Shown here one piece after another: positions 1-38,810 of a stretch of 38,810 nucleotides of DNA. The notes beneath the pieces are model-generated. The model was given only the letters and a program-made list of their open reading frames with translations. It searched no databases and was not told where the DNA came from. Where the stretch lies: the sequence record NC_027387.1. The stretch is one strand, 5' to 3'. Both the position numbers and the translations under genes were made by a program. Numbering within the stretch: position 1 is the first letter of the stretch; each line of letters begins with the position of its first letter. The DNA is from Escherichia phage CICC 80001.

Positions 1-1254
1 CGTGAAGCTGACCGTTCCAAATCTGAGGCCAATCGTGCTAAAGGTTATGCTGATAGTATGATAGAAAGTGTTGAGACAGCCAAAGGTCACGCCGACCGTT
101 CCAATAAGGAAGCTAATCGTGCTCGTGATGAGGCTGACCGTGCTGCTGGAGAAGTCACTAAGGCCGCTGCACATGTTGTCACCGCTGAGGAACATGCTGA
201 CCGGGCTGACACTGAGGCTAACCGTGCGAAGAGTGAAGCTGACCGCGCGAAGATTGAGGCCGATAAGTTGGGTAACACGAACGCACTTGCTGGGACCATT
301 GACAGAATTGAGGATAATGATGTCCACTTCAAGGGTAAAATAGGCGCGCGCTCTTTGAATCTACATAATGATGCAAAAGGTGAGGGTACACAGCCAGTTG
401 ACCAAGTGTGGAACCAATGGCGCGCACAGGACTCTAAGGTTACTGCATGGGAACAGTGGATTCGGGCTGGAAGTAAGCGCATGGACTACTATGTTTTCAC
501 TAGTACGGACCCGGAAACTTGGCCTGAAGGTCGCTCCAATAGTAAAGGTAATCATACATTTTATGGGGACGTTCTATTTGCTGGTGGTAACGTGGAGATG
601 CACGGCAACCTTTATGTTAATGCAGTCGATTCTAAAAATACCGTTGCCCTTACAAATGTGGGTGCTAGCTTTAGGGCAAAAACACAAGGTGGCGGATGGA
701 GCCAGTGGACAGGAAGTCAATCTCCAGACGTGCAGCATGACATTGAAGGGCAGGGTGATACAAGCTATCTCCTTGAGCGAGCTACAATTTGGGGCAAAGA
801 ACACCTGTACGGTAAATGCTTGTACAACAATGGTACTGGTGCAAACTTCTTTATCCGTCACTACCTTCGCAATGCTTACTTTGATGTGTGTTCGGATGGT
901 TCCCTTAAAAGCTCTACGGGGTGGTACATTCCATCAGATGGTAACTTATTCATCAAGAAGTATGACTCGTACATTGATACTTGGGTCAACAGACGCTTGG
1001 GAGAACATGCCTACACTAAAAGTGAAGTGAACAGCCTAATTAGTAGTAACAAACAAGGGGCGAATAGTGTCTATTGGGGTCCGTCGCGATCCGTTGCAAG
1101 GAAATACTATAGGTCGCAAGAAATCCTAGCTGGGGGTGGCGAGGCTATGACTGGCATGGTGTTTGATGAACAAAACATAGTGAGTGGTGTGCGTTTCTGT
1201 GCTCTGTGGATAACCTTCCACGATGGTACAAAGCGTATCGTTGCATCACAATAA
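1..1254 (+). CDS. 17: Tail fibre protein gp17, C-terminal part (5' end runs off the window start; continues from the N-terminal part at 38238..38810 if the genome is circularly permuted)
   Basis: Frame-1 ORF open from nt 1; EADR/EANR coiled-coil repeats then a globular tip; architecture parallels T7 gp17 (EADKL..NxLAGxIDxxDxxxVxxKG) but the distal domain is diverged; followed by the holin gene as in T7. Confidence 0.85.
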   Translation, partial: READRSKSEANRAKGYADSMIESVETAKGHADRSNKEANRARDEADRAAGEVTKAAAHVVTAEEHADRADTEANRAKSEADRAKIEADKLGNTNALAGTIDRIEDNDVHFKGKIGARSLNLHNDAKGEGTQPVDQVWNQWRAQDSKVTAWEQWIRAGSKRMDYYVFTSTDPETWPEGRSNSKGNHTFYGDVLFAGGNVEMHGNLYVNAVDSKNTVALTNVGASFRAKTQGGGWSQWTGSQSPDVQHDIEGQGDTSYLLERATIWGKEHLYGKCLYNNGTGANFFIRHYLRNAYFDVCSDGSLKSSTGWYIPSDGNLFIKKYDSYIDTWVNRRLGEHAYTKSEVNSLISSNKQGANSVYWGPSRSVARKYYRSQEILAGGGEAMTGMVFDEQNIVSGVRFCALWITFHDGTKRIVASQ

Positions 1255-1267
1255 AGGAGACAATAAA

Positions 1268-1597
1268 ATGCGTAAGTTCTACAACTGGAAGTACAGCATT
1301 ACTTATGCTTATGGACAACCAACGTATGACGTGATTGACAAAGAAGGTAACGACTGGTATCGCCTGATGTGTGAACTTGAAGTTCGCCCTGAGAAGTGGG
1401 TCGTTGGGGTTAACCCCAACGGCTCAGTCTCTTGGTGGTCTGATGGTTCCGTAGATGGTACATATGCGCCGCCTGAAGGTGGCATGGTGATTGTTTGTGA
1501 AGAGTTCCTACCTGATTATGGACAACGCTGGGTGGACTCTGAGGACCGCTGGGAGTTGATTTCAGAAGCGACTAAAGCACCTAAGGAGGGTAGTTAA
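1268..1597 (+). CDS. Hypothetical protein (110 aa) between tail fibre and holin; possible tail-fibre accessory or assembly protein
   Basis: ATG at 1268 preceded by AAGGAG; stop directly abuts holin start (TAAATG at 1595-1600); no counterpart at this position in T7 as I recall it. Confidence 0.6.
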   Translation: MRKFYNWKYSITYAYGQPTYDVIDKEGNDWYRLMCELEVRPEKWVVGVNPNGSVSWWSDGSVDGTYAPPEGGMVIVCEEFLPDYGQRWVDSEDRWELISEATKAPKEGS

Positions 1598-1801
1598 ATG
1601 TTATCGCTGGACTTCAACAATGAACTCGTAAAGGCGGCTCCAATTGTCGGGACGGGTGTGGCTGATGGTGCAGCCCGTCTCTTCTTCGGATTGTCGCTAA
1701 ACGAATGGTTTTACGTTGCTGCTATCGCCTATACAGTGGTTCAAATTGGTGCCAAGGTAGTCGATAAGATGATTGACTGGAAGAAAGTCAATAAGGAGTA
1801 A
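1598..1801 (+). CDS. 17.5: Holin gp17.5 (class II holin)
   Basis: 67 aa MLSLDFNNEL..., near-identical to T7 gp17.5; hydrophobic segments. Confidence 0.95.
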   Translation: MLSLDFNNELVKAAPIVGTGVADGAARLFFGLSLNEWFYVAAIAYTVVQIGAKVVDKMIDWKKVNKE

Positions 1802-1806
1802 CACAT

Positions 1807-2076
1807 ATGGAAAAAGATAAGAGCCTTATTACGTTCTTAGAGATGTTGGACACTGCGATGGCTCAGCGTATGCTCGCTGATTTATCCAACGACGAGAGGC
1901 GGACTCCACAACTCTACAACGCCATCAATAAACTGTTAGACCGCCACAAGTTCCAGATTGGTAAGTTGCAGCCGGATGTTCACATCTTGGGTGGCCTTGC
2001 TGGTGCTCTTGAGGAGTACAAAGAGAAAGTCGGTGATAACGGTCTTACAGACGACGATATTTACACGTTACAGTGA
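1807..2076 (+). CDS. 18: Terminase small subunit / DNA maturation protein gp18
   Basis: 89 aa MEKDKSLITFLEMLDTAMAQRM..., matches T7 gp18. Confidence 0.95.
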   Translation: MEKDKSLITFLEMLDTAMAQRMLADLSNDERRTPQLYNAINKLLDRHKFQIGKLQPDVHILGGLAGALEEYKEKVGDNGLTDDDIYTLQ

Positions 2077-2077
2077 T

Positions 2078-2112
2078 ATACTCAAGGCCACTACATATAG
2101 TGGTCTTTATGG
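2078..2112 (+). promoter_or_regulatory. RNase III processing hairpin (R18.5-like)
   Basis: ACTCAAGGCCACTACATATAGTGGTCTTTATGG inverted repeat, T7 R-site type. Confidence 0.5.
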
Positions 2113-2170
2113 ATGTCATTGTCTATACGAGATGCTCCTACGTGAAATCTGAAAATTAACGGGAGGCATT

Positions 2171-2614
2171 ATGCTGGAATTTTTACGTAAGCTGGTCCCT
2201 TGGGTTCTCGCTGGGATGCTATTCGGATGGGGATGGCAACTTGGGGCTGACTCAATGGACGCTAAATGGAAACAGGAGGTACAGAATGAGTACGTTAAGA
2301 GAGTTGAGGCTACAGCGAGCACTCAAAGAGCACTCAATGAAATATCGGCTAAGTATCAAGAAGACCTTGCCGCGTTGGAAGGGAGCACTGATAGGATTAT
2401 TACTGATTTGCGTAGCGACAATAAGCGGCTGCGCGTCAGAGTCAAAACTACCGGAACCTCCGATGATAAGTGTGGATTCGAGCCTGATGGTCGAGCCGAA
2501 CTTGACGAGCGAGATGCTAAAAGTATTCTCGCAGTGACCAAAAGGGGTGACGCGTGGATTCGCGCTCTACAGGACACTATACGCGAACTACAGCATAAGC
2601 AGGAGGTTAAGTAA
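2171..2614 (+). CDS. 18.5: Inner-membrane spanin gp18.5 (Rz-like)
   Basis: 147 aa [22 protein letters not shown]..., matches T7 gp18.5. Confidence 0.9.
2286..2537 (+). CDS. 18.7: Outer-membrane spanin gp18.7 (Rz1-like), embedded in gene 18.5 in another frame
   Basis: [15 protein letters not shown]... with lipobox-like [11 protein letters not shown]; matches T7 gp18.7; listed ORF 2241..2537 trimmed to the conserved Met. Confidence 0.8.
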   Translation: MSTLRELRLQRALKEHSMKYRLSIKKTLPRWKGALIGLLLICVATISGCASESKLPEPPMISVDSSLMVEPNLTSEMLKVFSQ

Positions 2615-4386
2615 TGAGTAAAGGTGTATCCGCTCAGTCCAATCGTAATGCGCTCGTTGTGGTGCAACTAAAGGGTGACTTCGTGGCGTTCCTGTTCGTC
2701 TTATGGAAGGCGTTAAACCTACCAGTACCTACTAAGTGTCAGATTGATATGGCTAAGGTATTGGCGAATGGGGATAACAAGAAGTTCATCCTACAGGCTT
2801 TCCGTGGTATCGGTAAGTCATTCATCACTTGTGCGTTCGTTGTGTGGTCATTATGGAGAGACCCTCAGTTGAAGATACTCATCGTATCAGCCTCTAAGGA
2901 ACGTGCAGACGCTAACTCCATCTTCATCAAGAACATCATTGACCTACTGCCGTTTCTCAGTGAGTTGAAGCCGAGACCCGGACAGCGTGACTCTGTGATT
3001 AGCTTTGACGTTGGTCCTGCTAGTCCTGACCACTCTCCTAGTGTGAAGTCAGTAGGTATCACTGGTCAGTTAACTGGTAGCCGTGCTGATATTATCATTG
3101 CGGATGACGTTGAGATTCCGTCTAACAGTGCAACTATGGGTGCCCGTGAAAAGCTATGGACTCTCGTTCAGGAGTTCGCTGCGTTGCTTAAACCACTGCC
3201 TACTTCTCGTGTCATCTATCTGGGTACACCTCAAACTGAGATGACTCTCTATAAGGAACTTGAAGATAACCGTGGGTACTCCACTATCATCTGGCCTGCT
3301 CTGTATCCAAGGACTCGCGAGGAAAACCTCTACTACTCTCAGCGTCTGGCACCAATGCTCCGTGCTGAGTACGAGGAGAATCCTGAGGCGCTCGCTGGGA
3401 CTCCTACGGACCCTGTGCGCTTCGACCGTGATGACCTGCGTGAGCGTGAGTTGGAATACGGTAAGGCTGGCTTCACGTTACAGTTCATGCTTAACCCGAA
3501 CCTGAGTGATGCCGAGAAGTACCCTCTGAGGCTCCGTGACGCTATCGTAGCGGCCTTAGACTTAGAGAAGGCCCCAATGCATTACCAGTGGCTTCCGAAC
3601 CGTCAGAACATCATTGAGGACCTTCCTAACGTGGGCCTTAAGGGTGACGACCTGCATACATACCATGAGTGCTCAAATAACTCTGGTCAGTATCAACAGA
3701 AGATTCTGGTCATTGACCCAAGTGGTCGTGGTAAGGACGAAACAGGGTACGCTGTACTGTACACCCTCAATGGTTACATCTACCTAATGGAAGCTGGTGG
3801 TTTCCGTGATGGCTACTCCGATAAGACCCTTGAGTTGCTCGCTAAGAAAGCTAAGCAATGGGGAGTCCAGACGGTTGTCTACGAGAGTAACTTCGGTGAC
3901 GGTATGTTTGGTAAGGTGTTCAGTCCTATCCTTCTTAAACACCACAACTGTGCTATGGAAGAGATTCGTGCTCGTGGTATGAAGGAGATGCGTATTTGTG
4001 ATACCCTTGAGCCAGTCATGCAGACTCACCGCCTTGTCATTCGAGATGAGGTCATTAGGGCCGACTACCAGTCCGCTCGCGATATAGACGGTAAGCATGA
4101 CGTTAAATATTCACTGTTCTACCAGATGACCCGTATCACTCGTGAGAAAGGTGCTCTGGCACACGATGACCGATTGGATGCCCTTGCGTTAGGCATTGAG
4201 TATCTCCGTGAGTCCATGCAACTGGATTCCGTTAAGGTAGAGGGTGAAGTGCTTGCTGACTTCCTTGAGGAGCACATGATGCGTCCTACAGTAGCTGCTA
4301 CGCATATCATTGAGATGACTGTGGGAGGAGTTGATGTGTACTCTGAGGACGATGAGGGTTACGGTACATCTTTCATTGAGTGGTGA
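2614..4386 (+). CDS. 19: Terminase large subunit / DNA maturation protein gp19
   Basis: 590 aa, near-identical to T7 gp19 over most of its length. Confidence 0.97.
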
Positions 4387-4423
4387 TTTACGAGGCCAAG
4401 GAAGGCCGCTTTAAGGAGGTAAT

Positions 4424-4867
4424 ATGATAAACAAGAAGAAGTATGTTGTCGATAAGGATACTGGCTGCTGGAACTTTAAGGGCTGTAAGACTAAGACTGG
4501 TTATGGTCGTATTCGTGTAAATGGAGTCCATTGGATGGCCCACAGGTATTCCCTGAGTTGTCATCTAGGCAGACCGATAGCTGACGGAATGGTTGTGATG
4601 CACCTGTGTGATAACCCCTCATGTGTTAACCCTGAGCACCTTAAGGAAGGGACTCAGAAGGAAAACATAGAGGACTGCATCTCAAAAGGTCGAGCAACTA
4701 AGGCCACAGGCAAACGCGATGCGTCGAAGAGAGACCCTAGCGAGGAACGTAAGGCTATAGTGATTCGTAGATACCATAAAGGCTGGACCGCAACGTCCAT
4801 AGCGAGATACCATAAGCTCTCTGTGGCGTGGGTCAAGAGGGCCATTGAGGAGTACCTAAGTGATTGA
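4424..4867 (+). CDS. HNH homing-endonuclease-like protein
   Basis: 147 aa; GCWNFKGC...GYGRIRVNGVHWMAHRYSL...MHLCDNPSCVNPEHL core (His-Asn-His with Cys pairs) plus basic C-terminal tail; AAGGAGG RBS; same architecture as T7 gp2.8/gp7.7-type proteins but at a different locus. Confidence 0.85.
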   Translation: MINKKKYVVDKDTGCWNFKGCKTKTGYGRIRVNGVHWMAHRYSLSCHLGRPIADGMVVMHLCDNPSCVNPEHLKEGTQKENIEDCISKGRATKATGKRDASKRDPSEERKAIVIRRYHKGWTATSIARYHKLSVAWVKRAIEEYLSD

Positions 4868-4918
4868 TATTTGAAATTAGTGATACAGGTCTAAGTATAT
4901 GATTACAGACCGTTATTC

Positions 4919-4941
4919 TAATTCGACTCACTATAGGGAGA
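4919..4941 (+). promoter_or_regulatory. T7-type promoter (phiOR-equivalent)
   Basis: TAATTCGACTCACTATAGGGAGA. Confidence 0.85.
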
Positions 4942-5031
4942 AGCCTACCTAAAGATTACTATAAGACTTAAAGTGTCCTATAAGGTAGGTTGTTATTATT
5001 GTTAATACAACCAACATAAAGGAGGAGACTC

Positions 5032-5181
5032 ATGTTCCGCTTATTGTTGAACCTACTGCGGCATAGAGTCACCTATCGCTTTCTTGTGGTACTTTGTGCT
5101 GCCCTTGGGTACGCATCTCTTAATGGAGACCTCAGTTCACTGGAGTCTGCCGTTTGCTCTTTACTCACTTGTAGTGATTAA
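5032..5181 (+). CDS. 19.5: gp19.5 small hydrophobic protein
   Basis: 49 aa MFRLLLNLLRHRVTYRFLVVLCAALGYASL..., matches T7 gp19.5; GGAGGAG RBS; below the 60-aa cutoff of the ORF track. Confidence 0.85.
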   Translation: MFRLLLNLLRHRVTYRFLVVLCAALGYASLNGDLSSLESAVCSLLTCSD

Positions 5182-5422
5182 GGTCTTCCTGACCGACTGA
5201 GGGCTCACCGAGGGATTCAGCGGTATGATTACATCACACCACTTCATCCCTATAGAGTCAAGTCCTAAGGTATACCCATAAAGAGCCTCTAATGGTCTAT
5301 CCGTAAGGTCTATACCTAAAGATAGGCCATCCTATCAGTGGAACCTAAAGAGGGTCTTAGAGAGGGCCTGAGGAGTTCCTAGAGGGTCCTTTAAAATATA
5401 CCATAAAAATCTGAGTGACTAT

Positions 5423-5569
5423 CTCACAGTTTAAGAACCCAAAGTTCCCCCCATAGGGGTCCCTAAATCCCAGCCAATCACCTAAAGTCAACCGAAGGTT
5501 GACCTTGAGGGTTCCCTGGGGTTGGGGATGACCCTTTGGGTGTTACCTTGAGTGTCTCTCTGTGCCCCT
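5423..5569. repeat. Terminal repeat homologue (single copy in this permuted sequence); physical genome ends expected here
   Basis: Begins TCTCACAGT as the T7 left end does, ends ...GTGTCTCTCTGTGCCCCT; preceded by ...ATCTGAGTGACTATC as at the T7 right junction; boundaries approximate. Confidence 0.55.
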
Positions 5570-5750
5570 ACCTGTTAAAGCCTCCTAAAGTCACCTCCTA
5601 AGGTCATTCCTACCGTCTACAGCCTAAAGACTACACTTAAAGACCCATTCAGTCAATCCCTATCTTAAAGATATTCTAAAGACCATCCTAAAGCCTATTC
5701 CTAAAGATGCCTTGTTGTTACCTATAAAGAGATTATCTTTAATCATTGTC
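5570..5750. repeat. Array of short CTAAAG/TAAAG-containing repeats next to the terminal repeat
   Basis: Repeated CCTAAAG-like heptamers every 12-20 bp, as at the T7 left end. Confidence 0.6.
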
Positions 5751-5752
5751 TT

Positions 5753-5775
5753 TAATACAACTCACTATAGGGAGA
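5753..5775 (+). promoter_or_regulatory. T7-type promoter (phiOL-equivalent)
   Basis: TAATACAACTCACTATAGGGAGA. Confidence 0.85.
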
Positions 5776-5828
5776 GACTACTTAAAGAGGACCAAAGAGA
5801 GATTAATCAAAATAATTTAAAAAGAGTA

Positions 5829-5864
5829 TTGACTTAAAGAGTCCTACCGGTTACTATTCACCTC
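5829..5864 (+). promoter_or_regulatory. Host sigma70 early promoter A1
   Basis: TTGACT, 17-bp spacer, TACTAT; positional match to T7 A1. Confidence 0.75.
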
Positions 5865-5955
5865 GTCAACGGGACAACGGCCTAAAACCACTCCCTGAGA
5901 TACCGGGGTCAACCGGATAAGTAGACAGCCTGATAAGTCATACGAAAAACAGGCA

Positions 5956-5992
5956 TTGACAACACGAAGTAACATGCAGTAAGATACACAGC
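5956..5992 (+). promoter_or_regulatory. Host sigma70 early promoter A2
   Basis: TTGACA, 18-bp spacer, TAAGAT; matches T7 A2. Confidence 0.8.
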
Positions 5993-6062
5993 GTCAACAC
6001 GGTAGCACGGTGTCTTCTAGGTGACTTAAGCGCACCACGGCACATAAGGTGAAACAAAACGG

Positions 6063-6098
6063 TTGACAACATGCAGTAAACACGGTACGATGTACCAC
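6063..6098 (+). promoter_or_regulatory. Host sigma70 early promoter A3
   Basis: TTGACA, 17-bp spacer, TACGAT; matches T7 A3. Confidence 0.8.
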
Positions 6099-6209
6099 AA
6101 GCAGTAAGGGTGTAGGGATAGGAACCGAGAAACCTGCCCGTGACCCGCCAAGGATAAGGCACTAGCCATGAGTCGAATTCGGTCACTCATCGCATAAAAG
6201 AATAACAGG

Positions 6210-6245
6210 TTGACAGCCTCCTTTAAAAGCTGTAAGATGTACCAC
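6210..6245 (+). promoter_or_regulatory. Additional consensus-like sigma70 promoter (fourth in the tandem early array)
   Basis: TTGACA, 17-bp spacer, TAAGAT, then GTACCAC as downstream of A3. Confidence 0.6.
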
Positions 6246-6425
6246 GAAATGACGGAACAGTGAGTCACCACACTGAAAGGTGATGCGGTCTGACGAAACC
6301 TGACCAAAGACGCTCTTTAACAATCTGGTAAACGGCTCTTGAGTGTACACACGTAGCGGATAACCCAAGGGTATCGCAAGGTGCCCTTTATGATATCCAC
6401 TAACAACACTATGAGGTAACACACA

Positions 6426-6776
6426 ATGGCTATGTCTAACATGACTTACAACAACGTTTTTGATCACGCTTACGAAATGCTGAAAGAAAACACCCGTTAT
6501 GATGACATCCGTGACACTGATGACCTGCACGATGCAGTACACATGGCAGCCGATAGCGCCGTTCCGCACTATTACAGCGACGTTTTCAGCGTAATGGCAA
6601 GCGAGGGCATTGACCTTGAGTTTGAGGATTCTGGTCTGATGCCGGACACCAAGGACGTAATCCGTATCCTGCAAGCGCGTATCTATGAGCAATTAACGAT
6701 TGACCTCTGGGAAGACACTGAGGACTTACTGAACGAGTACCTTGAGGAAGTCGAAGAGTACGAGGAGGAAGAGTAA
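6426..6776 (+). CDS. 0.3: Ocr (gp0.3) DNA-mimic anti-restriction protein
   Basis: 116 aa [22 protein letters not shown]..., highly acidic, near-identical to T7 Ocr. Confidence 0.97.
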
Positions 6777-6928
6777 TGGCTAACAACGTACAATACGGTC
6801 TGACCGCTCAAACTGTACTGTTCTATAGTGACATGGTGCGCTGTGGCTTTGATTGGTCGCTCGCAATGGCACACCTTAAGGAACTGTACGAAAACAACAA
6901 GGCAATAGCCTTGAAGTCTGCTGAGTGA
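6776..6928 (+). CDS. 0.4: gp0.4 homologue
   Basis: 50 aa [32 protein letters not shown]..., matches T7 gp0.4; TAATG overlap with 0.3. Confidence 0.8.
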   Translation: MANNVQYGLTAQTVLFYSDMVRCGFDWSLAMAHLKELYENNKAIALKSAE

Positions 6929-6978
6929 TAGGCTCAAGGTCGCTCAATATGAGTGGCCTTTATGATTATCACTTTAAC
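6929..6978 (+). promoter_or_regulatory. RNase III-type hairpin (extra copy of the R0.5-like site)
   Basis: GGCTCAAGGTCGCTCAATATGAGTGGCCTTTATGATTATCACTTTAAC, paralogous to the site at 7246..7300. Confidence 0.5.
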
Positions 6979-6997
6979 ATGTAATAGGACTAACACC

Positions 6998-7198
6998 ATG
7001 AGTAAACTTCTGGCAACATCTAAAATCAAAGGTCAATGCACTGTAACACTGCGAGAGTATGATCACGGGGCAATGGGTAGCACCTACGTTGTGCGATACG
7101 GTAAACAAGTCACCCAATGGGTGAACGAGGTTTTGGCACAAGAAGAATACCAAGCCTGCGTGATACACCAAGCAACATGTGCAGGCTGGAATGACTGA
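6998..7198 (+). CDS. Hypothetical early protein (66 aa), no T7 counterpart at this position
   Basis: ATG at 6998 with AGGA 8 nt upstream; ORF MSKLLATSKIKGQCTVTLREYDHG...; between genes 0.4 and 0.5, flanked by two RNase III-like hairpins; listed ORF 6953..7198 trimmed to the Met outside the hairpin. Confidence 0.55.
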   Translation: MSKLLATSKIKGQCTVTLREYDHGAMGSTYVVRYGKQVTQWVNEVLAQEEYQACVIHQATCAGWND

Positions 7199-7245
7199 TG
7201 GCGCTATTTGTACGCACTGGATACTAACCTTCGAGTCCACCCAGT

Positions 7246-7300
7246 GATAAACTCAAGGTCGCTCCTAGCGAGTGGCCTTTATGATTATCACTTTACTTAC
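7246..7300 (+). promoter_or_regulatory. RNase III processing site (R0.5-equivalent)
   Basis: AAACTCAAGGTCGCTCCTAGCGAGTGGCCTTTATGATTATCACTTTAC, matches T7 R0.5. Confidence 0.6.
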
Positions 7301-7307
7301 GGGAATA

Positions 7308-7442
7308 ATGTATATGCTTACTATCGGTCTACTCACCGCTCTGGGTCTAGCTGTAGGCGCATCCTTTGGGAAGTCCTTAGGCGTAGCTGTAGGCGCTTAC
7401 TTGGTCGCTTGTATCATTACGGGAGCACTGCGCAAATGCTGA
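7308..7442 (+). CDS. 0.5: gp0.5 small membrane protein homologue
   Basis: 44 aa MYMLTIGLLTALGLAVGASFGK..., matches T7 gp0.5. Confidence 0.7.
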   Translation: MYMLTIGLLTALGLAVGASFGKSLGVAVGAYLVACIITGALRKC

Positions 7443-7573
7443 AACACTACGTTATGCCTATCCACACCAAGAACGGTGCTACAGTTTGCACACCTGATGG
7501 CTTCGCAATGAAACAACGAATCGAACGCCTTAAGCGTGAACTGCGCACCAATCGCAAGCTCAACAATATCTAA
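7436..7573 (+). CDS. 0.6: gp0.6 homologue
   Basis: 45 aa MLKHYVMPIHTKNGATVCTPDGFAMKQRIERLKRELR..., matches T7 gp0.6A N-terminus. Confidence 0.7.
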   Translation: MLKHYVMPIHTKNGATVCTPDGFAMKQRIERLKRELRTNRKLNNI

Positions 7574-7591
7574 TCACATTAACACTGGAGA

Positions 7592-8680
7592 ATGCACAAA
7601 GTGAACGCTATCGACATCATGAACACTATCGACGCAATCAAAGCACTGCCAATCTGTGAACTTGATAAGCGTCAAGGTATGCTCATTGATTTGCTGGTTG
7701 AGATGGTCAACAGCGAAACGTGTGACGGTGAGATCACCAAGCTGGACAAGCCGCTTGAATTCCAAGACTGGTGGACTACCTTAAAGTGCTTGACTGCGGA
7801 CTCTGGATTTATGATGCTTGGTAATGGGCACTTCTCGGCTGCTTATAGCCACCCGCTGCTGCCTAACAGGGTGATTAAGGTGGGCTTTAAGAAAGAGGAC
7901 TCAGGCGCTGCGTATACCGCATTCTGCCGCATGTATCAGGGTCGCGCTGGTATCCCTAACGTCTACGATGTACAGCGTCACGCTGGATGCTATACGGTGG
8001 TATTGGATGCACTGAATGATTGCGAGCGTTTCGACAACGATGAGCATTATAAATACGCTGAGATTGCAAGCGACATCATTGACTACAAATCCAATGAGCA
8101 CGATATGTTAACTGGGTGGGATGGCGAGTTCGTCGAGACTTGTAAGCTAATCCGCAAGTTCTTTGAGGGCATCGCTTCGTTCGACATGCACAGCGGGAAC
8201 ATCATGTTCAGCGACGATGATACGCCGTTCATTACCGACCCTGTATCGTTCTCGCAGCAGAAAGACGGTGGCGCATTCAGTATTGACCCTGAGGAACTCA
8301 TCAAGGAAGTCGAGGAGGTCGCACACCAGAGAGCAATCGACCGCGCTAAGGAACGTAAAGCACGTCATGTGGGTCGAGTGGAGGCACGTAAAGTAAAGCG
8401 CCGTAACCGTAAGGCACGTAAAGCACACCAAGAGAAGCACAAGCGAATGGTTGCTACGTGGCGTATGGATGAGCGTCAAGAACGACGTAACCATGAGGTA
8501 GCTGTAGATGTGCTGGGAAGGACCAATAACGCTATGCTCTGGGTTAACATGTCCGCTGGGGACTTTAAGGCTCTTGAGGAACGAATTGCGGCGCACTGGT
8601 TTCAAGCTGACCGAATGGCTATCGCTAACGGTCTTCCGCTCAACATCGACAAGCAACTTGACGCAATGCTAATGGGCTGA
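7592..8680 (+). CDS. 0.7: gp0.7 serine/threonine protein kinase and host transcription shutoff protein
   Basis: 362-aa ORF, high similarity to T7 gp0.7; true start may be GTG at 7601, which aligns with the T7 N-terminus. Confidence 0.93.
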
Positions 8681-8754
8681 TAGTCTTATCTTACAGGTCA
8701 TCTGACTGAGGGTGGCCTGAATAGATACGATTTACTAACTGGAAGAGGCACTAA

Positions 8755-11406
8755 ATGAACACGATTAACATCGCTAAGAACGACTTCTCTGACATCGAAC
8801 TGGCTGCTATCCCGTTCAACACTCTGGCTGACCATTACGGTGAGCGTTTGGCTCGCGAACAGTTGGCCCTTGAGCATGAGTCTTACGAGATGGGTGAAGC
8901 ACGTTTCCGCAAGATGTTTGAGCGTCAACTTAAAGCTGGTGAGGTTGCGGATAACGCTGCCGCTAAGCCCCTCATTACTACCCTTCTCCCTAAGATGATT
9001 GCACGCATCAACGACTGGTTTGAGGTAGTGAAAGCTAAGCGCGGCAAACGCCCGACAGCCTTCCAGTTCCTGCAAGAAATCAAGCCGGAAGCTGTAGCGT
9101 ACATCACCATTAAGACCACTCTTGCTTGCCTAACCAGTGCGGACAATACAACCGTTCAGGCTGTAGCAAGCGCAATCGGTCGGGCCATTGAGGATGAGTC
9201 GCGCTTCGGTCGCATCCGTGACCTTGAAGCTAAGCACTTCAAGAAAAACGTTGAGGAACAACTAAACAAGCGTGTAGGGCACGTCTATAGGAAAGCATTC
9301 ATGCAGGTTGTCGAAGCTGACATGCTCTCTAAGGGTCTAATGGGCGGCGAGGCGTGGTCTTCGTGGCATAAGGAAGACTCCATTCACGTAGGGGTTCGCT
9401 GCATTGAGATGCTCATTGAGTCCACCGGAATGGTTAGCTTGCACCGCCAAAATGCTGGCGTAGTAGGCCAAGACTCTGAGACTATCGAACTCGCACCGGA
9501 ATACGCTGAGGCTATCGCAACACGGGCTGGGGCACTGGCTGGCATTTCCCCAATGTTCCAGCCTTGCGTAGTCCCTCCTAAGCCTTGGACTGGCATTACT
9601 GGGGGTGGCTATTGGGCTAACGGTCGCCGTCCTCTGGCGCTGGTGCGCACTCACAGTAAGAAAGCACTGATGCGCTACGAAGATGTTTACATGCCTGAGG
9701 TGTACAAGGCGATTAACATTGCGCAAAACACCGCATGGAAAATCAACAAGAAAGTCCTAGCGGTCGCCAACGTAATCACCAAGTGGAAGCACTGCCCTGT
9801 AGAGGACATCCCAGCGATTGAACGTGAAGAACTCCCAATGAAACCGGAAGACATCGACACGAATCCTGAGGCACTCACCGCGTGGAAACGTGCTGCTGCC
9901 GCTGTGTACCGCAAGGACAAGGCTCGCAAGTCTCGCCGTATCAGCCTTGAGTTCATGCTTGAGCAAGCCAACAAGTTCGCTAACCATAAGTCCATCTGGT
10001 TCCCTTACAACATGGACTGGCGCGGTCGTGTTTACGCTGTGTCAATGTTCAACCCGCAAGGTAACGACATGACCAAGGGTCTGCTGACACTGGCTAAAGG
10101 AAAACCAATCGGTAAAGAAGGTTACTACTGGCTGAAAATCCACGGTGCAAACTGCGCTGGAGTCGATAAGGTTCCGTTCCCTGAGCGCATCAAGTTCATT
10201 GAGGACAACCACGAGAACATCATGGCTTGCGCTAAGTCTCCTCTGGAGAACACTTGGTGGGCTGAGCAAGATTCTCCGTTCTGCTTCCTCGCGTTCTGCT
10301 TTGAGTACGCTGGGGTACAGCACCACGGTCTGAGCTACAACTGCTCACTGCCACTGGCGTTCGATGGGTCTTGCTCCGGTATTCAGCACTTCTCAGCGAT
10401 GCTCCGCGATGAGGTGGGTGGTCTTGCTGTTAACCTGCTGCCTAGTGAAACCGTTCAGGACATCTACGGGATTGTCGCTAAGAAAGTCAACGTGATTCTG
10501 CAAGAGGATGTAATCAACGGGACCGACAACGAAGTAGTTACCGTGACCGATGAGAACACTGGTGAAATCTCTGAGAAAGTCAAGCTGGGTACTAAGGCAC
10601 TGGCTGGTCAATGGCTGGCTTACGGTGTAACTCGTAGCGTGACTAAGCGTTCAGTCATGACGCTGGCCTATGGTTCCAAAGAGTTCGGATTCCGTCAGCA
10701 AGTCCTTGAGGACACCATACAGCCCGCTATTGATTCCGGTAAAGGTCTGATGTTTACTCAACCAAATCAGGCTGCTGGTTACATGGCTAAACTGATTTGG
10801 GAAGCTGTTAGCGTCACAGTGGTGGCTGCGGTTGAAGCAATGAACTGGCTCAAGTCTGCTGCTAAGCTGCTGGCTGCTGAGGTCAAAGATAAGAAGACTG
10901 GAGAGATTCTTCGCAAGCGTTGCGCTGTACACTGGGTAACTCCTGATGGCTTCCCTGTATGGCAGGAATACAAGAAGCCCATCCAGACTCGCTTGAACCT
11001 GATTTTCCTCGGTCAGTTCCGTCTACAGCCTACCATTAACACAAACAAGGATAGCGAGATTGACGCGCACAAGCAGGAGTCCGGCATAGCTCCTAACTTT
11101 GTGCATAGCCAAGATGGTAGCCACCTGCGTAAGACTGTAGTGTGGGCACACGAGAAGTACGGAATCGAATCGTTTGCATTGATTCACGACTCCTTCGGGA
11201 CAATTCCTGCTGACGCTGCCAACCTGTTCAAAGCTGTGCGCGAAACTATGGTTGACACCTATGAGTCTTGTGATGTACTGGCTGACTTCTACGACCAGTT
11301 CGCTGACCAGTTGCATGAGTCTCAATTGGACAAAATGCCAGCACTTCCGGCTAAAGGTAACTTGAATCTCCAAGACATCCTTAAGTCAGACTTCGCGTTC
11401 GCGTAA
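8755..11406 (+). CDS. 1: T7-type single-subunit DNA-dependent RNA polymerase
   Basis: 883 aa MNTINIAKNDFSDIELAAIPFNTLADHYGERLAREQLALEHESYEMGEARFRKMFERQLKAGEVADNAAAKPLITTLLPKMIARINDWFE... ending ...FAFA; essentially T7 RNAP. Confidence 0.99.
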   Translation: MNTINIAKNDFSDIELAAIPFNTLADHYGERLAREQLALEHESYEMGEARFRKMFERQLKAGEVADNAAAKPLITTLLPKMIARINDWFEVVKAKRGKRPTAFQFLQEIKPEAVAYITIKTTLACLTSADNTTVQAVASAIGRAIEDESRFGRIRDLEAKHFKKNVEEQLNKRVGHVYRKAFMQVVEADMLSKGLMGGEAWSSWHKEDSIHVGVRCIEMLIESTGMVSLHRQNAGVVGQDSETIELAPEYAEAIATRAGALAGISPMFQPCVVPPKPWTGITGGGYWANGRRPLALVRTHSKKALMRYEDVYMPEVYKAINIAQNTAWKINKKVLAVANVITKWKHCPVEDIPAIEREELPMKPEDIDTNPEALTAWKRAAAAVYRKDKARKSRRISLEFMLEQANKFANHKSIWFPYNMDWRGRVYAVSMFNPQGNDMTKGLLTLAKGKPIGKEGYYWLKIHGANCAGVDKVPFPERIKFIEDNHENIMACAKSPLENTWWAEQDSPFCFLAFCFEYAGVQHHGLSYNCSLPLAFDGSCSGIQHFSAMLRDEVGGLAVNLLPSETVQDIYGIVAKKVNVILQEDVINGTDNEVVTVTDENTGEISEKVKLGTKALAGQWLAYGVTRSVTKRSVMTLAYGSKEFGFRQQVLEDTIQPAIDSGKGLMFTQPNQAAGYMAKLIWEAVSVTVVAAVEAMNWLKSAAKLLAAEVKDKKTGEILRKRCAVHWVTPDGFPVWQEYKKPIQTRLNLIFLGQFRLQPTINTNKDSEIDAHKQESGIAPNFVHSQDGSHLRKTVVWAHEKYGIESFALIHDSFGTIPADAANLFKAVRETMVDTYESCDVLADFYDQFADQLHESQLDKMPALPAKGNLNLQDILKSDFAFA

Positions 11407-11414
11407 CGTCAAAT

Positions 11415-11437
11415 TAATACGACTCACTATAGAGGGA
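11415..11437 (+). promoter_or_regulatory. T7-type promoter phi1.1A
   Basis: TAATACGACTCACTATAGAGGGA. Confidence 0.85.
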
Positions 11438-11480
11438 CAAACTCAAGGTCATTCGCAAGAGTGGCCTTTATGATTGACCT
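11438..11480 (+). promoter_or_regulatory. RNase III processing site (R1.1-equivalent)
   Basis: CAAACTCAAGGTCATTCGCAAGAGTGGCCTTTATGATTGACC hairpin. Confidence 0.55.
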
Positions 11481-11502
11481 TCTTCCGGTTAATACGACTC
11501 AC
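11480..11502 (+). promoter_or_regulatory. T7-type promoter phi1.1B
   Basis: TAATACGACTCACTATAGGAGAA. Confidence 0.85.
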
Positions 11503-11590
11503 TATAGGAGAACCTTAAGGTTTAACTTTAAGACCCTTAAGTGTTAATTAGAGATTTAAATTAAAGAATTACTAAGAGAGGACTTTAAGT
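11503..11590 (+). promoter_or_regulatory. AT-rich region downstream of phi1.1A/B, corresponding to the T7 primary origin of replication
   Basis: AT-rich TTAATTAGAGATTTAAATTAAAGAATTACTAAG following the paired promoters, as at the T7 origin. Confidence 0.45.
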
Positions 11591-11719
11591 ATGCGTAACT
11601 TCGAAAAGATGACCAAACGTTCTAACCGTAACGCTCATGGCTTCGAGGAAACCAAAGGTCGCAAGTTTAATAAACCATTACGCACCCGTGCTCATAAACG
11701 CTTCTGGGAGGGTCAGTAA
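11591..11719 (+). CDS. 1.1: gp1.1 small basic protein
   Basis: 42 aa MRNFEKMTKRSNRNAHGFEETKGRKFNKPLRTRAHKRFWEGQ, matches T7 gp1.1. Confidence 0.8.
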   Translation: MRNFEKMTKRSNRNAHGFEETKGRKFNKPLRTRAHKRFWEGQ

Positions 11720-11720
11720 G

Positions 11721-11972
11721 ATGGGCCGTTTATATAGTGGGAACCTGAATGTCTTCAAGGCTGCTTGCAACAGGCTCTACCAGTTGGACCTTGCTGTTAT
11801 AGTTGTTGAGAAGGAAGGTTCACCAAACATAAAGGCGACCATGTACCTTCGGATTGAAGACCGTACTGGTCGCATAGTTGTTCAGGAGGAGATTCACCAC
11901 TGCGACGAAGACGTTCTGTACAATATGGGAACCGCCTGGCTGAACCGTATGTACGACCAGTTGAAGCACTAG
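11721..11972 (+). CDS. 1.2: gp1.2 host dGTPase inhibitor
   Basis: 83 aa MGRLYSGNL...DEDVLYNMGTAWLNRMYDQLKH, matches T7 gp1.2; listed ORF 11637..11972 trimmed to the conserved Met. Confidence 0.85.
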   Translation: MGRLYSGNLNVFKAACNRLYQLDLAVIVVEKEGSPNIKATMYLRIEDRTGRIVVQEEIHHCDEDVLYNMGTAWLNRMYDQLKH

Positions 11973-11975
11973 AAG

Positions 11976-11998
11976 TAATACGACTCAGTATAGGGACA
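11976..11998 (+). promoter_or_regulatory. T7-type promoter phi1.3
   Basis: TAATACGACTCAGTATAGGGACA followed by an RNase III-type hairpin. Confidence 0.8.
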
Positions 11999-12056
11999 AT
12001 GCTTAAGGTCGCTCATTGAGTGGCCTTAGTCATTTAACCGATAGGAGATAAACATT

Positions 12057-13078
12057 ATGATGAACATTAAGACCAACCCATTTAAAGCCGTGTCTTTCGT
12101 AGAGTCTGCCATTAAGAAGGCTCTGGATAACGCTGGGTATCTTATCGCCGACATCAAGTATGATGGTGTACGTGGGAACATCTGCGTAGACAATACCGCT
12201 AACAGTTGCTGGCTCTCTCGTGTATCTAAAACGATTCCGGCACTGGAGCACCTAAACGGATTCGATGCACGCTGGAAGCGCCTTCTGAATGATGACCGTT
12301 GCTTCTACAAAGATGGCTTTATGCTTGATGTAGAACTCATGGTCAAGGGAGTAGACTTCAACACTGGGTCTGGCCTACTGCGCACCAAATGGACTGACAC
12401 GAAGAACCAAGAGTTCCACGAAGAGTTATTCGTTGAACCAGTCCGTAAGAAAGACAAGGTTCCCTTTAAGCTGCACACTGGACACCTTCACGTCAAACTG
12501 TACGCTATCATCCCTCTGCACATCGTGGAGTCTGGAGAAGACTGCGATGTCATGACGTTACTCATGCAGGAACACGTTAAGAACATGCTGCCTCTGCTAC
12601 AGGAATACTTCCCTGAAATCGAATGGCAAGCGGCTGAGTCTTACGAGTCTACGACATGGTTGAACTACAGCAACTGTACGAGAAGAAGCGTGAAGAAGGA
12701 CATGAGGGTCTCATTGTGAAAGACCCGATGTGTATCTATAAGCGCGGTAAGAAGTCCGGCTGGTGGAAACTTAAGCCAGAGAACGAAGCAGACGGCATCA
12801 TTCAGGGTCTTGTATGGGGAACCGAAGGTTTAGCGAATGAGGACAAAGTAATCGGATTTGAGGTGCTTCTTGAGAGTGGTCGTGTAGTTAACGCCACAAA
12901 CATCTCTCGCACCTTAATGGATGAATTTACAAACACAGTTAACATTGAAGGTGAAACATACTACAACGGGCACGCTTGCCAGATTGCGTACATGGAGGAA
13001 ACACCTGACGGCTCTCTGCGTCACCCATCGCTCGTAATGTTCCGTGGCACCGAGGATAACCCTCAAGAGAAAATGTAA
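12057..13078 (+). pseudogene. 1.3: ATP-dependent DNA ligase gene 1.3, split by a -1 frameshift near 12647/12648
   Basis: ORF 12057..12719 encodes the ligase N-terminal part (adenylation motif KYDGVRG); ORF 12656..13078 in the +1 frame encodes the C-terminal part (MVELQQLYE...HEGLIVKDP...RHPSLVMFRGTEDNPQEKM); one G missing relative to T7 ...TACGAGGTCTACGA... Confidence 0.75.
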
Positions 13079-13084
13079 CCATAC

Positions 13085-13113
13085 TGGCTCACCTTCGGGT
13101 GGGCCTTTCTGCG
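13085..13113 (+). terminator. Early (host RNA polymerase) terminator TE
   Basis: GGCTCACC-TTCG-GGTGGGCC stem-loop followed by TTTCTGCGTTT; same position as T7 TE after the ligase gene. Confidence 0.8.
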
Positions 13114-13115
13114 TT

Positions 13116-13138
13116 TAATACGACTCACTAAAGGAGGT
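13116..13138 (+). promoter_or_regulatory. T7-type promoter phi1.5
   Basis: TAATACGACTCACTAAAGGAGGT. Confidence 0.85.
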
Positions 13139-13145
13139 ACACATC

Positions 13146-13235
13146 ATGATGTACGTAATGCCATTGCTAATCATCATCATAGGATGCCTTGCGCTCACCT
13201 GTAGCGATGACGATATGCCAGATGGTCACGCTTAA
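13146..13235 (+). CDS. 1.5: gp1.5 small protein
   Basis: 29 aa MMYVMPLLIIIIGCLALTCSDDDMPDGHA, matches T7 gp1.5. Confidence 0.7.
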   Translation: MMYVMPLLIIIIGCLALTCSDDDMPDGHA

Positions 13236-13255
13236 TACGACTCACTAAAGGAGAC
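13233..13255 (+). promoter_or_regulatory. T7-type promoter phi1.6
   Basis: TAATACGACTCACTAAAGGAGAC. Confidence 0.85.
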
Positions 13256-13260
13256 ACTAT

Positions 13261-13520
13261 ATGTTCAGACTTCACTTCAACAAAAGTCTTAAGAATTTCA
13301 CGGTTCGCCGTGCTGACCGTTCAATCGTATGTGCGAGCGAGCGCAGAGCTAAGTTACCTCTTATTGGTGACACAGTTCCTTTGGCACCGAGCGTCCACAT
13401 CATTATCACTCGTGGTGACTTCGAGAAAGCAATAGACAAGAAACGTCCGGTTCTTAGTGTGGCAGTGACCCGCTTCCCGTTCGTCAGTCTGTTACTCAAA
13501 CGAATCAAGGAGGTGTTCTG

Positions 13521-13521
<1 letters not shown>
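13261..13521 (+). CDS. 1.6: gp1.6 homologue
   Basis: 86 aa [31 protein letters not shown]..., matches T7 gp1.6. Confidence 0.9.
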
Positions 13522-14143
<622 letters not shown>

Positions 14144-14146
<3 letters not shown>

Positions 14147-14166
14147 TACGACTCACTATTAGGGAG
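14144..14166 (+). promoter_or_regulatory. T7-type promoter phi2.5
   Basis: TAATACGACTCACTATTAGGGAG. Confidence 0.8.
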
Positions 14167-14215
14167 GGAAGACTCCCTCTGAGAAACTAAACGAAACCTA
14201 AAGGAGATTAACATT

Positions 14216-14914
14216 ATGGCTAAGAAGATTTTCACCTCTGCGCTGGGTACTGCTGAACCTTACGCTTACATCGGTAAGCCGGACTACGGTAACGAAGAGC
14301 GTGGCTTTGGGAACCCTCGTGGTGTATACAAAGTTGACCTGACTATTCCCAACAAAGACCCGCGCTGCCAACGTATGGTCGATGAAATCGTGAAGTGTCA
14401 CGAAGAGGCTTATGCTGCTGCCGTTGAGGAATATGAAGCGAACCCGCCTGCTGTAGCTCGTGGTAAGAAACCGCTGAAACCGTATGAAGGCGACATGCCG
14501 TTCTTCGATAACGGTGACGGCACGACTACCTTTAAGTTCAAATGCTACGCGTCTTTCCAAGACAAGAAGACCAAAGAGACCAAGCACATCAATCTGGTTG
14601 TGGTTGACTCCAAAGGTAAGAAGATTGAAGACGTTCCGATTATCGGTGGTGGCTCTAAACTGAAAGTCAAATACTCGCTGGTCCCGTACAAGTGGAACAC
14701 TGCTGTAGGCGCGAGCGTTAAGCTGCAACTGGAATCCGTAATGCTGGTCGAACTGGCTACCTTTGGTGGCGGTGAAGACGATTGGGCTGACGAAGTTGAA
14801 GAGAACGGCTATGTTGCCTCTGGTTCTGCCAAAGCGAGCAAACCACGCGACGAAGAAAGCTGGGACGAAGACGACGAAGAGTCCTACGAAGAAGACGAAG
14901 ACGGAGACTTCTAA
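14216..14914 (+). CDS. 2.5: gp2.5 single-stranded DNA-binding protein
   Basis: 232 aa with acidic C-terminal tail ending DEDGDF; near-identical to T7 gp2.5. Confidence 0.97.
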   Translation: MAKKIFTSALGTAEPYAYIGKPDYGNEERGFGNPRGVYKVDLTIPNKDPRCQRMVDEIVKCHEEAYAAAVEEYEANPPAVARGKKPLKPYEGDMPFFDNGDGTTTFKFKCYASFQDKKTKETKHINLVVVDSKGKKIEDVPIIGGGSKLKVKYSLVPYKWNTAVGASVKLQLESVMLVELATFGGGEDDWADEVEENGYVASGSAKASKPRDEESWDEDDEESYEEDEDGDF

Positions 14915-15370
14915 GTGGCTGGCGCATACGCTGCGCGTGGTATCCGAAAGGTCGGGACATTCCGTTCCGGCCTAGAAGATAAGGTCTCTAAGCAGCTAGA
15001 GGGTAAGGGTATTAAGTTCGACTATGAACTGTGGAAAATCCCTTACGTTGTCCCTGCGAGCAACCATGTGTATACTCCAGACTTCCTGCTGCCTAACGGA
15101 ATCTTCATTGAAACCAAAGGTTTATGGGAGAGTGACGACCGAAAGAAACACTTATTGATTCGCGAACAGTTTCCCGAACTGGACATCCGTCTGGTGTTCT
15201 CAAGCTCGCGCACCAAGCTGTACAAAGGGTCTCCGACCAGTTACGGTGAGTGGTGTGAGAAGCACGGTATCCTGTTTGCTGACAAATTAATTCCTGTGGA
15301 ATGGCTCAAAGAACCCAAAAAGGAGGTGCCATTTGACAAGCTGAAACAATCGAAGGGAGGTAAGAAATAA
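14915..15370 (+). CDS. 3: gp3 endonuclease I (Holliday junction resolvase)
   Basis: 151 aa, GTG start directly after the gp2.5 stop; GIRKVG...YTPDFLLPNGIFIETKGLWESDDRKKHLL matches T7 gp3. Confidence 0.93.
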   Translation: MAGAYAARGIRKVGTFRSGLEDKVSKQLEGKGIKFDYELWKIPYVVPASNHVYTPDFLLPNGIFIETKGLWESDDRKKHLLIREQFPELDIRLVFSSSRTKLYKGSPTSYGEWCEKHGILFADKLIPVEWLKEPKKEVPFDKLKQSKGGKK

Positions 15371-15825
15371 TGTCTCGTGTACAGTTCAAACAACGTGAAT
15401 CCACTGACGCAATCTTTGTTCACTGCTCGGCTACCAAGTCAAGTCAGAATGTGGGTGTCCGTGAGATTCGCCAGTGGCACAAAGAGCAGGGTTGGCTTGA
15501 CGTGGGATACCACTACATTATCAAGCGCGATGGTACTGTGGAGGAAGGCCGAGACGAGATGGCTGTTGGTTCTCACGCCAAGGGTCACAACCATAACTCA
15601 ATCGGTGTCTGCCTCGTTGGTGGCATTGACGATAAAGGTAAGTTCGAAGCTAACTTTACGCCAGCCCAAATGCAATCCCTTCGCTCACTGCTTGTCACAC
15701 TACTGGCTAAGTACGAAGGTTCTGTTCTTCGCGCACATCATGATGTGGCACCAAAGGCTTGCCCATCGTTCGACCTTAAGCGTTGGTGGGAGAAGAACGA
15801 ACTGGTCACTTCTGACCGTGGATAA
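15370..15825 (+). CDS. 3.5: gp3.5 lysozyme (N-acetylmuramoyl-L-alanine amidase) and RNA polymerase inhibitor
   Basis: 151 aa MSRVQFKQRESTDAIFVHCSATK..., near-identical to T7 lysozyme. Confidence 0.97.
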   Translation: MSRVQFKQRESTDAIFVHCSATKSSQNVGVREIRQWHKEQGWLDVGYHYIIKRDGTVEEGRDEMAVGSHAKGHNHNSIGVCLVGGIDDKGKFEANFTPAQMQSLRSLLVTLLAKYEGSVLRAHHDVAPKACPSFDLKRWWEKNELVTSDRG

Positions 15826-15826
15826 T

Positions 15827-15849
15827 TAATTGAACTCACTAAAGGGAGA
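15827..15849 (+). promoter_or_regulatory. T7-type promoter (phi3.8-equivalent), here directly upstream of gene 4
   Basis: TAATTGAACTCACTAAAGGGAGA followed by GACCACAACGGTTTCCC hairpin. Confidence 0.85.
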
Positions 15850-15881
15850 CCACAACGGTTTCCCTTTGTTCGCATTGTTGA

Positions 15882-17655
<1,774 letters not shown>

Positions 17656-17658
<3 letters not shown>

Positions 17659-17678
17659 TACGACTCACTAAAGGAGAC
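17656..17678 (+). promoter_or_regulatory. T7-type promoter phi4.3
   Basis: TAATACGACTCACTAAAGGAGAC. Confidence 0.85.
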
Positions 17679-17683
17679 ACATC

Positions 17684-17896
17684 ATGTTCAAACTGATTAA
17701 GAAGTTAGGCCAACTTCTGGTTCGTATGTACAACGTGGAAGCCAAGCGTCTGAACGATGAGGCTCGTAAAGAGGCCACACAGTCACGCGCTCTGGCGATT
17801 CGCTCCAACGAACTGGCTGACAGTGCATCCACTAAAGTTACAGAAGCTGCCCGTGTAGCCAACCAAGCTCAACAGCTTTCCAAATTCTTTGAGTAA
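17684..17896 (+). CDS. 4.3: gp4.3 homologue
   Basis: 70 aa MFKLIKKLGQLLVRMYNVEAKRLNDEARKE..., matches T7 gp4.3. Confidence 0.9.
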   Translation: MFKLIKKLGQLLVRMYNVEAKRLNDEARKEATQSRALAIRSNELADSASTKVTEAARVANQAQQLSKFFE

Positions 17897-17915
17897 TCAA
17901 ACAGGAGAAACCATC

Positions 17916-18185
17916 ATGTCTAACGTAGCTGAAACTATCCGTCTATCCGATACCGCTGACCAGTGGAACCGTCGAGTCCACATCAACGTTCGCAACGGTA
18001 AGGCGACTATGGTTTACCGCTGGAAGGACTCTAAGTCCTCTAAGAATCACACTCAGCGTATGACGTTGACTGACGAGCAAGTACTGCGTCTGGTCAATGC
18101 GCTTACCAAAGCTGCCGTGACCGCAATTCATGAGGCTGGTCGCGTTGATGAAGCTATGGCTATCCTCGACAAGATTGATAGCTAA
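17916..18185 (+). CDS. 4.5: gp4.5 homologue
   Basis: 89 aa MSNVAETIRLSDTADQWNRRVHINVRNGKATMVYRWK..., matches T7 gp4.5; listed ORF 17889..18185 trimmed to the Met after AGGAGA. Confidence 0.85.
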   Translation: MSNVAETIRLSDTADQWNRRVHINVRNGKATMVYRWKDSKSSKNHTQRMTLTDEQVLRLVNALTKAAVTAIHEAGRVDEAMAILDKIDS

Positions 18186-18187
18186 GA

Positions 18188-18225
18188 GTGGTATACTCAA
18201 GGTCGCCCAAGTGGTGGCCTTCATG
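18188..18225 (+). promoter_or_regulatory. RNase III processing site (R4.7-equivalent)
   Basis: GTGGTATACTCAAGGTCGCCCAAGTGGTGGCCTTCATG hairpin. Confidence 0.5.
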
Positions 18226-18229
18226 AATA

Positions 18230-18252
18230 CTATTAGACTCACTATAGGAGAT
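18230..18252 (+). promoter_or_regulatory. T7-type promoter phi4.7
   Basis: CTATTAGACTCACTATAGGAGAT. Confidence 0.75.
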
Positions 18253-18258
18253 ATTACC

Positions 18259-18666
18259 ATGCGTGACCCTAAAGTTATCCAAGCAGAAATCGCTAAACTG
18301 GAAGCTGAACTCGAAGACGTTAAGTACCATGAAGCCAAGACTCGCTCCGCTGTTCACATTTTGAAGAACTTAGGGTGGACTTGGACACGACAGACTGGCT
18401 GGGAGAAACCAGAAGTTTCCAATCTGAGCCACAAGGTGTTCGATAAGGACACTATGACCCACATCAAGGCTGGTGATTGGGTGAAGGTGGATATGGGAGT
18501 TGTTGGTGGATATGGATATGTCCGCTCTGTAAACAATAAATATGCACAGGTGTCTTATATCACTGGCATTACACCACGATATGCTATTGTCGCTGATAAG
18601 ACCAACATGGTTCACACAGGCTTCTTGACAGTTGTCTCGTATGAAGAGATTATTAAGTCGCGATAA
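18259..18666 (+). CDS. 4.7: gp4.7 homologue
   Basis: 135 aa MRDPKVIQAEIAKLEAELEDVKYHEAKTRSAVHILKNLGW..., matches T7 gp4.7. Confidence 0.9.
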   Translation: MRDPKVIQAEIAKLEAELEDVKYHEAKTRSAVHILKNLGWTWTRQTGWEKPEVSNLSHKVFDKDTMTHIKAGDWVKVDMGVVGGYGYVRSVNNKYAQVSYITGITPRYAIVADKTNMVHTGFLTVVSYEEIIKSR

Positions 18667-18684
18667 TCAATAGGAGAAATCAAT

Positions 18685-20841
18685 ATGATCGTTTCTGACA
18701 TCGAAGCTAACGCCCTCTTAGAGAGCGTCACTAAGTTCCACTGCGGGGTTATCTACGACTACTCCACCGCTGAGTACGTAAGCTACCGTCCGAGTGACTT
18801 CGGTGCGTATCTGGATGCGCTGGAAGCCGAGGTTGCACGAGGCGGTCTTATTGTGTTCCACAACGGTCACAAGTATGACGTTCCCGCATTGACCAAACTG
18901 GCTAAGTTACAGCTTAACCGTGAGTTCCATCTACCCCGCGAGAATTGTATCGACACCCTTGTGTTGTCACGTTTGATTCACTCCAACCTGAAAGACACCG
19001 ATATGGGTCTGCTGCGTTCCGGTAAGTTGCCCGGTAAACGCTTTGGGTCTCACGCTTTGGAGGCGTGGGGTTATCGCTTAGGCGAAATGAAAGGTGAATA
19101 CAAGGATGACTTTAAGCGTATGCTTGAAGAGCAGGGTGAAGAATACGTTGATGGAATGGAGTGGTGGAACTTCAACGAAGAGATGATGGACTATAACGTT
19201 CAGGATGTTGTGGTCACTAAGGCTCTCCTTGAGAAGCTACTCTCTGATAAACATTACTTCCCTCCTGAGATTGACTTTACGGACGTAGGATACACTACGT
19301 TCTGGTCAGAATCCCTTGAGGCCGTTGACGTTGAACATCGCGCTGCATGGCTACTCGCTAAGCAAGAGCGCAATGGATTCCCGTTTGACACGAAAGCAAT
19401 CGAAGAGTTGTACGTAGAGTTAGCTGCTCGCCGCTCTGAGTTGCTCCGTAAACTTACCGAAACGTTCGGCTCATGGTATCAACCTAAGGGTGGCACCGAA
19501 ATGTTCTGCCATCCGAGGACTGGTAAGCCATTGCCTAAATACCCTCGCATTAAGACACCTAAAGTTGGTGGCATATTTAAGAAGCCTAAGAACAAGGCAC
19601 AGCGAGAAGGCCGTGAGCCTTGCGAACTTGACACCCGCGAGTACGTTGCTGGTGCCACATATACTCCGGTAGAGCACGTAGTGTTTAACCCTTCTTCCCG
19701 TGACCACATTCAGAAGAAACTTCAAGAGGCTGGATGGGTCCCGACTAAGTACACCGATAAAGGTGCACCTGTGGTGGACGATGAGGTCCTAGAGGTAGTA
19801 AAAGTAGATGACCCTGAGAAGCAAGCCGCTATCGACCTTATTAAAGAATACTTGATGATTCAGAAGAGAATCGGACAGTCTGCTGAGGGAGACAAGGCAT
19901 GGCTTCGTTACGTTGCTGAGGATGGTAAAATTCATGGTTCTGTTAACCCCAATGGTGCTGTTACTGGGCGCGCTACTCACGCTTTCCCTAACCTCGCACA
20001 GATACCCGGTGTCCGCTCTCCTTATGGTGATCGGTGCCGCGCTGCTTTTGGCGCTGAACATCACCTAGATGGACTCACAGGTAAGCCTTGGGTTCAGGCT
20101 GGTATAGACGCCTCAGGTCTGGAGTTGCGCTGCTTGGCACACTTCATGGCTCGCTTTGACAACGGTGAGTATGCTCACGAGATTCTCAATGGTGACATTC
20201 ACTGGAAGAATGCAATTGCTACTGACTTAGCACCAAACGTTGCCCGTGATAAACACAATAAGGAACACGACCTAATGCGAGATAACGCCAAGACGTTTAT
20301 CTATGGGTTCCTCTATGGTGCTGGAGATGAGAAGACTGGGCAGATTGTCGGTGCTGGTAAAGAGCGCGGTAAGGAACTCAAGAAGAAATTCCTTGAGAAC
20401 ACCCCTGCGATTGCGGCACTCCGAGAGTCTATCCAACAGACACTTGTTGAGTCCTCTCAGTGGGTAGCTGGTGAACAGCAAGTCAAGTGGAAACGTCGCT
20501 GGATTAAAGGTCTGGATGGTCGTAAGGTACACGTCCGTAGTCCTCACGCTGCCCTGAATACCCTACTGCAATCCGCTGGTGCGCTTATCTGCAAACTGTG
20601 GATTATCAAGACCGAAGAGATGCTCGTAGAGAAAGGCTTGAAGCATGGCTGGGATGGGGACTTTGCGTACATGGCTTGGGTACACGATGAAATCCAAGTC
20701 GGTTGCCGTACCGAAGAGATTGCTCAGTTGGTCATTGAGACCGCACAAGAAGCAATGCGCTGGGTTGGAGACCACTGGAACTTCCGGTGTCTTCTGGATA
20801 CCGAAGGTAAGATGGGTCCTAACTGGGCAGTATGTCACTAA
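18685..20841 (+). CDS. 5: gp5 DNA polymerase (family A, with 3'-5' exonuclease domain)
   Basis: 718 aa, near-identical to T7 gp5 except a roughly 14-aa insertion encoded around 20224..20280. Confidence 0.97.
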
Positions 20842-20860
20842 TTCTATAGGAGAAATTATT

Positions 20861-21160
20861 ATGGCTATGACAAAGAAATTTAAAGTGTCCTTCGACGTTA
20901 CCGCTAAGATGGTATCTGACGTTCAGGTAATCTTAGAGAAAGATATGCTGCACTTATGTAAGCAGGTTGGCTCCGGTGCGATTGTCCCCAATGGTAAACA
21001 GAAGGAAATGATTGTCCAGTTCCTGACACATGGCATGGAAGGCTTGATGACGTTCGTGGTACGTACAGCATTCCGTGAGGCAATCAAGGACATGCACGAA
21101 GAGTATGCCGATAAGGACTCCTTCAAACTCTCTCCTGCAACAGTACGGGAGGTGTTCTGA
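20861..21160 (+). CDS. 5.5: gp5.5 H-NS-binding protein
   Basis: 99 aa MAMTKKFKVSFDVTAKMVSDVQVILEKDMLHLCKQ..., near-identical to T7 gp5.5. Confidence 0.93.
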   Translation: MAMTKKFKVSFDVTAKMVSDVQVILEKDMLHLCKQVGSGAIVPNGKQKEMIVQFLTHGMEGLMTFVVRTAFREAIKDMHEEYADKDSFKLSPATVREVF

Positions 21161-21369
21161 TGTCTGACTATCTGAAAGTATTGCAAGCAATCAAAAGTTG
21201 CCCTAAGACTTTCCAGTCCAACTATGTACGGAACAACGCGAGCCTCGTAGCGGAGGCCGCTTCCCGTGGTCACATATCTTGCCTGACCACTAGTGGACGC
21301 AACGGTGGCGCTTGGGAAATTACAGCTTCCGGTACTCGCTTTCTGAAACGAATGGGAGGGTGTGTCTGA
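21160..21369 (+). CDS. 5.7: gp5.7 homologue
   Basis: 69 aa MSDYLKVLQAIKSCPKTFQSNYVRNNASLVAEAASRGH..., matches T7 gp5.7. Confidence 0.93.
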   Translation: MSDYLKVLQAIKSCPKTFQSNYVRNNASLVAEAASRGHISCLTTSGRNGGAWEITASGTRFLKRMGGCV

Positions 21370-21527
21370 TGGTTCGTGACACTGTAACAATTCCTCGTGA
21401 TGCGTGGAACGATATGCAGGGCTACATCGACTCTCTGGAACGTGAGAACGATAGCCTTAAGAACCAACTTATGGAAGCTGACGAGTACGTGGCTGAACTA
21501 GAGGAGAAACTTAATGGCACTTCTTGA
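21369..21527 (+). CDS. 5.9: gp5.9 RecBCD inhibitor homologue
   Basis: 52 aa MVRDTVTIPRDAWNDMQGYIDSLERENDSLKNQLMEADEYVAELEEKLNGTS, matches T7 gp5.9. Confidence 0.85.
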   Translation: MVRDTVTIPRDAWNDMQGYIDSLERENDSLKNQLMEADEYVAELEEKLNGTS

Positions 21528-22416
21528 CCTTAAACAATTCTATGAGTTACGTGAAGGCTGTGACGACAAAGGTATCCTTGTGATGGACGGTGACTGGCTG
21601 GTCTTCCAAGCTATGAGTGCTGCTGAGTTTGATGCCTCATGGGAGGAAGAGATTTGGCACCGCTGCTGTGACCACGCTAAGGCCCGTCAGATTCTTGAGG
21701 ATTCCATCAAGTCCTATGAGACCCGTAAGAAGGCTTGGGTAGGTGCTCCGATTGTCCTTGCGTTCACAGATAGTGTCAACTGGCGCAAAGAACTGGTGGA
21801 CCCTAACTATAAGGCTAACCGTAAGGCGTCGAAGAAACCTGTAGGTTACTTTGAGTTCCTTGAGGCTCTCTTTGAGCGCGAAGAGTTCTACTGCATTCGC
21901 GAGCCGATGCTTGAGGGTGATGACGTTATGGGATTGATTGCTTCCAATCCGTCTGCCTTCGGTGCCCGTAAAGCTGTAATCATCTCGTGCGATAAGGACT
22001 TTAAGACCATCCCTAATTGCGACTTCCTGTGGTGTACCACTGGTAACATCCTGACTCAGACCGAAGAGTCCGCTGACTGGTGGCACCTCTTCCAGACCAT
22101 CAAAGGTGACATTACCGATGGTTACTCTGGGATTGCCGGATGGGGCGATACTGCCGAGGACTTCTTGAATAACCCGTTCATTACCGAGCCTAAAACGTCT
22201 GTACTTAAGTCTGGGAAGAACAAAGGCCAAGAGGTAACTAAGTGGATTAAACGTGACCCTGAGCCGCATGAGACGCTCTGGGACTGCATTAAGTCCATCG
22301 GTGCAAAGGCAGGTATGACCGAAGAGGATGTTATCAAGCAGGCACAGATGGCTCGCATCCTGCGGTTCAATGAGTACAACTTTATTGACAAGGAGATTTA
22401 CCTGTGGAGACCGTAG
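21514..22416 (+). CDS. 6: gp6 5'-3' exonuclease
   Basis: 300 aa MALLDLKQFYELREGCDDKGILVMDGDWLVFQAM..., near-identical to T7 gp6. Confidence 0.97.
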   Translation: MALLDLKQFYELREGCDDKGILVMDGDWLVFQAMSAAEFDASWEEEIWHRCCDHAKARQILEDSIKSYETRKKAWVGAPIVLAFTDSVNWRKELVDPNYKANRKASKKPVGYFEFLEALFEREEFYCIREPMLEGDDVMGLIASNPSAFGARKAVIISCDKDFKTIPNCDFLWCTTGNILTQTEESADWWHLFQTIKGDITDGYSGIAGWGDTAEDFLNNPFITEPKTSVLKSGKNKGQEVTKWIKRDPEPHETLWDCIKSIGAKAGMTEEDVIKQAQMARILRFNEYNFIDKEIYLWRP

Positions 22417-22517
22417 CATATATTAGTATTGGTCTTTGTGTCCTCGGAATGTGCCTCATTACGTGGGGCCTTTGGGACTTAGCCAGGATAATCAAGGCGT
22501 TACAAGACTCTAAGTGA
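22404..22517 (+). CDS. 6.3: gp6.3 small hydrophobic protein
   Basis: GTG start 8 nt after AAGGAG; 37 aa ...AYISIGLCVLGMCLITWGLWDLARIIKALQDSK, matches T7 gp6.3. Confidence 0.6.
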   Translation: METVAYISIGLCVLGMCLITWGLWDLARIIKALQDSK

Positions 22518-22537
22518 TAAACTCAAGGTCCCTAAAT

Positions 22538-22560
22538 TAATACGACTCACTATAGGGAGA
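22538..22560 (+). promoter_or_regulatory. T7-type promoter phi6.5, embedded in an RNase III hairpin
   Basis: TAATACGACTCACTATAGGGAGA flanked by ACTCAAGGTCCC...GGGGCCTTTATGATTATTAC. Confidence 0.9.
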
Positions 22561-22614
22561 TAGGGGCCTTTATGATTATTACTTTAAGATTTAACTCTAA
22601 GAGGAATCTTTATC

Positions 22615-22869
22615 ATGTTAACACCTATTAACCAATTACTTAAGAACCCTAACGATATTCCAGACGTGCCTCGTGCAACTGCTGAGTATCTACAGGTTCG
22701 ATTCAACTATGCGTACCTCGAAGCGTCTGGTCATATAGGACTTATGCGTGCTAATGGTTGCAGTGAGGCCCACATCTTGGGTTTCATTCAGGGCCTCCAG
22801 TATGCCTCTAACGTCATTGACGAGATTGAGTTACGCAAGGAACAACTGAGAGATGATGGGGAGGATTGA
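22615..22869 (+). CDS. 6.5: gp6.5 homologue
   Basis: 84 aa [40 protein letters not shown]..., matches T7 gp6.5. Confidence 0.93.
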
Positions 22870-22873
22870 CACT

Positions 22874-23140
22874 ATGTGTTTCTCACCGAAAATTAAAACT
22901 CCGAAGATGGATACCAATCAGATTCGAGCCATTGAGCCAGCGCCTCTGACCCAAGAAGTGTCAAGCGTGGAGTTCGGTGGGTCTTCTGATGAGACGGATA
23001 CCGAAGGAACCAAAACGTCGGGACGCAAAGACCTCAAGGTCGAGCGTGATGATTCCGTAGCGAAGTATAAAGCCAGCGATACTGGTTCCGCTCGTATGAA
23101 ATCTTCAATCCGTAAGTCCGCATTCGGAGGTAAGAAGTAA
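22874..23140 (+). CDS. 6.7: gp6.7 virion protein
   Basis: 88 aa MCFSPKIKTPKMDTNQIRAIEPAPLTQEVSSVEFGG..., matches T7 gp6.7. Confidence 0.9.
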   Translation: MCFSPKIKTPKMDTNQIRAIEPAPLTQEVSSVEFGGSSDETDTEGTKTSGRKDLKVERDDSVAKYKASDTGSARMKSSIRKSAFGGKK

Positions 23141-23541
23141 TGTCTGAGTTCACATGTGTGGAGGCCAAGAGTCGCTTCCGTGCAACCCGGTGGACTGTGG
23201 AACACCTTGGGTTGCCTAAAGGATTCGAAGGACACTTTGTGGGCTACAGCCTCTACGTGGACGAAGTAATGGACATGTCTGGTTGCCGTGAAGAGTACAT
23301 TCTGGACTCTACCGGAAAACATGTAGCGTACTTCGCGTGGTGCGTAAGCTGTGATATTCACCACAAAGGAGACATTCTGGACGTAACGTCAGTTGTCATT
23401 AATCCTGAGGCAGACTCTAAGGGCTTACAGCGATTCCTAGCGAAACGCTTTAAGTACCTTGCAGAACTCCACGATTGCGATTGGGTGTCTCGTTGTAAGC
23501 ACGAAGGCGAGACAATGCGTGTATACTTTAAGGAGGTATAA
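23140..23541 (+). CDS. 7: gp7 homologue
   Basis: 133 aa MSEFTCVEAKSRFRATRWTVEHLGLPKGFEGHFVGYSLYVDEV..., matches T7 gp7. Confidence 0.93.
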   Translation: MSEFTCVEAKSRFRATRWTVEHLGLPKGFEGHFVGYSLYVDEVMDMSGCREEYILDSTGKHVAYFAWCVSCDIHHKGDILDVTSVVINPEADSKGLQRFLAKRFKYLAELHDCDWVSRCKHEGETMRVYFKEV

Positions 23542-23544
23542 GTT

Positions 23545-23844
23545 ATGGGTAAGAAAATTAAGAAGGCCGTGAAGAAAGTCACTAAGTCCGTTAAGAAAGT
23601 CGTTAAGGAAGTGGCCCGTCCGGTTAAACAGGTTGCAGGTGGTCTGACTGGTGGTGCTGGTGAAGCACAGGTCGTGGAAGTACCACAAGCTGCCACTCCT
23701 GCTGCACAGATTGTTGACGTGCCTGAGAAAGAGGTTTCCACTGAGGACGAAGCTCAGACCGAAAGCGGACGTAAGAAAGCTCGTGCTGGCGGTAAGAAGT
23801 CCTTGAGTGTAGCCCGTAGCTCCGGTGGCGGCATCAACATTTAA
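23545..23844 (+). CDS. 7.3: gp7.3 tail-associated adsorption protein
   Basis: 99 aa MGKKIKKAVKKVTKSVKKVVKE..., matches T7 gp7.3. Confidence 0.93.
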   Translation: MGKKIKKAVKKVTKSVKKVVKEVARPVKQVAGGLTGGAGEAQVVEVPQAATPAAQIVDVPEKEVSTEDEAQTESGRKKARAGGKKSLSVARSSGGGINI

Positions 23845-23858
23845 ACAGGAGGTGACAC

Positions 23859-25469
23859 ATGGCTGAGAAGCGTACAGGTCTAGCCGAGGAAGGCGCAAAG
23901 TCCGTTTATGACCGATTGAAGAACGACCGCGCCCCTTATGAGACTCGTGCTCAAAACTGTGCTCAGTACACCATTCCGTCCCTCTTCCCTAAGGATTCCG
24001 ATAACTCATCCACAGACTACACGACTCCGTGGCAAGCCGTGGGTGCTCGCGGTCTCAATAACTTAGCCTCTAAGCTCATGTTGGCTCTCTTCCCGATGCA
24101 AACGTGGATGAAGTTAACCATCTCTGAGTATGAGGCAAAACAGTTACTGAACGACCCCGATGGACTCGCGAAGGTCGATGAGGGCCTCTCGATGGTAGAG
24201 CGTATCATCATGAACTACATTGAGTCGAACAGCTACCGAGTGACTCTCTTTGAGGCTCTCAAGCAGCTAGTCGTAGCTGGTAACGTGTTGTTGTACCTGC
24301 CGGAACCAGAAGGGTCAAACTACAATCCCATGAAGCTGTACCGATTGTCTTCTTATGTGGTCCAACGAGACGCATTCGGCAACGTTCTGCAAATGGTGAC
24401 TCGTGACCAGATAGCTTTTGGTGCTCTCCCTGAGGACATCCGCAAGGCTGTAGAAGGTCAAGGCGGCGAGAAGAAAGCCGATGAGACCATCGACGTGTAC
24501 ACTCACATCTATCTGGACGAGGACACAGGCGAATACCTCCGATACGAAGAGGTCGAGGGTATGGAGGTACAAGGCTCCGATGGGTCTTACCCTAAAGAGG
24601 CTTGCCCGTACATCCCGATTCGGATGGTTCGACTGGACGGCGAATCCTATGGTCGTTCGTACATTGAGGAATACTTAGGTGACTTACGGTCCCTTGAGAA
24701 TCTCCAAGAGGCTATCGTTAAGATGTCAATGATTAGCTCTAAGGTTATCGGCTTAGTGAATCCTGCTGGTATCACCCAGCCACGCCGACTGACCAAAGCT
24801 CAGACTGGTGACTTCGTTACTGGTCGTCCAGAAGACATCTCGTTCCTCCAACTGGAGAAGCAAGCAGACTTTACCGTAGCCAAGGCCGTCAGTGACGCTA
24901 TTGAGGCTCGCCTTTCGTTTGCCTTTATGTTGAACTCTGCGGTTCAGCGCACAGGTGAACGTGTGACCGCCGAAGAGATTCGGTACGTAGCTTCTGAACT
25001 TGAAGATACTTTAGGTGGTGTCTACTCCATCCTTTCTCAAGAATTGCAATTGCCTCTGGTACGAGTGCTCTTGAAGCAACTACAAGCCACGCAACAGATT
25101 CCTGAGTTACCTAAGGAAGCCGTAGAGCCAACCATTAGTACAGGCTTGGAAGCAATTGGTCGAGGACAAGACCTTGATAAGCTGGAGCGTTGCGTAACTG
25201 CATGGGCTGCACTGGCTCCTATGCGCGATGACCCTGACATCAACCTTGCGATGATTAAGTTGCGCATTGCGAACGCTATCGGTATTGACACTTCTGGTAT
25301 ACTTCTTACCGAAGAACAGAAGCAACAGAAGATGGCTCAACAGGCTATGCAAATGGGTATGGATAATGGTGCTGCTGCGCTTGGTCAAGGTATGGCTGCA
25401 CAGGCTACAGCTTCGCCTGAGGCTATAGCTGCTGCCGCTGATTCCGTAGGTTTACAGCCGGGCATTTAA
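23859..25469 (+). CDS. 8: gp8 portal (head-tail connector) protein
   Basis: 536 aa, near-identical to T7 gp8. Confidence 0.97.
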   Translation: MAEKRTGLAEEGAKSVYDRLKNDRAPYETRAQNCAQYTIPSLFPKDSDNSSTDYTTPWQAVGARGLNNLASKLMLALFPMQTWMKLTISEYEAKQLLNDPDGLAKVDEGLSMVERIIMNYIESNSYRVTLFEALKQLVVAGNVLLYLPEPEGSNYNPMKLYRLSSYVVQRDAFGNVLQMVTRDQIAFGALPEDIRKAVEGQGGEKKADETIDVYTHIYLDEDTGEYLRYEEVEGMEVQGSDGSYPKEACPYIPIRMVRLDGESYGRSYIEEYLGDLRSLENLQEAIVKMSMISSKVIGLVNPAGITQPRRLTKAQTGDFVTGRPEDISFLQLEKQADFTVAKAVSDAIEARLSFAFMLNSAVQRTGERVTAEEIRYVASELEDTLGGVYSILSQELQLPLVRVLLKQLQATQQIPELPKEAVEPTISTGLEAIGRGQDLDKLERCVTAWAALAPMRDDPDINLAMIKLRIANAIGIDTSGILLTEEQKQQKMAQQAMQMGMDNGAAALGQGMAAQATASPEAIAAAADSVGLQPGI

Positions 25470-25489
25470 TACGACTCACTATAGGGAGA
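25467..25489 (+). promoter_or_regulatory. T7-type promoter phi9
   Basis: TAATACGACTCACTATAGGGAGA. Confidence 0.9.
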
Positions 25490-25568
25490 CCTCATCTTTG
25501 AAATGAGCGATGACAAGAGGTTGGAGTCCTCGGCCTTCCTATAGTTCAACTTTAAGGAGACAATAATA

Positions 25569-26492
25569 ATGGCTGAATCTAATGCAGACGTATATGCATC
25601 TTTTGGCGTGAACTCCGCTGTGATGTCTGGTGGTTCCGTTGAGGAACATGAGCAGAATATGCTGGCTCTTGATGTTGCTGCCCGTGATGGCGATGATGCA
25701 ATCGAGTTAGCGTCCGACGAAGCGGAAACTGAACGTGACCTGTATGACAACTCTGACCCATTCGGTCAAGAGGACGATGAGGGGCGCATTCAGGTTCGCA
25801 TTGGCGATGGCACTGAGCCGACCGATGTGGACGCTGGAGAAGAAGACTTTGAGGGCACCGAGGGTTCCGAAGAGTTTACCCCACTGGGTGAGACTCCAGA
25901 AGAACTGGTAGCTGCCTCTGAGCAACTTGGCGAGCACGAAGAAGGCTTCCAAGAGATGATTAACATTGCTGCCGAGCGTGGCATGAGTGTTGAGACCATT
26001 GAGGCTATCCAGCGTGAGTACGAGGAGAACGAAGAGTTGTCCGCTGAGTCCTACGCTAAGCTGGCTGAAATTGGCTACACGAAGGCTTTTATCGACTCAT
26101 ACATTCGCGGTCAAGAAGCTCTGGTGGAGCAGTACGTAAACAGTGTTATTGAGTACGCTGGTGGTCGTGAACGTTTTGACGCATTGTACAATCACCTTGA
26201 GACGCACAACCCTGAGGCTGCACAGTCGCTGGACAGTGCGTTGACCAATCGTGACTTAGCGACCGTTAAGGCTATCATCAACTTGGCTGGTGAGTCTCGC
26301 GCTAAGGCGTTTGGTCGTAAGCCAACTCGTAGTGTGACTAGTCGCGCTATTCCGGCTAAACCTCAGGCTACCAAGCGTGAAGGCTTTGCGGACCGTAGCG
26401 AGATGATTAAAGCTATGAGCGACCCTCGGTATCGTACAGATGCCAACTACCGTCGTCAAGTCGAACAGAAAGTAATAGATTCAAACTTCTGA
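25569..26492 (+). CDS. 9: gp9 capsid scaffolding protein
   Basis: 307 aa, acidic, near-identical to T7 gp9. Confidence 0.97.
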   Translation: MAESNADVYASFGVNSAVMSGGSVEEHEQNMLALDVAARDGDDAIELASDEAETERDLYDNSDPFGQEDDEGRIQVRIGDGTEPTDVDAGEEDFEGTEGSEEFTPLGETPEELVAASEQLGEHEEGFQEMINIAAERGMSVETIEAIQREYEENEELSAESYAKLAEIGYTKAFIDSYIRGQEALVEQYVNSVIEYAGGRERFDALYNHLETHNPEAAQSLDSALTNRDLATVKAIINLAGESRAKAFGRKPTRSVTSRAIPAKPQATKREGFADRSEMIKAMSDPRYRTDANYRRQVEQKVIDSNF

Positions 26493-26504
26493 TAGACGCT
26501 AAAT

Positions 26505-26527
26505 TAATACGACTCACTATAGGGAGA
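26505..26527 (+). promoter_or_regulatory. T7-type promoter phi10 (the classic strong late promoter)
   Basis: TAATACGACTCACTATAGGGAGA followed by GACCACAACGGTTTCCCTCTAG and AAGGAG RBS. Confidence 0.95.
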
Positions 26528-26587
26528 CCACAACGGTTTCCCTCTAGGAATAACTTTGTTTAACTTTCTTAAGAAGGAGACATACAT

Positions 26588-27619
26588 ATGGCTAATATGA
26601 CTGGTGGACAGCAACTGGGTACTAACCAAGGTAAAGGCGCAAGTGGTTCTGATAAACTGGCGTTGTTCTTGAAGGTATTTGGTGGTGAAGTCCTGACCGC
26701 ATTCGCTCGCACCTCTGTGACCACTTCCCGCCACATGGTACGTTCCATCTCCAGTGGTAAATCCGCTCAGTTCCCTGTGCTGGGTCGTACTCAGGCAGCG
26801 TATCTGGCTCCGGGTGAGAACCTCGACGATAAACGTAAAGACATCAAACACACCGAGAAGGTAATCACCATTGATGGTCTCCTGACGGCTGACGTTCTGA
26901 TTTACGACATTGAGGACGCGATGAACCACTATGACGTTCGCTCTGAGTATACCTCCCAGTTGGGTGAATCTCTGGCGATGGCTGCTGATGGTGCGGTTCT
27001 GGCTGAGATTGCTGGCCTGTGTAACTTGGCGAGCACCACTGATGAGAACATTGCAGGTCTAGGAACTGCAACTGTGATTGAGACTACTCAGGCTAAGACT
27101 GCACTTACCGACCAAGTTGCTCTGGGTAAGGAGATTATTGCGGCTCTGACCAAGGCTCGCGCTGCTTTGACCAAGAACTATGTTCCGGCTGCTGACCGTG
27201 TGTTCTACTGTGACCCAGATAGCTACTCTGCGATTCTGGCAGCACTGATGCCGAACGCAGCAAACTACGCTGCTCTGATTGATCCTGAGAAGGGTTCTAT
27301 CCGCAACGTTATGGGCTTTGAGGTTGTAGAGGTCCCTCACCTTACCGCTGGTGGCGCTGGTACTACTCGTGAGGACACTACGGGCCAGAAGCACGCCTTC
27401 CCTACAACTACTAGTGGCAATGACAAGGTTGCTAAGGATAACGTTATCGGCCTGTTCATGCACCGCTCTGCGGTAGGTACTGTTAAGTTGCGTGACTTGG
27501 CTCTGGAGCGCGCTCGCCGTGCTAACTTCCAAGCGGACCAGATTATCGCTAAGTACGCGATGGGCCACGGTGGTCTGCGCCCAGAAGCTGCTGGTGCTGT
27601 AGTTTTCAAGGGGGAGTAA
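26588..27619 (+). CDS. 10A: gp10A major capsid protein
   Basis: 343 aa MANMTGGQQLGTNQGKG..., near-identical to T7 gp10A. Confidence 0.97.
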   Translation: MANMTGGQQLGTNQGKGASGSDKLALFLKVFGGEVLTAFARTSVTTSRHMVRSISSGKSAQFPVLGRTQAAYLAPGENLDDKRKDIKHTEKVITIDGLLTADVLIYDIEDAMNHYDVRSEYTSQLGESLAMAADGAVLAEIAGLCNLASTTDENIAGLGTATVIETTQAKTALTDQVALGKEIIAALTKARAALTKNYVPAADRVFYCDPDSYSAILAALMPNAANYAALIDPEKGSIRNVMGFEVVEVPHLTAGGAGTTREDTTGQKHAFPTTTSGNDKVAKDNVIGLFMHRSAVGTVKLRDLALERARRANFQADQIIAKYAMGHGGLRPEAAGAVVFKGE

Positions 27620-27777
27620 TGCTGGAAGTGGCCTCAACGGTCGCTGCTAGTCCCGAAGAGGTGAGTGTTACTTCAACAGAAGAAACCTTAACGCCAGCAC
27701 AGAAGGCCGCACGCACACGCGCTGCTAACAAAGCCCGAAAGGAAGCTGAGTTGGCTGCTGCCACCGCTGAGCAATAA
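26588..27777 (+). CDS. 10B: gp10B minor capsid protein made by -1 ribosomal frameshift near the end of 10A
   Basis: -1 frame is open from about 27604 to TAA at 27775-27777 and encodes ...ASPEEVSVTSTEETLTPAQKAARTRAANKARKEAELAAATAEQ, matching the T7 10B tail; slip site here reads A-GTT-TTC. Confidence 0.65.
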
Positions 27778-27826
27778 CTAGCATAACCCCTTGGGGCCTC
27801 TAAACGGGTCTTGAGGGGTTTTTTGC
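27778..27826 (+). terminator. Tphi late transcription terminator
   Basis: CTAGCATAACCCCTTGGGGCCTCTAAACGGGTCTTGAGGGGTTTTTTG. Confidence 0.95.
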
Positions 27827-27842
27827 TTAAAGGAGGAACTAT

Positions 27843-28433
27843 ATGCGCTCATACGATATGAACGTTGAGACCGCTGCTGAGTTATCCGCTGTTAACGACA
27901 TTCTGGCATCTATCGGTGAACCTCCGGTATCGACGCTGGAAGGTGACGCTAACGCGGATGTAGCGAACGCTCGGCGCATTCTCAATAAGATTAACCGACA
28001 GATTCAATCTCGTGGATGGACGTTCAACATTGAGGAAGGCATAACACTACTACCTGATGTTTACTCCAACCTGATTGTATACAGCGATGACTATTTATCC
28101 CTAATGGCTACTTCCGGTCAATCCATCTACGTTAACCGAGGTGGCTATGTGTATGACCGAACGAGTCAATCAGACCGCTTTGACTCCGGCATTACCGTGA
28201 ACATTATTCGTCTCCGCGACTACGATGAGATGCCTGAGTGCTTCCGCTACTGGATTGTCACCAAGGCTTCCCGCCAGTTCAACAACCGATTCTTTGGGGC
28301 ACCGGAAGTAGAGGGCGTACTCCAAGAAGAGGAAGATGAGGCTAGACGTCTCTGTATGGAGTACGAAGTGGACTACGGTGGGTACAATATGCTGGATGGC
28401 GATGCGTTCACTTCTGGTCTACTGAATCGCTAA
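27843..28433 (+). CDS. 11: gp11 tail tubular protein A
   Basis: 196 aa, near-identical to T7 gp11. Confidence 0.97.
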
Positions 28434-28456
28434 TAGTAATAAATAAGGAGGCTCTA

Positions 28457-30841
28457 ATGGCGCTCATTAGCCAATCAATCAAGAACTTGAAGGGTGGTAT
28501 CAGCCAACAGCCTGACATCCTTCGTTATCCAGACCAAGGGTCACGCCAAGTTAACGGTTGGTCTTCGGAGACCGAGGGCCTCCAAAAGCGTCCACCAATG
28601 GTTTTCATTAAGACGCTTGGAGACAATGGTGCGTTGGGCCAAGCTCCGTACATCCACCTGATTAACCGTGATGAGAACGAACAGTATTATGCGGTGTTCA
28701 CTGGTACAGGAATCCGTGTGTTCGACCTCGCTGGTAACGAGAAGCAAGTTAGGTATCCTAACGGTTCCGACTACATCAAGACCGCTAATCCGCGTAACGA
28801 CCTGCGAATGGTTACTGTAGCAGACTACACGTTCATCGTTAATCGCAACGTTGCTGTACAGAAGAACGAAAAGTCTGTCAACTTACCGAATTACAACCCT
28901 AAGCAGGATGGATTGATTAACGTTCGTGGTGGTCAGTATGGTAGGGAACTAATTGTGCACATTAACGGTAAAGACGTTGCGAAGTATAAAATCCCAGATG
29001 GTAGCCAACCTGAACACGTAAACAATACGGATGCCCAATGGTTAGCCGAAGAGTTAGCCAAGCAGATGCGCACTAACTTGTCTGGTTGGGCTGTAAATGT
29101 TGGGCAAGGGTTCATACACGTTACCGCACCTAGCGGTCAACAGATTGACTCCTTCACGACTAAAGACGGATACGCAGACCAGTTGATTAACCCTGTGACC
29201 CACTACGCTCAGGCGTTCTCGAAGTTACCACCTAATGCTCCTAACGGCTACATGGTGAAAGTCGTAGGGGACGCCTCTAGGTCTGCCGACCAGTATTATG
29301 TTCGGTATGACGCTGAGCGGAAAGTTTGGGTTGAGACTTTGGGTTGGAACACTGAGAACCAAGTCCTATGGGAAACGATGCCACATGCCCTTGTGCGAGC
29401 CTCTGACGGTAATTTCGACTTCAAGTGGCTTGAGTGGTCTCCTAAGTCTTGTGGTGACATTGACACCAACCCTTGGCCTTCTTTTGTTGGTTCAAGTATT
29501 AACGATGTGTTCTTCTTCCGTAACCGCTTAGGGTTCCTTAGTGGTGAGAACATCATATTGAGTCGTACAGCCAAATACTTCAACTTCTACCCTGCGTCCG
29601 TTGCGAACCTTAGCGATGACGACCCTATAGACGTAGCTGTGAGTACCAACAGAATAGCAATCCTTAAGTACGCCGTTCCGTTCTCAGAAGAGTTACTCAT
29701 CTGGTCCGATGAAGCACAATTCGTCCTGACAGCTTCTGATACTCTCACGTCGAAGTCGGTTAAGTTGAACCTAACGACTCAGTTTGACGTACAGGACCGA
29801 GCGAGACCTTATGGGATTGGGCGCAATGTCTACTTTGCTAGTCCGAGGTCCAGCTACACGTCCATCCACAGGTACTACGCTGTGCAGGACGTAAGTTCCG
29901 TTAAGAACGCGGAGGACATCACAGCACACGTTCCTAACTACATCCCAAATGGTGTGTTTAGTATTTGTGGTAGTGGTACGGAAAACTTCTGTTCGGTGCT
30001 ATCTCATGGGGACCCTAGTAAAATCTTCGTGTACAAATTCCTGTACCTGAACGAAGAGTTAAGACAACAGTCATGGTCTCACTGGGACTTTGGGGCAAAC
30101 GTACAGGTTCTAGCTTGTCAGAGCATCAGCTCAGATATGTACGTTATCCTTCGTAATGAGTTCAATACGTTCCTAACTAAAACCTCTTTCACTAAGAACG
30201 CCATTGACTTACAAGGCGAACCTTACCGTGCCTTTATGGACATGAAGATTCGCTATACGATTCCTAGTGGAACATACAACGATGACACCTTCACTACCTC
30301 GATTCACCTACCAACAATCTACGGTGCAAACTTCGGGAGGGGTAAAATCACTATACTGGAGCCTGATGGTAAGATAACTGTATTTGAGCAACCTACGGCT
30401 GGGTGGAAAAGCGACCCTTGGTTGAGATTCGACGGTAACTTGGAGGGTCGAATGGTATACATTGGGTTCAACATCGACTTCGTATATGAGTTCTCTAAGT
30501 TCCTCATCAAGCAAACTGCCGACGATGGGTCTACCTCCACGGAAGACATTGGTCGCTTGCAGTTACGCCGAGCGTGGGTGAACTATGAGAACTCTGGGGC
30601 GTTCGACATTTATATTGAGAACCAATCGTCCAACTGGAAGTACACAATGGCTGGTGCTCGCTTAGGCTCTAACACTCTGAGGGCTGGGCGATTGAACTTA
30701 GGGACCGGACAATACCGATTCCCTGTGGTTGGTAACGCCAAGTTCAATACAGTGTCCATCTTGTCTGATGAGACTACCCCGCTGAACATCATTGGATGTG
30801 GCTGGGAAGGTAACTACTTACGGAGAAGTTCCGGTATTTAA
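28457..30841 (+). CDS. 12: gp12 tail tubular protein B
   Basis: 794 aa, near-identical to T7 gp12. Confidence 0.97.
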   Translation: MALISQSIKNLKGGISQQPDILRYPDQGSRQVNGWSSETEGLQKRPPMVFIKTLGDNGALGQAPYIHLINRDENEQYYAVFTGTGIRVFDLAGNEKQVRYPNGSDYIKTANPRNDLRMVTVADYTFIVNRNVAVQKNEKSVNLPNYNPKQDGLINVRGGQYGRELIVHINGKDVAKYKIPDGSQPEHVNNTDAQWLAEELAKQMRTNLSGWAVNVGQGFIHVTAPSGQQIDSFTTKDGYADQLINPVTHYAQAFSKLPPNAPNGYMVKVVGDASRSADQYYVRYDAERKVWVETLGWNTENQVLWETMPHALVRASDGNFDFKWLEWSPKSCGDIDTNPWPSFVGSSINDVFFFRNRLGFLSGENIILSRTAKYFNFYPASVANLSDDDPIDVAVSTNRIAILKYAVPFSEELLIWSDEAQFVLTASDTLTSKSVKLNLTTQFDVQDRARPYGIGRNVYFASPRSSYTSIHRYYAVQDVSSVKNAEDITAHVPNYIPNGVFSICGSGTENFCSVLSHGDPSKIFVYKFLYLNEELRQQSWSHWDFGANVQVLACQSISSDMYVILRNEFNTFLTKTSFTKNAIDLQGEPYRAFMDMKIRYTIPSGTYNDDTFTTSIHLPTIYGANFGRGKITILEPDGKITVFEQPTAGWKSDPWLRFDGNLEGRMVYIGFNIDFVYEFSKFLIKQTADDGSTSTEDIGRLQLRRAWVNYENSGAFDIYIENQSSNWKYTMAGARLGSNTLRAGRLNLGTGQYRFPVVGNAKFNTVSILSDETTPLNIIGCGWEGNYLRRSSGI

Positions 30842-30871
30842 TTGAATGTTCTCCCTGTGGTGGCTCGAAAT

Positions 30872-30894
30872 TAATACGACTCACTATAGGGAGA
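30872..30894 (+). promoter_or_regulatory. T7-type promoter phi13
   Basis: TAATACGACTCACTATAGGGAGA. Confidence 0.9.
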
Positions 30895-30921
30895 ACAATA
30901 CGACTACGGGAGGGTTTTCTT

Positions 30922-31338
30922 ATGATGATTATAAGACCTACTAAAAGTACAGACTTTGAGGTATTCACTCCGGCTCACCATGACATTCTTGAAGCTAAGG
31001 CTGCTGGTATTGAGCCGAGTTTCCCTGATGCTTCAGAGTGTGTCACGTTGAGCCTCTATAGGTTCCCTCTAGCTATCGGTGGTAACTGTGGGGACCAATG
31101 CTGGTTCGTTACGAGCGACCAAGTGTGGCGGCTTAGTGGAAAAGCTAAGCGAGAGTTCCGTAAGTTAATCATGGAGTATCGCGATAAGATGCTTGAGAAG
31201 TATGATACTCTTTGGAATTACGCATGGGTAGGCAATACGTCCCACATTCGTTTCCTCAAGACTATCGGTGCGGTATTCCATGAAGAGTACACACGAGATG
31301 GTCAATTTCAACTATTCACAATAACGAAAGGAGGGTGA
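30922..31338 (+). CDS. 13: gp13 internal virion protein
   Basis: 138 aa MMIIRPTKSTDFEVFTPAHHDILEAKAAGIEPSF..., near-identical to T7 gp13. Confidence 0.95.
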   Translation: MMIIRPTKSTDFEVFTPAHHDILEAKAAGIEPSFPDASECVTLSLYRFPLAIGGNCGDQCWFVTSDQVWRLSGKAKREFRKLIMEYRDKMLEKYDTLWNYAWVGNTSHIRFLKTIGAVFHEEYTRDGQFQLFTITKGG

Positions 31339-31341
31339 TTT

Positions 31342-31932
31342 ATGTGTTGGGCAGCCGCAATCCCTATCGCTATAGCTGGCGCTCAGGCCGTAGGTAGTCA
31401 GAACGCTCAAGCTAAAATGATTGCCTCACAGACAGCCGCTGGTCGTCGTCAAGCCATGGAAATTATGAGGCAGACGAACATACAGAATGCTGACCTATCG
31501 TTGCAGGCTCGAAGTCGCCTTGAGGAAGCGTCCTCTGAGTTGACCTCTCAGAACATGCAGAAGGTTCAGGCTATGGGGTCAATCCGAGCGGCTATCGGAG
31601 AGAGTATGCTTGAAGGTGCCTCGATGGACCGCATTAAGCGAGTCACGGAGGGTCAGTTCATTCGGGAAGCCAATATGGTAACTGATAACTATCGCCGTGA
31701 CTACCAAGCAATCTTCGCACAGCAACTTGGTGGCACTCAAAGTGCTGCAAGTCAGATTAGTGAAATCTACAAGGGTGAACAGAAACAGAAGAGTAAGCTA
31801 CAGATGGTTCTTGACCCATTGGCTATCATGGGGTCATCTGCTGCTAGTGCTTATGCGTCTGGGGCGTTCGACTCTAAGCCAACCACTAAGGCACCTATTG
31901 TTGCCGCTAAAGGAACCAAGACGGGGAGGTAA
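31342..31932 (+). CDS. 14: gp14 internal core protein
   Basis: 196 aa, near-identical to T7 gp14. Confidence 0.95.
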   Translation: MCWAAAIPIAIAGAQAVGSQNAQAKMIASQTAAGRRQAMEIMRQTNIQNADLSLQARSRLEEASSELTSQNMQKVQAMGSIRAAIGESMLEGASMDRIKRVTEGQFIREANMVTDNYRRDYQAIFAQQLGGTQSAASQISEIYKGEQKQKSKLQMVLDPLAIMGSSAASAYASGAFDSKPTTKAPIVAAKGTKTGR

Positions 31933-31938
31933 TGAACT

Positions 31939-34182
31939 ATGAGTAAGATTGAATCTGCCCTTCAAGCGGCACAGCCGGGACTCTCTCGGTTACGTAGTGG
32001 CGCTGGTGGTATGGGTTATCGTGCGGCGACCACTTATGCTGAACAGCCAAAGTCCAGCCTATTGGACACCATTGGTCGGTTCGCTAAGGCTGGTGCTGAT
32101 GTGTATGCTGCTAAGGAGCAACGAGCACGTGACCTAGCCGATGAACGCTCAAACGAGATTATCCGTAAACTGACTCCTGAGCAGCGTAGAGAAGCTCTCA
32201 ACAACGGAACCCTTCTGTATCAGGATGACCCATACGCTATGGAAGCACTTAGAGTCAAGACTGGTCGTAACGCTGCGTACCTAGTCGATGATGACGTTAT
32301 GCAGAAGGTCAAAGAGGGTGTATTCCGTACTCGTGAGGAGATGGAACAGTATCGCCACAGTCGTCTTCAAGAGGGCGCTAAGGCATACGCTGAGCAGTTC
32401 GGTATTGACCCTGAGGACGTTGACTATCAGCGTGGTTTCAACGGGGACATTACCGAGCGTAACATCTCGCTGTATGGCGCTCACGATAGCTTCCTGAGTC
32501 AACAAGCTCAGAAGGGTGCTGTTATAAACAGTCGGGTTGAACTCAATGGTGTTCTTCAAGACCCTGACATGCTTCGCCGCCCAGACTCTGCTGACTTCTT
32601 CGAGAGCTATATCTCAAATGGATTAGTTACTGGGTCGATACCAAGCGATGCTCAGGCTACACAGTTAATCAGTCAAGCGTTTAGTGACGCGTCCAGTCGT
32701 GCTGGTGGCGCTGACTTCCTGATGCGGGTTGGTGACAAGAAGGTAACACTCAACGGCGCAACAACAACTTACCGAGAGTTGATGGGCGAGGAGCAATGGA
32801 ACGCCTTAATGGTCACTGCGCAACGTTCTCAGTTTGAGAATGACGCTAAGCTGAACGAGCAGTATCGCTTAAAGATTAACTCTGCGTTGAATCAAGAAGA
32901 CCCTCGTACTGCGTGGGAGATGCTTCAAGGTATCAAAGCCGAACTAGATAAGGTTCAACCTGATGAGCAGATGACACCACAACGTGAGTGGCTAATCTCG
33001 GCACAGGAACAAGTTCAGAATCAGATGAACGCATGGACGAAGGCTCAAGCCAAAGCTCTGGATGACTCTATGAAGTCAATGAACAAACTTGACGTAATCG
33101 ACAAGCAGTTCCAGAAGAGGATCAACGGAGAGTGGGTCTCAACGGACGTTAAGGATATGCCAGTCAGCGAGAACACTGGTGAGTTCAAGCATAGCGATAT
33201 GGTTAACTACGCCAATAAGAAGCTCGCGGAGATTGACCGTATGGACATCCCAGATAGCGCCAAGGACATGATGAAGCTGAAATATCTTCAAGCGGACTCT
33301 AAGGACGGTGCATTCCGTACAGCAATCGTAACTATGGTGACTGACGCTAGTCAAGAGTGGTCTGCCGCTGTGATTAACGGTAAGTTACCGGAACGAACCC
33401 CAGCTTTGGATGCTCTACGTAGAATCCGTAATGCCGACCCACAGTTGATTGCTGCGCTGTACCCAGACCAAGCTGAGCTATTCCTGACTATGGACATGAT
33501 GGACAGGCAGGGTATTGACCCTCAGGTTATTCTTGATGCTGACCGACTGACTGCCAAACGTTCCAAAGAGCAACGCTTCGAGGACGATAAGGCATTCGAG
33601 TCTGCCTTGAATAGCTCTACGGCTCCTGAGATTGCCCGTATGCCAGCGTCACTTCGTGAATCTGCACGTAAGATTTATGACTCCGTTAAGTACCGCTCAG
33701 GTAACGAAAGTATGGCTATGGAGCAGATGACCAAGTTCCTTAAGGAATCTACCTACACGTTCACTGGTGACGATGTTGATGGTGATACCATTGGTGTAAT
33801 TCCGAAGAACATAATGCAAGTCAACTCGGACCCGAAATCGTGGGAGCAAGGTCGTGATATTCTGGAGGAAGCACGTAAGGGAATCATTGCGAACAACCGT
33901 TGGATAACCAACAAGCAACTGACCATGTATTCTCAAGGTGACTCCATTTACCTTATGGACACCACTGGTCAAGTCCGCGTCCGATACGACAAAGAGTTAC
34001 TCTCGAAGGTCTGGAGTGAGAACCAGAAGAAACTCGAAGAGAAAGCTCGCGAGAAGGCTCTGGCAGACGCGAACAAGCGAGCACCTATAGCTGCCGCTAC
34101 CAAGGCCCGTGAAGCTGGTGCTAAACGAGTCCGAGAGAAACGTAAACAGACTCCGAAGTTCATCTATGGACGCAAGGAGTAA
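31939..34182 (+). CDS. 15: gp15 internal core protein
   Basis: 747 aa, near-identical to T7 gp15. Confidence 0.97.
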   Translation: MSKIESALQAAQPGLSRLRSGAGGMGYRAATTYAEQPKSSLLDTIGRFAKAGADVYAAKEQRARDLADERSNEIIRKLTPEQRREALNNGTLLYQDDPYAMEALRVKTGRNAAYLVDDDVMQKVKEGVFRTREEMEQYRHSRLQEGAKAYAEQFGIDPEDVDYQRGFNGDITERNISLYGAHDSFLSQQAQKGAVINSRVELNGVLQDPDMLRRPDSADFFESYISNGLVTGSIPSDAQATQLISQAFSDASSRAGGADFLMRVGDKKVTLNGATTTYRELMGEEQWNALMVTAQRSQFENDAKLNEQYRLKINSALNQEDPRTAWEMLQGIKAELDKVQPDEQMTPQREWLISAQEQVQNQMNAWTKAQAKALDDSMKSMNKLDVIDKQFQKRINGEWVSTDVKDMPVSENTGEFKHSDMVNYANKKLAEIDRMDIPDSAKDMMKLKYLQADSKDGAFRTAIVTMVTDASQEWSAAVINGKLPERTPALDALRRIRNADPQLIAALYPDQAELFLTMDMMDRQGIDPQVILDADRLTAKRSKEQRFEDDKAFESALNSSTAPEIARMPASLRESARKIYDSVKYRSGNESMAMEQMTKFLKESTYTFTGDDVDGDTIGVIPKNIMQVNSDPKSWEQGRDILEEARKGIIANNRWITNKQLTMYSQGDSIYLMDTTGQVRVRYDKELLSKVWSENQKKLEEKAREKALADANKRAPIAAATKAREAGAKRVREKRKQTPKFIYGRKE

Positions 34183-34208
34183 CTAAAGGCTACATAGGGA
34201 GGCCCTAA

Positions 34209-37200
34209 ATGGATAAGTACGATAAGAACGTACCAAGTGATTATGATGGTCTGTTCCAAAAGGCGGCTGATGCCAACGGGGTCTCTTATGACCTTTTACG
34301 TAAAGTCGCTTGGACAGAATCACGGTTTCAACCAACAGCCAAGTCTAAAACTGGACCACTTGGCATGATGCAGTTCACCAAGGCCACGGCTAAGGCTATG
34401 GGGCTGCGAGTCACAGACGGTCCTGATGATGACCGACTGAATCCTGAATTAGCTATCAACGCTGCCGCTAAGCACCTTGCAGGTCTGGTAGGTAAGTTTG
34501 ATGGTGATGAACTCAAAGCTGCCCTTGCGTATAACCAAGGCGAGGGACGCTTGGGCAATCCGCAACTTGAGGCGTACTCTAAGGGAGACTTCGCGTCCAT
34601 CTCTGAGGAAGGACGTAACTATCTGCGTAACCTTCTGGATGTTGCTAAGTCACCGATGGCTGGACAGTTGGAAACTTTTGGAGGTATCACCCCAAAGGGT
34701 AAAGGTATTCCGGCTGATGTTGGACTAGCTGGAATCGGTCACAGTCAGAAAGTAACACAGGAACTTCCTGAGTCCACAAGTTTTGACGTTAAGGGTATCG
34801 AACAGGAGGCTCCGGCGAAACCATTCGCCAAGGACTTTTGGGAGACCCACGGAGAAACACTTGACGAGTACAACAGACGTTCAACCTTCTTCGGATTCAA
34901 AAATGCTGCCAAAGCTGAACTCTCCAACTCAGTCGCTGGGATGGCTTTCCGTGCTGGTCGTCTCGATAATGGTTTTGATGTGTTTAAAGACACCATTACT
35001 CCGACTCGCTGGAACTCTCACATCTGGACTCCAGAAGAGTTAGAGAAGATTCGAACCGAGGTTAAGAACCCTGCGTATATCAATGTGGTAACTGGTGGTT
35101 CCTCTGAGAATCTTGATGACCTCATTAAGTTAGCCAACGAAAACTTCGAGGCTGACTCCCGCGCTGCAGAAGCTGGTCTAGGTGCCAAACTGAGTGCTGG
35201 CGTTATTGGTGCTGGTGCAGACCCGCTAAGTTATGTCCCTATGGTCGGTGTGACTGGTAAGGGATTTAAGTTAGTCAATAAGGCTCTTGTAGTTGGTGCC
35301 GAAAGTGCAGCACTTAACGTGGCCTCCGAAGGTCTCCGTACCTCCGTAGCTGGTGGTGACGCTGACTATGCTGGTGCGGCCTTAGGTGGCTTTGTGTTTG
35401 GTGCTGGTATGTCCGCAATCAGTGACGCTATCGCTGCTGGACTGAAACGAAGTAAACCAGAAGCTGAGTTCGACAATGAGTTCATCGGCCCTATGATGCG
35501 AATGGAAGCCCGTGAGACCGCACGTAACGCCAACTCTACGGACCTCTCTCGTATGAACACTGATGGCATGAAGTTCGAAGGTGAACATAACGGTATTCCT
35601 TATGAGGACTTACCGACCGAGAAAGGTGCCGTGGTATTGCATGATGGTTCCGTTATAAGCGTAAGTAACCCAATCAACCCTAAGACTCTCAAAGAGTTCT
35701 CTGAGGTTGACCCTGAGAAGGCTGCGCGAGGAATCAAACTTGCTGGGTTCACCGAGATTGGCTTGAAGACCTTGGGGTCTGACGATGCTGACATCCGTAG
35801 AGTGGCTATCGACCTCGTTCGCTCTCCTACTGGTATGCAGTCTGGTTCCTCAGGTAAGTTCGGAGCAACAGCGTCTGACATCCACGAGAGACTTCATAGT
35901 ACTGACCAGCGCACTTACAATGACCTGTACAAAGCAATGTCTGACGCGATGAAAGACCCTGAGTTCTCTACTGGTGGTGCTAAGATGTCTCGCGAAGAGA
36001 CTCGTTACACTATCTATCGTAGAGCGGCATTGGCGATTGAGCGTCCAGAGTTACAGAGCGCACTCACTCCGTCTGAGAAAATCGTTATGGACATCATTAA
36101 GCGTCACTTTGACACCAAGCGTCAACTCATGGAGAACCCAGCAATCTTCGGTAATACGAAGGCTGTGAGTATTTTCCCTGAGAGTCGTCACAAAGGGACT
36201 TACGTTCCTCATGTATACGACCGTCACGCTAAGGCGCTGATGATTCAACGCTACGGTGCCGAAGGTTTACAGGAAGGGATTACTCGCTCATGGATGAACA
36301 GCTACGTCTCCAGACCTGAGGTTAAGGCACGAGTCGATGAGATGCTTAAGGAATTACATGGGGTGAAGGAAGTAACTCCAGAGATGGTAGAGAAGTACGC
36401 TATGGATAAGGCGTATGGTATCTCCCATTCTGACCAGTTCACCAACAGTTCCATAATCGAAGAGAACATTGAGGGCTTAGCGGGTATCGAGAACAACTCA
36501 TTCCTTGAGGCACGCAACTTGTTCGATTCGGACTTATCCATCACTATGCCAGACGGACAGCAATTCTCAGTGAACGACCTGAGGGACTTCGATATGTTCC
36601 GCATCATGCCAGCGTATGACCGCCGTGTCAATGGTGACATCTCCATCATGGGGTCTACTGGTAAAACCACTAAGGAACTTAAGGACGAGATTTTGGCTCT
36701 CAAAGCTAAAGCTGAGGGAGACGGTAAGAAGACTGGCGAGGTTCATGCTCTTATGGATACCGTTAAGATTCTTACTGGACGTGCTCGACGTAATCAGGAC
36801 ACTGTGTGGGAAACCTCGATGCGAGCTATCAATGACCTAGGGTTCTTCGCTAAGAACGCCTATATGGGTGCTCAGAACCTTACTGAGATTGCTGGGATGT
36901 TTGCCACAGGTAACGTGCGTGCTCTCGGTCACGGTATCCCAATTCTGCGAGATACACTCTACAAGTCTAAACCAGTTTCCGCTAAGGAACTCAAGGAACT
37001 CCATGCGTCTCTGTTCGGGAAGGAGGTGGACCAGTTGATTCGACCTAAACGTGCTGACATCGTACAGCGCCTAAGGGAAGCGGCTGATACCGGACCTGCT
37101 GTGGCGAACATCGTAGGGACCTTGAAGTATTCCACACAGGAACTGGCTGCTCGCTCTCCGTGGACTAAGGTGCTGAACGGAACCACTAACTACCTTCTGG

Positions 37201-38165
37201 ATGCTGCGCGTCAAGGTATGCTTGGGGACGTTATTAGTGCCACCTTAACAGGTAAGACTACCCGCTGGGAGAAAGAGGGATTCCTTCGCGGTGCCTCCAT
37301 AACTCCTGAGCAGATGGCTGGTATCAAGTCTCTCATCAAGGAACACATGGTCCGTGGTGATGACGGGAAGTTTACCGTTAAGGACAAGCAAGCGTTCTCT
37401 ATGGACCCCCGCGCTATGGACTTATGGCGACTTGCTGACAAGGTAGCTGATGAGGCAATGTTACGTCCGCATAAGGTGTCCTTACAGGATTCCCATGCGT
37501 TCGGAGCATTAGGTAAGATGGTGATGCAGTTTAAGTCTTTCACTATTAAATCCCTCAACTCTAAGTTCGTGAGAACCTTCTACGATGGCTACAAGAACAA
37601 CCGAGCGATTGACGCTGCGCTTACTGGTATCATCTCTATGGGTCTCGCTGGTGGTTACTACGCTATGGCTGCACATGTCAAAGCGTATGGAATGCCTAAG
37701 GAGCAACGTAAAGAATACTTGGAGCGCGCATTGGACCCAACCATGATTGCACACGCTTCGTTGTCTCGTAGTTCTCAATTGGGTGCTCCTTTGGCTATGG
37801 CTGACCTAGTTGGCGGTATCTTAGGGGTCGAGTCCTCCAAGATGGTTCGCTCCACGATTCTACCTAAGGACACCATGAAGGAACGAGACCCAAACAAACC
37901 GTACACCTCTAGAGAGGTAATGGGAGCTATGGGTTCGAACCTTCTGGAGCAGATGCCTTCCGCTGGCTTTGTGGCTAACGTAGGGGCTACCTTAATGAAC
38001 GCTGCTGGTGTGGTTAACTCACCTAACAAAGCAACCGAGCAGGACTTCATGACTGGCTTAATGAACTCGACCAAAGAGTTAGTACCTAACGACCCTCTTA
38101 CTCAACAGCTTGTGTTGAAGATTTATGAGGCGAATGGTGTTAACTTGAAGGAGCGCCGGAAATAA
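34209..38165 (+). CDS. 16: gp16 internal core protein with N-terminal lytic transglycosylase domain
   Basis: 1318 aa, same length as T7 gp16; N-terminal SLT motif ...TESRFQPTAKSKTGPLGMMQF. Confidence 0.97.
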   Translation: MDKYDKNVPSDYDGLFQKAADANGVSYDLLRKVAWTESRFQPTAKSKTGPLGMMQFTKATAKAMGLRVTDGPDDDRLNPELAINAAAKHLAGLVGKFDGDELKAALAYNQGEGRLGNPQLEAYSKGDFASISEEGRNYLRNLLDVAKSPMAGQLETFGGITPKGKGIPADVGLAGIGHSQKVTQELPESTSFDVKGIEQEAPAKPFAKDFWETHGETLDEYNRRSTFFGFKNAAKAELSNSVAGMAFRAGRLDNGFDVFKDTITPTRWNSHIWTPEELEKIRTEVKNPAYINVVTGGSSENLDDLIKLANENFEADSRAAEAGLGAKLSAGVIGAGADPLSYVPMVGVTGKGFKLVNKALVVGAESAALNVASEGLRTSVAGGDADYAGAALGGFVFGAGMSAISDAIAAGLKRSKPEAEFDNEFIGPMMRMEARETARNANSTDLSRMNTDGMKFEGEHNGIPYEDLPTEKGAVVLHDGSVISVSNPINPKTLKEFSEVDPEKAARGIKLAGFTEIGLKTLGSDDADIRRVAIDLVRSPTGMQSGSSGKFGATASDIHERLHSTDQRTYNDLYKAMSDAMKDPEFSTGGAKMSREETRYTIYRRAALAIERPELQSALTPSEKIVMDIIKRHFDTKRQLMENPAIFGNTKAVSIFPESRHKGTYVPHVYDRHAKALMIQRYGAEGLQEGITRSWMNSYVSRPEVKARVDEMLKELHGVKEVTPEMVEKYAMDKAYGISHSDQFTNSSIIEENIEGLAGIENNSFLEARNLFDSDLSITMPDGQQFSVNDLRDFDMFRIMPAYDRRVNGDISIMGSTGKTTKELKDEILALKAKAEGDGKKTGEVHALMDTVKILTGRARRNQDTVWETSMRAINDLGFFAKNAYMGAQNLTEIAGMFATGNVRALGHGIPILRDTLYKSKPVSAKELKELHASLFGKEVDQLIRPKRADIVQRLREAADTGPAVANIVGTLKYSTQELAARSPWTKVLNGTTNYLLDAARQGMLGDVISATLTGKTTRWEKEGFLRGASITPEQMAGIKSLIKEHMVRGDDGKFTVKDKQAFSMDPRAMDLWRLADKVADEAMLRPHKVSLQDSHAFGALGKMVMQFKSFTIKSLNSKFVRTFYDGYKNNRAIDAALTGIISMGLAGGYYAMAAHVKAYGMPKEQRKEYLERALDPTMIAHASLSRSSQLGAPLAMADLVGGILGVESSKMVRSTILPKDTMKERDPNKPYTSREVMGAMGSNLLEQMPSAGFVANVGATLMNAAGVVNSPNKATEQDFMTGLMNSTKELVPNDPLTQQLVLKIYEANGVNLKERRK

Positions 38166-38185
38166 TACGACTCACTATAGGGAGA
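38163..38185 (+). promoter_or_regulatory. T7-type promoter phi17
   Basis: TAATACGACTCACTATAGGGAGA. Confidence 0.9.
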
Positions 38186-38237
38186 GGTTAAAGAATCTTC
38201 TCCCTGTAGTCTCTTAGATTTACTTTAAGGAGGTCAA

Positions 38238-38810
38238 ATGGCTAACGTAATTAAAACCGTTTTGACTTACCAGTTAGATGGCTCCACTCGTGATTTCAAT
38301 ATCCCGTTTGAGTATCTAGCCCGTAAGTTCGTAGTGGTAACTCTTATTGGTGTAGACCGCCGTGTTCTCACGTTAAATACAGATTATCGCTTTGCTACTC
38401 GTACTACTATCTCACTGACTAAGGCTTGGGGGCCAGCGGATGGCTATACTACCATCGAGTTACGTCGAGTAACCTCCACGACCGACCGCTTGGTTGACTT
38501 TACGGACGGCTCAATCCTCCGTGCGTATGACCTTAACGTTGCTCAGATTCAAACGATGCACGTAGCGGAGGAGGCTCGCGACCTAACTGCGGATACCATC
38601 GGTGTCAACAGTGATGGTCACTTGGATGCCCGTGGTCGTAAGATTGTGAACCTTGCGTTCGCTACCAGTGACTATGATGCTGTCCCTCTGAAACAGATTA
38701 AGGACCGTGAGTCCTCTGTGTGGAATGCTGTTACCAAAGCTGATGAACATGCTGACCGCTCTACTCGTGAAGCTAACCGCTCTCGTGATGAGGCTGACCG
38801 TGCTAAGCGT
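38238..38810 (+). CDS. 17: Tail fibre protein gp17, N-terminal part (3' end runs off the window; 191 complete codons)
   Basis: MANVIKTVLTYQLDGSTRDFNIPFEYLARKFVVVTLIGVDRRVLTLNTDYRFATRTT... matches the T7 gp17 tail-attachment domain, then diverges into EADR/EANR repeats. Confidence 0.95.
   Translation, partial: MANVIKTVLTYQLDGSTRDFNIPFEYLARKFVVVTLIGVDRRVLTLNTDYRFATRTTISLTKAWGPADGYTTIELRRVTSTTDRLVDFTDGSILRAYDLNVAQIQTMHVAEEARDLTADTIGVNSDGHLDARGRKIVNLAFATSDYDAVPLKQIKDRESSVWNAVTKADEHADRSTREANRSRDEADRAKR

Follow-up and report, generated by a model that had tools for sequence, protein, structure and literature searches.

The tail fibre protein gp17 of Escherichia phage CICC 80001 is probably a mosaic of four modules, in which the T7-type tip has been replaced by a module of ~60 residues that was acquired together with a Tfa-like gene. 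The DNA analysed (hereafter the window) is the whole stretch of 38 810 nucleotides of record NC_027387.1, a complete T7-like genome whose record was opened within gene 17. Multiple alignment and per-segment identities resolve gp17 into four independently assorting modules, and by searches of 50 697 phage records the distal region is not one block. No relative has all four: IME390 carries modules 1-3, and Bas104 modules 1, 2 and 4. The proposal of the initial annotation, namely that a foreign distal part had reached a conserved T7 anchor by module exchange, is upheld, and the tip is not essentially identical to that of T7 or T3.

Organization of gene 17 and the record join

Gene 17 is cut by the ends of the window into two parts, 38238..38810 (191 stop-free codons) and 1..1254 (417 codons plus stop). 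Joined, they are in frame and give a gp17 of 608 amino acids with its stop codon at 1252-1254. The depositors' fibre annotation, 58..1254 (398 amino acids), covers the 3' piece only; the distal 327 amino acids of gp17 agree with this annotated protein at 100% identity along their whole length. The whole anchor and one of the three shaft repeat units fall outside 1-1254, the interval to which the initial annotation assigned its observation. The features of the locus are as follows.

38163 to 38185, + strand: phi17-type T7 RNA polymerase promoter, exact match to TAATACGACTCACTATAGGGAGA, 5' of gene 17
38238 to 38687, + strand: gp17 amino acids 1-150, N-terminal tail-anchor domain (module 1), from PF03906 and identity to T7
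38688 to 38810, + strand: gp17 amino acids 151-191, beginning of the 'HADR' coiled-coil shaft (module 2), including repeat unit 1
38751 to 38804, + strand: shaft repeat unit 1, amino acids 172-189, ADRSTREANRSRDEADRA
1 to 270, + strand: gp17 amino acids 192-281, remaining shaft (module 2) with repeat units 2 and 3, beginning at the join
91 to 144, + strand: shaft repeat unit 2, amino acids 222-239, ADRSNKEANRARDEADRA
196 to 249, + strand: shaft repeat unit 3, amino acids 257-274, ADRADTEANRAKSEADRA
271 to 1062, + strand: gp17 amino acids 282-545, enlarged pyramid-like domain of Berlinvirus/FE44 type with extended helical linker (module 3), from amino acid identity
1063 to 1254 (coding ~1063-1251), + strand: gp17 amino acids 546-608 and stop, short C-terminal tip module VYWGP...AGGGE..TG...VRFCALWITFHDGTKRIVASQ (module 4), probably replacing the T7-type tip
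1268 to 1597, + strand: gene for a 109-amino-acid Tfa-like protein with the predicted fold of the Mu U N-terminal domain, between gene 17 and the holin gene
1598 to 1801, + strand: gene 17.5, holin, right-hand boundary of the swapped stretch

The surroundings of the gene are those of a T7-like phage. Gene 16 ends at 38165, the promoter lies at 38163-38185 and the holin gene at 1598-1801, so that gp17 holds its T7-like position with one extra gene between. Ten T7-type promoters with at most three mismatches occur in the window, five of them perfect, where none is expected by chance. The genome backbone is ~92% identical to, and collinear with, many Teseptimavirus genomes, T7 included, and nucleotide similarity to the backbones of T7, IME390 and C5 returns at 1595-1599 (89-92%). 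The holin gene of Salmonella phage C2 likewise begins at 1598, as if both records had been opened at a common origin, but C2 carries another fibre piece and the agreement is taken as a coincidence.

The join of the two parts of gene 17 deserves scrutiny of its own. The window ends within the repeat array, its end and start have no terminal overlap, and CGT is duplicated across the end/start join. All relatives with the same shaft (IME390, FE44, Sxt1, Carena, Yep-phi, Bas103 and Bas104) have a segment of 60 nt (20 amino acids, EADRSTQQAG.ST.QAVESK.) that the window lacks at precisely this point, and a direct repeat, (G/C)AAGCTGACCG, flanks the gap. Moreover, identity to IME390 falls from 95% to ~78% across the join. 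Taken with the annotation of the 398-amino-acid 3' piece alone, these features might suggest a chimera of two phages, for instance from a mixed lysate, in which the halves of gene 17 do not come from one gene. Such an origin is unlikely, since the same shaft type and repeat unit stand on both sides, and since the nucleotide alignments of Bas103 and Bas104 continue across the join save for the 60-nt gap. In addition, the frame is kept and the remaining genome is collinear at ~92%. Considerably more likely, if a little short of even odds, is that 60 nt were lost or collapsed locally at the join. The join would then be either a repeat-mediated deletion in the phage or a place where the record was broken and collapsed at the repeat; it may be an assembly artefact, with 60 nt of gene 17 perhaps hidden by the record ends. 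In any case, the mosaic of tip and tfa (1023-1597) stands at a distance from the contig ends, and the join does not affect it.

Anchor and shaft

The N-terminal ~150 residues of gp17 had been described as close to T7, and they are: amino acids 1-150 are 93.3% identical to T7 gp17 and 96-97% identical to the fibres of IME390, Bas103 and Bas104. Amino acids 1-155 match the Pfam family PF03906 (Phage_T7_tail) with E 5.9e-66 and 221 bits against a cutoff of 25.2, and the PDB entries of T7 gp17, 7boz and 8e4g, match the anchor.

Repeat units of HADR type follow the anchor, as the initial annotation had also noticed. There are three, each of 18 residues with the pattern ADRxxxEANRx(R/K)(D/S)EADRA, and they lie on a heptad periodicity of EA[N/D]R that occurs eight times, against 0.08 expected; in 20 000 composition-preserving shuffles the count always stayed below eight. 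At the DNA level, a periodicity of 21 nt parallels the seven-residue repeat. Amino acids 151-281 are 76-82% identical to the shafts of IME390, FE44, Sxt1, Carena, Yep-phi, Bas103 and Bas104, and 28% identical to T7 in a forced global alignment. By these identities, the shaft repeats are a trait of the Berlinvirus-type lineage and not a peculiarity of CICC 80001.

The pyramid-like domain and its linker

Beyond the shaft, resemblance to T7 fades. With the distal 327 amino acids as query, BLASTP aligns only the first 25 residues to T7 (E 8e-4) and T3 (E 1e-4), and past these residues no significant similarity to either is found by BLASTP. In a phmmer search of the PDB, the alignment of gp17 with T7 gp17 is confined to amino acids 1-309. 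Furthermore, T7 and T3 are absent among the 60 of 75 tblastn matches listed for the distal query and from the organism summary. The C-terminal strings quoted by the initial annotation are present, and its view that the distal part is unlike T7 agrees with these searches.

The region nevertheless has close relatives. Module 3 (amino acids 282-545) shares 72-73% amino acid identity with the fibres of IME390, FE44, Sekstaphage-1 (Sxt1) and Carena, 38% with Yep-phi and at most 24% with others. The four closest relatives all retain a T7-type tip. The fibre of Sxt1 has the same architecture, with an enlarged pyramid, a linker insertion of 27 amino acids and a modelled T7-type tip (PMC11680406). The AlphaFold2 monomer model of gp17 amino acids 282-608 reaches a pLDDT of only 40 with a nine-sequence alignment, and the putative pyramid fold of module 3 is taken from the homologous region of Sxt1, which the same paper reads as an expanded pyramid. 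For comparison, the pyramid of T7 gp17 spans amino acids 371-447 and forms an interdigitated trimeric beta-pyramid.

The initial annotation had treated everything distal to the repeats as a C-terminal globular region equivalent to the tip. This holds for the last ~60 amino acids, which are the exchanged part, and fails for amino acids 282-545, which are a Berlinvirus-type pyramid-like domain with linker.

The C-terminal tip

The receptor-binding tip of T7/T3 type, the beta-sandwich of T7 amino acids 465-553 (PDB 4A0T), has no counterpart in gp17: BLASTP, phmmer against the PDB and hhalign do not find this ~90-amino-acid domain. In T7 and in the relatives of module 3, the tip follows the consensus ..AGGGVSV.LSQDVRWRTIWI..GGWL.F.I..NG..F.N..D..SVP..I.V.N, and gp17 of the window stops ~45 amino acids short of this tip in the alignment.

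What stands in its place is a module with a family of its own. Its identity with the tips of C5, Koku, Bas104, P0061 and L018 is 44-64%, against 14-27% for T7-type tips. In a wider comparison, it is 37-51% identical to the tips of phages C5, N30, JB01, 04922B, Bas104, Koku, YSYH and UFV01, and 58-64% identical to those of metagenomic relatives. The family is conserved, and its closest members, from independent phages and from metagenomes, end in KR(I/L)VASQ. No match to the module is found in a PDB profile search or a Pfam scan.

Two candidate relationships were considered for the module. A truncated T7-type tip is not shown by hhalign, where the profile of the module aligns with the T7-type tip profile at a probability of only 16% over 15 columns. 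Homology to the C-terminus of Mu S is not supported either, with a probability of only 0.4% against the tips of Bas103 and Mu S; the Bas103 tip, by contrast, matches Mu S with E 6.3e-7.

A Tfa-like gene downstream of gene 17

Between gene 17 and the holin gene lies a second reading frame, 1268..1597, which is part of the exchanged unit and which the initial annotation overlooked. An AAGGAG Shine-Dalgarno sequence stands 8 nt 5' of its ATG at 1268. A longer reading of 124 amino acids from the ATG at 1223, overlapping gene 17, was rejected: the homologues all start with MR(K/V)F/Y and the Shine-Dalgarno sequence precedes 1268. In the public annotation, the product is an uncharacterised protein, and most records of its homologues read hypothetical protein. 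T7, IME390, FE44, Sxt1 and Yep-phi have no such extra gene; in these phages gene 17 is followed immediately by the holin gene.

Homologues of the frame are 82% identical in Citrobacter phage YSYH and Klebsiella phage Koku, ~55% in E. coli phages C5 and JB01, and 88% in a metagenome; across phage records the range is 48-82%. The tip module and the short frame are adjacent in 12 of the 12 loci inspected (Koku, C5, N30, Bas104, Klebsiella phage 31, Bas103, Erwinia phage Cronus and the metagenomic loci L016-L020). Cronus is a T4-like phage, and in its long-tail-fibre locus the homologue occupies the position of gp38.

The assignment to the Tfa proteins comes from structure comparison and, weakly, from PHROGs. 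The predicted structure of the product has a confident Tfa-like fold, of the type of the Mu U N-terminal domain, at 16% identity to Mu U. Beyond its own family, the BFVD matches at ranks 8-12 are five named tail fibre assembly proteins. Four members of the family match phrog_136, 'tail fiber assembly protein', weakly (E 8e-5 to 8e-3). By sequence, no meaningful matches are found in Pfam or the PDB; for the protein of the window and five relatives, Pfam, including Caudo_TAP (PF02413), gives no match at E<=1. Against the 175-amino-acid Tfa of Bas103, a homologue of Mu U (E 1.4e-10) and of Caudo_TAP PF02413 (7.9e-10), the family aligns in hhalign with E 2e-4 and a probability of only 47%.

Tfa proteins bind the fibre through their N-terminal domain and trimerise through C-terminal helices, and the Tfa of Mu remains on the virion (PMC9608196). 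All 54 of 54 homologues of the present frame have 125-138 amino acids and end in a helix of ~20 amino acids (..EDxxADLxxLxAEL..). In the window, an in-frame deletion of ~57 nt removes this C-terminal helix. By analogy with known Tfa proteins, the lost helix would trimerise the chaperone, and the protein of the window may be impaired, may work differently or may serve solely as a cap that stays bound. An attempt to explain the truncation as a crossover scar, with 1568-1597 as T7-type intergenic DNA, gave no convincing alignment.

Breakpoints of the mosaic and its origin

Mosaic gp17 genes are commonplace. The boundaries of the present one are visible at the nucleotide level: similarity to IME390 ends at 1023 and returns at 1595, and similarity of Koku type reaches 81.5% over 1205-1567. 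Base composition over 1-3000 gives no foreign-DNA signal. The searches for relatives covered 50 697 phage records and 1.84 billion representative proteins, and within them no other fibre joins a pyramid of FE44 type to this tip. In total, eight proteins match at E<=1e-3 in the exhaustive search of the 1.84 billion proteins. A word-indexed protein search gave four fibre matches and missed FE44 and IME390, so that its counts are uninformative on rarity. Another mosaic is P0016, which combines a T7-type shaft with the beginning of an FE44-type pyramid and an unrelated end.

In the simplest origin, a single recombination would have brought together an IME390-like phage, donor of modules 1-3, and a phage resembling C5, Koku or Bas104, donor of module 4 and tfa. 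The proposed crossovers lie near 1023-1083 and near 1567-1597.

A simpler reading treats everything beyond the shaft as a single receptor-binding tip, swapped onto a T7 anchor and directed at a new LPS receptor, with no second gene involved. The anchor at 93% identity to T7 and the 327 distal amino acids without significant similarity to T7 or T3 favour this reading, yet it is quite improbable. The distal region is composite, amino acids 282-545 matching fibres that keep the T7-type tip and only 546-608 matching the C5/Koku lineage. The nucleotide breakpoints at ~1023 and ~1595 enclose the gene at 1268..1597, the neighbour of the tip in all 12 loci. Among the phage records and proteins searched, no relative has amino acids 282-608 as a contiguous block of uniform identity without the downstream frame. 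It is scarcely credible that amino acids 546-608 are what truncation or a frameshift has left of a T7-type tip in a crippled fibre, with 1268..1597 spurious or left over: MAFFT does set AGGGxxxTG...VRFxxLWI opposite T7 AGGGVSVTV..LRFRNIWI, and the fibre is 46-59 amino acids shorter than those of IME390 and FE44, but the tip belongs to a conserved family with its own KR(I/L)VASQ ending, its profile barely meets that of the T7-type tip, the downstream frame has 54 homologues, a good Shine-Dalgarno sequence and a confidently predicted Tfa-like fold, and CICC 80001, according to the citation of Xu et al. 2016 in PMC7598189, was isolated as a lytic phage with an L-aspartate-producing E. coli as host.

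Proposed assembly and receptor recognition

In the four-module mosaic, the T7-type anchor would attach gp17 to the tail, the heptad coiled coil of Berlinvirus type would form the shaft, and the enlarged pyramid-like domain with its linker would come next, an arrangement shared with IME390 and Sxt1. On the model of Mu S/U and Pam3 (PMC9608196) and of the prediction for Bas103, the Tfa-like protein would dock onto the C-terminal module of newly made gp17 chains, helping the distal trimer to fold in register, and may also stay attached as part of the distal end. For Bas103, the BASEL paper (PMC11990801) predicts a Mu-like hexamer of its T7-like fibre and Tfa.

With the T7 tip and its host-range loops gone, specificity would have to reside in the new distal end, either alone or together with bound Tfa, and/or in the enlarged pyramid. 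The initial annotation had expected a receptor different from that of T7. This is plausible because the T7-type tip with the loops that determine host range is absent, and a specificity other than that of T7 is likely. Among T7-like phages, Bas102-104 depend on the O16 O-antigen (PMC11990801).

A bolder proposal sees the tip module and the short Tfa as a mobile cassette of two genes, exchanged between podoviruses (T7-like) and myoviruses (the T4-like Cronus). In the window, the Tfa, deprived of its trimerising helix and left with the fibre-binding domain, would then have ceased to be a transient chaperone and would be a permanent distal cap and receptor-binding adhesin resembling gp38, on a T7-like fibre that bears a Berlinvirus-type pyramid as well. 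This proposal is improbable.

The mosaic, as described here, bears on the engineering of host range in T7-like phages, for which the end of the helical linker would be a natural exchange boundary. If tip and chaperone gene move as one unit, transplanting the tip requires the downstream gene too. The public annotation of CICC 80001 can also be corrected, where the fibre is given as a fragment of 398 amino acids and the chaperone-like gene as that of an uncharacterised protein.

Comparison with known systems

With T7 gp17 (PDB 4A0T/4A0U; 7BOZ), the fibre of the window has in common the anchor, the order of anchor, shaft and distal knob, the phi17 promoter and the ~92% backbone. The shaft is 28% and the pyramid 18% identical when the alignment is forced globally, and locally neither matches significantly. 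The tip domain of T7 is absent from the window. T7 also differs in having no gene between 17 and 17.5.

The same HADR shaft, enlarged pyramid-like domain and extended linker occur in IME390/PHB20 (Teseptimavirus), FE44 and Carena (Berlinvirus) and Sxt1 (Teetrevirus). IME390 additionally shares the anchor (96%) and the flanking gene 16 (95% nucleotide identity). The fibres of IME390, FE44, Carena and Sxt1 have 654-667 amino acids, with a T7-type tip of ~75 amino acids after AGGGVSV and the holin gene next. The fibre of the window, in contrast, lacks the T7-type tip and carries a module of 60 amino acids from another lineage, with an extra gene on its 3' side.

The order 17, short frame, 17.5 is the same in phages C5, N30, JB01, 04922B, AnnaIndermaur (Bas104), Klebsiella Koku, Citrobacter YSYH and Serratia UFV01. 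In fibres of C5/Koku/Bas104 type, the pyramid-equivalent is unrelated (at most 21% identity), and the tip comes directly after the connector, without the linker extension of FE44 type. Their short frames encode 125-129 amino acids with the C-terminal helix, which the frame of the window lacks. Compared with Mu S/U (PDB 5YVQ, 8JU3) and with the Tfa of EmilieLinder (Bas103; PMC11990801), the protein of the window has no Caudo_TAP (PF02413) C-terminal domain. Homology between Mu S and the tip of the window is undetectable, whereas the Bas103 tip is detectably related to Mu S.

T7-like phages with a Mu-like Tfa have already been published (BASEL 2025, PMC11990801). What appears to be new, within the phage records and representative proteins searched, is the particular combination of modules, with a pyramid of FE44 type joined to this tip. 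It also appears to be new that a widespread family of short 'hypothetical' frames can be recognised as Tfa N-terminal-domain proteins, and that the frame of the window is a helix-less variant. Collectively, current understanding is not overturned, and each module of the CICC 80001 fibre has documented relatives.

Record ends and promoters

The ends of the record fall within the repeat array of gene 17, which encodes the tail fibre gp17. Exactly at this boundary (38810|1), the record lacks 60 nt that all relatives with the same shaft type possess, and CGT is duplicated across the boundary. Because gene 17 is cut at the record ends, the public annotation of gp17 is limited to a 398-aa fibre fragment (58..1254). 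All ten matches to T7 RNA polymerase promoters, which lie between 4919 and 38185, are on the + strand, and the five at 22538, 25467, 26505, 30872 and 38163 are perfect. This confirms that the promoter specificity of the phage is of T7 type, not T3 type.

A shortened Tfa-like ORF

The following features are concerned.

1268..1597, + strand: Tfa-like ORF, 109 aa
1540-1597: 3′ end of this ORF, with an in-frame deletion of ∼57 nt

Through this deletion, the Tfa-like ORF has lost a C-terminal helix that is kept in 54 of 54 homologues (125–138 aa long). The final 30 nt of the 1540-1597 segment, which match no relative aligned, contain the ribosome-binding site of the holin gene (TAAGGAGG).

Comparison with other phages

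The record of ‘Escherichia phage ST2’ (OM982647.1, 171 kb) is labelled Kagunavirus yet includes a T7-like block, and seems to be a chimera or a mixed assembly. The block contains:

Tfa-like ORF
class II holin
small terminase

The record of Salmonella phage C2 (MN026740.1, compared over 1-1801) is, like that of the window, permuted and starts inside gene 17. Its holin gene has the same coordinate, 1598, as that of the window, probably by coincidence or because both records were oriented to a common reference. The C2 fibre fragment (507 aa) is without similarity to the distal region of the window fibre.

Another fibre with a sub-domain mosaic is the metagenomic protein P0016 (523 aa), built as follows:

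T7-type shaft
∼90 aa resembling the start of the FE44/window pyramid
unrelated C-terminus

The pattern of the ∼90-aa stretch (DDVHFKGRVGARSLTLHNDAKGAGTQPVDQVW...TWPEGRSNGKG) is nearly identical to that pyramid start. The pyramid domain is therefore a site of crossovers too. In the T4-like myovirus Erwinia phage Cronus (MH059636.2, 2008-3893), the long tail fibre protein ends in the window-type tip motif and a short Tfa-like ORF occupies the gp38 position; thus, the tip-plus-ORF pair crosses phage morphotypes.

Follow-up and report, generated by a model that had tools for sequence, protein, structure and literature searches.

We conclude, from profile searches and a predicted structure, that the small gene between the tail-fibre gene and the holin gene of Escherichia phage CICC 80001 (positions 1268 to 1597) encodes a tail-fibre assembly protein (Tfa) of the class typified by gpU of phage Mu, though a short and divergent one, and its product is probably a Tfa-type helper that acts on the tip of the fibre protein gp17. 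The gene is linked to the last ~62 codons of the fibre gene, and the copy in CICC 80001 differs from those of all close relatives by an in-frame deletion of 57 nt, leaving only the putative fibre-binding N-domain. Positions are those of the window, that is, the whole stretch of 38,810 nucleotides analysed (sequence record NC_027387.1), and all features described lie on its plus strand.

Gene 17 ends with a TAA codon at 1252-1254, which overlaps the Shine-Dalgarno sequence of the ORF (AAGGAG, 1254 to 1259), a layout that recurs in the relatives. The ATG at 1268 lies 8 nt after this element and is separated from the gene 17 stop codon by a 13-nt gap, while the stop codon of the ORF (TAA, 1595-1597) directly adjoins the ATG of the downstream neighbour at 1598. 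This neighbour is gene 17.5, encoding a class II holin (1598 to 1801; PF10746, E 1.2e-35; phrog_920, E 7e-30), and its own Shine-Dalgarno sequence (AAGGAGG, 1583 to 1589) lies within the final ORF codons, those for KEGS; it is conserved in L008 and L011, the loci that encode the closest relatives of the ORF product (88% amino acid identity). The ribosome-binding site, the start codon, and the stop abutting the holin start that an earlier note on this DNA had described were all found at the coordinates it gave, and the peptide it quoted was exact apart from the length, which is 109 residues and not 110. The same note had called the gene unannotated. An exact protein look-up, however, identified the product as AIM41052.1 (YP_009152453.1), annotated without a function as 'hypothetical protein ACQ22_gp02'. 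An in-frame ATG at 1223 was rejected as the start codon, because the relatives all begin with MRKF or MRIF at the position of 1268.

Judged by its conservation, the ORF is a genuine gene and not a chance reading frame. Relatives of its product formed 27 clusters at 90% identity in a search of 5.8 billion proteins, and homologues were found in 63 phage genome records. A search of 1.84 billion proteins gave only 28 representatives at E < 1e-3, and the family is therefore small and well delimited. Over the first 101 codons, dN/dS was 0.30 for the window against L008, 0.15 for the window against Koku, and 0.09 for L008 against Koku. The earlier note had named poor conservation and missing coding signatures as what would speak against the gene; these clusters, records, and dN/dS values are the opposite. 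A 1947-aa match in the representative search (P0046) proved to be spurious, being an Ig-repeat subtilase. Homologues are labelled 'ssDNA-binding protein' in records of T7-like phages of Klebsiella and E. coli (MZ428229, MW600722, MN013074, OM103160, and NC_048164), a name for which no supporting profile match was found in this analysis, and other GenBank records name them 'tail fiber assembly protein' or 'hypothetical'.

When searched alone, the window protein matched PHROG 136 weakly (E 0.0044) over residues 5-77; this profile is named 'tail fiber assembly protein' and was also matched by 21 of the 23 family members scanned singly, with a best E of 7e-9, and the full-length members were collinear with it from position 2 to position 132 of 178. 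With the family alignment as input, AlphaFold2 gave a confident model (pLDDT 88.8, pTM 0.78), which predicts an N-terminal fibre-binding domain with the TfaMu fold in the ORF product; Mu Tfa was the unique fold match in the fold comparison. In BFVD, we obtained a match of 100% identity to the ORF product itself, and the matches beyond the family were phage proteins of 137-197 aa, of which four bear the name tail fiber assembly protein. An hhalign comparison of the family with the single Mu U sequence was weak (E 0.022, probability 2%) and placed the DWY...VVG...P.G..V.V core of the family on Mu U residues 30-84. Neither the ORF nor the family matched any entry of Pfam (including PF02413, Caudo_TAP) or NCBIfam, a PDB sequence-profile search with both gave nothing meaningful, and a Foldseek search of the ORF model against PDB, which the earlier note had proposed as a check, returned no match. 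The note had reported no recognisable Tfa or gp38 motif; a Tfa signal is detected by both profile and fold, and no similarity of sequence or fold to the gp38 adhesin was found in the product. On these grounds, we conclude that the body of ~100 residues is the counterpart of the TfaMu N-domain.

We then consider the fibre itself. The window record is permuted, so that gene 17 starts at 38238 and wraps around the ends to 1254, encoding a fibre of 608 aa; the earlier note therefore saw only the C-terminal 417 codons. The N-terminal 191 codons (38238 to 38810; MANVIKTVLTY...) follow an AAGGAGG, and relatives carry the PF03906 domain (Phage_T7_tail). The gene continues at 1 to 1065 with a coiled-coil shaft and an intermediate domain of the type found in phages FE44, IME390, and Sekstaphage-1 (phrog_4242, E 6e-63). 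Nucleotides 5-1033 of the window are 75-78% identical to these three phages, and the distal fibre (residues 1 to ~350 of the part that begins at the window start) is 68-74% identical to theirs at the amino acid level. The three phages have no ORF, a fibre-holin gap of 47-48 nt, and a longer, different tip, which we take to be the T7 gp17 tip type; the gap of about 60 bp that the earlier note had given for T7 agrees with them in spirit. At about nt 1066, gp17 of the window switches to a different end of 62 residues, SVYWGPS...VRFCALWITFHDGTKRIVASQ, after which the protein stops. This 'Tfa-type' tip module (SVYWGPS...KRIVASQ, 1066 to 1254 with the stop codon) was delimited by profile, tblastn, and alignments. 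No Pfam match to a Peptidase_S74/IMC chaperone domain was found in the C-terminal 398 aa of gp17.

The tip module and the ORF go together. A tblastn search with the last 80 aa of gp17 hit 12 records, and in all 12 a homologue of the ORF lies immediately downstream, which answers the earlier note's question of whether the ORF always accompanies the same fibre tip. The module is common to 11 ORF-bearing fibres of T7-like and T4-like phages, with the motifs ...V(Y/W)(W/L)G..., G.G...G, G(I/V/M)F.R.(L/V)W, NG, and ...(I/V)I.S. A tip HMM built without the window matched gp17 residues 545-608 at E 1e-17, and the three ORF-less fibres were still missed with filters off and a threshold of E 100. MAFFT had aligned VRWRTIW with VRFCALW, as if the module were a truncated T7-type tip, and we rejected this because the HMM misses the FE44-type fibres at that threshold. 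Tip identity and Tfa N-domain identity were correlated over 66 locus pairs that are phylogenetically non-independent (Spearman 0.84), and the nucleotide match to Citrobacter phage YSYH starts at window position 1194, inside the end of gene 17, and spans the ORF. From the tblastn result, the shared module, and the tip HMM, the mobile unit is therefore the last ~62 fibre codons plus the Tfa gene, and the window fibre is, as read from its sequence, a chimera of an FE44-type body and a cassette of the 62-aa Tfa-type tip and the Tfa gene. The earlier note had suggested that the ORF was acquired together with the non-T7 distal fibre; this holds for the last ~62 residues of gp17 but not for the larger non-T7 part, which also occurs in ORF-less phages.

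There is also a likeness between the tip module and the very C-terminal end of protein S, the Mu fibre protein with which TfaMu is paired in 5YVQ. The tip of N30 is 38% identical to Mu S over 68 aa, ending at the last residues of both proteins, and hhalign aligned the tip profile with the last 100 aa of Mu S collinearly to the end (probability 48%, E 2e-4). The window tip alone gave E 1.3 against Mu S, and a PDB-wide search with the tip profile did not retrieve the Mu S chain (5yvq_A), so that we regard this likeness as suggestive only.

The genome around the cassette is that of a T7-like phage, ~92% identical in nucleotides to HZ2R8, ESh6, and T7 over 24 kb. A T7 class III promoter consensus with 0 mismatches lies just upstream of gene 17 (38163 to 38185). 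No promoter match lies between it and the ORF, the next one being at 4919, and no terminator-like site was found between 900 and 1600; gene 17, the ORF, and the holin gene are probably expressed as one late transcript from this promoter. Altogether, ten matches to the T7 promoter consensus occur from 4919 to 38185, five of them perfect and all on the plus strand, with none expected by chance. In all 12 loci inspected, the homologue follows a co-oriented fibre gene at a distance of 8-18 nt, and in the T7-like phages it sits upstream of the holin gene. The T4 gene order is 34-35-36-37-38-t. Two T4-like Erwinia phages, Cronus and IT22, have their homologue after the gene for the distal long tail fibre and before the holin gene, which by this order is the slot of gene 38 (gp38). 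The linkage to a fibre gene holds across two phage families. A distant branch of the family is found in Klebsiella phage VSG32 (L017, 1084-1518), where a homologue of ~144 aa, annotated as 'tail fiber assembly protein U', overlaps the fibre gene end by 13 nt and the fibre tip is divergent and has no terminal ...IxS motif. The Tfa homology of the ORF product, the co-orientation with gene 17, and the linkage to the tip module are shown at the level of sequence comparison and structure prediction.

As mentioned above, the product is probably a helper of the gp17 tip. It would be made late, from the same phage-promoter transcript as gp17. By analogy with Mu and Pam3, its beta-rich N-domain would bind the last ~62 residues of gp17, one copy per chain, and help this end to fold and trimerise. 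Once the tip is complete, the protein may remain bound to it as a cap, like Mu Tfa, or come off, like Pam3 gp25. In the full-length relatives, a C-terminal heptad helix would gather three Tfa copies, in line with the published view that the Tfa N-domain grips the distal end of the fibre and that the conserved C-terminal helices join into a bundle, by which the chaperone and, through it, the fibre are made trimeric (PMC9608196, where this bundle is a proposal). Since the helix is deleted in CICC 80001, its protein is predicted to act, if it is still active, via the fibre-binding domain alone. The earlier note had guessed at a fibre assembly or accessory protein. Tfa homology, fold, and synteny bear this out, and physical binding to the fibre, chaperone activity, and the role of the helix are what we infer from the better known systems.

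The earlier note had missed that the window copy has lost the conserved C-terminal helix of the family. Relatives of the ORF product are 125-136 aa long and end in a conserved helix segment, RTxEDxEADLxxLxAELK (in full, RT(K/x)ED(I/V)EADLxxL(L/M)AELK). In P0001, this segment is predicted by AlphaFold2 to be a helix of residues 107-127, with hydrophobic residues in the 3-4-3-4-3 spacing of heptads (L107, V110, M114, L117, L121, and L124). The conserved C-terminal helical domain of the relatives is thus a single heptad helix, which spans only part of the Tfa C-domain, and it is absent from the window protein. DNA and protein alignments and the helix model place the junction at 1574 to 1578. Exactly 57 nt that all close relatives have are absent here, hence the product length of 109 aa; in L008 and L011, these nucleotides lie between the two copies of a 5-nt direct repeat, AAAGC, a microhomology. 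The deletion is in frame, and the codons for KEGS and the stop remain together with the ribosome-binding site of the holin gene. Among ~80 relatives, the helix is missing in just one, P0044 (106 aa), which is also the sole case among the 28 representatives, and the three other members of the window protein's 90% cluster are all 128 aa long. The deletion may also be a sequencing artefact.

Other peculiarities are found in the window lineage. A three-taxon decomposition of the pairwise values given above yielded a branch dN/dS of ~0.44 for the window against ~0.05 for the sister lineage. Between the window tip and its nearest relative, identity is only 61%, although it is 89% between the Tfa N-domains. 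In the gp17 tip, a Cys codon (TGT, 1198-1200) takes the place of the Arg found in each of the 11 other tips (...F-R-x-L/V-W) and in Mu S. We considered whether this Arg-to-Cys change and a Cys95-to-Arg change in the Tfa protein form a compensating pair and rejected it, because P0002 has Tfa Arg 95 together with the fibre Arg. From the helix loss, the raised branch dN/dS, and the tip Cys, the ORF may therefore be impaired in CICC 80001.

A rival reading is that the ORF is a decaying remnant: once the Tfa-type tip had been joined to a fibre body of the FE44 type, or something else had changed, the chaperone would no longer have been needed. The gene would then be drifting without its oligomerisation helix, its frame preserved chiefly for the sake of the holin ribosome-binding site in its 3' end. 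The unique deletion does take out the most conserved C-terminal element, and the branch dN/dS, the contrast between tip and N-domain identities, the loss of the invariant Arg, and the holin Shine-Dalgarno sequence embedded in the last codons all fit. However, the deletion preserves the frame, both start codon and strong ribosome-binding site are intact, all invariant and near-invariant N-domain residues are kept, dN/dS is still well below 1, and the ORF model folds confidently. Moreover, the fibre has kept a tip of the Tfa-dependent type, and a passage of PMC7598189 (citing Xu et al. 2016) traces the viable isolate CICC 80001 to an industrial culture of E. coli. We consider decay rather improbable. 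It is also conceivable, though doubtful, that the CICC 80001 ORF is a natural minimal Tfa that consists of the N-domain only and is still required for gp17 assembly; the Arg-to-Cys change in the tip and the graft onto the FE44-type body might then be compensatory.

Two further readings concern the function of the family. The product could be primarily a structural component of the tip, an adhesin or a protective cap that contributes to or masks receptor recognition, more like gp38 of T2 and S16 or the Mu Tfa of virions than like a folding factor of passing use; retention at the tip would be a variant compatible with the chaperone role. Mu Tfa remains in virions, and the Tfa proteins of Mu and Ur-lambda have been reported in mature virions and are said to aid receptor recognition (PMC9608196), chaperone 'caps' on receptor-binding proteins are described in a passage of PMC10579305, the N-domain alone is bound to the folded fibre in 5YVQ, and a homologue of the ORF occupies the gp38 slot of the T4-like Cronus. 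On the other hand, the ORF product resembles the gp38 adhesin in neither sequence nor fold, and gp25 of Pam3, another Tfa relative, is absent from virions; we hold this reading to be unlikely, if worth keeping in mind. As for an unrelated cargo gene that merely lies beside the fibre gene, for example one for an ssDNA-binding or host-takeover protein, the 'ssDNA-binding protein' labels of several GenBank records and the lack of a Pfam or NCBIfam match could be cited for it, but those labels have no supporting profile match here. The linkage to fibre genes across two phage families, the 12/12 linkage to the tip module, the PHROG 136 match, and the unique fold match to Mu Tfa leave this alternative, which the earlier note had also offered, with hardly any probability. 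The Tfa-type helper of the gp17 tip is the reading that we prefer.

The Tfa class to which the ORF product is assigned includes Mu U (TfaMu; PDB 5YVQ chain B), lambda Tfa, and P2 gpG and is represented by PHROG 136 and Pfam PF02413. Compared with Mu U, the ORF family is short (~128 against 175 aa) and only 14% identical in sequence, and its host virion is a T7-like podovirus. The family reaches only position ~132 of the 178 positions of the profile, so that it has one C-terminal helix and not the full C-domain. It lies beyond the reach of PF02413, and in the window copy even the one helix is gone. A Mu-like Tfa (Gp60) has been reported downstream of a gp17-type fibre gene in the Teseptimavirus EmilieLinder (Bas103) of the BASEL collection (PMC11990801). 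This protein, which we liken to ours by its description, shares the genus, the gene position, and the proposed role, and a 3:3 complex as in Mu was predicted for it. The sister phage AnnaIndermaur (Bas104) has a homologue that is 63% identical to the window ORF; the proteins of these BASEL phages are full length, whereas the window copy is truncated. In gp25 of the myocyanophage Pam3, an N-terminal beta domain grips the fibre tip and the C-terminal helices form a trimeric bundle, which is the architecture predicted for the full-length relatives of the ORF product; the likeness is one of architecture alone, and Pam3 gp25 has several helices, whereas the window protein has no helical part. The T4 gp38 chaperone and the gp38 adhesins of T2 and S16 occupy the same slot before holin gene t as the Cronus homologue, but the ORF product is much smaller than these adhesins and does not have their glycine-rich motifs. 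The C-terminal intramolecular chaperones, such as those of T5 pb1 and the K1F endosialidase, are another solution to the same folding problem. Such domains occur in other Teseptimavirus fibres, whereas here the helper is encoded by a separate gene.

Because Tfa proteins are a known class and a Mu-like Tfa has already been noted in Teseptimavirus, the ORF adds to a known kind of gene, and the short architecture of an N-domain plus one helix and the helix-less allele of CICC 80001 are modest variations of it. The family is mostly annotated as 'hypothetical' and sometimes wrongly as 'ssDNA-binding protein', and a firm Tfa assignment therefore improves its annotation. For the swapping or engineering of gp17 tips in T7-like phages, it matters that this tip comes as a two-gene cassette of ~62 codons plus a gene for ~128 aa, which travels among podoviruses and T4-like myoviruses alike. 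Scientifically, the value is modest: the truncated allele is a ready natural test of the need for the Tfa C-terminal helix. If the ORF were indeed a minimal Tfa, the conserved helical oligomerisation element would be dispensable, and the picture of the Tfa mechanism would move away from a chaperone that trimerises so as to trimerise the fibre, and closer to monomers that bind independently and act as templates or caps.

Two minor observations were made on records that carry homologues. The 171-kb record of Escherichia phage ST2 (L002, OM982647.1) bears a Kagunavirus label and has a T4-like size, and it contains a T7-like block of an ORF homologue, a class II holin gene, and a small terminase fragment; the record looks mixed or mis-assembled. 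In L005 (4442-4843) and L020 (3974-4399), HNH or Endonuclease VII genes have been inserted near genes 18.5 and 19, shortly after the fibre/Tfa/holin block. The window has no insert at this place, and the inserted genes may mark recombination boundaries close to the cassette.

Follow-up and report, generated by a model that had tools for sequence, protein, structure and literature searches.

A predicted HNH endonuclease gene is part of one of two alleles of the spacer between gene 19 and phiOR in T7-like phages

Results

Organization of the gene 19 to gene 19.5 region

The window, by which we mean the whole stretch of DNA that was analysed (38,810 bp), is a complete T7-like phage (Teseptimavirus) genome that is circularly permuted and opened within the tail-fibre gene 17. 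The distal part of gene 17 (positions 58..1254) is followed by an extra small ORF and genes 17.5, 18 and 18.5, and the early region (0.3, 0.7, gene 1 and so on) comes after gene 19.5. The nearest database genomes over 25 kb were those of PHB20 and IME390 (94.6% identity), with 3A_8767, vB_YpYeO9, 13a and T7 at 92.6 to 93.5%. The locus of interest is bounded on the left by gene 19, encoding the terminase large subunit (2614..4386, plus strand; 98.5% identity to T7 gp19), and on the right by gene 19.5 (5032..5181, plus strand). Between them, on the plus strand at 4391..5008, is a block that contains a hairpin, an HNH endonuclease ORF, a variant of the phiOR promoter and a diverged leader.

The ORF (4424..4867, plus strand) begins with ATG, ends with TGA and encodes 147 amino acids, and the protein motifs quoted in a preliminary description of this DNA were found exactly as given. 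That description had put the distance between the gene 19 stop codon and phiOR at about 530 bp, compared to about 100 bp in T7; we measured 549 bp to the promoter +1 in the window and 99 bp in T7 (gene 19 stop at 39130, phiOR +1 at 39229).

In an alignment with T7, the gene 19 stop (TGATTTA) is followed by the omission of about 29 bp of the T7 spacer, and next come the hairpin, the ribosome-binding site and the ORF. The hairpin GGCC-AAGGAA-GGCC (GGCCAAGGAAGGCC; 4394..4407, plus strand), identified by alignments and RNA folding and followed by CTTTAAG, is homologous to T7 AGACCACGGATGGTCAGTTCTTTAAG and closer still to KP32 AGGCCACGGAAGGCCACTTTGAG. It is likewise located 5′ of the HNH ORF in phages 13a, Vi06 and L105. 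A strong Shine-Dalgarno sequence, AAGGAGG, is present at 4413..4419 (plus strand). A scan of 4200..5300 found neither terminator-like nor plus-strand promoter-like sites between gene 19 and the ORF; as nothing stops transcription ahead of it and it lacks a separate promoter, the HNH gene is expressed late, by read-through from gene 19.

Downstream of the ORF, alignment with T7 resumes about 20 nt past the stop codon, within a short spacer (4868..4918, plus strand), and from about 4887 the sequence GGTCTAAGT... pairs with the T7 spacer just 5′ of phiOR. The phiOR-type T7 RNA polymerase promoter TAATTCGACTCACTATAGGGAGA (4919..4941, plus strand; +1 at 4936) has T in place of A at -13 and is located where phiOR is annotated in 13a; in all, the plus strand of the window has 16 T7-promoter cores, this one included. 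The leader transcribed from it (4942..5008, plus strand) matches the T7 leader at about 70% identity, is missing a segment of 48 bp from it and carries a 19-nt imperfect tandem repeat (4947..4984). The region from phiOR to about 22 nt 5′ of the gene 19.5 ATG is homologous to T7 yet just about 70% identical, and in a blastn comparison with T7 the interval 4391..5009 was unmatched. The window and 13a have in common the hairpin, CTTTAAG and AAGGAGGTAATATG upstream of the ORF and the phiOR sequence TAATTCGACTCACTATAGGGAG downstream. Alignment of the gene 19 to 19.5 region, which the preliminary description had proposed as a way of defining the insertion junctions, resolved the left side as described above, whereas the right junction could not be placed to the base. 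As judged from these alignments, the locus is a diverged alternative allele of the whole spacer, phiOR and leader included, rather than an empty site of otherwise unchanged sequence into which a gene was simply inserted.

Two other features of the locus were considered and set aside. An antisense T7-promoter-like 14-mer within the ORF (4754..4767, minus strand) was attributed to chance, being conserved in neither JeanTinguely nor 13a, and a group I intron context was rejected, the ORF being intergenic and 4200..5300 giving no Rfam match at E≤1.

Domain structure and conservation of the HNH protein

The protein matches Pfam HNH_3 (PF13392) over residues 39-81 (35.3 bits; cut-off 24.8) and HTH_23 over residues 104-145 (26.6 bits; cut-off 24.6), with a sub-threshold match to the Pfam homing-endonuclease zinc-binding loop. 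It also matches PHROG 6254, ‘HNH endonuclease’, at 3e-60. Because a sequence search of the PDB yielded no match even at E≤1, assignment of the fold required a predicted structure. The AlphaFold model (mean pLDDT 89.7) has an N-terminal nuclease domain of the ββα-metal fold (residues 1-88, encoded by 4424..4687, plus strand), with strands at 57-60 and 73-76 and a helix at 78-87; a basic, flexible linker (residues 89-104; 4688..4735, plus strand), the only stretch in which pLDDT falls to 56-71; and a C-terminal three-helix HTH DNA-binding domain (residues 105-147; 4736..4864, plus strand) with helices at 105-118, 123-130 and 134-146. The best PDB match of the model was I-HmuI (1u3e; Foldseek probability 1.00), followed by I-PpoI and the related Smad MH1 fold, and its C-terminal part matched HTH domains of the Fis, NarL and resolvase type.

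In an alignment of 78 homologues, residues C15, G28, H60, C62, C67, H72, L73 and N81 were invariant. C15, C62, C67 and H72 probably form a Cys3-His zinc site; H60 and N81 are presumably the general-base histidine and the metal-binding asparagine, respectively, by analogy with I-HmuI. Among the phages that carry the gene, dN/dS was 0.09 for the whole ORF and 0.06 for the nuclease domain, with dS up to 0.48. The ORF was intact, with no truncation, in every Teseptimavirus carrier examined. The invariance of the catalytic residues suggests that nuclease activity itself is under selection. Taken together, the domain matches and the modelled fold support the view of this protein as a nuclease of the HNH (His-Me finger) type, assembled from modules as homing endonucleases are.

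The resemblance to I-HmuI of phage SPO1 lies in the predicted arrangement, in which the His-Me finger nuclease is N-terminal and the HTH DNA-binding module C-terminal. The two differ in that identity is 28% over 87 columns, that I-HmuI is intron-encoded whereas the window ORF is intergenic, and that the window protein is shorter and has the Cys3-His zinc site. I-HmuI is a nicking enzyme, and by analogy the window enzyme may make a one-strand nick rather than a double-strand break.

T7 endonuclease genes that are absent from the window

The T7 genes 2.8, 3.8, 5.3 and 7.7, said in the preliminary description to be missing, are indeed cleanly absent from the window in both tblastn and blastn searches. 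The description had grouped all four as HNH-type, which is incorrect for gp5.3: its Pfam match is PDDEXK_5, that of a PD-(D/E)XK-type protein. With the T7 proteins as tblastn queries, gp3.8 and gp5.3 had no match in the window, and gp2.8 and gp7.7 matched nothing other than the ORF at 4424..4867, at 38-45% identity. The T7 segments without a counterpart in the window (blastn) were 9861-10277, 11214-11585, 16469-16833 and 19844-20239. The direct juxtapositions of flanking genes that had been reported at these sites proved exact to the base, namely the gene 2.5 stop at 14914 and gene 3 GTG at 14915, the phi3.8-type promoter at 15826..15848 immediately 5′ of gene 4, the gene 5 stop at 20841 and gene 5.5 ATG at 20861, and the gene 7.3 stop at 23844 and gene 8 ATG at 23859.

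The ORF at 4424..4867 is therefore the sole HNH gene of the window, and the 19.4 position is the only one of the endonuclease-gene sites of the T7 group that is filled. Phage 13a, on the other hand, has 3.8, 7.7, an endonuclease gene in a gene 5 intron and 19.4, and lacks 2.8 and 5.3; the combination of occupied sites varies between phages of the group. The nearest T7 paralogues of the window protein are gp7.7 (45%) and gp2.8 (38%), which belong to the same Pfam family, have the Cys-rich zf-His_Me_endon signature and are encoded by intergenic, free-standing, dispensable genes; gp7.7 also has the layout of a nuclease domain followed by a C-terminal HTH-like part. The similarity to both is confined to the nuclease domain, and their genes occupy other sites, which are empty in the window.

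Orthologues of the ORF in related phages

By sequence similarity and position, the ORF is the orthologue of gene 19.4 of phage 13a (EU734174 / NC_011045), which is annotated in that record between gene 19 and phiOR. The gene 19.4 orthologues share with the window the location after the gene 19 stop and GGCC hairpin and before phiOR and 19.5, the same ribosome-binding site and the same linked phiOR leader. The 13a protein is 70.6% identical to the window protein over 99% of its length, but the identity is distributed unevenly (92% in the nuclease domain and 39% in the C-terminal part), which suggests a mosaic protein. The 13a/Vi06 subtype thus differs in its strongly diverged C-terminal DNA-binding part, and it has six extra residues. 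Most named orthologues are 91-99% identical to the window protein, and an ORF of Shigella phage ESh6 is 98.6% identical; no database record had an identical protein. A homologue with 67% identity is present at the same site in L105, a more distant metagenomic T7-like phage, where it is located 3′ of the hairpin as in the window.

The preliminary description had taken the position of the gene to be a new insertion site. This is not borne out: in about 30 Teseptimavirus records of GenBank/RefSeq, among them Vi06, JeanTinguely (Bas64), IME390, HZ2R8, HZP2, N30, 3A_8767, Yanou and vB_YpYeO9, the gene at this position is annotated as an “HNH endonuclease” or a “putative homing endonuclease”. The label in RefSeq is ‘HNH endonuclease’, that in the record of the BASEL phage JeanTinguely is ‘putative homing endonuclease’ and that in Vi06 is ‘7.7’. 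Of the records matching the 1.5 kb that surrounds the ORF, 28 covered it completely, and identity was 93-96% in more than 20. The gene is thus an ordinary, known feature, since it is already annotated at the same spot in about 30 related phages. A literature search on gene 19.4 or gp19.4, the HNH genes of Yep-phi and Berlin, and homing endonucleases of phage 13a found nothing relevant; the BASEL paper mentions homing endonucleases in general terms only.

Two alleles of the spacer

Comparison of phage genomes showed the locus to be dimorphic, the gene belonging to one of two forms, in which the 4391..5008 block stands in place of an almost invariant T7-type spacer of about 235 bp. Among Teseptimavirus records, the long allele is found in 30 and the T7-type allele in 148, although about 108 of the 148 are T7 itself; for natural isolates, the numbers are about 30 long-allele and about 40 non-T7 short-allele records. 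In IMG/VR, the HNH gene was present in 6 of 13 close loci. Eight HNH-less phages, whose gene 19 sequences differ by about 5%, show almost no variation in the T7-type promoter and the about 155 bp of leader that follow it. A 164-bp segment following the ORF was found in all of the HNH-carrying records and in no others among 50,697 phage records; because the long-allele leader was absent from every HNH-less phage in this set, a true empty site of the long allele was not seen.

The borders of the block were delimited by comparing seven carriers with seven non-carriers. In gene 19, none of 355 variable sites (over 1760 bp) was associated with HNH status at ≥0.8, up to the stop codon. On the right side, the association was 1.0 within the block until CCAACATAAAGGAGG and then fell to background, so that linkage is lost 22 nt 5′ of the gene 19.5 ATG; no SNP past the gene 19.5 ribosome-binding site tracks HNH status, and gene 19.5 itself is unlinked. 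Inheritance of the block is thus uncoupled from that of its flanks. Consistent with this, carriers and non-carriers are interleaved when ranked by genome-wide similarity to the window, and there are sympatric pairs of opposite status, namely vB_Yep_9/vB_Yep_15, ESh6/ESh1 and JeanTinguely/MeretOppenheim.

Identity among carriers was 93.9% in the block and 94.4 and 94.7% in the two flanks, and so divergence in the block was no lower than in the flanks, as recent spread would give. In addition, the seven carriers had no flanking SNPs in common relative to the seven non-carriers that would indicate a co-conversion gradient. Hence there is no sign of recent spread; the match in divergence with the flanks, the intact ORFs and the dN/dS of 0.09 point to an old, selected and functional resident in part of the population.

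Other HNH genes in the same spacer

In six Klebsiella KP32-like loci the spacer is 704 bp long, compared to 281 bp, and the extra DNA encodes a gp3.8-like HNH_3 protein. This protein lacks the Cys site and is barely related to the window protein (BLASTP E value 0.003); the insertion point of its gene is the stop codon of gene 19, with the downstream KP32 sequence unaltered. In the Yersinia phages Yep-phi, Berlin and the fPS phages, a homologue with 49-52% identity is located straight after the gene 19 stop, 5′ of any hairpin. Like the window gene, the Klebsiella and Yersinia genes are directly 3′ of the terminase gene, and their presence varies among close relatives. The gene 19-phiOR spacer is a repeated landing place; at least three HNH lineages have settled in it, each at a different exact point.

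Discussion

The product of the ORF is most likely, to judge from sequence comparison, a free-standing homing or competition endonuclease directed at the T7-type allele. The preliminary description had called it a homing endonuclease at a new insertion site, of which some parts stand (an HNH nuclease of modular build, presence or absence among phages more than 90% identical, and sharp block borders) and others do not (a new site and a simple insertion). We consider it likely that this is the known 19.4 nuclease, a gene of the long allele, and that in mixed infections it would cut the T7-type allele, with repair copying the interval 4391..5008. In such a process, the gene would be translated from late transcripts passing through gene 19, and in a cell that is also infected by a T7-type phage the enzyme would be anchored through its HTH domain near the spacer of the T7-type genome. 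The nuclease domain would then nick or cut the T7-type allele within or beside the spacer, and T7-type recombinational repair on the HNH-carrying template would copy the whole block. The spacer of a carrier is interrupted by the gene, and its leader has diverged to about 70% identity with the near-invariant T7-type one; being interrupted and diverged, the carrier’s own allele would escape. The near-invariant T7-type leader would be an attractive candidate target.

A more specific version of this interpretation holds that the enzyme targets the T7-type phiOR leader and that the two alleles form a balanced polymorphism, a cutter with a resistant site opposed to a sensitive site, with the nuclease serving as an inter-phage weapon. 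We regard this version as quite improbable. If it were true, the weapon would be aimed at an essential non-coding element beside a secondary origin and the packaging region, and the two spacer alleles, about 70% identical in genomes that are about 95% identical, would be kept as a balanced polymorphism. The enzyme might then also have a second role against host defence that does not depend on its nuclease, its gene being the only one of this endonuclease type left in the window.

The pattern of conservation could also arise if the gene were retained for a benefit to the phage rather than for homing, either as an interference weapon against T7-type genomes or as a nuclease-independent damper of host defence. 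The low dN/dS, the intact ORFs and the divergence equal to that of the flanks describe an old resident, purifying selection that stays strong at dS values of up to 0.48 fits this explanation equally well, and the long allele is common in natural isolates (about 30 records compared to about 40 non-T7 short-allele records). There is a precedent as well: in a 2025 preprint, catalytically dead T7 gp3.8 and the I-HmuI-like BASEL endonuclease bas24_0090 are reported to attenuate GAPS4, and deletion of 2.8, 3.8 and 7.7 is reported to matter (10.1101/2025.09.07.674715). The 19.4 product, encoded by the window’s only HNH gene, would be its sole such protein because 2.8, 3.8 and 7.7 have been lost. However, nothing ties the window protein to GAPS4, its resemblance being to gp2.8 and gp7.7 (38-45%), with no gp3.8 match by tblastn, and the invariant catalytic residues suggest selection on nuclease activity. 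Retention for phage benefit in place of homing thus seems to us possible but unlikely, and it is in any case compatible with homing.

Two further explanations fare worse. One is that the ORF is a decaying or non-catalytic remnant, either functionless or acting by DNA binding alone, for example as a regulator of phiOR. The HTH-encoding domain is directly 5′ of a promoter on a diverged leader, and the comparison of block and flank divergence among carriers does not support recent mobility, both of which would suit a remnant. Yet conservation within the protein is highest in the nuclease domain (dN/dS 0.06; 92% identity to 13a gp19.4 compared to 39% for the HTH part), the His-Me finger signature residues are all invariant and the Teseptimavirus carriers examined have no truncated copies, which makes decay very unlikely. 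The other is that the protein is a terminase accessory HNH protein of the HK97-like kind that contributes to DNA cutting in packaging, in which case a position beside the terminase gene would follow from that role. The gene does adjoin the terminase large subunit gene near the genome end and packaging region, as HNH nuclease genes of the HK97 gp74 type are found beside terminase genes. This explanation is largely refuted by the distribution of the gene, because it is absent from T7 and from 148 records with a 95-98% identical terminase that package normally; in contrast to the gp74 type, it is dispensable within its clade. The domain type also argues against it: the window protein is of another HNH subfamily, with a two-domain HNH_3 and HTH structure and a homing endonuclease as its best fold match. 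Moreover, unrelated HNH subfamilies occur in the same spacer at differing exact points, and the neighbouring gene encodes a T7-type terminase with a nuclease domain of its own (Pfam Terminase-T7_RNaseH-like). We therefore think a packaging role extremely improbable.

With the claim of a novel site corrected, the locus is one further copy of an already annotated, mobile-type nuclease gene, to which the present comparison makes small additions, namely that the phiOR region exists in two allelic forms and that the spacer is a hot spot. In Teseptimavirus, the gene and a particular version of the phiOR leader move together as a sharply bounded block, and the near-invariant T7-type leader provides a concrete candidate target for a cleavage assay. 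For the engineering of T7-like phages and for phylogenies based on the right end of their genomes, the interval 4391..5008 should be treated as a separately inherited unit.

Endonuclease genes in related phages

In KP32-like Klebsiella phages (loci L062, L065, L069, L087, L090, and L098), a gp3.8-like HNH_3 gene was found to be inserted at the stop codon of gene 19 (about 4752..5456). The HNH_3 ORF of L069 is shorter (123 aa compared to 144 aa) and may be a decaying copy. As a separate observation, an identical translation-initiation string, TAAGGAGGTAATATG, is located 5′ of these Klebsiella genes (L062 4755..4764) and of the unrelated HNH gene of the window (4412..4426).

In phage 13a, which carries an HNH gene at the same site as the window, gene 5 (L106 5617..8332) is annotated as two joined pieces with an endonuclease ORF inside, i.e., an intron-encoded endonuclease, whereas the window's gene 5 is uninterrupted. 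The T7 protein gp5.3 (T7 16483..16839, locus L005) had been counted among the HNH proteins in the preliminary description; however, its Pfam match is to PDDEXK_5 (PD-(D/E)XK endonuclease) rather than to any of the HNH families, which corrects this assignment.

Tail fiber and early regions

The distal two-thirds of tail fiber gene 17 (window 1..1254 plus 38658..38810) matched PHROG 4242 ("tail fiber protein") but gave no nucleotide match to T7, and at the protein level the identity to T7 was 39%, over a short stretch only. This distal part looks like an exchanged receptor-binding module. The ends of the window fall inside gene 17, showing that the assembly is circularly permuted.

Between gene 17 and the holin gene 17.5 is an additional ORF of 109 to 124 aa (1223..1597, with an ATG at 1268), which has no counterpart in T7 and no match in Pfam or PHROG. 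Its top database relatives (82%) come from Citrobacter and Klebsiella T7-like phages and are unannotated or "hypothetical", and some Teseptimaviruses have homologues of 47 to 64% identity. This ORF probably moves together with the distal tail fiber module, and it is perhaps a chaperone or receptor-binding accessory.

In the early region, an 81-aa ORF (6953..7198) that matched PHROG 6500 (unknown function) is located between genes 0.3 and 0.7, in a stretch of 266 bp (6977..7242) that is absent from T7.

The phiOR promoter and its leader

A T7-promoter-like core with two mismatches, CGAATCACTATAGC, is present in antisense orientation within the HNH ORF (4754..4767, minus strand); together with phiOR, this core makes up an inverted repeat of 13 nt. 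The core was rejected as a real promoter and is probably due to chance, because it is not conserved in the relatives JeanTinguely and 13a.

In the HNH-less Teseptimaviruses (L025-L037 and L002), phiOR and about 155 bp of leader (equivalent to T7 39212..39370) are nearly invariant despite a divergence of about 5% in the neighboring genes, which suggests that phiOR and its leader in these phages are a strongly constrained non-coding element that adjoins the right genome end.

Follow-up and report, generated by a model that had tools for sequence, protein, structure and literature searches.

The 147-bp segment 6099-6245 of the Escherichia phage CICC 80001 sequence (NC_027387.1; 38,810 nt, hereafter the window) is probably an early-leader cassette built from two separable modules, a fourth sigma70 promoter in its 3' part and a three-hairpin leader RNA of ~90 nt in its 5' part. 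Promoter activity, start sites, the in vivo fold and every function discussed below are what we infer from sequence. There is about an even chance that segment 6108-6193 represents a family of structured leader RNAs not described before, carried by a minority of Studiervirinae and Drulisvirus phages and featuring three hairpins and the pairing loops AACCGAGAAA and AUUCGG; in its boldest form, this reading includes action in cis on the host polymerase or sequestering of a host RNA-binding factor early in infection. As judged from the genomes that carry it, the putative family is always located in the host-polymerase early leader, beside tandem sigma70 promoters or boxA.

The record is a circularly permuted T7-group genome with its physical left end, TCTCACAG, at 5422, and the closest public genomes, HZ2R8 and ESh6, are ~92% identical to it. 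A consensus scan together with alignment to T7 and T3 located three early promoters on the + strand, including an A1-type promoter (TTGACT, 17-bp spacer, TACTAT; 5829..5857), an A2-type promoter (TTGACA, 18-bp spacer, TAAGAT; 5956..5985) and an A3-type promoter (TTGACA, 17-bp spacer, TACGAT and the discriminator GTACCAC; 6063..6098). The scan also confirmed the fourth site that the preliminary description had listed beside them, a + strand element at 6210..6246 with the -35 hexamer TTGACA (6210-6215), a 17-bp spacer and the -10 hexamer TAAGAT (6233-6238). The GTACCAC said to follow it as at A3 is present as well, directly after the -10 of the third (6092-6098) and the fourth (6239-6245) promoters. 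The T7 record annotates the A3 start at nt 750, the A right after GATGTACCAC, and by analogy the A3 start would be A6099 here and that of the fourth promoter G6246 or close to it. An A-rich stretch (6194-6207) lies upstream of the fourth promoter, similar to the stretches upstream of A1-A3.

Upstream of the array, the phage-polymerase promoter phiOL (5753-5775) reads TAATACAACTCACTATAGGGAGA, one base off the T7 consensus; downstream, the first gene is the Ocr-type gene 0.3 (6426..6776, + strand, 116 aa). The common leader, outside the cassette, contains an rrn-type boxA, GCTCTTTAACAA (6312..6323, + strand), with a hairpin before it at 6264-6284. This boxA is identical in T7, T3 and BA14 and starts 98-107 nt downstream of the nearest sigma70 -35. 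In pO111 (748-900) and 04922B, a different and longer segment replaces the boxB-like hairpin right after the fourth promoter, whose -35 is 190 nt upstream of boxA in these phages versus 102 nt here; the segment is another swappable leader module. The distance from the physical left end to the -35 of the fourth promoter is 789 nt, and the putative start corresponds to about genome nt 825 when counted from 5422. T7 is reported to internalise ~850 bp without transcription, and the fourth start would fall just inside that length.

The preliminary description had treated the stretch after A3 as probably absent from T7, and alignment with T7 (NC_001604) and T3 (NC_003298) bore this out, as the 147 bp right after A3 (6099..6245, + strand) are present in neither. 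The cassette runs from the A3 start to the end of the fourth promoter's discriminator and is bounded by two + strand copies of the 10-bp direct repeat GATGTACCAC, the left at 6089..6098 and the right at 6236..6245. A 152-bp stretch was found in 43 of 50,697 phage records at 92.7-100% identity, and one further record, PDP351P2, retains the promoter part only, giving a total of 44. The carriers belong to at least four Studiervirinae genera (Teseptimavirus, Berlinvirus, Kayfunavirus and Przondovirus), and their hosts are E. coli, Shigella, Yersinia, Citrobacter, Klebsiella, Hafnia and Serratia. Copies of the cassette are 92-100% identical to that of the window where the flanks are only 42-73% identical, and it is the best-conserved stretch in each group of genera, the conservation taking in ~110 bp upstream of the fourth promoter plus the promoter spacer. 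Part of this high cross-genus identity could come from recent horizontal spread and not from constraint. The cassette is in principle dispensable, given the good growth of T7 and T3, which lack it.

The origin of the block was searched for in several directions. No copy was found in 5,426 E. coli genomes, in PLSDB plasmids or in 185,579 species-representative bacterial and archaeal genomes, and a host or plasmid origin was rejected on these grounds; a metagenome scan returned only further near-identical copies. Neither the rest of the window nor the T7 and T3 leaders contain a homologue of the block, and an nhmmer profile of 6099-6207 likewise retrieved nothing from these sequences. A simple tandem duplication of A3 was not borne out by the profile search, and since the fourth promoter and A3 have unrelated spacers, the extra unit is not a recent tandem duplication. 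The empty nhmmer search also led to rejection of an origin by duplication and divergence of the A1-A2 or A2-A3 interval.

Apart from the promoter, the preliminary description had seen in this stretch only a small palindrome around an EcoRI site. The palindrome exists (ATGAGTCGAATTCGGTCACTCAT, 6168-6190, with the EcoRI site at 6175), but its surroundings are not filler, since the ~110 bp form a conserved three-hairpin module. All three hairpins, H1, H2 and H3, appear in the minimum free energy (MFE) fold of the window sequence alone. H1 (6108..6146, + strand) has an outer helix (6108-6111/6143-6146), an inner helix (6115-6117/6137-6139 and 6119-6122/6133-6136) with a bulged A6118, and the 10-nt loop AACCGAGAAA at 6123-6132. 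H2 (6147..6160, + strand) is short, with GCC and GGC enclosing the purine-rich loop AAGGAUAA, and is the weakest of the three helices. H3 (6165..6193, + strand), which contains the EcoRI palindrome, has stems at 6165-6166/6192-6193, 6168-6173/6185-6190 and 6175-6176/6183-6184, and the loop AUUCGG at 6177-6182. Thermodynamic support is modest, with z = -1.7 to -2.2 for single sequences (-2.2 for H1 alone).

The pattern of substitutions among the Studiervirinae copies follows this fold. When the structured span was compared with the fixed single-sequence MFE structure, 10 of the 12 uncompensated variable columns were at unpaired positions, and two pairs were compensated, by G-C to U-A at 6108/6146 and by A-U through G.U to G-C at 6168/6190. 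The G.U pairs and intermediates are compatible with the + strand only; the module, lying downstream of A1-A3 on that strand, would be transcribed in this sense. In the genome at large, 6-bp palindromes are strongly depleted, with two EcoRI sites, one PstI site, one EcoRV site and none for BamHI, HindIII, SalI, KpnI and BglII, each expected ~9-10 times. The two EcoRI sites are at 6175 and 7757, and CHX131 lacks the former (GAATTT). Conservation of the site at 6175 despite this depletion is attributed to the overlap of GAATTC with the H3 loop.

A second lineage of the module was uncovered in Drulisvirus, a genus of the subfamily Slopekvirinae. A sensitive search with the non-promoter part of the cassette showed a clean gap below 92% identity, free of relatives at intermediate divergence, and beyond the gap partial matches to H1 in six Drulisvirus phages, namely Kp_Pokalde_001, Minorna, GZMU_VR401, Indie, JKT6 and pKP-M186-2.2. 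All six matches fall within the early leader and have a sigma70-type promoter upstream of them. What follows the module is a second promoter or, immediately after it in GZMU_VR401 and pKP-M186-2.2, an rrn-type boxA. When the Drulisvirus sequences were folded on their own, they too adopted the three-hairpin shape, with the loops kept and the stems largely different. For instance, the H1 outer helix is GGGU/ACCC in the window versus UCCC/GGGA in Pokalde, and the H3 stem is AUGAGU/ACUCAU versus UUGCAG/CUGCAA. Other phages of the genus carry unrelated segments between the same two promoters; across Drulisvirus, the two sigma70-type promoters are conserved and the intervening 100-250 nt cannot be aligned between phages. 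Swapping of the inter-promoter segment in this genus would echo the behaviour of the cassette in the T7 group.

A covariance model built from 15 Studiervirinae copies only (window 6103-6198, 24 pairs) recovered the six Drulisvirus cassettes over their full length at 41-53 bits, compared with 8 bits for the best other match. In the resulting alignment of 16 sequences, 97.2% of cells were paired and 16 of 29 pairs had changed on both sides, one loop-loop pair among them, the cross-family alignment having been fitted to the model and the counts of nested pairs thus being biased upward. The covariation score of this alignment was 0.382, against at most 0.085 for all slid registers, and it derives from few independent lineages, namely the Studiervirinae block, the Pokalde type and Minorna. 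In H1 alone, 5 of 11 pairs had changed on both sides. On these alignments, the module behaves as expected of a conserved structured RNA, its modelled pairs being kept through compensatory changes.

Wider searches added no further lineage. With the hairpin-1 model (R1), neither T7 and T3 nor four further Drulisvirus cassettes yielded a member. When a scan was constrained at the two loops alone, it produced 67 new IMG/VR loci, of which model R2 confirmed none, and an 18-base core pattern hit four contigs in unrelated, apparently coding context; the hits of both loose scans were taken as chance matches.

The loops of H1 and H3 are proposed to contact each other, CCGAG of the H1 loop (6125..6129, + strand) kissing UUCGG of the H3 loop (6178-6182). 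The five pairs of this contact, which are outside the covariance model, can form in all 16 sequences, and slid registers of the loops are paired at 1-58%. In Minorna the loops read CCGCG and UGCGG, an A-U to C-G exchange that is the only compensated event behind the contact, and in CHX131 AUUUGG converts a G-C pair to G.U. Composition-matched shuffled loops reached 5 bp of complementarity in 1.0% (window) and 2.7% (Minorna) of trials.

The strongest competing explanation holds that the segment is a promoter cassette recently spread by horizontal exchange, with its cross-genus identity reflecting recency and its predicted hairpins having no function. It accounts for the Studiervirinae copies, all at least 90% identical with no relatives of intermediate divergence, and fits the interchangeable inter-promoter segments of Drulisvirus as well as the signs of recombination around the block. 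In Yersinia phage WW1, the block is a mosaic whose 5' part carries Teseptimavirus-type variants (ATGAGT, CAGC...GCTG) and whose -10 (TAAGCT) and both flanks are Berlinvirus-type, which indicates recombination within the block. Array size varies too, through exchange at the promoter sequences. However, recency offers no explanation for the same three-hairpin architecture in another subfamily, where the stems are rewritten yet still paired and the loops conserved. Within Studiervirinae, uncompensated substitutions avoid paired positions. Recent spread of a functionless fold is considered unlikely.

The array itself can be traced in three sizes. Teseptimavirus PDP351P2 (OZ035763, 690-750) has two early promoters only, A1 and a hybrid in which A2 upstream sequence is fused at the -35 to the core of the fourth promoter; recombination joining the two -35 regions seems to have removed A2, A3 and the RNA module. 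The array has three promoters in T7 and T3, and four in the window phage and BA14. The hybrid implies that an array of two, three or four promoters changes size via recombination between the promoter sequences themselves. Promoter number would shift through exchange between near-identical promoter sequences, GGTTGACA and GATGTACCAC.

The promoter half of the cassette is best judged by position and conservation. TTGACA-17-TAAGAT at 6210-6238 matches the consensus at 10 of 12 positions, with a perfect -35 and a -10 identical to that of A2. Sites scoring at least 10/12 number nine on both strands of the whole 38.8-kb window versus 7.75 +/- 2.4 in shuffled sequences, and a lone 10/12 site is unremarkable in this genome. 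However, three of the nine cluster on the coding strand, in a 282-bp interval immediately before the first gene, and every homologous copy examined conserves the fourth site. The element reproduces the geometry of T7 A3 (-35, 17-bp spacer, -10, 7-nt discriminator GTACCAC), and its -35 is 102 nt upstream of boxA, where that of A3 is 99 nt upstream in T7 and 98 nt in T3. By position, therefore, the fourth promoter corresponds to A3, and 'A3 plus its leader' is an equally valid description of the extra unit. Among 20 distinct aligned copies from the 44 phage records, the -35 is invariant and the -10 is TAAGAT, TAAGCT or TAATAT; A2 and T6 of the hexamer are kept in all copies and only positions 4 and 5 vary, so that variation is confined to the two least critical positions.

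The same promoter is already present in a public annotation. In the curated GenBank record of BA14 (EU734171), 'host RNAP promoter' is annotated four times; the fourth of these features (834-870) is homologous to 6210-6246 and lies in a block ~96% identical to window 6099-6238, with flanks only 61-72% identical. Both phages share the -35, the 17-bp spacer, the 7-nt length of the discriminator and the placement after the third promoter, and differ in the -10 (TAAGCT in BA14, TAAGAT in the window) and in the discriminator sequence (GTACCGG versus GTACCAC). BA14 gene 0.3 matches the SAM-dependent gene 0.3 product of T3 in length (459 nt) and is not Ocr. A3 geometry, the invariant -35, the restricted -10 variation and the BA14 annotation together support 6210-6246 as a putative fourth host (sigma70) early promoter, as the preliminary description had proposed. 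Having been annotated in BA14, the promoter is without novelty and is the ordinary part of the case. The upstream RNA module is unannotated in that record. Full-text literature searches, including exact sequence strings, returned no paper describing a fourth early promoter or the leader element, and the papers on phages SH3, Sxt1 and Sextaphag discuss neither. The conserved leader RNA module appears to be undescribed and to be the part worth pursuing.

The spacer of the fourth promoter is unusually conserved, whereas that of the neighbouring A3-type promoter drifts freely. The spacer region 6212-6234 contains a dyad, ACAGC-N11-GCTGT, which reads ACAGT...ACTGT in Berlin-like copies and so shows a C-G to U-A double change. 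This dyad could form a fourth small hairpin in the read-through RNA, or be a coincidence. It is conceivable on this basis that TTGACA-17-TAAGAT is inactive as a promoter and was conserved within a structured leader (ACAGC-N11-GCUGU), or by hitch-hiking with the RNA module, which GZMU_VR401 and pKP-M186-2.2 carry without a following promoter; chance consensus-like sites also occur ~8 times per genome. Against this stand PDP351P2, which keeps the promoter core without the RNA module, the preservation of both hexamers with changes only at tolerant -10 positions, the distance to boxA, equal to that of T7 A3, and the promoter feature entered by the BA14 curators. An inactive element is accordingly regarded as improbable, and a functional fourth promoter remains the favoured reading.

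Alternatively, the conserved dyads may work as DNA, either bound by a dimeric protein of host or phage or extruded as cruciforms. Both H3 and the promoter spacer are DNA palindromes, symmetric operators likewise change on both half-sites, and the element is part of the first DNA entering the cell. The persistence of G.T combinations speaks against a role as DNA: they occur in seven copies at 6168/6190, as an invariant U.G in H1 and twice in the H3 of GZMU, and are tolerated in RNA (on the + strand only) but break DNA symmetry. Moreover, H1 with its 10-nt loop, bulge and internal loop is unlike an operator, loop-loop complementarity has no rationale in DNA, and no DNA-binding regulator of T7-group early promoters is known. 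The G.U pairs and strand asymmetry thus favour a predicted RNA over a DNA-level site, which is given a slim chance at best.

Several other identities were tried for the leader segment and rejected. A known RNA family or tRNA-like element was dismissed, as Rfam 15 gave no match at E <= 1 over 5400-7000 and a single spurious 10-bit match at E <= 10 over 6090-6260, and no tRNA or tmRNA was detected. No terminator-like site is present on the + strand of 6099-6250, H3 being followed by CGCAUAAAAGAAUAA. In the fold of the full leader, AGGCA-C-UAGCCAU (6157-6169) pairs with the start region of gene 0.3, AUGGCUAUGUCU (6426-6437); this pairing was discarded because shuffled controls performed equally (fraction 0.2-0.4) and it is absent with other first genes. 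As for a CsrA sponge, suggested by several GGA/AAGGA motifs in the block, the sites are too few and mostly in stems. Coding potential was also rejected, with no plausible ORF on the + strand and minus-strand ORFs opposing the universal gene orientation. A 9-residue peptide from the palindrome region (ATG/GTG 6168 to TAA 6197, M/V-SRIRSLIA), with TAAGG 8 nt upstream as Shine-Dalgarno sequence, can be dismissed as highly improbable and its ORF judged non-coding: the ORF and the TAAGG are present in all Studiervirinae copies, but substitutions are non-synonymous (R to W in CHX131, I to T in Kayfunavirus copies) while RNA pairing is kept, the Drulisvirus versions have no equivalent ORF and the start codon would be sequestered in the H3 stem.

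Compared with known systems, the promoter is of the same kind as A1-A3 of T7 and T3, which are strong tandem sigma70 promoters at the leading genome end, ~100-150 bp apart and reading into gene 0.3; it combines the discriminator of A3 with the -10 of A2, and T7 and T3 have three early promoters without the 147-bp unit. The put RNAs of phage HK022, which consist of two stem-loops, are made directly after the early promoters and bring about antitermination in cis without the help of factors. The window module resembles put in placement and form only, as a compact multi-hairpin RNA in the leader of host-polymerase transcripts after strong early promoters; it has three stem-loops and a predicted loop-loop contact in place of two stem-loops, and the resemblance serves as a lead. 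With the boxA/boxB leaders of lambda nut and rrn the module has in common a leader containing the rrn-type boxA (6312-6323), which in GZMU_VR401 and pKP-M186-2.2 directly follows the three hairpins. It is, however, unlike the small boxB-type hairpin, and T7 and T3 possess the boxA without the module. Kissing-loop riboswitch aptamers such as the purine riboswitch share a ~90-nt fold, conserved loops predicted to pair and a position in a 5' leader, but the window module differs in having no Rfam match, closing P1 helix, expression platform, following terminator or suggested ligand.

Recruitment of host polymerase on the first-entering DNA, driving the class I genes, is established T7 biology. 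The fourth promoter most likely works like A1-A3, with E. coli RNA polymerase holoenzyme binding it within the first ~825 bp to enter the cell; polymerase starting there would transcribe Ocr and the other class I genes and help to pull in the remaining DNA. Segment 6108-6193 would be transcribed from the upstream promoters A1-A3 only, in the untranslated leader, and would fold into the three hairpins. As RNase III cuts at R0.3 downstream, mature mRNAs would lack the module, which implies that any function is co-transcriptional or performed in trans by the released leader fragment. Our best guess is that the leader RNA works in cis, either on the host polymerase that is transcribing it or by binding a host factor, and its recurrence next to promoters and boxA suggests a possible part in the control of transcription elongation or termination. 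In the boldest reading, the cis action would be put-like, countering pausing or termination and so accelerating transcription-driven genome entry.

In T7-like phages, early promoter strength sets the speed of genome entry and the timing of anti-restriction proteins. The 'A1-A2-A3' picture would then be one state of a variable array of two to four promoters reshuffled by recombination between promoter sequences, and this variability is relevant mainly for annotating and engineering such phages. The promoter alone changes little, and the three-hairpin module is the more useful lead, being a compact and easily mutated RNA in tractable T7 relatives growing on E. coli, with T7 and T3 as a natural control lacking it. 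If the module does modify host RNA polymerase or trap a host factor, it would represent a new phage tool in the first minute of infection and a new RNA family for the databases.

Follow-up and report, generated by a model that had tools for sequence, protein, structure and literature searches.

A T7-like early operon with a gene 0.45 cassette in Escherichia phage CICC 80001

Overview

The segment from position 6426 to 8680 of the 38,810-nt sequence analysed here (record NC_027387.1, taken at its full length and hereafter called the window) constitutes the early (class I) operon of a T7-like phage; the remaining genes listed in the original prediction belong to its class II host-takeover set. 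As an early anti-defence gene set it is ordinary, already known and standard for such a phage. The best explanation of the whole, to which we would give a probability of roughly 0.88 on the basis of homology and gene order, is a T7-type set of class I early and class II takeover genes that is mosaic with a cassette carrying gene 0.45.

The original prediction held that the anti-defence and host-takeover complement was intact and near-identical to that of T7. Its genes are indeed present and intact: all extend over their full length, uninterrupted by stop codons or frameshifts, Ocr starting at 6426, gp0.7 ending at 8680 and gp1.2 occupying 11721..11972. Their reading as a baseline takeover and anti-defence complement also appears sound, each gene being a full-length member of its T7 family in a syntenic position. 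Near-identity to T7 is correct for five of the seven proteins (Ocr, gp2, gp5.5, gp5.7 and gp5.9; 92-100%), generous for gp0.7 (86%) and wrong for gp1.2 (56%).

Genome and Closest Relatives

All T7 proteins were compared with the window by tblastn, together with global amino-acid alignments, PHROG and Pfam profile matches and, for Ocr and gp1.2, matches to PDB sequences. The 608-aa tail fibre gene is a single ORF that continues uninterrupted over the window junction; the window is therefore a complete, circularly permuted genome, in which T7 base 1 aligns with position 5422. The phage is T7-like, of the Teseptimavirus type, with DNA identity to T7 of about 90% over the whole window and 84-90% in the early region. 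Its nearest database relatives are Teseptimaviruses with 92-96% DNA identity, and no record in the collection compared is identical to the window. This phage represents a lineage separate from T7 and has a mosaic early operon. Scanned over its full length, the window gave no Rfam match and no tRNA.

The expression "intact complement" masks several nearby differences: the 0.6B region is missing, the DNA ligase gene is apparently split by a 1-nt deletion near position 12647 causing a frameshift, and several non-essential T7 genes are absent.

Promoters and RNase III-type Hairpins

All features described below lie on the plus strand. Three strong sigma-70-type early promoters, assigned by position and consensus only, span 5956..6238 (5956-5985, 6063-6091 and 6210-6238) and would be the equivalents of A1, A2 and A3. 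Each agrees with 10 of 12 consensus positions (TTGACA, a spacer of 17-18 nt, TAAGAT or TACGAT), and their locations correspond to those of T7 A1-A3 once T7 base 1 is placed at window position 5422.

The RNase III-type pattern CAAGG..GTGNCCTTTATGAT has four matches where none is expected by chance. The R0.3 equivalent, upstream of gene 0.3 (6366..6394), was recognized by this pattern and folds at -20.5 kcal/mol (z = -2.95). Two further hairpins are located in a 71-nt direct repeat (6906-6976 and 7225-7295) whose copies are 80% identical and 319 nt apart. The right copy contains R0.5 (7254..7285), which combines the pattern with a stable fold and, over the hairpin, shows no difference from the T7 R0.5 sequence aligned with it. 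An additional hairpin in the left copy (6935..6966; -19 kcal/mol, z = -3.7) is the R0.45 equivalent; its aligned counterparts are T7 R0.5 and, in phiYeO3-12, the site that bears the annotation R0.45.

Genes of the Early Operon

Gene 0.3 (6426..6776, 116 aa) encodes the DNA mimic Ocr, identified by orthology with T7 Ocr (110/117 residues identical, 94.0%, in a global alignment) and by Pfam family PF08684, matched with 204.6 bits (cutoff 25) over all of profile positions 1-101 of 101; the protein also matches PDB entry 1S7Z (E = 1.3e-69). With 33 Asp and Glu residues against 6 Lys and Arg and a pI of 4.05, it is nearly as acidic as T7 Ocr (34 against 6), the acidic residues differing only in that the C-terminal tail has one Asp fewer. 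Ocr is known to act against BREX and to trigger PARIS, and its sensing by PARIS depends on Phe54 (PMC11842806, PMC9122126, PMC11464382, bioRxiv 10.1101/2023.04.06.535777). Phe54 is kept in the window, where its neighbours are changed conservatively (A51S and I53V).

Gene 0.4 (6776..6928, 50 aa) shares 45/51 residues with T7 gp0.4 (88%; phrog_7202, E = 2e-33), and we take its product, going by T7, to be an FtsZ inhibitor. Beyond the gene 0.45 cassette follow gene 0.5 (7308..7442), coding for a hydrophobic protein of 44 aa with 38/47 residues identical to T7 gp0.5 (81%; phrog_16572), and gene 0.6A (7436..7573, 45 aa), with 40/53 identical to T7 gp0.6A (75%). Gene 0.6A has no 0.6B extension: T7 positions 1770-2021 are without counterpart, and 32 nt stand in their place.

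The last gene of the operon, gene 0.7 (7592..8680), encodes the protein kinase and host transcription shutoff protein, as assigned by T7 orthology and phrog_2828. Its start is ambiguous between an ATG at 7592 (362 aa) and a GTG at 7601 (359 aa), the latter matching the T7 N-terminus. The profile match (E = 4e-170) runs from residue 5 to 362 on positions 2-366 of 366, and thus takes in the kinase portion at the N-terminus as well as the shutoff portion at the C-terminus. An end-to-end alignment with the 359-aa T7 gp0.7 yields 312 identical residues (86%), the differences being concentrated towards the N-terminus and in the C-terminal half, which is basic. Neither Pfam nor the PDB holds a relative of gp0.7 onto which catalytic residues could be mapped, and NCBIfam has no match for gp0.4, gp0.45, gp0.5, gp0.6A or gp0.7.

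Gene 0.45: Identity and Conservation

The ORF at 6998..7198 had been singled out as an extra early ORF that stands out from the T7 baseline. It does not: it is gene 0.45 of phages phiYeO3-12, phiSG-JL2 and 13a, and tblastn finds it in 158 phage records from at least 10 host genera at 80-98% amino-acid identity. The 66-aa product matches phrog_6500 over positions 1-66 of 66 (E = 5.4e-44) and aligns over all 66 residues with gp0.45 of phiYeO3-12, from which about 10 of the 66 differ; identity is 89% with the phiSG-JL2 protein and 69% with that of 13a. Upstream of the gene, a Shine-Dalgarno-like AGGA and its spacer are conserved with phiYeO3-12. The dN/dS ratio is 0.07-0.16 at a dS of about 0.45, and an AlphaFold2 model of the protein, with four beta-strands and one helix, reaches a pLDDT of 89.7. 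Because of these substitution ratios, the 158 records and the confidently predicted fold, we regard gene 0.45 as a real gene under purifying selection.

A wider family of 41 cluster representatives shows invariant Tyr34-Gly35, Ala47, His57 and Cys61. We considered a simple Cys4 or Cys3His zinc site involving Cys14, Cys54 and Cys61 and rejected it, since Cys14 and Cys54 are not constant among the close family members; the candidate ligands that never vary across the wide family are His57 and Cys61 alone. Gene 0.6 of phage T3, which is of equal length and also follows R0.5, was likewise discarded as a homologue, its translation being unrelated.

Searches for characterised relatives of gp0.45 were negative in Pfam and NCBIfam, in a profile search of PDB sequences and, for the predicted structure, in a Foldseek comparison with the PDB (no match at E <= 0.001), while Foldseek against predicted viral structures (BFVD) retrieved only uncharacterised small phage proteins. 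Our literature search found no functional study, the sole mention encountered being an entry in a BLAST table (PMC4925675).

Gene 0.45: Probable Origin of the Cassette and Possible Role

The cassette measures 319 bp and is bracketed by the duplicated RNase III-type hairpins (6935-6966 and 7254-7285); gene 0.45 adjoins a hairpin of this type in phiYeO3-12, 13a, HZ2R8 and Yanou as well. Because of the direct repeat and the variable position of the gene among phages, we propose that the hairpin and gene 0.45 were most probably gained or exchanged together by recombination between near-identical hairpin sequences.

As to its role, the gene 0.45 product is most likely a small early protein whose binding partner would be a host factor, and which would serve host takeover or counter-defence. 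A more detailed proposal, which we put forward tentatively, is that gene 0.45 represents a widespread family of uncharacterised early effectors, possibly inhibiting a conserved enterobacterial host factor or defence system, and that it is a self-contained cistron hopping between early-operon slots in T7-group phages, its flanking RNase III hairpins doubling as recombination sites.

Could gene 0.45 instead be a dedicated counter-defence gene, so that the anti-defence complement of this phage would be larger than the T7 baseline? Such a role is compatible with our best explanation but is a stronger claim. It would suit the class I position of the gene in its own RNase III-bounded cistron, its patchy and accessory occurrence in variable slots among T7-group phages, and its proximity to Ocr or to an S-adenosylmethionine hydrolase (SAMase), in an accessory region of the type in which counter-defence genes cluster (bioRxiv 10.1101/2023.04.06.535777). 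However, gp0.45 resembles no characterised anti-defence protein, and a sequence search of the supplements of the same study did not find it among the 200 accessory genes screened there. Moreover, so high a degree of conservation between phages of different host genera is at least as consistent with a conserved housekeeping target as with a defence target that evolves fast. A dedicated counter-defence role is possible but doubtful in our view.

The gp1.2 Allele

Gene 1.2 (11721..11972, 83 aa) belongs to the dGTPase (Dgt) inhibitor family, as assigned from PF10922 and from alignments with T7 and 13a, and carries a 13a-type allele. Its product is 91.5% identical to that of 13a and 95.2% to that of IME390. 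The original prediction had named substantial divergence from T7 in protein alignments as evidence against itself; such divergence was found for gp1.2 alone, in which only 48/85 residues are identical to T7 (56%). The 13a-type allele forms a discrete group, in which some 20 records share at least 80% identity, while the next reach 63% at most.

This divergence bears on a different reading of the complement, in which it would be intact nominally only and 13a-type gp1.2, possibly with gp0.7, would have changed in function; gp1.2 might for instance escape PifA (F-plasmid) exclusion, target another dNTPase, or not inhibit Dgt at all. The residues of gp1.2 that contact Dgt have been described as R3, Y5, S6, G7, A10, F12, K13, Y28 and V65 (PMC9478638). 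Two of these nine are altered in the window (A10N and Y28V), and the central third of the protein (residues 28-42 and 51-58) is replaced relative to T7. Such changes, and the discreteness of the allele, speak for a shift in function, and because of the sequence changes the affinity for Dgt and the role of gp1.2 as an F-exclusion target could differ from those in T7. On the other hand, seven of the nine contacts are kept (R3, Y5, S6, G7, F12, K13 and V65), and the N-terminal GRLYSGNL, which reaches into the active site of Dgt, is the same as in T7. The Pfam match is also full-length (99.5 bits against a cutoff of 22, positions 1-82 of 85), PDB entries 2MDP and 7U65 are matched at E of about 1e-24, and the allele is maintained in many phages of E. 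coli, Yersinia and Salmonella. We thus consider a change of function unlikely, and gp1.2 has probably kept its function as a dGTPase inhibitor.

Other Class II Takeover Genes

The remaining takeover genes adhere closely to T7. Gene 2 (13952..14146), encoding the 64-aa host RNA polymerase inhibitor, has 61/64 residues identical (95%) and matches PF16857 with 92.9 bits. Its acidic strip and Arg56 are important for gp2, and both are conserved; the only three substitutions are W17R, L40V and A62V. Gene 5.5 (20861..21160, 99 aa), of the H-NS-binding family, shares 95/99 residues with its T7 counterpart (96%; phrog_1452, E = 1.6e-35), while the 69-aa product of gene 5.7 (21160..21369) is identical to that of T7 at all positions (69/69, 100%). 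Gene 5.9 (21369..21527, 52 aa) encodes the RecBCD inhibitor, with 48/52 residues identical (92%) and a PF25708 score of 32.1 bits (cutoff 24.5).

Proposed Course of Host Takeover

The gene activities in the window are all carried over from T7 by homology. Following the T7 scheme, host RNA polymerase would start at the A promoters and transcribe the phage DNA as it enters, and the early transcript would be cut at the hairpins by RNase III. Ocr is expected to mimic B-form DNA and titrate type I restriction and BREX methyltransferase complexes, and might itself be sensed by PARIS and similar systems. By the same analogy gp0.4 would block FtsZ and gp0.6 act on MreB, while gp0.7 would phosphorylate host proteins and, through its C-terminal part, shut off host transcription. 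Among the class II products, gp1.2 would enter the active site of Dgt with its N-terminus, host RNA polymerase would be inhibited by gp2 and gp5.7, gp5.5 would bind H-NS and gp5.9 would block RecBCD.

The idea that the ORF at 6998..7198 arose by chance or is non-coding spacer, the early region then being T7-like with a functionless 319-bp insertion, has in its favour the small size of the 66-aa product, its lack of a Pfam or NCBIfam family and the frequent absence of its annotation from database records, but is highly improbable and refuted by the conservation pattern, that is, by the dN/dS and dS values, the identity held over 158 records and at least 10 host genera, the Shine-Dalgarno-like site and spacer shared with phiYeO3-12, the confidence of the AlphaFold2 model and the invariant residues in 41 cluster representatives.

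Past correct annotation, a T7-type early operon mosaic with the gene 0.45 cassette has little significance in itself. Since the standard T7-group toolkit is present, the behaviour of the phage should be predictable from T7: we would expect Ocr-based resistance to type I restriction-modification and to BREX, and sensitivity to abortive-infection systems that sense Ocr or gp5.9, such as PARIS or retron Ec48. Predictions from T7 that concern Dgt and F exclusion call for caution because gp1.2 is a different allele. Gene 0.45, an uncharacterised early gene in 158 phage records, is a reasonable and low-cost subject for functional study.

Comparison with Known Phages

The window shares with T7 (NC_001604) the gene order and the families of genes 0.3 (Ocr), 0.4, 0.5, 0.6A, 0.7, 1, 1.1, 1.2, 2, 5.5, 5.7 and 5.9, and likewise has its A-type promoters and RNase III hairpins. 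It differs from T7 in the absence of genes 1.4, 2.8, 3.8, 5.3 and 7.7, in an internally shortened gene 1.7, and in the extra hairpin and gene 0.45 cassette, which T7 lacks.

The closest genomes are those of the Teseptimavirus Escherichia phages HZ2R8, IME390/PHB20 and 04922B, with 92-96% DNA identity in the early region. HZ2R8 agrees with the window in the order gene 0.4, hairpin, gene 0.45, and its gp0.45 is 98.5% identical to that of the window, while IME390 bears the same gp1.2 allele. The ligase gene disrupted in the window by the 1-nt deletion is intact in IME390 and others.

Gene 0.45 itself occupies different places in other phages. In phiYeO3-12 it follows the SAMase gene, and upstream of it stand the RNase III-type hairpin and ribosome-binding stretch also present in the window; in 13a it lies before gene 0.3, whereas in the window, an Ocr-encoding phage, it follows gene 0.4.

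Genome form and relatives

The window comprises the entire genome of a T7-like phage in circularly permuted form. Its tail-fibre gene starts at 38238, crosses the window junction and resumes from base 1 to 1254 (+ strand), and translation across the junction runs uninterrupted for 608 codons to one stop at the end; in a DNA alignment, base 1 of T7 (NC_001604) corresponds to position 5422. Comparison with the phage collection found no identical record. The nearest genomes are those of the Teseptimaviruses HZ2R8, 04922B, IME390/PHB20 and C5, with identities to the window of 92-96% across early-region DNA and about 91-93% when 25 kb are compared. For early-region DNA of T7 the figure is 84-90%; this phage is a relative of T7 and not T7 itself.

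Takeover genes compared with T7

The original prediction described a set of anti-defence and host-takeover genes that is intact and near-identical to that of T7. All annotated T7 proteins were translated and searched against the window, and global alignments were then made for the genes named in that prediction. Every one of them was found as an uninterrupted frame in T7 order. Profile searches concur with their being present and intact, with Pfam matches over the cutoff to ocr, T7-like_gp12, RNA_pol_inhib and Phage_T7_Gp5_9, and PHROGs matches to the ocr-like, kinase, dGTPase-inhibitor, RNA polymerase-inhibitor and gp5.5-like families. Near-identity holds for the DNA mimic Ocr (gene 0.3, 6426..6776; 110/117 residues identical to T7), gp2 (13952..14146; 61/64), gp5.5 (20861..21160; 95/99), gp5.7 (21160..21369; 69/69) and gp5.9 (21369..21527; 48/52). 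The term is generous for gp0.7 (7592..8680; 312/359, 86%) and does not apply to gp1.2 (11721..11972; 48/85), for which the alignment to T7, the very check proposed with the prediction, gives 56% identity, a divergence of the kind that was named there as refuting. Identity is 45/51 for gp0.4 (6776..6928), 38/47 for gp0.5 (7308..7442) and 40/53 for gp0.6A (7436..7573). The gene set is thus real, complete and well known, with nothing in it to surprise a specialist, and its initial interpretation was right in kind while overstated in degree.

Ocr retains its acidity (33 Asp+Glu, pI 4.05, against 34 Asp+Glu in T7), its C-terminal tail having one Asp fewer, and differs in global alignment by six substitutions (I23T, I38V, N44S, A51S, I53V and A98T). 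Phe54 is retained; the F54V change was reported to allow escape from PARIS and EcoR22I sensing (10.1101/2023.04.06.535777). The gp1.2 protein represents a discrete allele, 91.5% identical to that of phage 13a (EU734174) and 95.2% to that of IME390; about twenty records are at least 80% identical to it and the remainder at most 63%. Cryo-EM of gp1.2 bound to the E. coli dGTPase Dgt defined contacts at R3, Y5, S6, G7, A10, F12, K13, Y28 and V65 (PMC9478638). Since alignment to T7 shows seven of these nine kept (A10 is replaced by Asn and Y28 by Val) and the N-terminal segment entering the Dgt active site wholly unchanged, we would expect Dgt inhibition to be kept.

The gp0.7 protein aligns end to end with its T7 counterpart, with clusters of differences near residues 45-56 and, beyond residue 245, in a basic region; searches of Pfam and PDB found neither a family model nor a solved structure on which catalytic residues could be mapped. 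Gene 0.7 has two candidate start codons: ATG 7592 lies just 1 nt past GGAG, and GTG 7601, aligned with the first codon of the T7 gene, may be the correct one.

Other departures from T7

Around 7570..7601, 32 nt stand in place of T7 1770-2021, a segment of roughly 250 nt encoding the last part of 0.6A and all of the 0.6B frameshift extension, and gene 0.7 begins 18 nt past gene 0.6A. Searching T7 proteins by tblastn revealed no counterpart of genes 1.4, 2.8, 3.8, 5.3 and 7.7 at their T7 positions; the sole match for 2.8 and 7.7 was an HNH ORF after gene 19. This homing-endonuclease ORF (4424..4867, +, 147 aa; phrog_6254, E = 3e-60) shows distant similarity to both gp2.8 and gp7.7 of T7, and lies between genes 19 and 19.5, where T7 has no such ORF. 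Gene 1.7, of the nucleotide kinase family (13527..13832, +), has lost roughly 80 internal aa compared with T7 gp1.7, its Cys-rich start and C-terminal 100 aa being kept. The DNA polymerase (18685..20841, +, 718 aa) is about 96% identical to T7 gp5, with a 14-aa insertion near codon 516.

DNA ligase gene 1.3 (12057..13078) is split into overlapping frames, 12057..12719 and 12656..13078, through the loss of one G relative to T7 (GAGG to GAG near 12647). The ligase is intact in the closest relatives, IME390 and PHB20, which have 182 nt where the window has 181. Such a frameshift could be genuine and inactivating, or else an error of sequencing. Identity to T7 is far lower in the C-terminal part (76.5%) than in the N-terminal part (96.4%).

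The N-terminal 186 aa of the tail fibre are 79% identical to T7 gp17 and the rest about 35%, over a short stretch only; the receptor-binding part therefore differs from that of T7. Between this gene and holin gene 17.5 lies an ORF (1223..1597, +, 124 aa) that matches no PHROG family and was found by tblastn in 54 phage records at up to about 81% identity, annotated, where at all, as hypothetical.

Gene 0.45 and its product

The frame at 6998..7198 (66 aa) is a real gene. Set against the homologues of Yanou, a Cedecea phage, and of Yersinia phage phiYeO3-12, it shows synonymous divergence of about 0.45 and dN/dS of 0.07 and 0.16. Along its entire length the product matches phrog_6500, a family with no assigned function (E = 5e-44). 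Detected by tblastn in 158 phage records (Klebsiella 72, Escherichia 23, Yersinia 13, Salmonella 10, others), mostly at 80-98% amino-acid identity, and annotated as gene 0.45 in phiYeO3-12, phiSG-JL2 and 13a, it is an accessory early gene that is common among T7-group phages and missing from T7 itself. The suggestion that this extra ORF stands out is consequently not borne out, as it is neither an oddity nor peculiar to this genome.

The AlphaFold2 model of gp0.45, built with 15 homologues, is confident (pLDDT 89.7) and consists of four beta-strands and then one helix; Foldseek returned no PDB match at E <= 0.001, and the related viral models are all uncharacterised. A profile search of 1.84 billion representatives yielded a family of 41 proteins, stand-alone and of 60-120 aa except for three long multi-stretch proteins (357-1700 aa). 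Only Tyr34, Gly35, Ala47, His57 and Cys61 are invariant in an alignment of 23 distant members. His57 and Cys61, separated by one turn where the C-terminal helix ends, could possibly serve in a metal-mediated dimer or as a reactive site; a classical zinc site is unlikely, given that Cys14 and Cys54 are variable. We found no functional study of gp0.45 in the literature, and the screen of 200 accessory genes in 10.1101/2023.04.06.535777 does not include its gene. Based on its class I position, own cistron, accessory distribution and strong conservation, we would tentatively regard it as a small early protein binding a conserved host factor.

Hairpins and putative early cassettes

Gene 0.45 lies between the two copies (6906-6976 and 7225-7295) of a 71-nt direct repeat, which are 80% identical and spaced 319 nt apart. 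Both copies hold a conserved RNase III-type hairpin, CAAGG...GTGGCCTTTATGAT, with folds of -19 and -17.7 kcal/mol (z = -3.7 and -3.1). The window has four hairpins of this kind (6366, 6935, 7254 and 11444), against 0 expected by chance. The downstream copy of the repeat matches T7 R0.5, and the upstream copy, with its AGGACTAACACC-ATG leader, matches the site annotated R0.45 in phiYeO3-12.

The position of the gene differs between phages: it follows gene 0.4 in HZ2R8, as in the window, the S-adenosylmethionine hydrolase gene in phiYeO3-12 and another small ORF in Yanou, and lies upstream of gene 0.3 in 13a. An RNase III-type hairpin adjoins it in all five. Most simply, this would reflect an exchange of early cistrons as cassettes through recombination between these nearly identical hairpins. 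Additionally, annotated gene 0.7 of 13a (EU734174, 1768..1902) has only 45 codons, the kinase appearing largely deleted, which together with the placement of gene 0.45 in that phage is another sign of a highly plastic early operon.

Follow-up and report, generated by a model that had tools for sequence, protein, structure and literature searches.

The locus considered here lies in a phage of the T7/T3 group (Studiervirinae), in which early genes and the processing of their transcripts provide the closest points of comparison. Processing of early T7 mRNA was reportedly described by Dunn and Studier, and we take the RNase III cuts in T7 to fall at nucleotides 890 and 1468, each 8 nt into a conserved core. 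Several small early proteins of T7 act on host proteins: gp0.4 on FtsZ and gp0.6 on MreB, both encoded in the class I region, and, later in the early phase, gp2 on RNA polymerase and gp5.9 on RecBCD. The order of genes and processing sites is 0.4-R0.5-0.5 in T7 and 0.3-R0.5-0.6 in T3, and neither phage has gene 0.45, the subject of this analysis; this is probably why functional work on the gene was not found. The record of phiYeO3-12 does contain an ORF named 0.45, and annotates the hairpin 5' of it as 'putative RNase III site R0.45'. The name gp0.45 is also used in the records of phiSG-JL2 and 13a. A further system of interest is found in T4-type phages, where conserved regulatory stem-loops called PeSLs, composite promoter-plus-terminator motifs, flank small variable early ORFs, and where indels and replacements between close relatives map to these elements (Arbiol et al., 2010, PMC2839356; Comeau et al., 2014, PMC4122927).

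The genome of Escherichia phage CICC 80001 (NC_027387.1), all 38,810 nt of which constitute the window analysed here, is T7-like and circularly permuted relative to T7. Early promoters begin at about 5830-6240, which would put the terminal repeat and the physical ends of the genome upstream of there, inside the window. The early region runs from host-type promoters through an R0.3-type hairpin, ocr, 0.4, a hairpin, a 66-codon ORF and a second hairpin to 0.5, 0.6 and 0.7, with the RNA polymerase gene at 8755, 3' of genes 0.5-0.7. The host-type promoters A1-A3 (5956-6238) are represented by three sigma-70 promoters scoring 10/12, at 5956, 6063 and 6210, and no promoter-like site was found on the + strand within the cassette (6900-7300). 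The R0.3-type hairpin (6347-6406) is 5' of ocr (6426-6776; Pfam PF08684, E 3e-61). Gene 0.4, the left neighbour of the cassette (6776..6928, + strand), encodes 50 aa with 94% identity to T7 gp0.4, and its stop codon is part of the upstream hairpin (6923..6974, +), where it falls in the lower stem on the 5' side. This hairpin is of RNase III type and equivalent to R0.45 of phiYeO3-12, as indicated by its fold, the repeat, alignments and covariation. A Shine-Dalgarno AGGA (6986..6989, +), 8 nt 5' of the ATG, precedes the ORF itself (6998..7198, +; 66 aa plus stop). Next come a non-coding spacer (7199..7241, +), conserved along with 0.45 in phage nasanit, and the downstream RNase III-type hairpin (7242..7293, +), the equivalent of T7 R0.5 by fold, alignments and covariation. 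The right neighbour, gene 0.5 (7309..7442, +), encodes a small hydrophobic protein (PHROG 16572); its start was set by alignment to the ATG of T7 0.5.

These observations agree in most respects with a sequence-only reading made earlier, which had described a 66-aa ORF at 6998-7198 between genes 0.4 and 0.5, preceded by a second copy of the R0.5-type hairpin. The ORF gives the same translation as quoted there, and both the repeat and the folds were found at the two sites. The hairpins are where that reading had placed them (6929..6978 and 7246..7300), with stems a little wider, at 6923-6974 and 7242-7293. The statement that T7 passes from 0.4 through one hairpin to 0.5 is borne out by the T7 genome, which contains neither the ORF nor a second hairpin. 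Synteny and the T7 genome likewise bear out the classification of the ORF as an accessory class I gene that has no T7 counterpart.

The ORF is gene 0.45, known as a cassette from the T7/T3 group, and is already catalogued. Its product matches PHROG 6500 over residues 1-66 of 66 (E 5.4e-44), for which the function is given as 'unknown', and tblastn locates the gene in 158 phage records. Klebsiella phages account for 72 of these, Escherichia for 23, Yersinia for 13 and Salmonella for 10; Citrobacter, Shigella, Serratia and Pantoea are also represented. The window protein is 85% identical to 0.45 of phiYeO3-12, 89% to gp0.45 of phiSG-JL2 and 69% to gp0.45 of 13a (tblastn), and shares with them its length of 66 aa, the class I location, the upstream hairpin and the ribosome-binding site. 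The neighbours differ: in CICC 80001, the gene is preceded by a T7-type ocr-0.4 rather than by the SAMase gene, and followed by a second hairpin and a T7-type 0.5, whereas in 13a it stands in front of ocr. Escherichia phage HZ2R8 has a 362-nt segment in common with the window at 97% nucleotide identity, and the ocr-to-0.6 stretch is at least 80% covered in at least 16 records. In HZ2R8 and several other records, gene 0.45 has been left unannotated.

The earlier description of the gene as undescribed therefore fails, the name 0.45 being in use in phiYeO3-12, phiSG-JL2 and 13a and the family in PHROG 6500. In these relatives the gene is present and named, and its function is not annotated. The literature searched, of which the original phiYeO3-12 papers were not part, mentions gp0.45 in a single annotation table, and functional data were not found in it. 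T3 lacks the gene, though its close relative phiYeO3-12 has it, and T3 gp0.6 was considered as a possible homologue and ruled out, the two proteins being unrelated. The hairpin that follows gene 0.3 is called R0.5 in T3 and its homologue R0.45 in phiYeO3-12; the two names thus denote homologous sites.

Both hairpins are contained in a 71-nt direct repeat (6906-6976 and 7225-7295, 80% identity). Exact identity between the copies extends over runs of 26 and 14 nt, and an 18-nt core, GGCCTTTATGATTATCAC, is found exactly at 6955 and 7274. When up to three mismatches are allowed, this core has three matches in the window, as against 0.01 expected by chance. The two hairpins fold as T7 R0.5 does, the lower stem having 9 bp and the upper 10-11 bp, with an asymmetric internal loop between them. 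Their fold energies are -24.6 (upstream) and -24.5 kcal/mol (downstream), with z scores of -4.9 and -5.2, and 0 of 200 shuffles were as good. The upstream hairpin has its lower stem at 6923-6931/6966-6974, its upper stem at 6936-6946/6950-6960 and its internal loop at 6961-6965. Its 5' side runs on from the T7-type end of gene 0.4, and both its loop (AAUAU) and its 3' flank belong to the type present 5' of 0.45 in the Berlinvirus nasanit. The downstream hairpin, with its internal loop at 7280-7284, has the loop CCUAGC and the 3' flank of the T7 and IME390 R0.5 type. The likeness to T7 R0.3 and R0.5 thus comprises the two-stem hairpin with internal loop, near-identical flanks, ACTCAAGG...CCTTTATGATTATCAC, and, in the downstream copy, the T7 R0.5 loop. 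The difference lies in number: T7 has one site between 0.4 and 0.5, and CICC 80001 has two, both putative cleavage sites, with a gene between them.

Across 32 R0.3, R0.45 and R0.5 sites, compensatory changes are present in 6 of 14 consensus pairs, which is supportive of the fold and not proof of it, since the sites are interrelated. Most of these changes come from the R0.3-type hairpin (6347-6406), which has the flanks ACYCAAGG / CCTTTATGAT in common with the R0.45/R0.5 type and a different upper stem, GGGTATC GCAA GGTGCCC. No T-run is present 3' of either hairpin of the cassette, and an Rfam scan of 5000-12000 at E <= 1 returned no matches, this type of site not being modelled in Rfam. A third hairpin, far downstream at 22515-22590, has matching flanks, GTGATAAACTCAAGGTC...GGCCTTTATGATTATTAC, and in place of the upper part a consensus T7 promoter, TAATACGACTCACTATAGGGAGA. 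This presumably corresponds to the R6.5/phi6.5 arrangement of T7. This third hairpin reveals the lower stem and internal loop, both conserved, as a reusable module.

The history of the cassette can be read from its relatives. In its backbone (8755-28000), the genome has about 95% identity with PHB20 and IME390, both of which are without gene 0.45. Compared with IME390 and T7, the window contains a clean insertion of 319 nt with bounds inside the hairpin, and close relatives are without exactly one repeat unit and gene 0.45. Identity to nasanit is about 95% over the tract from about 6923 to 7295, and beyond these limits the sequence is again of T7 type. The hairpin loop switches from nasanit type upstream to T7 type downstream. 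As the nasanit-like tract ends inside the hairpins, both crossovers are placed within them. The 3' part of the spacer (7225-7241), 5' of the downstream lower stem, resembles the last bases of gene 0.4 (11 of 17 identical), and by this resemblance may be a relic of an older 0.4/R0.5 junction.

Comparison of 20 loci reveals several gene orders (R, hairpin): R, 0.45, R, ocr-0.4, R in 13a; ocr-0.4, R, an extra 94-aa ORF, R, 0.45, R, 0.5 in EG1; SAMase, R, ocr-0.4, R, 0.45 in P694; and SAMase, R, 0.45, R, 0.6 in nasanit. The 94-aa ORF constitutes a second single-gene cassette bounded by hairpins (1657-1941 in EG1, locus L005; also 1991-2272 in L013 and 1342-1623 in L016), and in one metagenomic phage the EG1-type ORF stands in front of ocr. 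In Escherichia phage P694 (L009, 1873-3198), SAMase and ocr-0.4 are in tandem with R hairpins between them, followed by 0.45, so that two different anti-restriction genes are present in one early operon. In Przondovirus-type loci of Klebsiella phages, 0.45 begins a few nucleotides after a SAMase-like gene and such a hairpin is missing; the association of the hairpin with 0.45 is thus frequent, not obligatory. The suggestion that the gene is carried with its own processing site accordingly holds for CICC 80001, which has two R0.5-type hairpins, and does not extend to the Przondovirus-type loci. Where present, the hairpins seem to have two uses, in RNA processing and as homology through which single-gene cassettes are gained, lost and reshuffled.

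In this respect the cassette resembles those at PeSLs: its indels relative to IME390, T7 and nasanit are bounded by a hairpin, and gene orders around it are shuffled. The likeness is one of functional analogy only (Arbiol et al., 2010, PMC2839356; Comeau et al., 2014, PMC4122927). The hairpins of 0.45 are RNase III processing hairpins with neither promoter nor terminator, belong to another phage family and lie outside the PeSL class.

We propose that gene 0.45 is a cassette processed by RNase III and exchanged via its hairpins, and that its protein is an early binder of a conserved host component; we put the probability of this reading at roughly 0.6. By analogy with established T7 biology, E. 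coli RNA polymerase would transcribe the cassette from A1-A3 while the genome is still entering the cell. RNase III would then cut once in each hairpin, on the 3' side of the internal loop at about 6963 and 7282, if the positions are homologous to the T7 sites. The cuts would release a monocistronic 0.45 mRNA of about 320 nt, ending in a protective 3' hairpin. In the DNA, the paired hairpins would supply the homology by which phage recombination acquires, loses and moves the cassette. Least certain is the step at the level of the protein: most likely, gp0.45 would bind a conserved host component stoichiometrically within minutes of the start of infection, and this component may be a defence factor or a housekeeping protein. 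Stoichiometric binding of a host component is proposed because other small early proteins of T7 act in this manner. gp0.45 is similar to T7 gp0.4, gp0.6, gp2 and gp5.9 in size (50-70 aa), early expression, dispensability on laboratory hosts and patchy distribution, and is dissimilar in having neither sequence nor confident structural similarity to them.

The position of the gene is in keeping with such a role. Gene 0.45 is in the class I region, between 0.3/0.4 and 0.5/0.6/0.7, with promoters A1-A3 upstream. Other Autographiviridae, phiNV3 (2178-2288) and vB_Kp_H01 (1630-1839), have distant homologues (32-54% identity) at the left end of the genome, among the first genes. In these two phages and in two metagenomic podophage contigs, homologues at 32-40% identity occupy second or third place in an early operon; in the contigs the homologue is the second gene in an operon of small ORFs. 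By position, the family is consistently 'first in, first expressed', which is the one positive argument for a host-directed early function and makes it plausible. T7, T3, IME390 and PHB20 do without the gene, which is hence dispensable on laboratory hosts.

The same position has suggested a more specific reading, in which the gene is an undescribed accessory cistron peculiar to this phage and encodes an anti-defence factor, directed against an RM, BREX, retron or Gabija-type system. The gene is close to ocr in the pre-early region, it lies in the block holding ocr or the SAMase gene in every Studiervirinae locus examined, and its distant homologues too are among the first genes of early operons. 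The first part of this reading is wrong, because the gene is named in public reference records. As to the second, a host-takeover role like that of gp0.4 or gp0.6 fits the position equally well, and similarity to characterised anti-defence proteins was not found. Pfam, NCBIfam and the PDB sequence search yielded no homology to any such protein. A functional screen has identified orf24, in the accessory region of ocr, as a trigger of programmed cell death (Silas et al., bioRxiv 10.1101/2023.04.06.535777). This candidate was ruled out as gp0.45: orf24 is a different protein, which starts MFKHEIYTDC, and the motifs of gp0.45 are absent from the supplements of that study. Taken as a whole, the anti-defence reading is rather doubtful.

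The profile and structure searches that the sequence-only reading had called for brought to light no relative with a function in Pfam, in NCBIfam or among solved structures. Searches of Pfam, NCBIfam and PADLOC with gp0.45 gave only noise, as did Pfam with the 43 family members. A PDB sequence search with the family profile returned nothing at E <= 10, and Foldseek against the PDB nothing at E <= 0.001, with a best match of E 0.6. Structure matches in BFVD are to uncharacterised proteins of widely differing phages, among them Bordetella phage BB8, the jumbo phages PBECO4 and RaK2 and Pseudomonas phage phiIBB-PF7A. An exhaustive profile search yielded 42 representatives at E <= 0.001, nearly all of 60-90 aa, and full-length homologues extend down to about 32% identity in diverse phages.

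The AlphaFold2 model of gp0.45 (pLDDT 89.2, pTM 0.74, from an 18-sequence alignment) places strands at residues 2-8, 16-22, 28-34 and 37-41 and a helix at 44-61, with the last three residues disordered. From this model we infer, as one of the least certain of our conclusions, a compact domain of four strands and a helix with a flexible aromatic and acidic C-terminus. Across the alignment of 43 family sequences, Y34, G35 and A47 do not vary, and at least 90% of members conserve V16, V32, C54, H57 and C61. C54, H57 and C61 form a conserved C-x2-H-x3-C stripe, and in most members the helix ends in C-A-G-[WFL], followed by acidic residues. A zinc site made of C54, H57 and C61 was considered and is no more than a possibility, because at a spacing of i, i+3, i+7 on one helix the outer two residues are too distant for one ion; the candidate for a fourth ligand, position 14, varies between Y, H, C and F among the members. 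The periodicity of 3.5 residues (47, 50/51, 54, 57/58, 61) suggests instead a buried face of the helix.

A sheet-plus-helix fold of the AP2, integrase-arm or WGR-like kind could also belong to a nucleic-acid binder, with the end of the entering genome or early transcripts, rather than a host protein, as its target. The charge of gp0.45 is about neutral and its basic residues are not conserved across the wider family, which argues against binding to DNA. None of the 43 family members matches PF00847 or PF05406 at E <= 1. We consider nucleic-acid binding improbable.

The profile of gp0.45 also detects four long proteins, each with 4-13 separate matching stretches: P0022 (1700 aa), P0030 (357 aa), P0058 (3076 aa) and P0053 (847 aa). 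In three of them the match is to the region of strands 2-4 (about residues 8-39), and in P0053 the best stretch corresponds to the helix (41-61). They are probably built of repeats, with a similar beta-hairpin or helix as the unit.

Selection on the gene bears on whether it benefits the phage at all. All 15 alleles taken from the loci have 66 codons, and pairwise comparison of the 15 (Nei-Gojobori) yields medians of 0.084 for dN/dS and 0.62 for dS: purifying selection on the gene is strong. Conservation with 0.45 of phiYeO3-12 includes the ribosome-binding stretch ATAGGACTAACACCATG, and a matching Shine-Dalgarno motif has been tabulated for Citrobacter phage SH1 (PMC4925675). At codon 39 (7112-7114), in strand 4 of the protein, the window allele has Q, and the other 14 alleles have H in 13 cases and F in one. 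A version of 81 aa with a GTG start at 6953 was rejected, since the start is within the hairpin and the extension is not conserved. Public calls of the gene often begin 14-27 codons too early (proteins P0002, P0003, P0009, P0010 and P0001), at a GTG or ATG in the upstream hairpin or beyond it, and so produce 'hypothetical proteins' of 80-93 aa with N-termini that are not conserved.

The recombinogenic repeats on either side, the patchy occurrence of the gene among close relatives and its absence from T7, T3, IME390 and PHB20 would fit a passenger of no benefit to the phage, kept only because hairpin-mediated recombination spreads the cassette. A neutral gene between direct repeats would soon be deleted, however, and Przondovirus-type loci keep 0.45 without flanking repeats. 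The low dN/dS, with dS reaching saturation, and a length of 66 codons that is invariant across four phage genera are also contrary to this explanation, which we regard as very improbable. That the reading frame arose by chance, in spacer DNA left by duplication of the hairpin, as the many short ORFs of the six-frame list might suggest, can practically be dismissed in view of the remote full-length homologues, the purifying selection, the conserved ribosome-binding site and the confident fold prediction.

The reading of gp0.45 as an early binder of a host component, carried on an exchangeable cassette, can be extended to the whole family, though only tentatively. The family may be a broad class of pre-early effectors, ranging from T7-like podophages to jumbo phages, that neutralise a conserved bacterial target in defence or housekeeping. 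Its members would have in common a minimal domain of four strands and a helix, an invariant YG turn, the C-x2-H-x3-C stripe and an aromatic and acidic tail. The Studiervirinae would trade this effector as a single-gene cassette at RNase III hairpins, as a podophage counterpart of PeSL shuffling in T4.

For annotation, the ORF should be called gp0.45 and the hairpins R0.45 and R0.5, and the gene should not be reported as new. Strong selection conserves it in over 150 sequenced phages, whose hosts include Klebsiella, Escherichia, Yersinia and Salmonella and many of which are candidates for therapy, and its place is beside Ocr or SAMase, with the genes that are expressed first. As neither T7 nor T3, the laboratory models, carries it, sixty years of work on T7 genetics have passed it by. 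CICC 80001 or HZ2R8, which have the gene, and IME390 or PHB20, which are without it, provide a natural isogenic comparison. The most reusable point is that early cassettes of a single gene in Studiervirinae are bounded by RNase III hairpins where gain and loss occur. This pattern provides a simple rule for locating further exchangeable early genes in the subfamily.

Follow-up and report, generated by a model that had tools for sequence, protein, structure and literature searches.

Results

The ligase gene of the phage is divided between two frames

The window, i.e. the whole stretch of 38,810 nucleotides that was analysed (Escherichia phage CICC 80001, NC_027387.1), is a complete, circularly permuted T7-like (Teseptimavirus) genome with an overall identity of only about 92-93% to its nearest records. 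In the region of the DNA ligase gene 1.3 (11900-13500), the ORF list holds two ORFs on the same strand, which together with the adjacent signals form the following set of features:

11976..11998, plus strand: promoter phi1.3, upstream of the ligase gene (TAATACGACTCAGTATAGGGACA, two mismatches to the T7 consensus)
12057..12719, plus strand: 5' fragment of gene 1.3, a 220-aa ORF identified by its PF01068 match (E=5e-17) and by tblastn with T7 gp1.3
12646..12647, plus strand: site of a 1-nt deletion, a G lost from the GG across codons 197/198 (GAG GTC)
12656..13078, plus strand: 3' fragment of gene 1.3, an ATG-initiated 140-aa ORF that comprises ligase residues 201-340 (PF17879 and the end of PF01068)
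13084..13117, plus strand: counterpart of the early terminator TE, 34 nt identical to T7 in the sequence around 7588, the TE position annotated there

The phi1.3 counterpart does not differ from T7 at the place annotated as phi1.3, and the TE hairpin, which is absent from a simple terminator scan and was located by direct comparison with T7, directly follows the ligase stop codon. Promoter, RBS and terminator of gene 1.3 are unchanged. A difference from T7 exists in the R1.3 RNase III hairpin region (12012-12020), which precedes the ligase start, reads CTCATTGAGTGG instead of CTCTCTAGGAGTGG and is 2 nt shorter.

Alignment with phages IME390, YpYeO9, PSP2-22, WX1 and T7 revealed that a GG doublet of gene 1.3 is reduced to a single G at 12646/12647, GAGGTC of the relatives being represented by GAGTC at 12645-12649 of the window. 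In the local alignments with IME390, YpYeO9, PSP2-22 and WX1 a single gap separates TACGAGGTCTACG of the relatives from TACGAGTCTACG of the window, and T7 carries TACGAGGTCTACGATATGG at position 7060. An earlier reading of this DNA, which had only the letters and the ORF list at hand (the sequence-only reading), had claimed that a single-base deletion splits the ligase gene; the alignments with the relatives and with T7 confirm this claim, including the place of the lesion, and the T7 sequence that had been given in its support matches T7 exactly.

The 5' ORF encodes ligase residues 1-197 (12057-12647) followed by 23 out-of-frame codons and ends with a TGA stop codon at 12717-12719. The part that is kept thus comprises 197 residues and not the 196 that had been given. 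The second ligase frame is open from 12635, upstream of its ATG at 12656; the frame change had been recognized as well, but its direction is -1 (equal to +2 relative to the first frame) and not +1. A tblastn search with T7 gp1.3 returned two abutting HSPs in different frames, covering residues 1-197 and 198-359, so that the split is not a chance pattern. Addition of one G restores a ligase ORF of 340 aa, within the 340-350 aa that had been estimated, which is 97.9% identical to the ligase of IME390 and equal in length to the ligases of IME390 and YpYeO9. As it stands, the frame changes after codon 197 and does not run uninterrupted through the about 335-360 codons of a functional ligase. The public sequences closest to the region are those of IME390 and PHB20 (96.6% nucleotide identity each) and YpYeO9 (95.3%), all three of which match with 1102 bases against 1101 query bases.

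Domains and motifs on either side of the break

According to Pfam, the ligase adenylation domain PF01068 is distributed over both ORFs, the first of which matches profile positions 2-177 and the second positions 165-204 (E=2e-9), while the T7-type ligase OB-fold C-terminal domain PF17879 resides on the second (E=1.4e-43). The KxDG motif I with the adenylylated lysine is present as IKYDG (residues 33-37, Lys34) and aligns with the same residues of T7 ligase (1A0I). In contrast, motif III, D-G-E in T7-type ligases, reads D-V-E in the window. Motifs I and III are located upstream of the break, which is followed by EGLIVK (motif IV), WWKLK (motif V), the OB domain and motif VI. The break itself separates motif IIIa from motif IV inside the nucleotidyltransferase domain, the domain boundary being near residue 240. 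As both the uninterrupted frame and the DGE of motif III are missing, the locus is to be filed as a disrupted ligase gene rather than as two ligase proteins.

Sequence, synteny and domain content identify the locus as gene 1.3 of the T7 group. It lies between genes 1.2 and 1.5/1.6 together with phi1.3 and TE, hence in the same place as the T7 ligase gene (1A0I; PF01068 and PF17879), after 1.2, behind phi1.3 and before TE, and the repaired protein shares 87% of its residues with T7 ligase (1A0I match, E=7.5e-206). Unlike T7 ligase, it is broken after codon 197, carries DVE for DGE as well as the substitutions G263D and F326L, and in its repaired form has 340 aa, the length class of IME390 and YpYeO9, as compared to 359 aa. 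The ligase is also a mosaic with respect to T7: within 12057-13078, tblastn identity amounts to 96% for residues 1-197 and only 77% for residues 198-340, with an apparent recombination boundary near the frameshift site.

Gene 1.3 is the only T7 gene with a frame break

When 53 T7 proteins were compared by tblastn with the window doubled across its ends, every conserved T7 gene appeared as one colinear HSP, including those for RNA polymerase, primase-helicase, DNA polymerase, exonuclease and portal as well as for scaffold, capsid, tail, core proteins and terminase; gp1.3 alone was split between frames. Thus, no second frame break was found among the T7 genes of this 38.8-kb genome. Partial tblastn HSPs had raised the possibility that genes 0.4, 0.6 and 19.5 are truncated, which was rejected since direct translation shows these genes to be intact. 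A second frameshift at the tail fibre had been considered on account of a 124-aa ORF (1223..1597) overlapping the end of gene 17. It was likewise rejected, as other T7-like phages have this ORF annotated as a separate gene and the phrog_4242 match covers the fibre nearly to its end.

The survey is directly relevant to the possibility that the phage truly carries GAGGTC and a single 340-aa ORF and that one G was dropped from the consensus during sequencing or assembly. Such an artefact might be suspected, because the lesion is a single-base deletion in a (short) homopolymer and is unique to the window sequence. However, other frame breaks and a long homopolymer context, which would be features of sequencing error, were both missing: the run affected has two bases and represents a low-risk context, and none of the longer ones, 182 homopolymer runs of at least 4 bases throughout the genome, is associated with a detected frameshift. 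The lesion therefore does not bear the signature of a homopolymer sequencing error. In addition, the ligase gene makes up 1.02 of the 38.8 kb, so that a lone random error would hit it with a probability of only about 3%.

Several further features of the genome emerged from this comparison. The tail-fibre gene 17 (38238-38810 joined to 1-1254) spans the window ends, as the genome is circularly permuted. The C-terminal two-thirds of the fibre share only 75-78% DNA identity with the nearest records, a divergence that suggests a receptor-binding module not yet represented in the phage collection. The ORF at 1223-1597 lies between gene 17 and the holin gene 17.5, where nothing is present in T7 and IME390; it belongs to no PHROG family, and its homologues are hypothetical proteins of Citrobacter, Klebsiella and E. 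coli T7-like phages. An HNH homing-endonuclease ORF (4424-4867; phrog_6254, E=3e-60) directly follows the terminase gene 19. The only matches to T7 genes 2.8 and 7.7 are with this HNH ORF, their T7 positions being without a counterpart, and T7 genes 1.4, 3.8 and 5.3 gave no tblastn match anywhere in the window. The DNA polymerase (18685-20841) has 718 aa compared to 704 aa in T7, i.e. about 14 extra residues, and differs at two conserved positions by the private changes P325T and A513T. Gene 1.7 (13521-13838) encodes 105 aa, compared to 196 aa in T7, and has the same short form in IME390.

The lesion is unique to the window among related sequences

A degenerate 25-mer bearing the deletion had no match in viral, metagenome and genome contigs, whereas the intact version matched 15 viral contigs, and look-ups of the exact proteins showed that neither ligase fragment is on record. 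The lesion is therefore without an independent second observation. Among 95 related loci with a ligase match, 90 have one full-length frame; three of the remaining five are cut by the locus ends, and two look broken (L085 and Salmonella phage PSP2-22). In PSP2-22 (L003, ON886116, 1563-2582 and beyond), two frame changes have led to the annotation of the ligase as two CDS, and the RNA polymerase is annotated as two CDS as well, which together indicate a low-quality, error-rich assembly. The record demonstrates that error-induced split ligases do exist among public T7-like sequences and in this respect lends some weight to an artefact in the window. It differs, however, in that its two frame changes are located elsewhere in the ligase and are accompanied by the split RNA polymerase, whereas the window contains a single lesion and no other frameshift in 38.8 kb.

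The distribution among relatives also bears on the question of whether the gene still works, either by -1 frameshifting within the overlap (12635-12719) or by assembly of two fragments, residues 1-197 plus the tail and residues 201-340. The two frames overlap by 85 nt, the in-frame ATG at 12656 is only 9 nt past the lesion, and the expression signals of the gene are, as described above, unchanged, all of which would be compatible with a functional product. Programmed -1 ribosomal frameshifting is exemplified by T7 gene 10A/10B, and its features are a slippery heptamer and conservation among relatives. Neither was found here: no heptamer of the type X XXY YYZ occurs in 12600-12720, and the break is missing from all 90 full-length intact relatives, arguing against a conserved recoding signal. 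Programmed frameshifting is thus unlikely, and it was rejected along with transcriptional slippage given that the overlap contains neither such a heptamer nor a run of at least 4 bases. With regard to two cooperating fragments, the split is inside the nucleotidyltransferase domain and not at the domain boundary near residue 240, the ATG at 12656 is preceded only by a weak GAG and lacks a Shine-Dalgarno sequence as good as the one at the true start, and fragment complementation received no positive support from computation. G92V affects motif III regardless of any recoding. Taken together, we consider a functional ligase from this locus to be scarcely credible.

Private substitutions at conserved ligase positions

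The residues of the repaired ligase were surveyed against 120 family representatives obtained by clustering at 90%. Exactly three residues occur in none of the 120, and all of them are at near-invariant positions:

12330..12332, plus strand: G92V, codon 92 GTA (Val); Gly in 118, Cys in 2 and Val in 0 of 120 representatives
12842..12844, plus strand: G263D, codon 263 GAC (Asp); Gly in 119, Ala in 1 and Asp in 0 of 120
13031..13033, plus strand: F326L, codon 326 CTC (Leu); Phe in 117, Trp in 3 and Leu in 0 of 120

Codon 92 is GGA or GGG in the relatives. G92 is the middle residue of motif III, so that DGE becomes DVE, and aligns with FMLDGELMV of 1A0I; in T4 ligase, Asp and Glu of this motif touch the AMP ribose and the motif I Arg (PMC6212786). 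F326 lies within the segment LRHPSFVMFRG, and its replacement by Leu is conservative.

As a control, the same test for private residues was applied to 32 other genes of the window with up to 76 related loci per gene, the rate being counted at columns that are at least 95% conserved:

Ligase: 3 private residues in 111 conserved columns
Deeply sampled genes (0.7, 1, 1.6, 2.5, 3, 3.5, 4, 4.3, 4.7 and 5): 5 in 1373
All other genes: 22 in 4990

The ligase exceeds the deeply sampled genes with an odds ratio of 7.6 (Fisher p=0.017) and all other genes with p=0.016, an enrichment that rests on three substitutions and is statistically modest (p about 0.02). The ligase changes from G to V and from G to D are also more radical than the five counted in the deeply sampled genes (K to R, F to Y, V to A, P to T and A to T). 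Such an excess at conserved positions of the sequences compared speaks for a real relaxation of selection on the ligase. It further argues against an artefact, as the gene has independently acquired three substitutions at near-invariant positions, including one in the catalytic motif III.

With five relatives, pairwise dN/dS is 0.05-0.11 (about 0.06) on either side of the break, and no further stop or indel is present downstream of it. The perfectly kept downstream frame and the low dN/dS would also be expected if the G had been lost from the consensus only. If the lesion is real, the same values indicate that inactivation is recent, which fits with the gene being still recognisable. Compared to the three closest relatives, 6 of 8 private changes are synonymous (G92V being outside that screen), suggesting that most of the private branch was under constraint. 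Gene 1.3 thus has four lesions, G92V, the frameshift, G263D and F326L. It might be speculated that these reflect selection against an active ligase in the natural host, or a new role of a truncated or two-piece product, and that ligase loss was selected and not neutral; we regard this as very improbable.

Discussion

Pseudogene, sequencing error and split gene had been offered by the sequence-only reading as the options for gene 1.3, and our analysis ranks them in exactly this order. The likely explanation is that gene 1.3 is a true pseudogene of recent origin and that the phage depends on the ligase of its host, as the frame break is the sole one in the genome, the gene is dispensable and three private substitutions are enriched in it. 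An artefact of sequencing or assembly appears unlikely by comparison, also because ligase-normal hosts are known to support phages with a deletion of gene 1.3 (PMC2696425).

For the pseudogene, we propose that an evolutionarily recent 1-nt deletion (GG to G, 12646/12647) would have inactivated the ATP-dependent DNA ligase gene 1.3. The normal start codon would then give rise to the 220-aa product, which has motif I and a motif III that is damaged already (G92V) but lacks motifs IV and V, the OB domain and motif VI, so that no active ligase would be made. Okazaki fragments and nicks would then be sealed by the NAD-dependent ligase of the host (LigA), which would also serve recombination and repair. 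From the disrupted frame we infer that ligase activity is lost and that the phage relies on the host enzyme. This agrees well with earlier work on T7 and T3, where mutants deleted for gene 1.3 grow, with a certain loss of fitness, as long as the host is ligase-normal (PMC2696425); the dispensability of the ligase on such hosts goes back to Studier 1973, as cited in the same article.

Ligase-minus T7 and T3 are a long-known laboratory kind, of which the window phage would be a natural example. Gene 1.3 deletions of both phages have been used in work on compensatory evolution (PMC2696425). Similar to these mutants, which grow on ligase-normal E. coli by means of the host enzyme, the window phage would lack a ligase of its own, yet its other genes are intact. 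In contrast to them, it is a natural-isolate-like genome and not engineered or selected, and its lesion is a point frameshift and not a deletion of the kind carried by the laboratory strains. A literature search for natural T7-like ligase pseudogenes or ligase-triggered defence yielded nothing specific.

The finding implies no new mechanism and is biologically ordinary; its importance is mostly for annotation, where a single disrupted gene 1.3 (pseudogene) should take the place of the two ORFs. Provided that the lesion is real, the phage would be a naturally occurring ligase-null T7-like phage and is predicted to fail on ligase-deficient hosts. In phiKMV-like phages, the phage ligase has been linked to the repair of restriction and CRISPR cuts (bioRxiv 10.64898/2026.09.21.753257). 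By analogy, it might be speculated that a phage without ligase is more sensitive to restriction or CRISPR cutting. As ligase has been linked to the repair of nuclease cuts, a natural ligase-null T7-like phage may thus serve as a test case for when this function pays.

Follow-up and report, generated by a model that had tools for sequence, protein, structure and literature searches.

The DNA polymerase gene of Escherichia phage CICC 80001 (gene 5) encodes a protein 14 amino acids longer than that of T7. Sequence comparison indicates that these residues are not a private insertion: the connector that joins helix N to helix O exists as two discrete alleles, and the extra residues belong to the longer one. 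The window analyzed here is the whole stretch of 38,810 nucleotides (NC_027387.1), which is the complete genome of the phage. The reading that we consider well supported is that this phage carries the long (W-type) allele of the helix N-O connector at the tip/back of the fingers, that the allele recombines between gene 5 backbones, and that it probably forms a self-contained structural module. The module would consist of a Trp507-anchored ordered loop and a longer O-helix, and would be interchangeable between T7-like polymerases. Its signature, conserved across distant polymerases, comprises Trp507, which directly follows the catalytic His506; the loop residues Arg521 and Asp522; and His528, which precedes the dNTP-binding Arg532 by one helical turn. 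A linked Ile-to-Thr change is found at Thr551, 19 residues further along. The features are listed in Table 1.

Table 1. Positions in the window of gene 5 and of the connector features within it.
Feature	Position	Strand	Basis
Gene 5, T7-type family A DNA polymerase, 718 aa	18685-20841	+	ORF; full-length alignment to T7 gp5
His506 codon (DIH motif, end of helix N), upstream anchor of the cassette	20200-20202	+	Invariant column in all alleles
Long W-type fingertip cassette, codons 507-531, 25 aa (T7 equivalent TKNQIAAELPT, 11 aa)	20203-20277	+	
42 nucleotides absent from T7 gp5, codons 517-530, including R521, D522, and H528	20233-20274	+	
Arg532 codon (T7 R518), first motif B residue on the O-helix, downstream anchor	20278-20280	+	Invariant
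Thr551 codon (T7 Ile537), short helix after the O-helix	20335-20337	+	Association scan

The gene 5 product is identical to YP_009152481.1 / AIM41079.1 by exact-sequence look-up and is annotated there as "DNA polymerase I". A phmmer search of all PDB chains aligns residues 1-718 with residues 1-704 of T7 gp5 (6n7w_H and 2ajq_A; 704 aa) at approximately 98% identity with one gap (1606 bits, E = 0). The match is collinear over the full length, covers both the 3'-5' exonuclease domain and the thumb insertion that binds thioredoxin, and places the protein in the T7 gp5 subfamily. Motif A (D475), motif B (R532, K536, and Y540), motif C (H667, D668, and E669), and the exonuclease residues D5 and E7 are all present. 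The columns of the catalytic motifs are invariant or nearly so in an alignment of 84 polymerases. The top gene 5 match in the phage collection is EG1, at 94.9%.

Downstream, gene 5.5 starts at approximately position 20861 (MAMTKKFKV...), 19 nucleotides (20842-20860) past gene 5. The 357-nucleotide ORF that separates genes 5 and 5.5 of T7 is missing from CICC 80001, and vB_Yep_9 has an HNH endonuclease in this interval. At the left end of the window, positions 1 to approximately 1600 have no megablast match in the closest genomes, where the alignments begin at approximately 1593-1610.

The 14 residues with no T7 counterpart lie between P516 and T517 of T7 in both the HMMER alignment and the codon alignment, with a gap placement that is ambiguous by one or two residues. 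The initial annotation had given lengths of 718 and 704 aa and a T7 sequence for this region, and both are exact in the T7 alignment. It had put the length difference at 20200-20290; a single 14-residue gap is found there, and the cassette (20203-20277) falls inside this interval. The substitutions around the gap are, in T7 numbering, T507W, Q510A, A513T, E514D, P516A, and T517M. Outside the cassette patch, the protein differs from T7 gp5 at approximately 10 of 700 positions.

The gap is in the fingers subdomain (T7 residues 472-584; bioRxiv 10.64898/2026.05.20.726333), between H506 and the O-helix residues R518, K522, and Y526 of T7, which agrees with the polymerase-domain location first proposed. 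The segment is polar and lies at the surface. The equivalents of the three O-helix residues, R532, K536, and Y540, are invariant in the 84-sequence alignment. An assembly artefact was considered and rejected because four independently sequenced Teseptimaviruses share the in-frame long allele, with 91.6-94.7% nucleotide identity in the patch. The CICC 80001 cassette has one private change, A513T (codon 513, 20221-20223), which gives IATDL where all other long-allele Studiervirinae have IAADL.

The connector can be sorted into two types using the spacer, defined here as the residues between the histidine of the DIH motif and the arginine of motif B. The short T-type has an 11-residue spacer and the consensus DIH-T[KV]NQxAA[ED]LPT-R; T7 has DIH-TKNQIAAELPT-R. 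The long W-type has a 25-residue spacer and the consensus DIH-W.NA.A.DLAP[ND]V.RDK..EH..M-R. In this analysis, a connector is classed as W-type if its spacer is 24-27 residues long and starts with Trp, if the loop contains Arg-Asp, and if a His stands at position −4 relative to the Arg of motif B. The gp5 of CICC 80001 is W-type, with a spacer of 25, W507, R521-D522, and H528.

Among the 120 nearest protein clusters at 90% identity, the only spacer values are 11 (115 clusters) and 25 (5 clusters). The W-type clusters number six when P0013 is included. For more distant polymerases, 1.84 billion representatives clustered at 50% identity were searched exhaustively with HMMER. The spacer is 11 in 73 of 150 representatives and W-type (24-27) in approximately 29 of 150. 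A third type, with a 24-residue connector (S.N.RALG.DPK..Y.V.GK...G ahead of motif B), was seen in approximately 14 of the 150 distant representatives; examples among the protein representatives are P0140, P0143, P0163, P0188-P0190, and P0219.

The long allele is also widespread at the DNA level. A 131-nucleotide probe of the long patch matches 77 phage records. The best matches are Escherichia phage EG1, Yersinia phage vB_Yep_9, Cedecea phage Yanou, and "Enterococcus" phage EFA-2, at 91.6-94.7% identity, and the 70-odd others are Klebsiella, Pseudomonas, Pectobacterium, and Escherichia phages at 70-80%. A 66-aa tblastn probe was compared with 60 evenly sampled phage records that encode a T7-like polymerase, and approximately 20 of these have the long spacing without a gap. 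Gene 5 of CICC 80001 aligns ungapped to EG1, vB_Yep_9, Yanou, and EFA-2, and gapped to most other Teseptimaviruses. "Enterococcus phage EFA-2" (MT350293.1) has the genome of a T7-like member of the Studiervirinae, and its gene 5 shares 90.7% identity with that of CICC 80001; the assignment to a Gram-positive host looks doubtful.

The long allele is found in Teseptimavirus, Foetvirus, Berlinvirus, and Przondovirus. At least four Studiervirinae genera contain both alleles, as do polymerases with only approximately 40% identity. The T to W, Q to A, and E to D flank changes invariably accompany the extra residues, including in SRT7 (Foetvirus), NJ2 (Berlinvirus), and vB_KpnP_cmc356ctg1 (Przondovirus), whose gene 5 is 73-76% identical in DNA to that of CICC 80001. 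The survey across T7-like polymerases thus replaces the insertion in this phage, as first described, with an old and widespread alternative allele. Changes of connector type counted by the Fitch method on NJ trees of the 50%-identity representatives number 40 observed and 46 shuffled, in a test without power; in split-half controls, ordinary columns behave alike, with a median ratio of 0.92-0.94 where the cassette gives 0.89-0.94.

The signature residues are conserved in deep W-type sequences. In polymerases approximately 40% identical overall, W507 is present in 100%, H528 in 96%, R521 in 91%, and D522 in 87%. An AlphaFold model of gp5 built with the 84-sequence alignment has a mean pLDDT of 92.4 and a pTM of 0.87, and matches T7 gp5 chains with TM scores of 0.92-0.97 (Foldseek). 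An earlier run with a shallow 33-sequence alignment (pLDDT 55.8) was discarded. In the prediction, helix N spans 505-512 and the O-helix 526-543, and the loop between them (513-525) is ordered and non-helical; the local pLDDT is 89-90. The modeled O-helix begins six residues ahead of Arg532. As modeled, the long form adds an ordered loop of 13 residues (513-525) and lengthens the O-helix at its N-terminal end by approximately 1.5 turns (526-531). The suggestion that the segment is simply a variable loop does not fit this level of conservation (87-100%) or the ordered state in the model.

From helical periodicity, His528 would share the O-helix face with Arg532, Lys536, and Tyr540. Putative contacts of W507, H528, R521/D522, and T551 are likewise deduced from periodicity together with conservation. 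The PDB contains no entry with a long-form connector, and T7 gp5 is the sole member of the subfamily there.

The allele state and the gp5 backbone are decoupled. With the cassette masked, CICC 80001 gp5 shares 98.3% identity with the T7 cluster (P0001; short allele) and 84.8% with the nearest long-allele cluster (P0003). P0003 itself (Przondovirus, long) is 97.4% identical to its nearest short-allele cluster and 87.5% identical to the nearest other long-allele cluster. P0004 (Berlinvirus, long) is 97.0% identical to a short-allele cluster and 97.0% identical to the long-allele P0010 of the same genus.

The closest genome overall is HZ2R8, with approximately 92% identity over 92% of the first 25 kb. 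HZ2R8 has the short allele, yet is 98-100% identical to CICC 80001 on both flanks. Its divergence is limited to gene nucleotides 1519-1593 and a small number of linked sites as far as nucleotide 1652. Yanou has the long allele on a T7/phiA1122-like gene 5 backbone (94.8% to T7). Compared with CICC 80001, Yanou is 77-82% identical at gene nucleotides 1231-1411 and 93-97% identical from approximately nucleotide 1441 on. The breakpoints therefore differ between genomes, which points to repeated short-tract homologous recombination. A second mosaic patch is present in gene 5 at 19915-20065 (gene nucleotides 1231-1381), where CICC 80001, EG1, and vB_Yep_9 differ from T7, phiA1122, and Yanou at approximately 20% of nucleotides. 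These differences are mostly synonymous; the amino acid changes are E449D/Q450R.

The exchange of alleles would take place between co-infecting T7-like phages on near-identical gene 5 backbones. The tract exchanged would be approximately 75-135 nucleotides, as estimated from CICC 80001 and HZ2R8, and the invariant flanking motifs would supply the homology. CICC 80001 then has a T7-like gene 5 with the long cassette, and both alleles circulate in the gene pools of several Studiervirinae genera. A recent import of the cassette from another genus was considered, but the data give no sign of one. SRT7, NJ2, and cmc356 are 80%, 76%, and 73% identical in the patch and 73%, 76%, and 75% identical in the backbone, respectively, and the two sets of values are about equal.

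The effect of the module, if any, would be on the mechanics of the fingers or on the surroundings of the triphosphate-binding face of the O-helix, and not on a docking site for thioredoxin or helicase. A modest effect of this kind is considered most likely, with functional neutrality as a strong rival.

It is possible, and we say so tentatively, that the two connectors are functionally equivalent and neutral. The W, RD, and H residues would then only keep the longer loop folded, and the distribution of the alleles would reflect drift with frequent recombination. Viable phages carry either allele on near-identical backbones, and no co-variation is seen in partner proteins (5 versus 6 genomes, described below). 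The site is also on the back of the fingers, where T7 position 514 accepts a bulky unnatural residue, a coumarin amino acid used as a reporter of fingers closure (PMC7857513). The distribution described above fits neutrality less well, as two forms shared by at least four genera and by lineages approximately 40% identical would be long-lived for a neutral polymorphism. The predicted position of H528, one turn away from R532 and on the catalytic side of the O-helix, also speaks against equivalence.

The opposite view, which we regard as unlikely, is that the short and long connectors are an ancient polymorphism kept by selection, the long form being either kinetically distinct or differently recognized by a host factor or defence system. 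A kinetic difference would have its basis in His528 before Arg532 and in the Trp507-anchored loop. If this view is true, the distinction would be in dNTP affinity, pyrophosphate release, discrimination of analogues, or the rate of fingers closing.

Whether partner proteins vary with the allele was addressed by an association scan from gene 1.6 to gene 6.7. The long-allele side has five genomes (CICC 80001, EG1, vB_Yep_9, Yanou, and EFA-2), and the short-allele side has six Teseptimavirus genomes (T7, phiA1122, HZ2R8, N30, IME390, and ESh6). In the replication module of these 5 versus 6 genomes, residues are disjoint between the allele groups only at gp5 507-531 and at gp5 551. Each differing position in 507-531 is perfectly associated with the allele state. 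Position 551 is Thr in the long group and Ile in the short group (ACT versus ATT in the codon alignment). Among the same genomes, no allele-associated position is found in gp4 (61 variable positions), gp2.5 (18), gp6 (16), or the small proteins of the replication region.

Across the Studiervirinae clusters, the site corresponding to 551 is Thr in all six W-type clusters, and in S-type clusters is Ile in 106 of 115 and Thr in 7 of 115. The pairs Thr507/Ile537 and Trp507/Thr537 (T7 numbering) look like size compensation. The pairing of Trp507 with Thr is not retained in deep lineages. The Thr551 association could also be plain linkage, because the codon is 60 nucleotides from the cassette and within the same diverged tract in HZ2R8.

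These results bear on a further reading, in which the long loop is adapted to contact a replisome partner (the gp4 helicase-primase, gp2.5, or thioredoxin). The initial annotation had likewise raised contacts with the processivity factor or the helicase. The segment is polar and charged, and a low-resolution (11.7 Å) model of helicase-driven unwinding sets the gp5 fingers against a gp4 subunit (bioRxiv 10.64898/2026.05.20.726333). A thioredoxin contact is unlikely because the binding loop is in the thumb (T7 257-327; bioRxiv 10.64898/2026.05.20.726333), which is another subdomain. A helicase contact is unsupported: in the 5 long- and 6 short-allele genomes, the allele shows no co-variation with any position in gp4, gp2.5, or gp6. 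The fork-contacting elements that have been named are W579 and K545/K549/K553, and not 507-517 (PMC8835902). Adaptation to a partner is accordingly rated as quite improbable.

A de novo insertion by slippage or duplication in the CICC 80001 lineage is a very poor explanation. Compared with T7 alone, the difference does resemble a clean in-frame insertion of 42 nucleotides. No direct repeat or duplicated source involving 20233-20274 is present nearby. The 25-residue cassette recurs with its flank changes in other genera and in distant polymerases, and the cassette identity of 56-84% in the other long alleles excludes a recent transfer from this lineage.

Least probable, to the point of being negligible, is that the cassette is the scar of a mobile element targeting gene 5, either a group I intron with an HNH endonuclease or an intein: Bas104, pO111, HZP2, and JeanTinguely do have an HNH-endonuclease-bearing intervening sequence in gene 5, but the split in these relatives is after approximately nucleotide 1983 (codon ~661), some 450 nucleotides downstream of the cassette, and the 42 nucleotides are in frame and translated with conserved residues, so that position and conservation refute this reading. 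The gene 5 ORF of CICC 80001 is uninterrupted and gives no sign of an intron or homing endonuclease. An intein was rejected separately, as 14 residues are too few (at least approximately 130 are required) and are part of the modeled mature fold. Rfam gives no intron match in 19900-20600 and no match at the insert. The RNA fold at the segment is not unusual (z = −0.36), and the other reading frames there contain no overlapping gene, only ORFs of 24-91 aa.

The intervening sequence of Bas104 and pO111 is approximately 620 nucleotides long, at positions 2484-3102 of their gene 5 loci, and contains a 131-aa HNH endonuclease ORF. The equivalent site in CICC 80001 is at approximately 20667 and has no insert. 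In pO111, the polymerase exons are annotated as two CDSs.

The W-type allele can be compared with several known systems. T7 gp5 (1T7P, 2AJQ, and 6N7W) shares the exonuclease, the thumb with its thioredoxin-binding loop, the palm, the fingers, and the equivalents of H506, R518, K522, and Y526. It differs in having an 11-residue connector and Ile537, whereas CICC 80001 has a 25-residue W-type connector and Thr551. EG1, vB_Yep_9, Yanou, and EFA-2 carry the long allele on the same genus-level backbone. Their cassettes differ from that of CICC 80001 at one or two residues (A513; V/I519), and the surrounding mosaics differ as well. SRT7, NJ2, cmc356ctg1, and distant T7-like polymerases share the 25 (24-27)-residue connector, W507, R521-D522, and H528. 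The backbones of these other-genus and distant long-allele polymerases are 40-85% identical, and the cassettes 56-84%. The linked Thr is kept in long-allele Studiervirinae and not in deep lineages.

Bacterial Pol I enzymes (Bst, Taq, and Klenow) have the same fold, and their connector is likewise between the DIH histidine and the R..K...Y of the O-helix. The connector span of Bst and Taq Pol I is intermediate: that of CICC 80001 is 8 residues longer and that of T7 is 6 shorter. To our knowledge, the W/RD/H signature is absent from the Taq and Klenow connector.

The group I intron with HNH in gene 5 (Bas104, pO111, and HZP2 by annotation) is similarly a length polymorphism of gene 5 that spreads among T7-like phages. 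It differs in being approximately 600 nucleotides long, non-coding for the polymerase, and located at codon ~661, whereas the cassette adds 42 translated nucleotides at codons 517-530. A gene 5 group I intron with an HNH homing endonuclease was reportedly described in phages PhiI and W31 by Bonocora and Shub in 2004.

The protein and genome sequences are already public, as is the long allele in several other deposited phages. No description of the connector dimorphism, or of the polymerases of the long-allele phages, was found in the literature searched. The value added here is modest and consists of recasting the "insertion" as an alternative module that is conserved, recombines, and has its own signature; the finding is otherwise an ordinary one. 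T7 gp5, from which Sequenase was derived, is a textbook system for studying polymerase fidelity and the dynamics of the fingers. A natural, conserved variant of the segment leading into the O-helix would be suited to cassette-swap enzymology. For genome annotation, lengths of 704 and 718 aa in T7-like polymerases may be read as normal variation between recombining alleles, and not as a lineage marker or a novelty.

Follow-up and report, generated by a model that had tools for sequence, protein, structure and literature searches.

The tail fibre gene of phage T7 (gp17, NP_042005.1, 553 aa; genome NC_001604) follows gene 16 and the phi17 promoter and lies ahead of holin gene 17.5. The gp17 protein carries the PF03906 N-terminal tail-attachment domain, and the proximal section of the T7 fibre is a triple-helical coiled coil (PMC13485008). 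Escherichia phage CICC 80001 was described by Xu et al. (2016, Food Environ Virol), according to the citation in PMC7598189. We analyzed its whole genome record (NC_027387.1; T7-like, Teseptimavirus), and this stretch of 38,810 bp is the window referred to throughout. At the DNA level, CICC 80001 is 91–95% identical to other Teseptimavirus genomes, e.g., HZ2R8, PHB20, and IME390.

Gene 17 of the window likewise follows gene 16 and phi17 and lies ahead of the holin gene, with an additional ORF (1268..1597) that T7 lacks. Its product has the same N-terminal domain as T7 gp17, although the two proteins align only over the first 292 aa, at 62% identity. Beyond that, the window has a longer shaft of the 'HADRS/EANRA' type, whereas the T7 shaft is of the 'NEALQFRNEAE' type, and the modules that form the central domain and the tip differ. 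By analogy to T7, the repeat region of the window would correspond to the proximal coiled-coil section, and we regard it as the putative trimeric coiled-coil shaft of the tail fibre.

Closer fibres were found in vB_EcoP_PHB20 and IME390 (654 aa), Sekstaphage-1 (667 aa), and Erwinia phage FE44 (666 aa). These were the best full-length matches (70–76%), and a search of 5.8 billion proteins gave 76% identity as the best full-length value; for the shaft alone, tblastn returned nothing above 68%. The four fibres agree with the window gp17 in shaft type and in their central domain. However, they have 20 heptads, compared to 16 in the window (19 if 60 nt are missing), and their last ~100 aa form another tip (...RTFRND...VPTRILV... 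instead of ...VYWGPSR...KRIVASQ).

The record of Shigella phage ESh6 (ON528719.1), a T7-like 'complete genome', is also cut in the gene 17 shaft (end 39381 / start 1), and its fibre was left as two unjoined misc_features. There, the plain join of the two ends is exact, unlike the off-register join of CICC 80001.

Record layout and the two halves of gene 17

The two ends of the CICC 80001 record are halves of a single gene. The features on which this reading and the layout of the genome rest are the following:

38163..38185, + strand: T7-type promoter phi17 (TAATACGACTCACTATAGGGAGA), by direct reading of the sequence, overlapping the gene 16 stop codon
38238..38810, + strand: gene 17 (tail fibre) codons 1–191, stop-free in translation, encoding the N-terminal tail-attachment domain and shaft heptads 1–3
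1..1254, + strand: remainder of gene 17 in frame 1, 417 codons and the stop, with shaft heptads, central domain, and receptor-binding tip
58..1254, + strand: annotated 398-aa 'tail fiber protein' (AIM41051.1 / YP_009152452.1), its start codon being an ATG inside gene 17
5422..5569, + strand: terminal-repeat homologue (TCTCACAG...GTGCCCCT), aligned to the 160-bp direct terminal repeat of T7

Gene 17 starts at ATG 38238, preceded by a strong ribosome-binding site and by the promoter at 38163–38185, which stands in the same place as phi17 of T7. In Pfam, residues 1–155 of the product match PF03906 (Phage_T7_tail) with an E-value of 5.9e-66 and 221 bits (cutoff 25.2). On the other side of the record, the product of 1..1254 matches the tail fibre family PHROG 4242 (E = 1e-68), and it was also aligned to related fibres. 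The neighbours are those of a gene 17 locus, located after gene 16 (gp16 ends at 38165) and phi17 and ahead of holin 17.5 (1598..1801) and the terminase genes (gp18 at 1807..2076).

Concatenation of the two ends gives one open frame of 608 aa plus the stop (609 codons). The initial annotation had placed both ends in the same frame, with 191 codons at the 3′ end, and the stop-free translations bear this out. It gave the length of the joined fibre as 609 aa, which is the number of codons when the stop is counted; the plain join encodes 608 aa.

In the protein search, the ORF at 58..1254 was 100% identical to the 398-aa product AIM41051.1 / YP_009152452.1 (a single-member cluster, entry P0003), and no 191-aa product was among the matches for 38238..38810. 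Thus, the first 191 codons of gene 17 probably lack an annotated CDS in the public record.

The virion DNA of T7-like phages is linear, with a direct terminal repeat. For this reason, read assemblies close to a circle with one copy of the repeat, and the resulting record may be opened at any point. We compared 53 T7 proteins with the rotated window using tblastn. The T7 core genes from 0.3 to 19.5 were all found, in the same order as in T7, and the non-essential T7 genes 1.4, 3.8, and 5.3 had no match in the window. T7 promoters are present as well. A synthetic T7 concatemer junction aligned without a break to window positions 5010–6099. The direct terminal repeat of T7 is conserved within this region at 5422–5569, as a homologue of 148 bp compared to 160 bp in T7; this was the single copy, with no second one found in the window.

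Since the T7 gene order is complete and the terminal-repeat homologue is internal and single, the record is a complete T7-like genome that has been circularly permuted and cut inside the heptad shaft of gene 17. This is in line with the earlier view of a complete genome opened inside gene 17, and its proposal of physical ends near 5423..5569 proved right to within one base. Judging from the sequence, the virion DNA is predicted to begin at 5422 and to close with a second copy of the 5422–5569 segment. The expected length of the virion DNA should then be ~38,810 + 148 bp before correction of the gene 17 junction, and ~38,955–39,018 bp with it. The split fibre gene is a record-layout and junction artefact of an already published genome, and not new biology.

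Other differences from T7 were observed along the genome. Gene 1.3 (DNA ligase; 12057..13078) is broken up into ORFs 12057..12719 and 12656..13078 by a 1-nt deletion relative to T7 at ~12646 (TACGAGGTC -> TACGA-GTC), and a further 57-nt in-frame deletion is found downstream of the frameshift. Either the frameshift has genuinely inactivated a non-essential gene, or the record contains a sequencing error here. The nucleotide kinase gene 1.7 of T7 was matched only over its C-terminal half (aa 96–195, at 13548..13829) and is therefore shortened in CICC 80001. Moreover, an ORF for a 147-aa HNH homing endonuclease (4424..4867; PF13392, PHROG 6254) comes immediately after terminase gene 19, at a place where T7 has no HNH gene. 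T7 gp2.8 and gp7.7 are its relatives, and neither is present at its usual position; in tblastn, T7 2.8 and 7.7 matched only this ORF.

Heptad register across the plain join

The shaft extends from residue ~171 to the motif EADKLGN and consists of 7-residue repeats (HADRSxx, EANRxxx, EADRxxx, and so on) in which position 2 is Ala or Val and position 5 is a small residue. The underlying DNA repeats every 21 nt, and Tandem Repeats Finder reports this array as running across the join. Its features are the following:

38748..38810, + strand: shaft heptads 1–3, HADRSTR EANRSRD EADRAKR, parsed against six relatives
38782..38804, + strand: exact 23-mer CTCGTGATGAGGCTGACCGTGCT, copy 1, ending 6 nt before the window end
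1..3, + strand: extra CGT (Arg) codon that repeats the last codon (38808–38810), the register-breaking codon of the plain join
1..24, + strand: CGT GAA GCT GAC CGT TCC AAA TCT, resembling the joint of a 63-nt deletion with the crossover in GCTGACCG
4..276, + strand: thirteen uninterrupted shaft heptads, EADRSKS ... EADKLGN, in 21-nt periodic DNA
122..144, + strand: exact 23-mer CTCGTGATGAGGCTGACCGTGCT, copy 2; no exact repeat in the shaft region is longer
151..171, + strand: one heptad, EVTKAAA, in place of the pair EVTKAAA EVAKAAA of relatives

The parallel that had been noticed between the 3′-end nucleotides and the window start was confirmed: the last 71 nt (38740–38810) are identical to window positions 80–150 at 50/71 sites, and they also match at nt 185 (49/71) and nt 164 (44/71). 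The background for such matches over the whole window has a mean of 17.7 and a standard deviation of 4.1, placing the best match ~8 standard deviations above it. The segment at 151..171 marks an internal, in-register deletion of one heptad (21 nt) between AAR-GCN-GCT-GC repeats, away from the record boundary.

The plain join of the two ends is probably inexact, as it carries one extra Arg codon and breaks the heptad register. We aligned six close relatives (IME390, Sekstaphage-1, Carena, FE44, EG1, and nasanit), whose fibres have 20 uninterrupted heptads each. Against them, the plain join gives three heptads in register and then a +1 shift downstream. It places CGT|CGT (Arg-Arg) exactly at the boundary, where 28/29 same-type homologues have a single Arg. 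Alignments obtained with megablast across the join also had a query 3 bases longer than the subject, e.g., 1–194 versus 191 (H7-H12).

A second line of evidence is the spacing between two conserved anchors, DAVPLKQ and EADKLGN, taken modulo 7 in 107 homologues. This spacing was ≡3 mod 7 in 105 of them: 115 residues in 75 fibres, a value common to T7, which thus keeps the same register; 157 in 29; and 150 in one. For the plain join it was 130 (≡4 mod 7), and it became 129 after removing one codon and 150 after adding 20 codons, both ≡3 mod 7. Accordingly, Ala or Val occupied heptad position 2 in 3/16 heptads of the plain join, in 16/16 with one codon less, and in 19/19 with 20 codons more.

The DNA behaved in the same way. 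Within the shaft, the last 71 nt had their seven strongest matches all at shifts ≡3 mod 21 across the join, and the 21-nt period is offset by 3 nt in the plain join. Over the junction, Tandem Repeats Finder gave an array with 5% indels for the plain join and 0% once 3 nt were taken out. Register and 21-nt phase break at the record boundary and nowhere else in the shaft.

Besides the extra codon, the plain join lacks 20 aa at the boundary when compared to the six close fibres and, by anchor spacing, to 29/31 same-type homologues. The shaft interval is 27–28 residues shorter than in the top 25 GenBank fibres, including the internal 7-aa heptad loss. As a positive control we used the ESh6 record, whose opening likewise falls in the heptad shaft of gene 17: the plain join of its ends gave a spacing of 157 and 20 clean heptads.

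Thus, the plain join of CICC 80001 is probably wrong, either by one codon or by 20 codons (~60 nt). The initial annotation had read the window as a permuted complete genome opened in gene 17 and its simple join as the true fibre. The former stands, but the latter probably does not, given the Arg-Arg pair, the +1 register, the slip in 21-nt phase, and the 20-aa shortfall.

Accounts of the junction

We slightly favour a one-codon overlap over ~60 missing nt. The CGT at 1–3 and the CGT at 38808–38810 would be the same codon, present twice through a 3-nt terminal redundancy of the record. The true fibre would then have 607 aa and 16 clean heptads, four heptads fewer than its closest relatives, and two heptad-unit deletions would have occurred between short direct repeats: one of 63 nt, with its joint in nt 1–24, and one of 21 nt at 151–171. 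We give this combination of a 607-aa fibre, 16 clean heptads, and a real 63-nt deletion about an even chance. What argues for it is the composition of nt 1–24, which reads as the heptad 3/4 boundary of the relatives in its 5′ half and, from nt 13 on, as their heptad 7 in the 3′ half. The first six nucleotides (CGTGAA) match the heptad 3/4 boundary of all six relatives at 6/6 sites, and their heptad 6/7 boundary (AAGCAA) at only 2/6. At the protein level, 'R-EADRS/A' is the 3/4 boundary in 28/29 homologues and the 6/7 boundary in none. Moreover, losses of heptad units do occur in this fibre family, as seen in the 151–171 deletion, in a homologue with one heptad fewer (P0043), and in another where EVSKAAA is followed directly by HVTSAKG (P0062). 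However, a leftover of exactly 3 nt is an odd artefact, and the record boundary would have to lie only a few codons from a genuine deletion, a coincidence if the assembly was not broken by the indel itself. A deletion of three heptads at this place was present in 0/31 same-type fibres of the protein search (29 with spacing 157, one with 150) and absent from the top 25 GenBank phage fibres (all 27–28 residues longer). A stock mixed for fibre-length variants that differ by three heptads (63 nt) would account for the position of the break: recombination between short direct repeats in the shaft DNA, with its 21-nt period, would generate the variants, and a bubble in the assembly graph would explain a contig break at exactly this boundary in gene 17. 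We consider a mixed stock improbable.

The alternative with ~60 nt (20 codons) missing between the ends predicts a fibre of ~628 aa with 19 heptads. The contig would be a nearly closed circle, its ends flanking heptads 4–6 (EADRSTQ QAGISTQ QAVESK in relatives). This takes up the possibility of a misassembled repeat number raised in the initial annotation. Here no coincidence of position is needed, since the 20-aa gap falls exactly at the record boundary (in six aligned fibres, and by spacing in 29/31). Twenty codons also restore the register (spacing 150 ≡3 mod 7, Ala/Val 19/19), the loss of these three heptads is seen in no other known fibre with this shaft, and the record has at least one other possible error, the 1-nt deletion that frameshifts gene 1.3. 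We nevertheless hold missing sequence to be rather unlikely, at clearly less than an even chance, because the 6/7 boundary would have to read CGT GAA (R-E) where all six relatives read AAG CAA. This amounts to four differences in 6 nt (P ~0.017 at 20% divergence) whose outcome is the sequence of the 3/4 boundary, and 'R-EADRS' was found at the 6/7 boundary in 0/29 homologues. In addition, the exact repeat flanking the gap is too short for an assembler to collapse: heptads 4 and 7 share only 10–13 nt in relatives. A plain join that is exact after all (...EADRAKR-R-EADRSKS...) would mean that the fibre has 608 aa, that its coiled coil skips by one residue, and that the record happens to be cut between two Arg codons. 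The frame is indeed open across the ends, and register breaks are not impossible, since 2/107 homologues (P0032 and P0120) also depart from ≡3 mod 7. Against this, of 38,810 positions the extra codon would occupy just the one at the record boundary, where a single Arg is the rule among same-type homologues (28/29) and where register and 21-nt phase both break as they do nowhere else in the shaft; the exact join of ESh6, in the same shaft, keeps the register. An exact join therefore seems very doubtful to us. The remaining probability goes to other gap sizes compatible with the register.

Two assembly explanations were rejected. Units are missing at the contig boundary relative to the six aligned relatives (the 20-aa gap), as a collapse would leave them, but a classical repeat collapse requires a long exact repeat and none flanks the gap: among shaft repeats of at least 20 nt, the only one found was the 23-mer at 38782–38804 and 122–144, which does not flank it. 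Nor is the boundary accounted for by a contig break at the 23-mer, as the window ends 6 nt beyond it.

Regarding closer relatives, the exact 24-nt and 30-nt end sequences had no match in viral contigs. A codon-degenerate pattern for R-EADRS-[K/x]S-EANRAKG had no match in viral and metagenome contigs; these contig scans have low power and their negative results are weak, since the control pattern for a normal heptad 7 found only five viral contigs, showing how rare the shaft type is among them.

The mosaic fibre and the meaning of the record

The last ~65 aa of gp17 (~1060..1254) form a tip of the VYWGPSR...ALWI.FH.G.KRIVASQ type, common to Klebsiella phage Koku, Citrobacter phage YSYH, JB01, Pila, and the homologue P0012. 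The CICC 80001 fibre is thus an ordinary mosaic fibre of the T7 family, with a shaft and central domain like those of PHB20, IME390, and FE44 and a tip of a different type.

Between gene 17 and the holin gene, where T7 has nothing, lies a 109-aa ORF (1268..1597) with a strong ribosome-binding site and no Pfam or PHROG family. In Koku, its homologue directly follows a fibre with the ...KRIVASQ tip, and YSYH has the same order of fibre and ORF. More homologues are found in JB01, Pila, and N30, whose fibres have a KRIVASQ-type tip, and in C5 and the 171-kb phage ST2. This ORF may be a candidate tip-specific accessory or chaperone gene.

The value of these results is mainly one of curation. The public record and its RefSeq copy show the fibre as a 398-aa protein from an internal ATG, so that host-range comparison or engineering from this record would start from a truncated fibre, or from a join in which the coiled-coil register is broken. 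Such joins in other T7-like records can be checked quickly by taking the spacing of the two conserved anchors modulo 7. Finally, if the stock was mixed for fibre-length variants, gain and loss of heptad units would represent ongoing variation of shaft length in T7-like phages.
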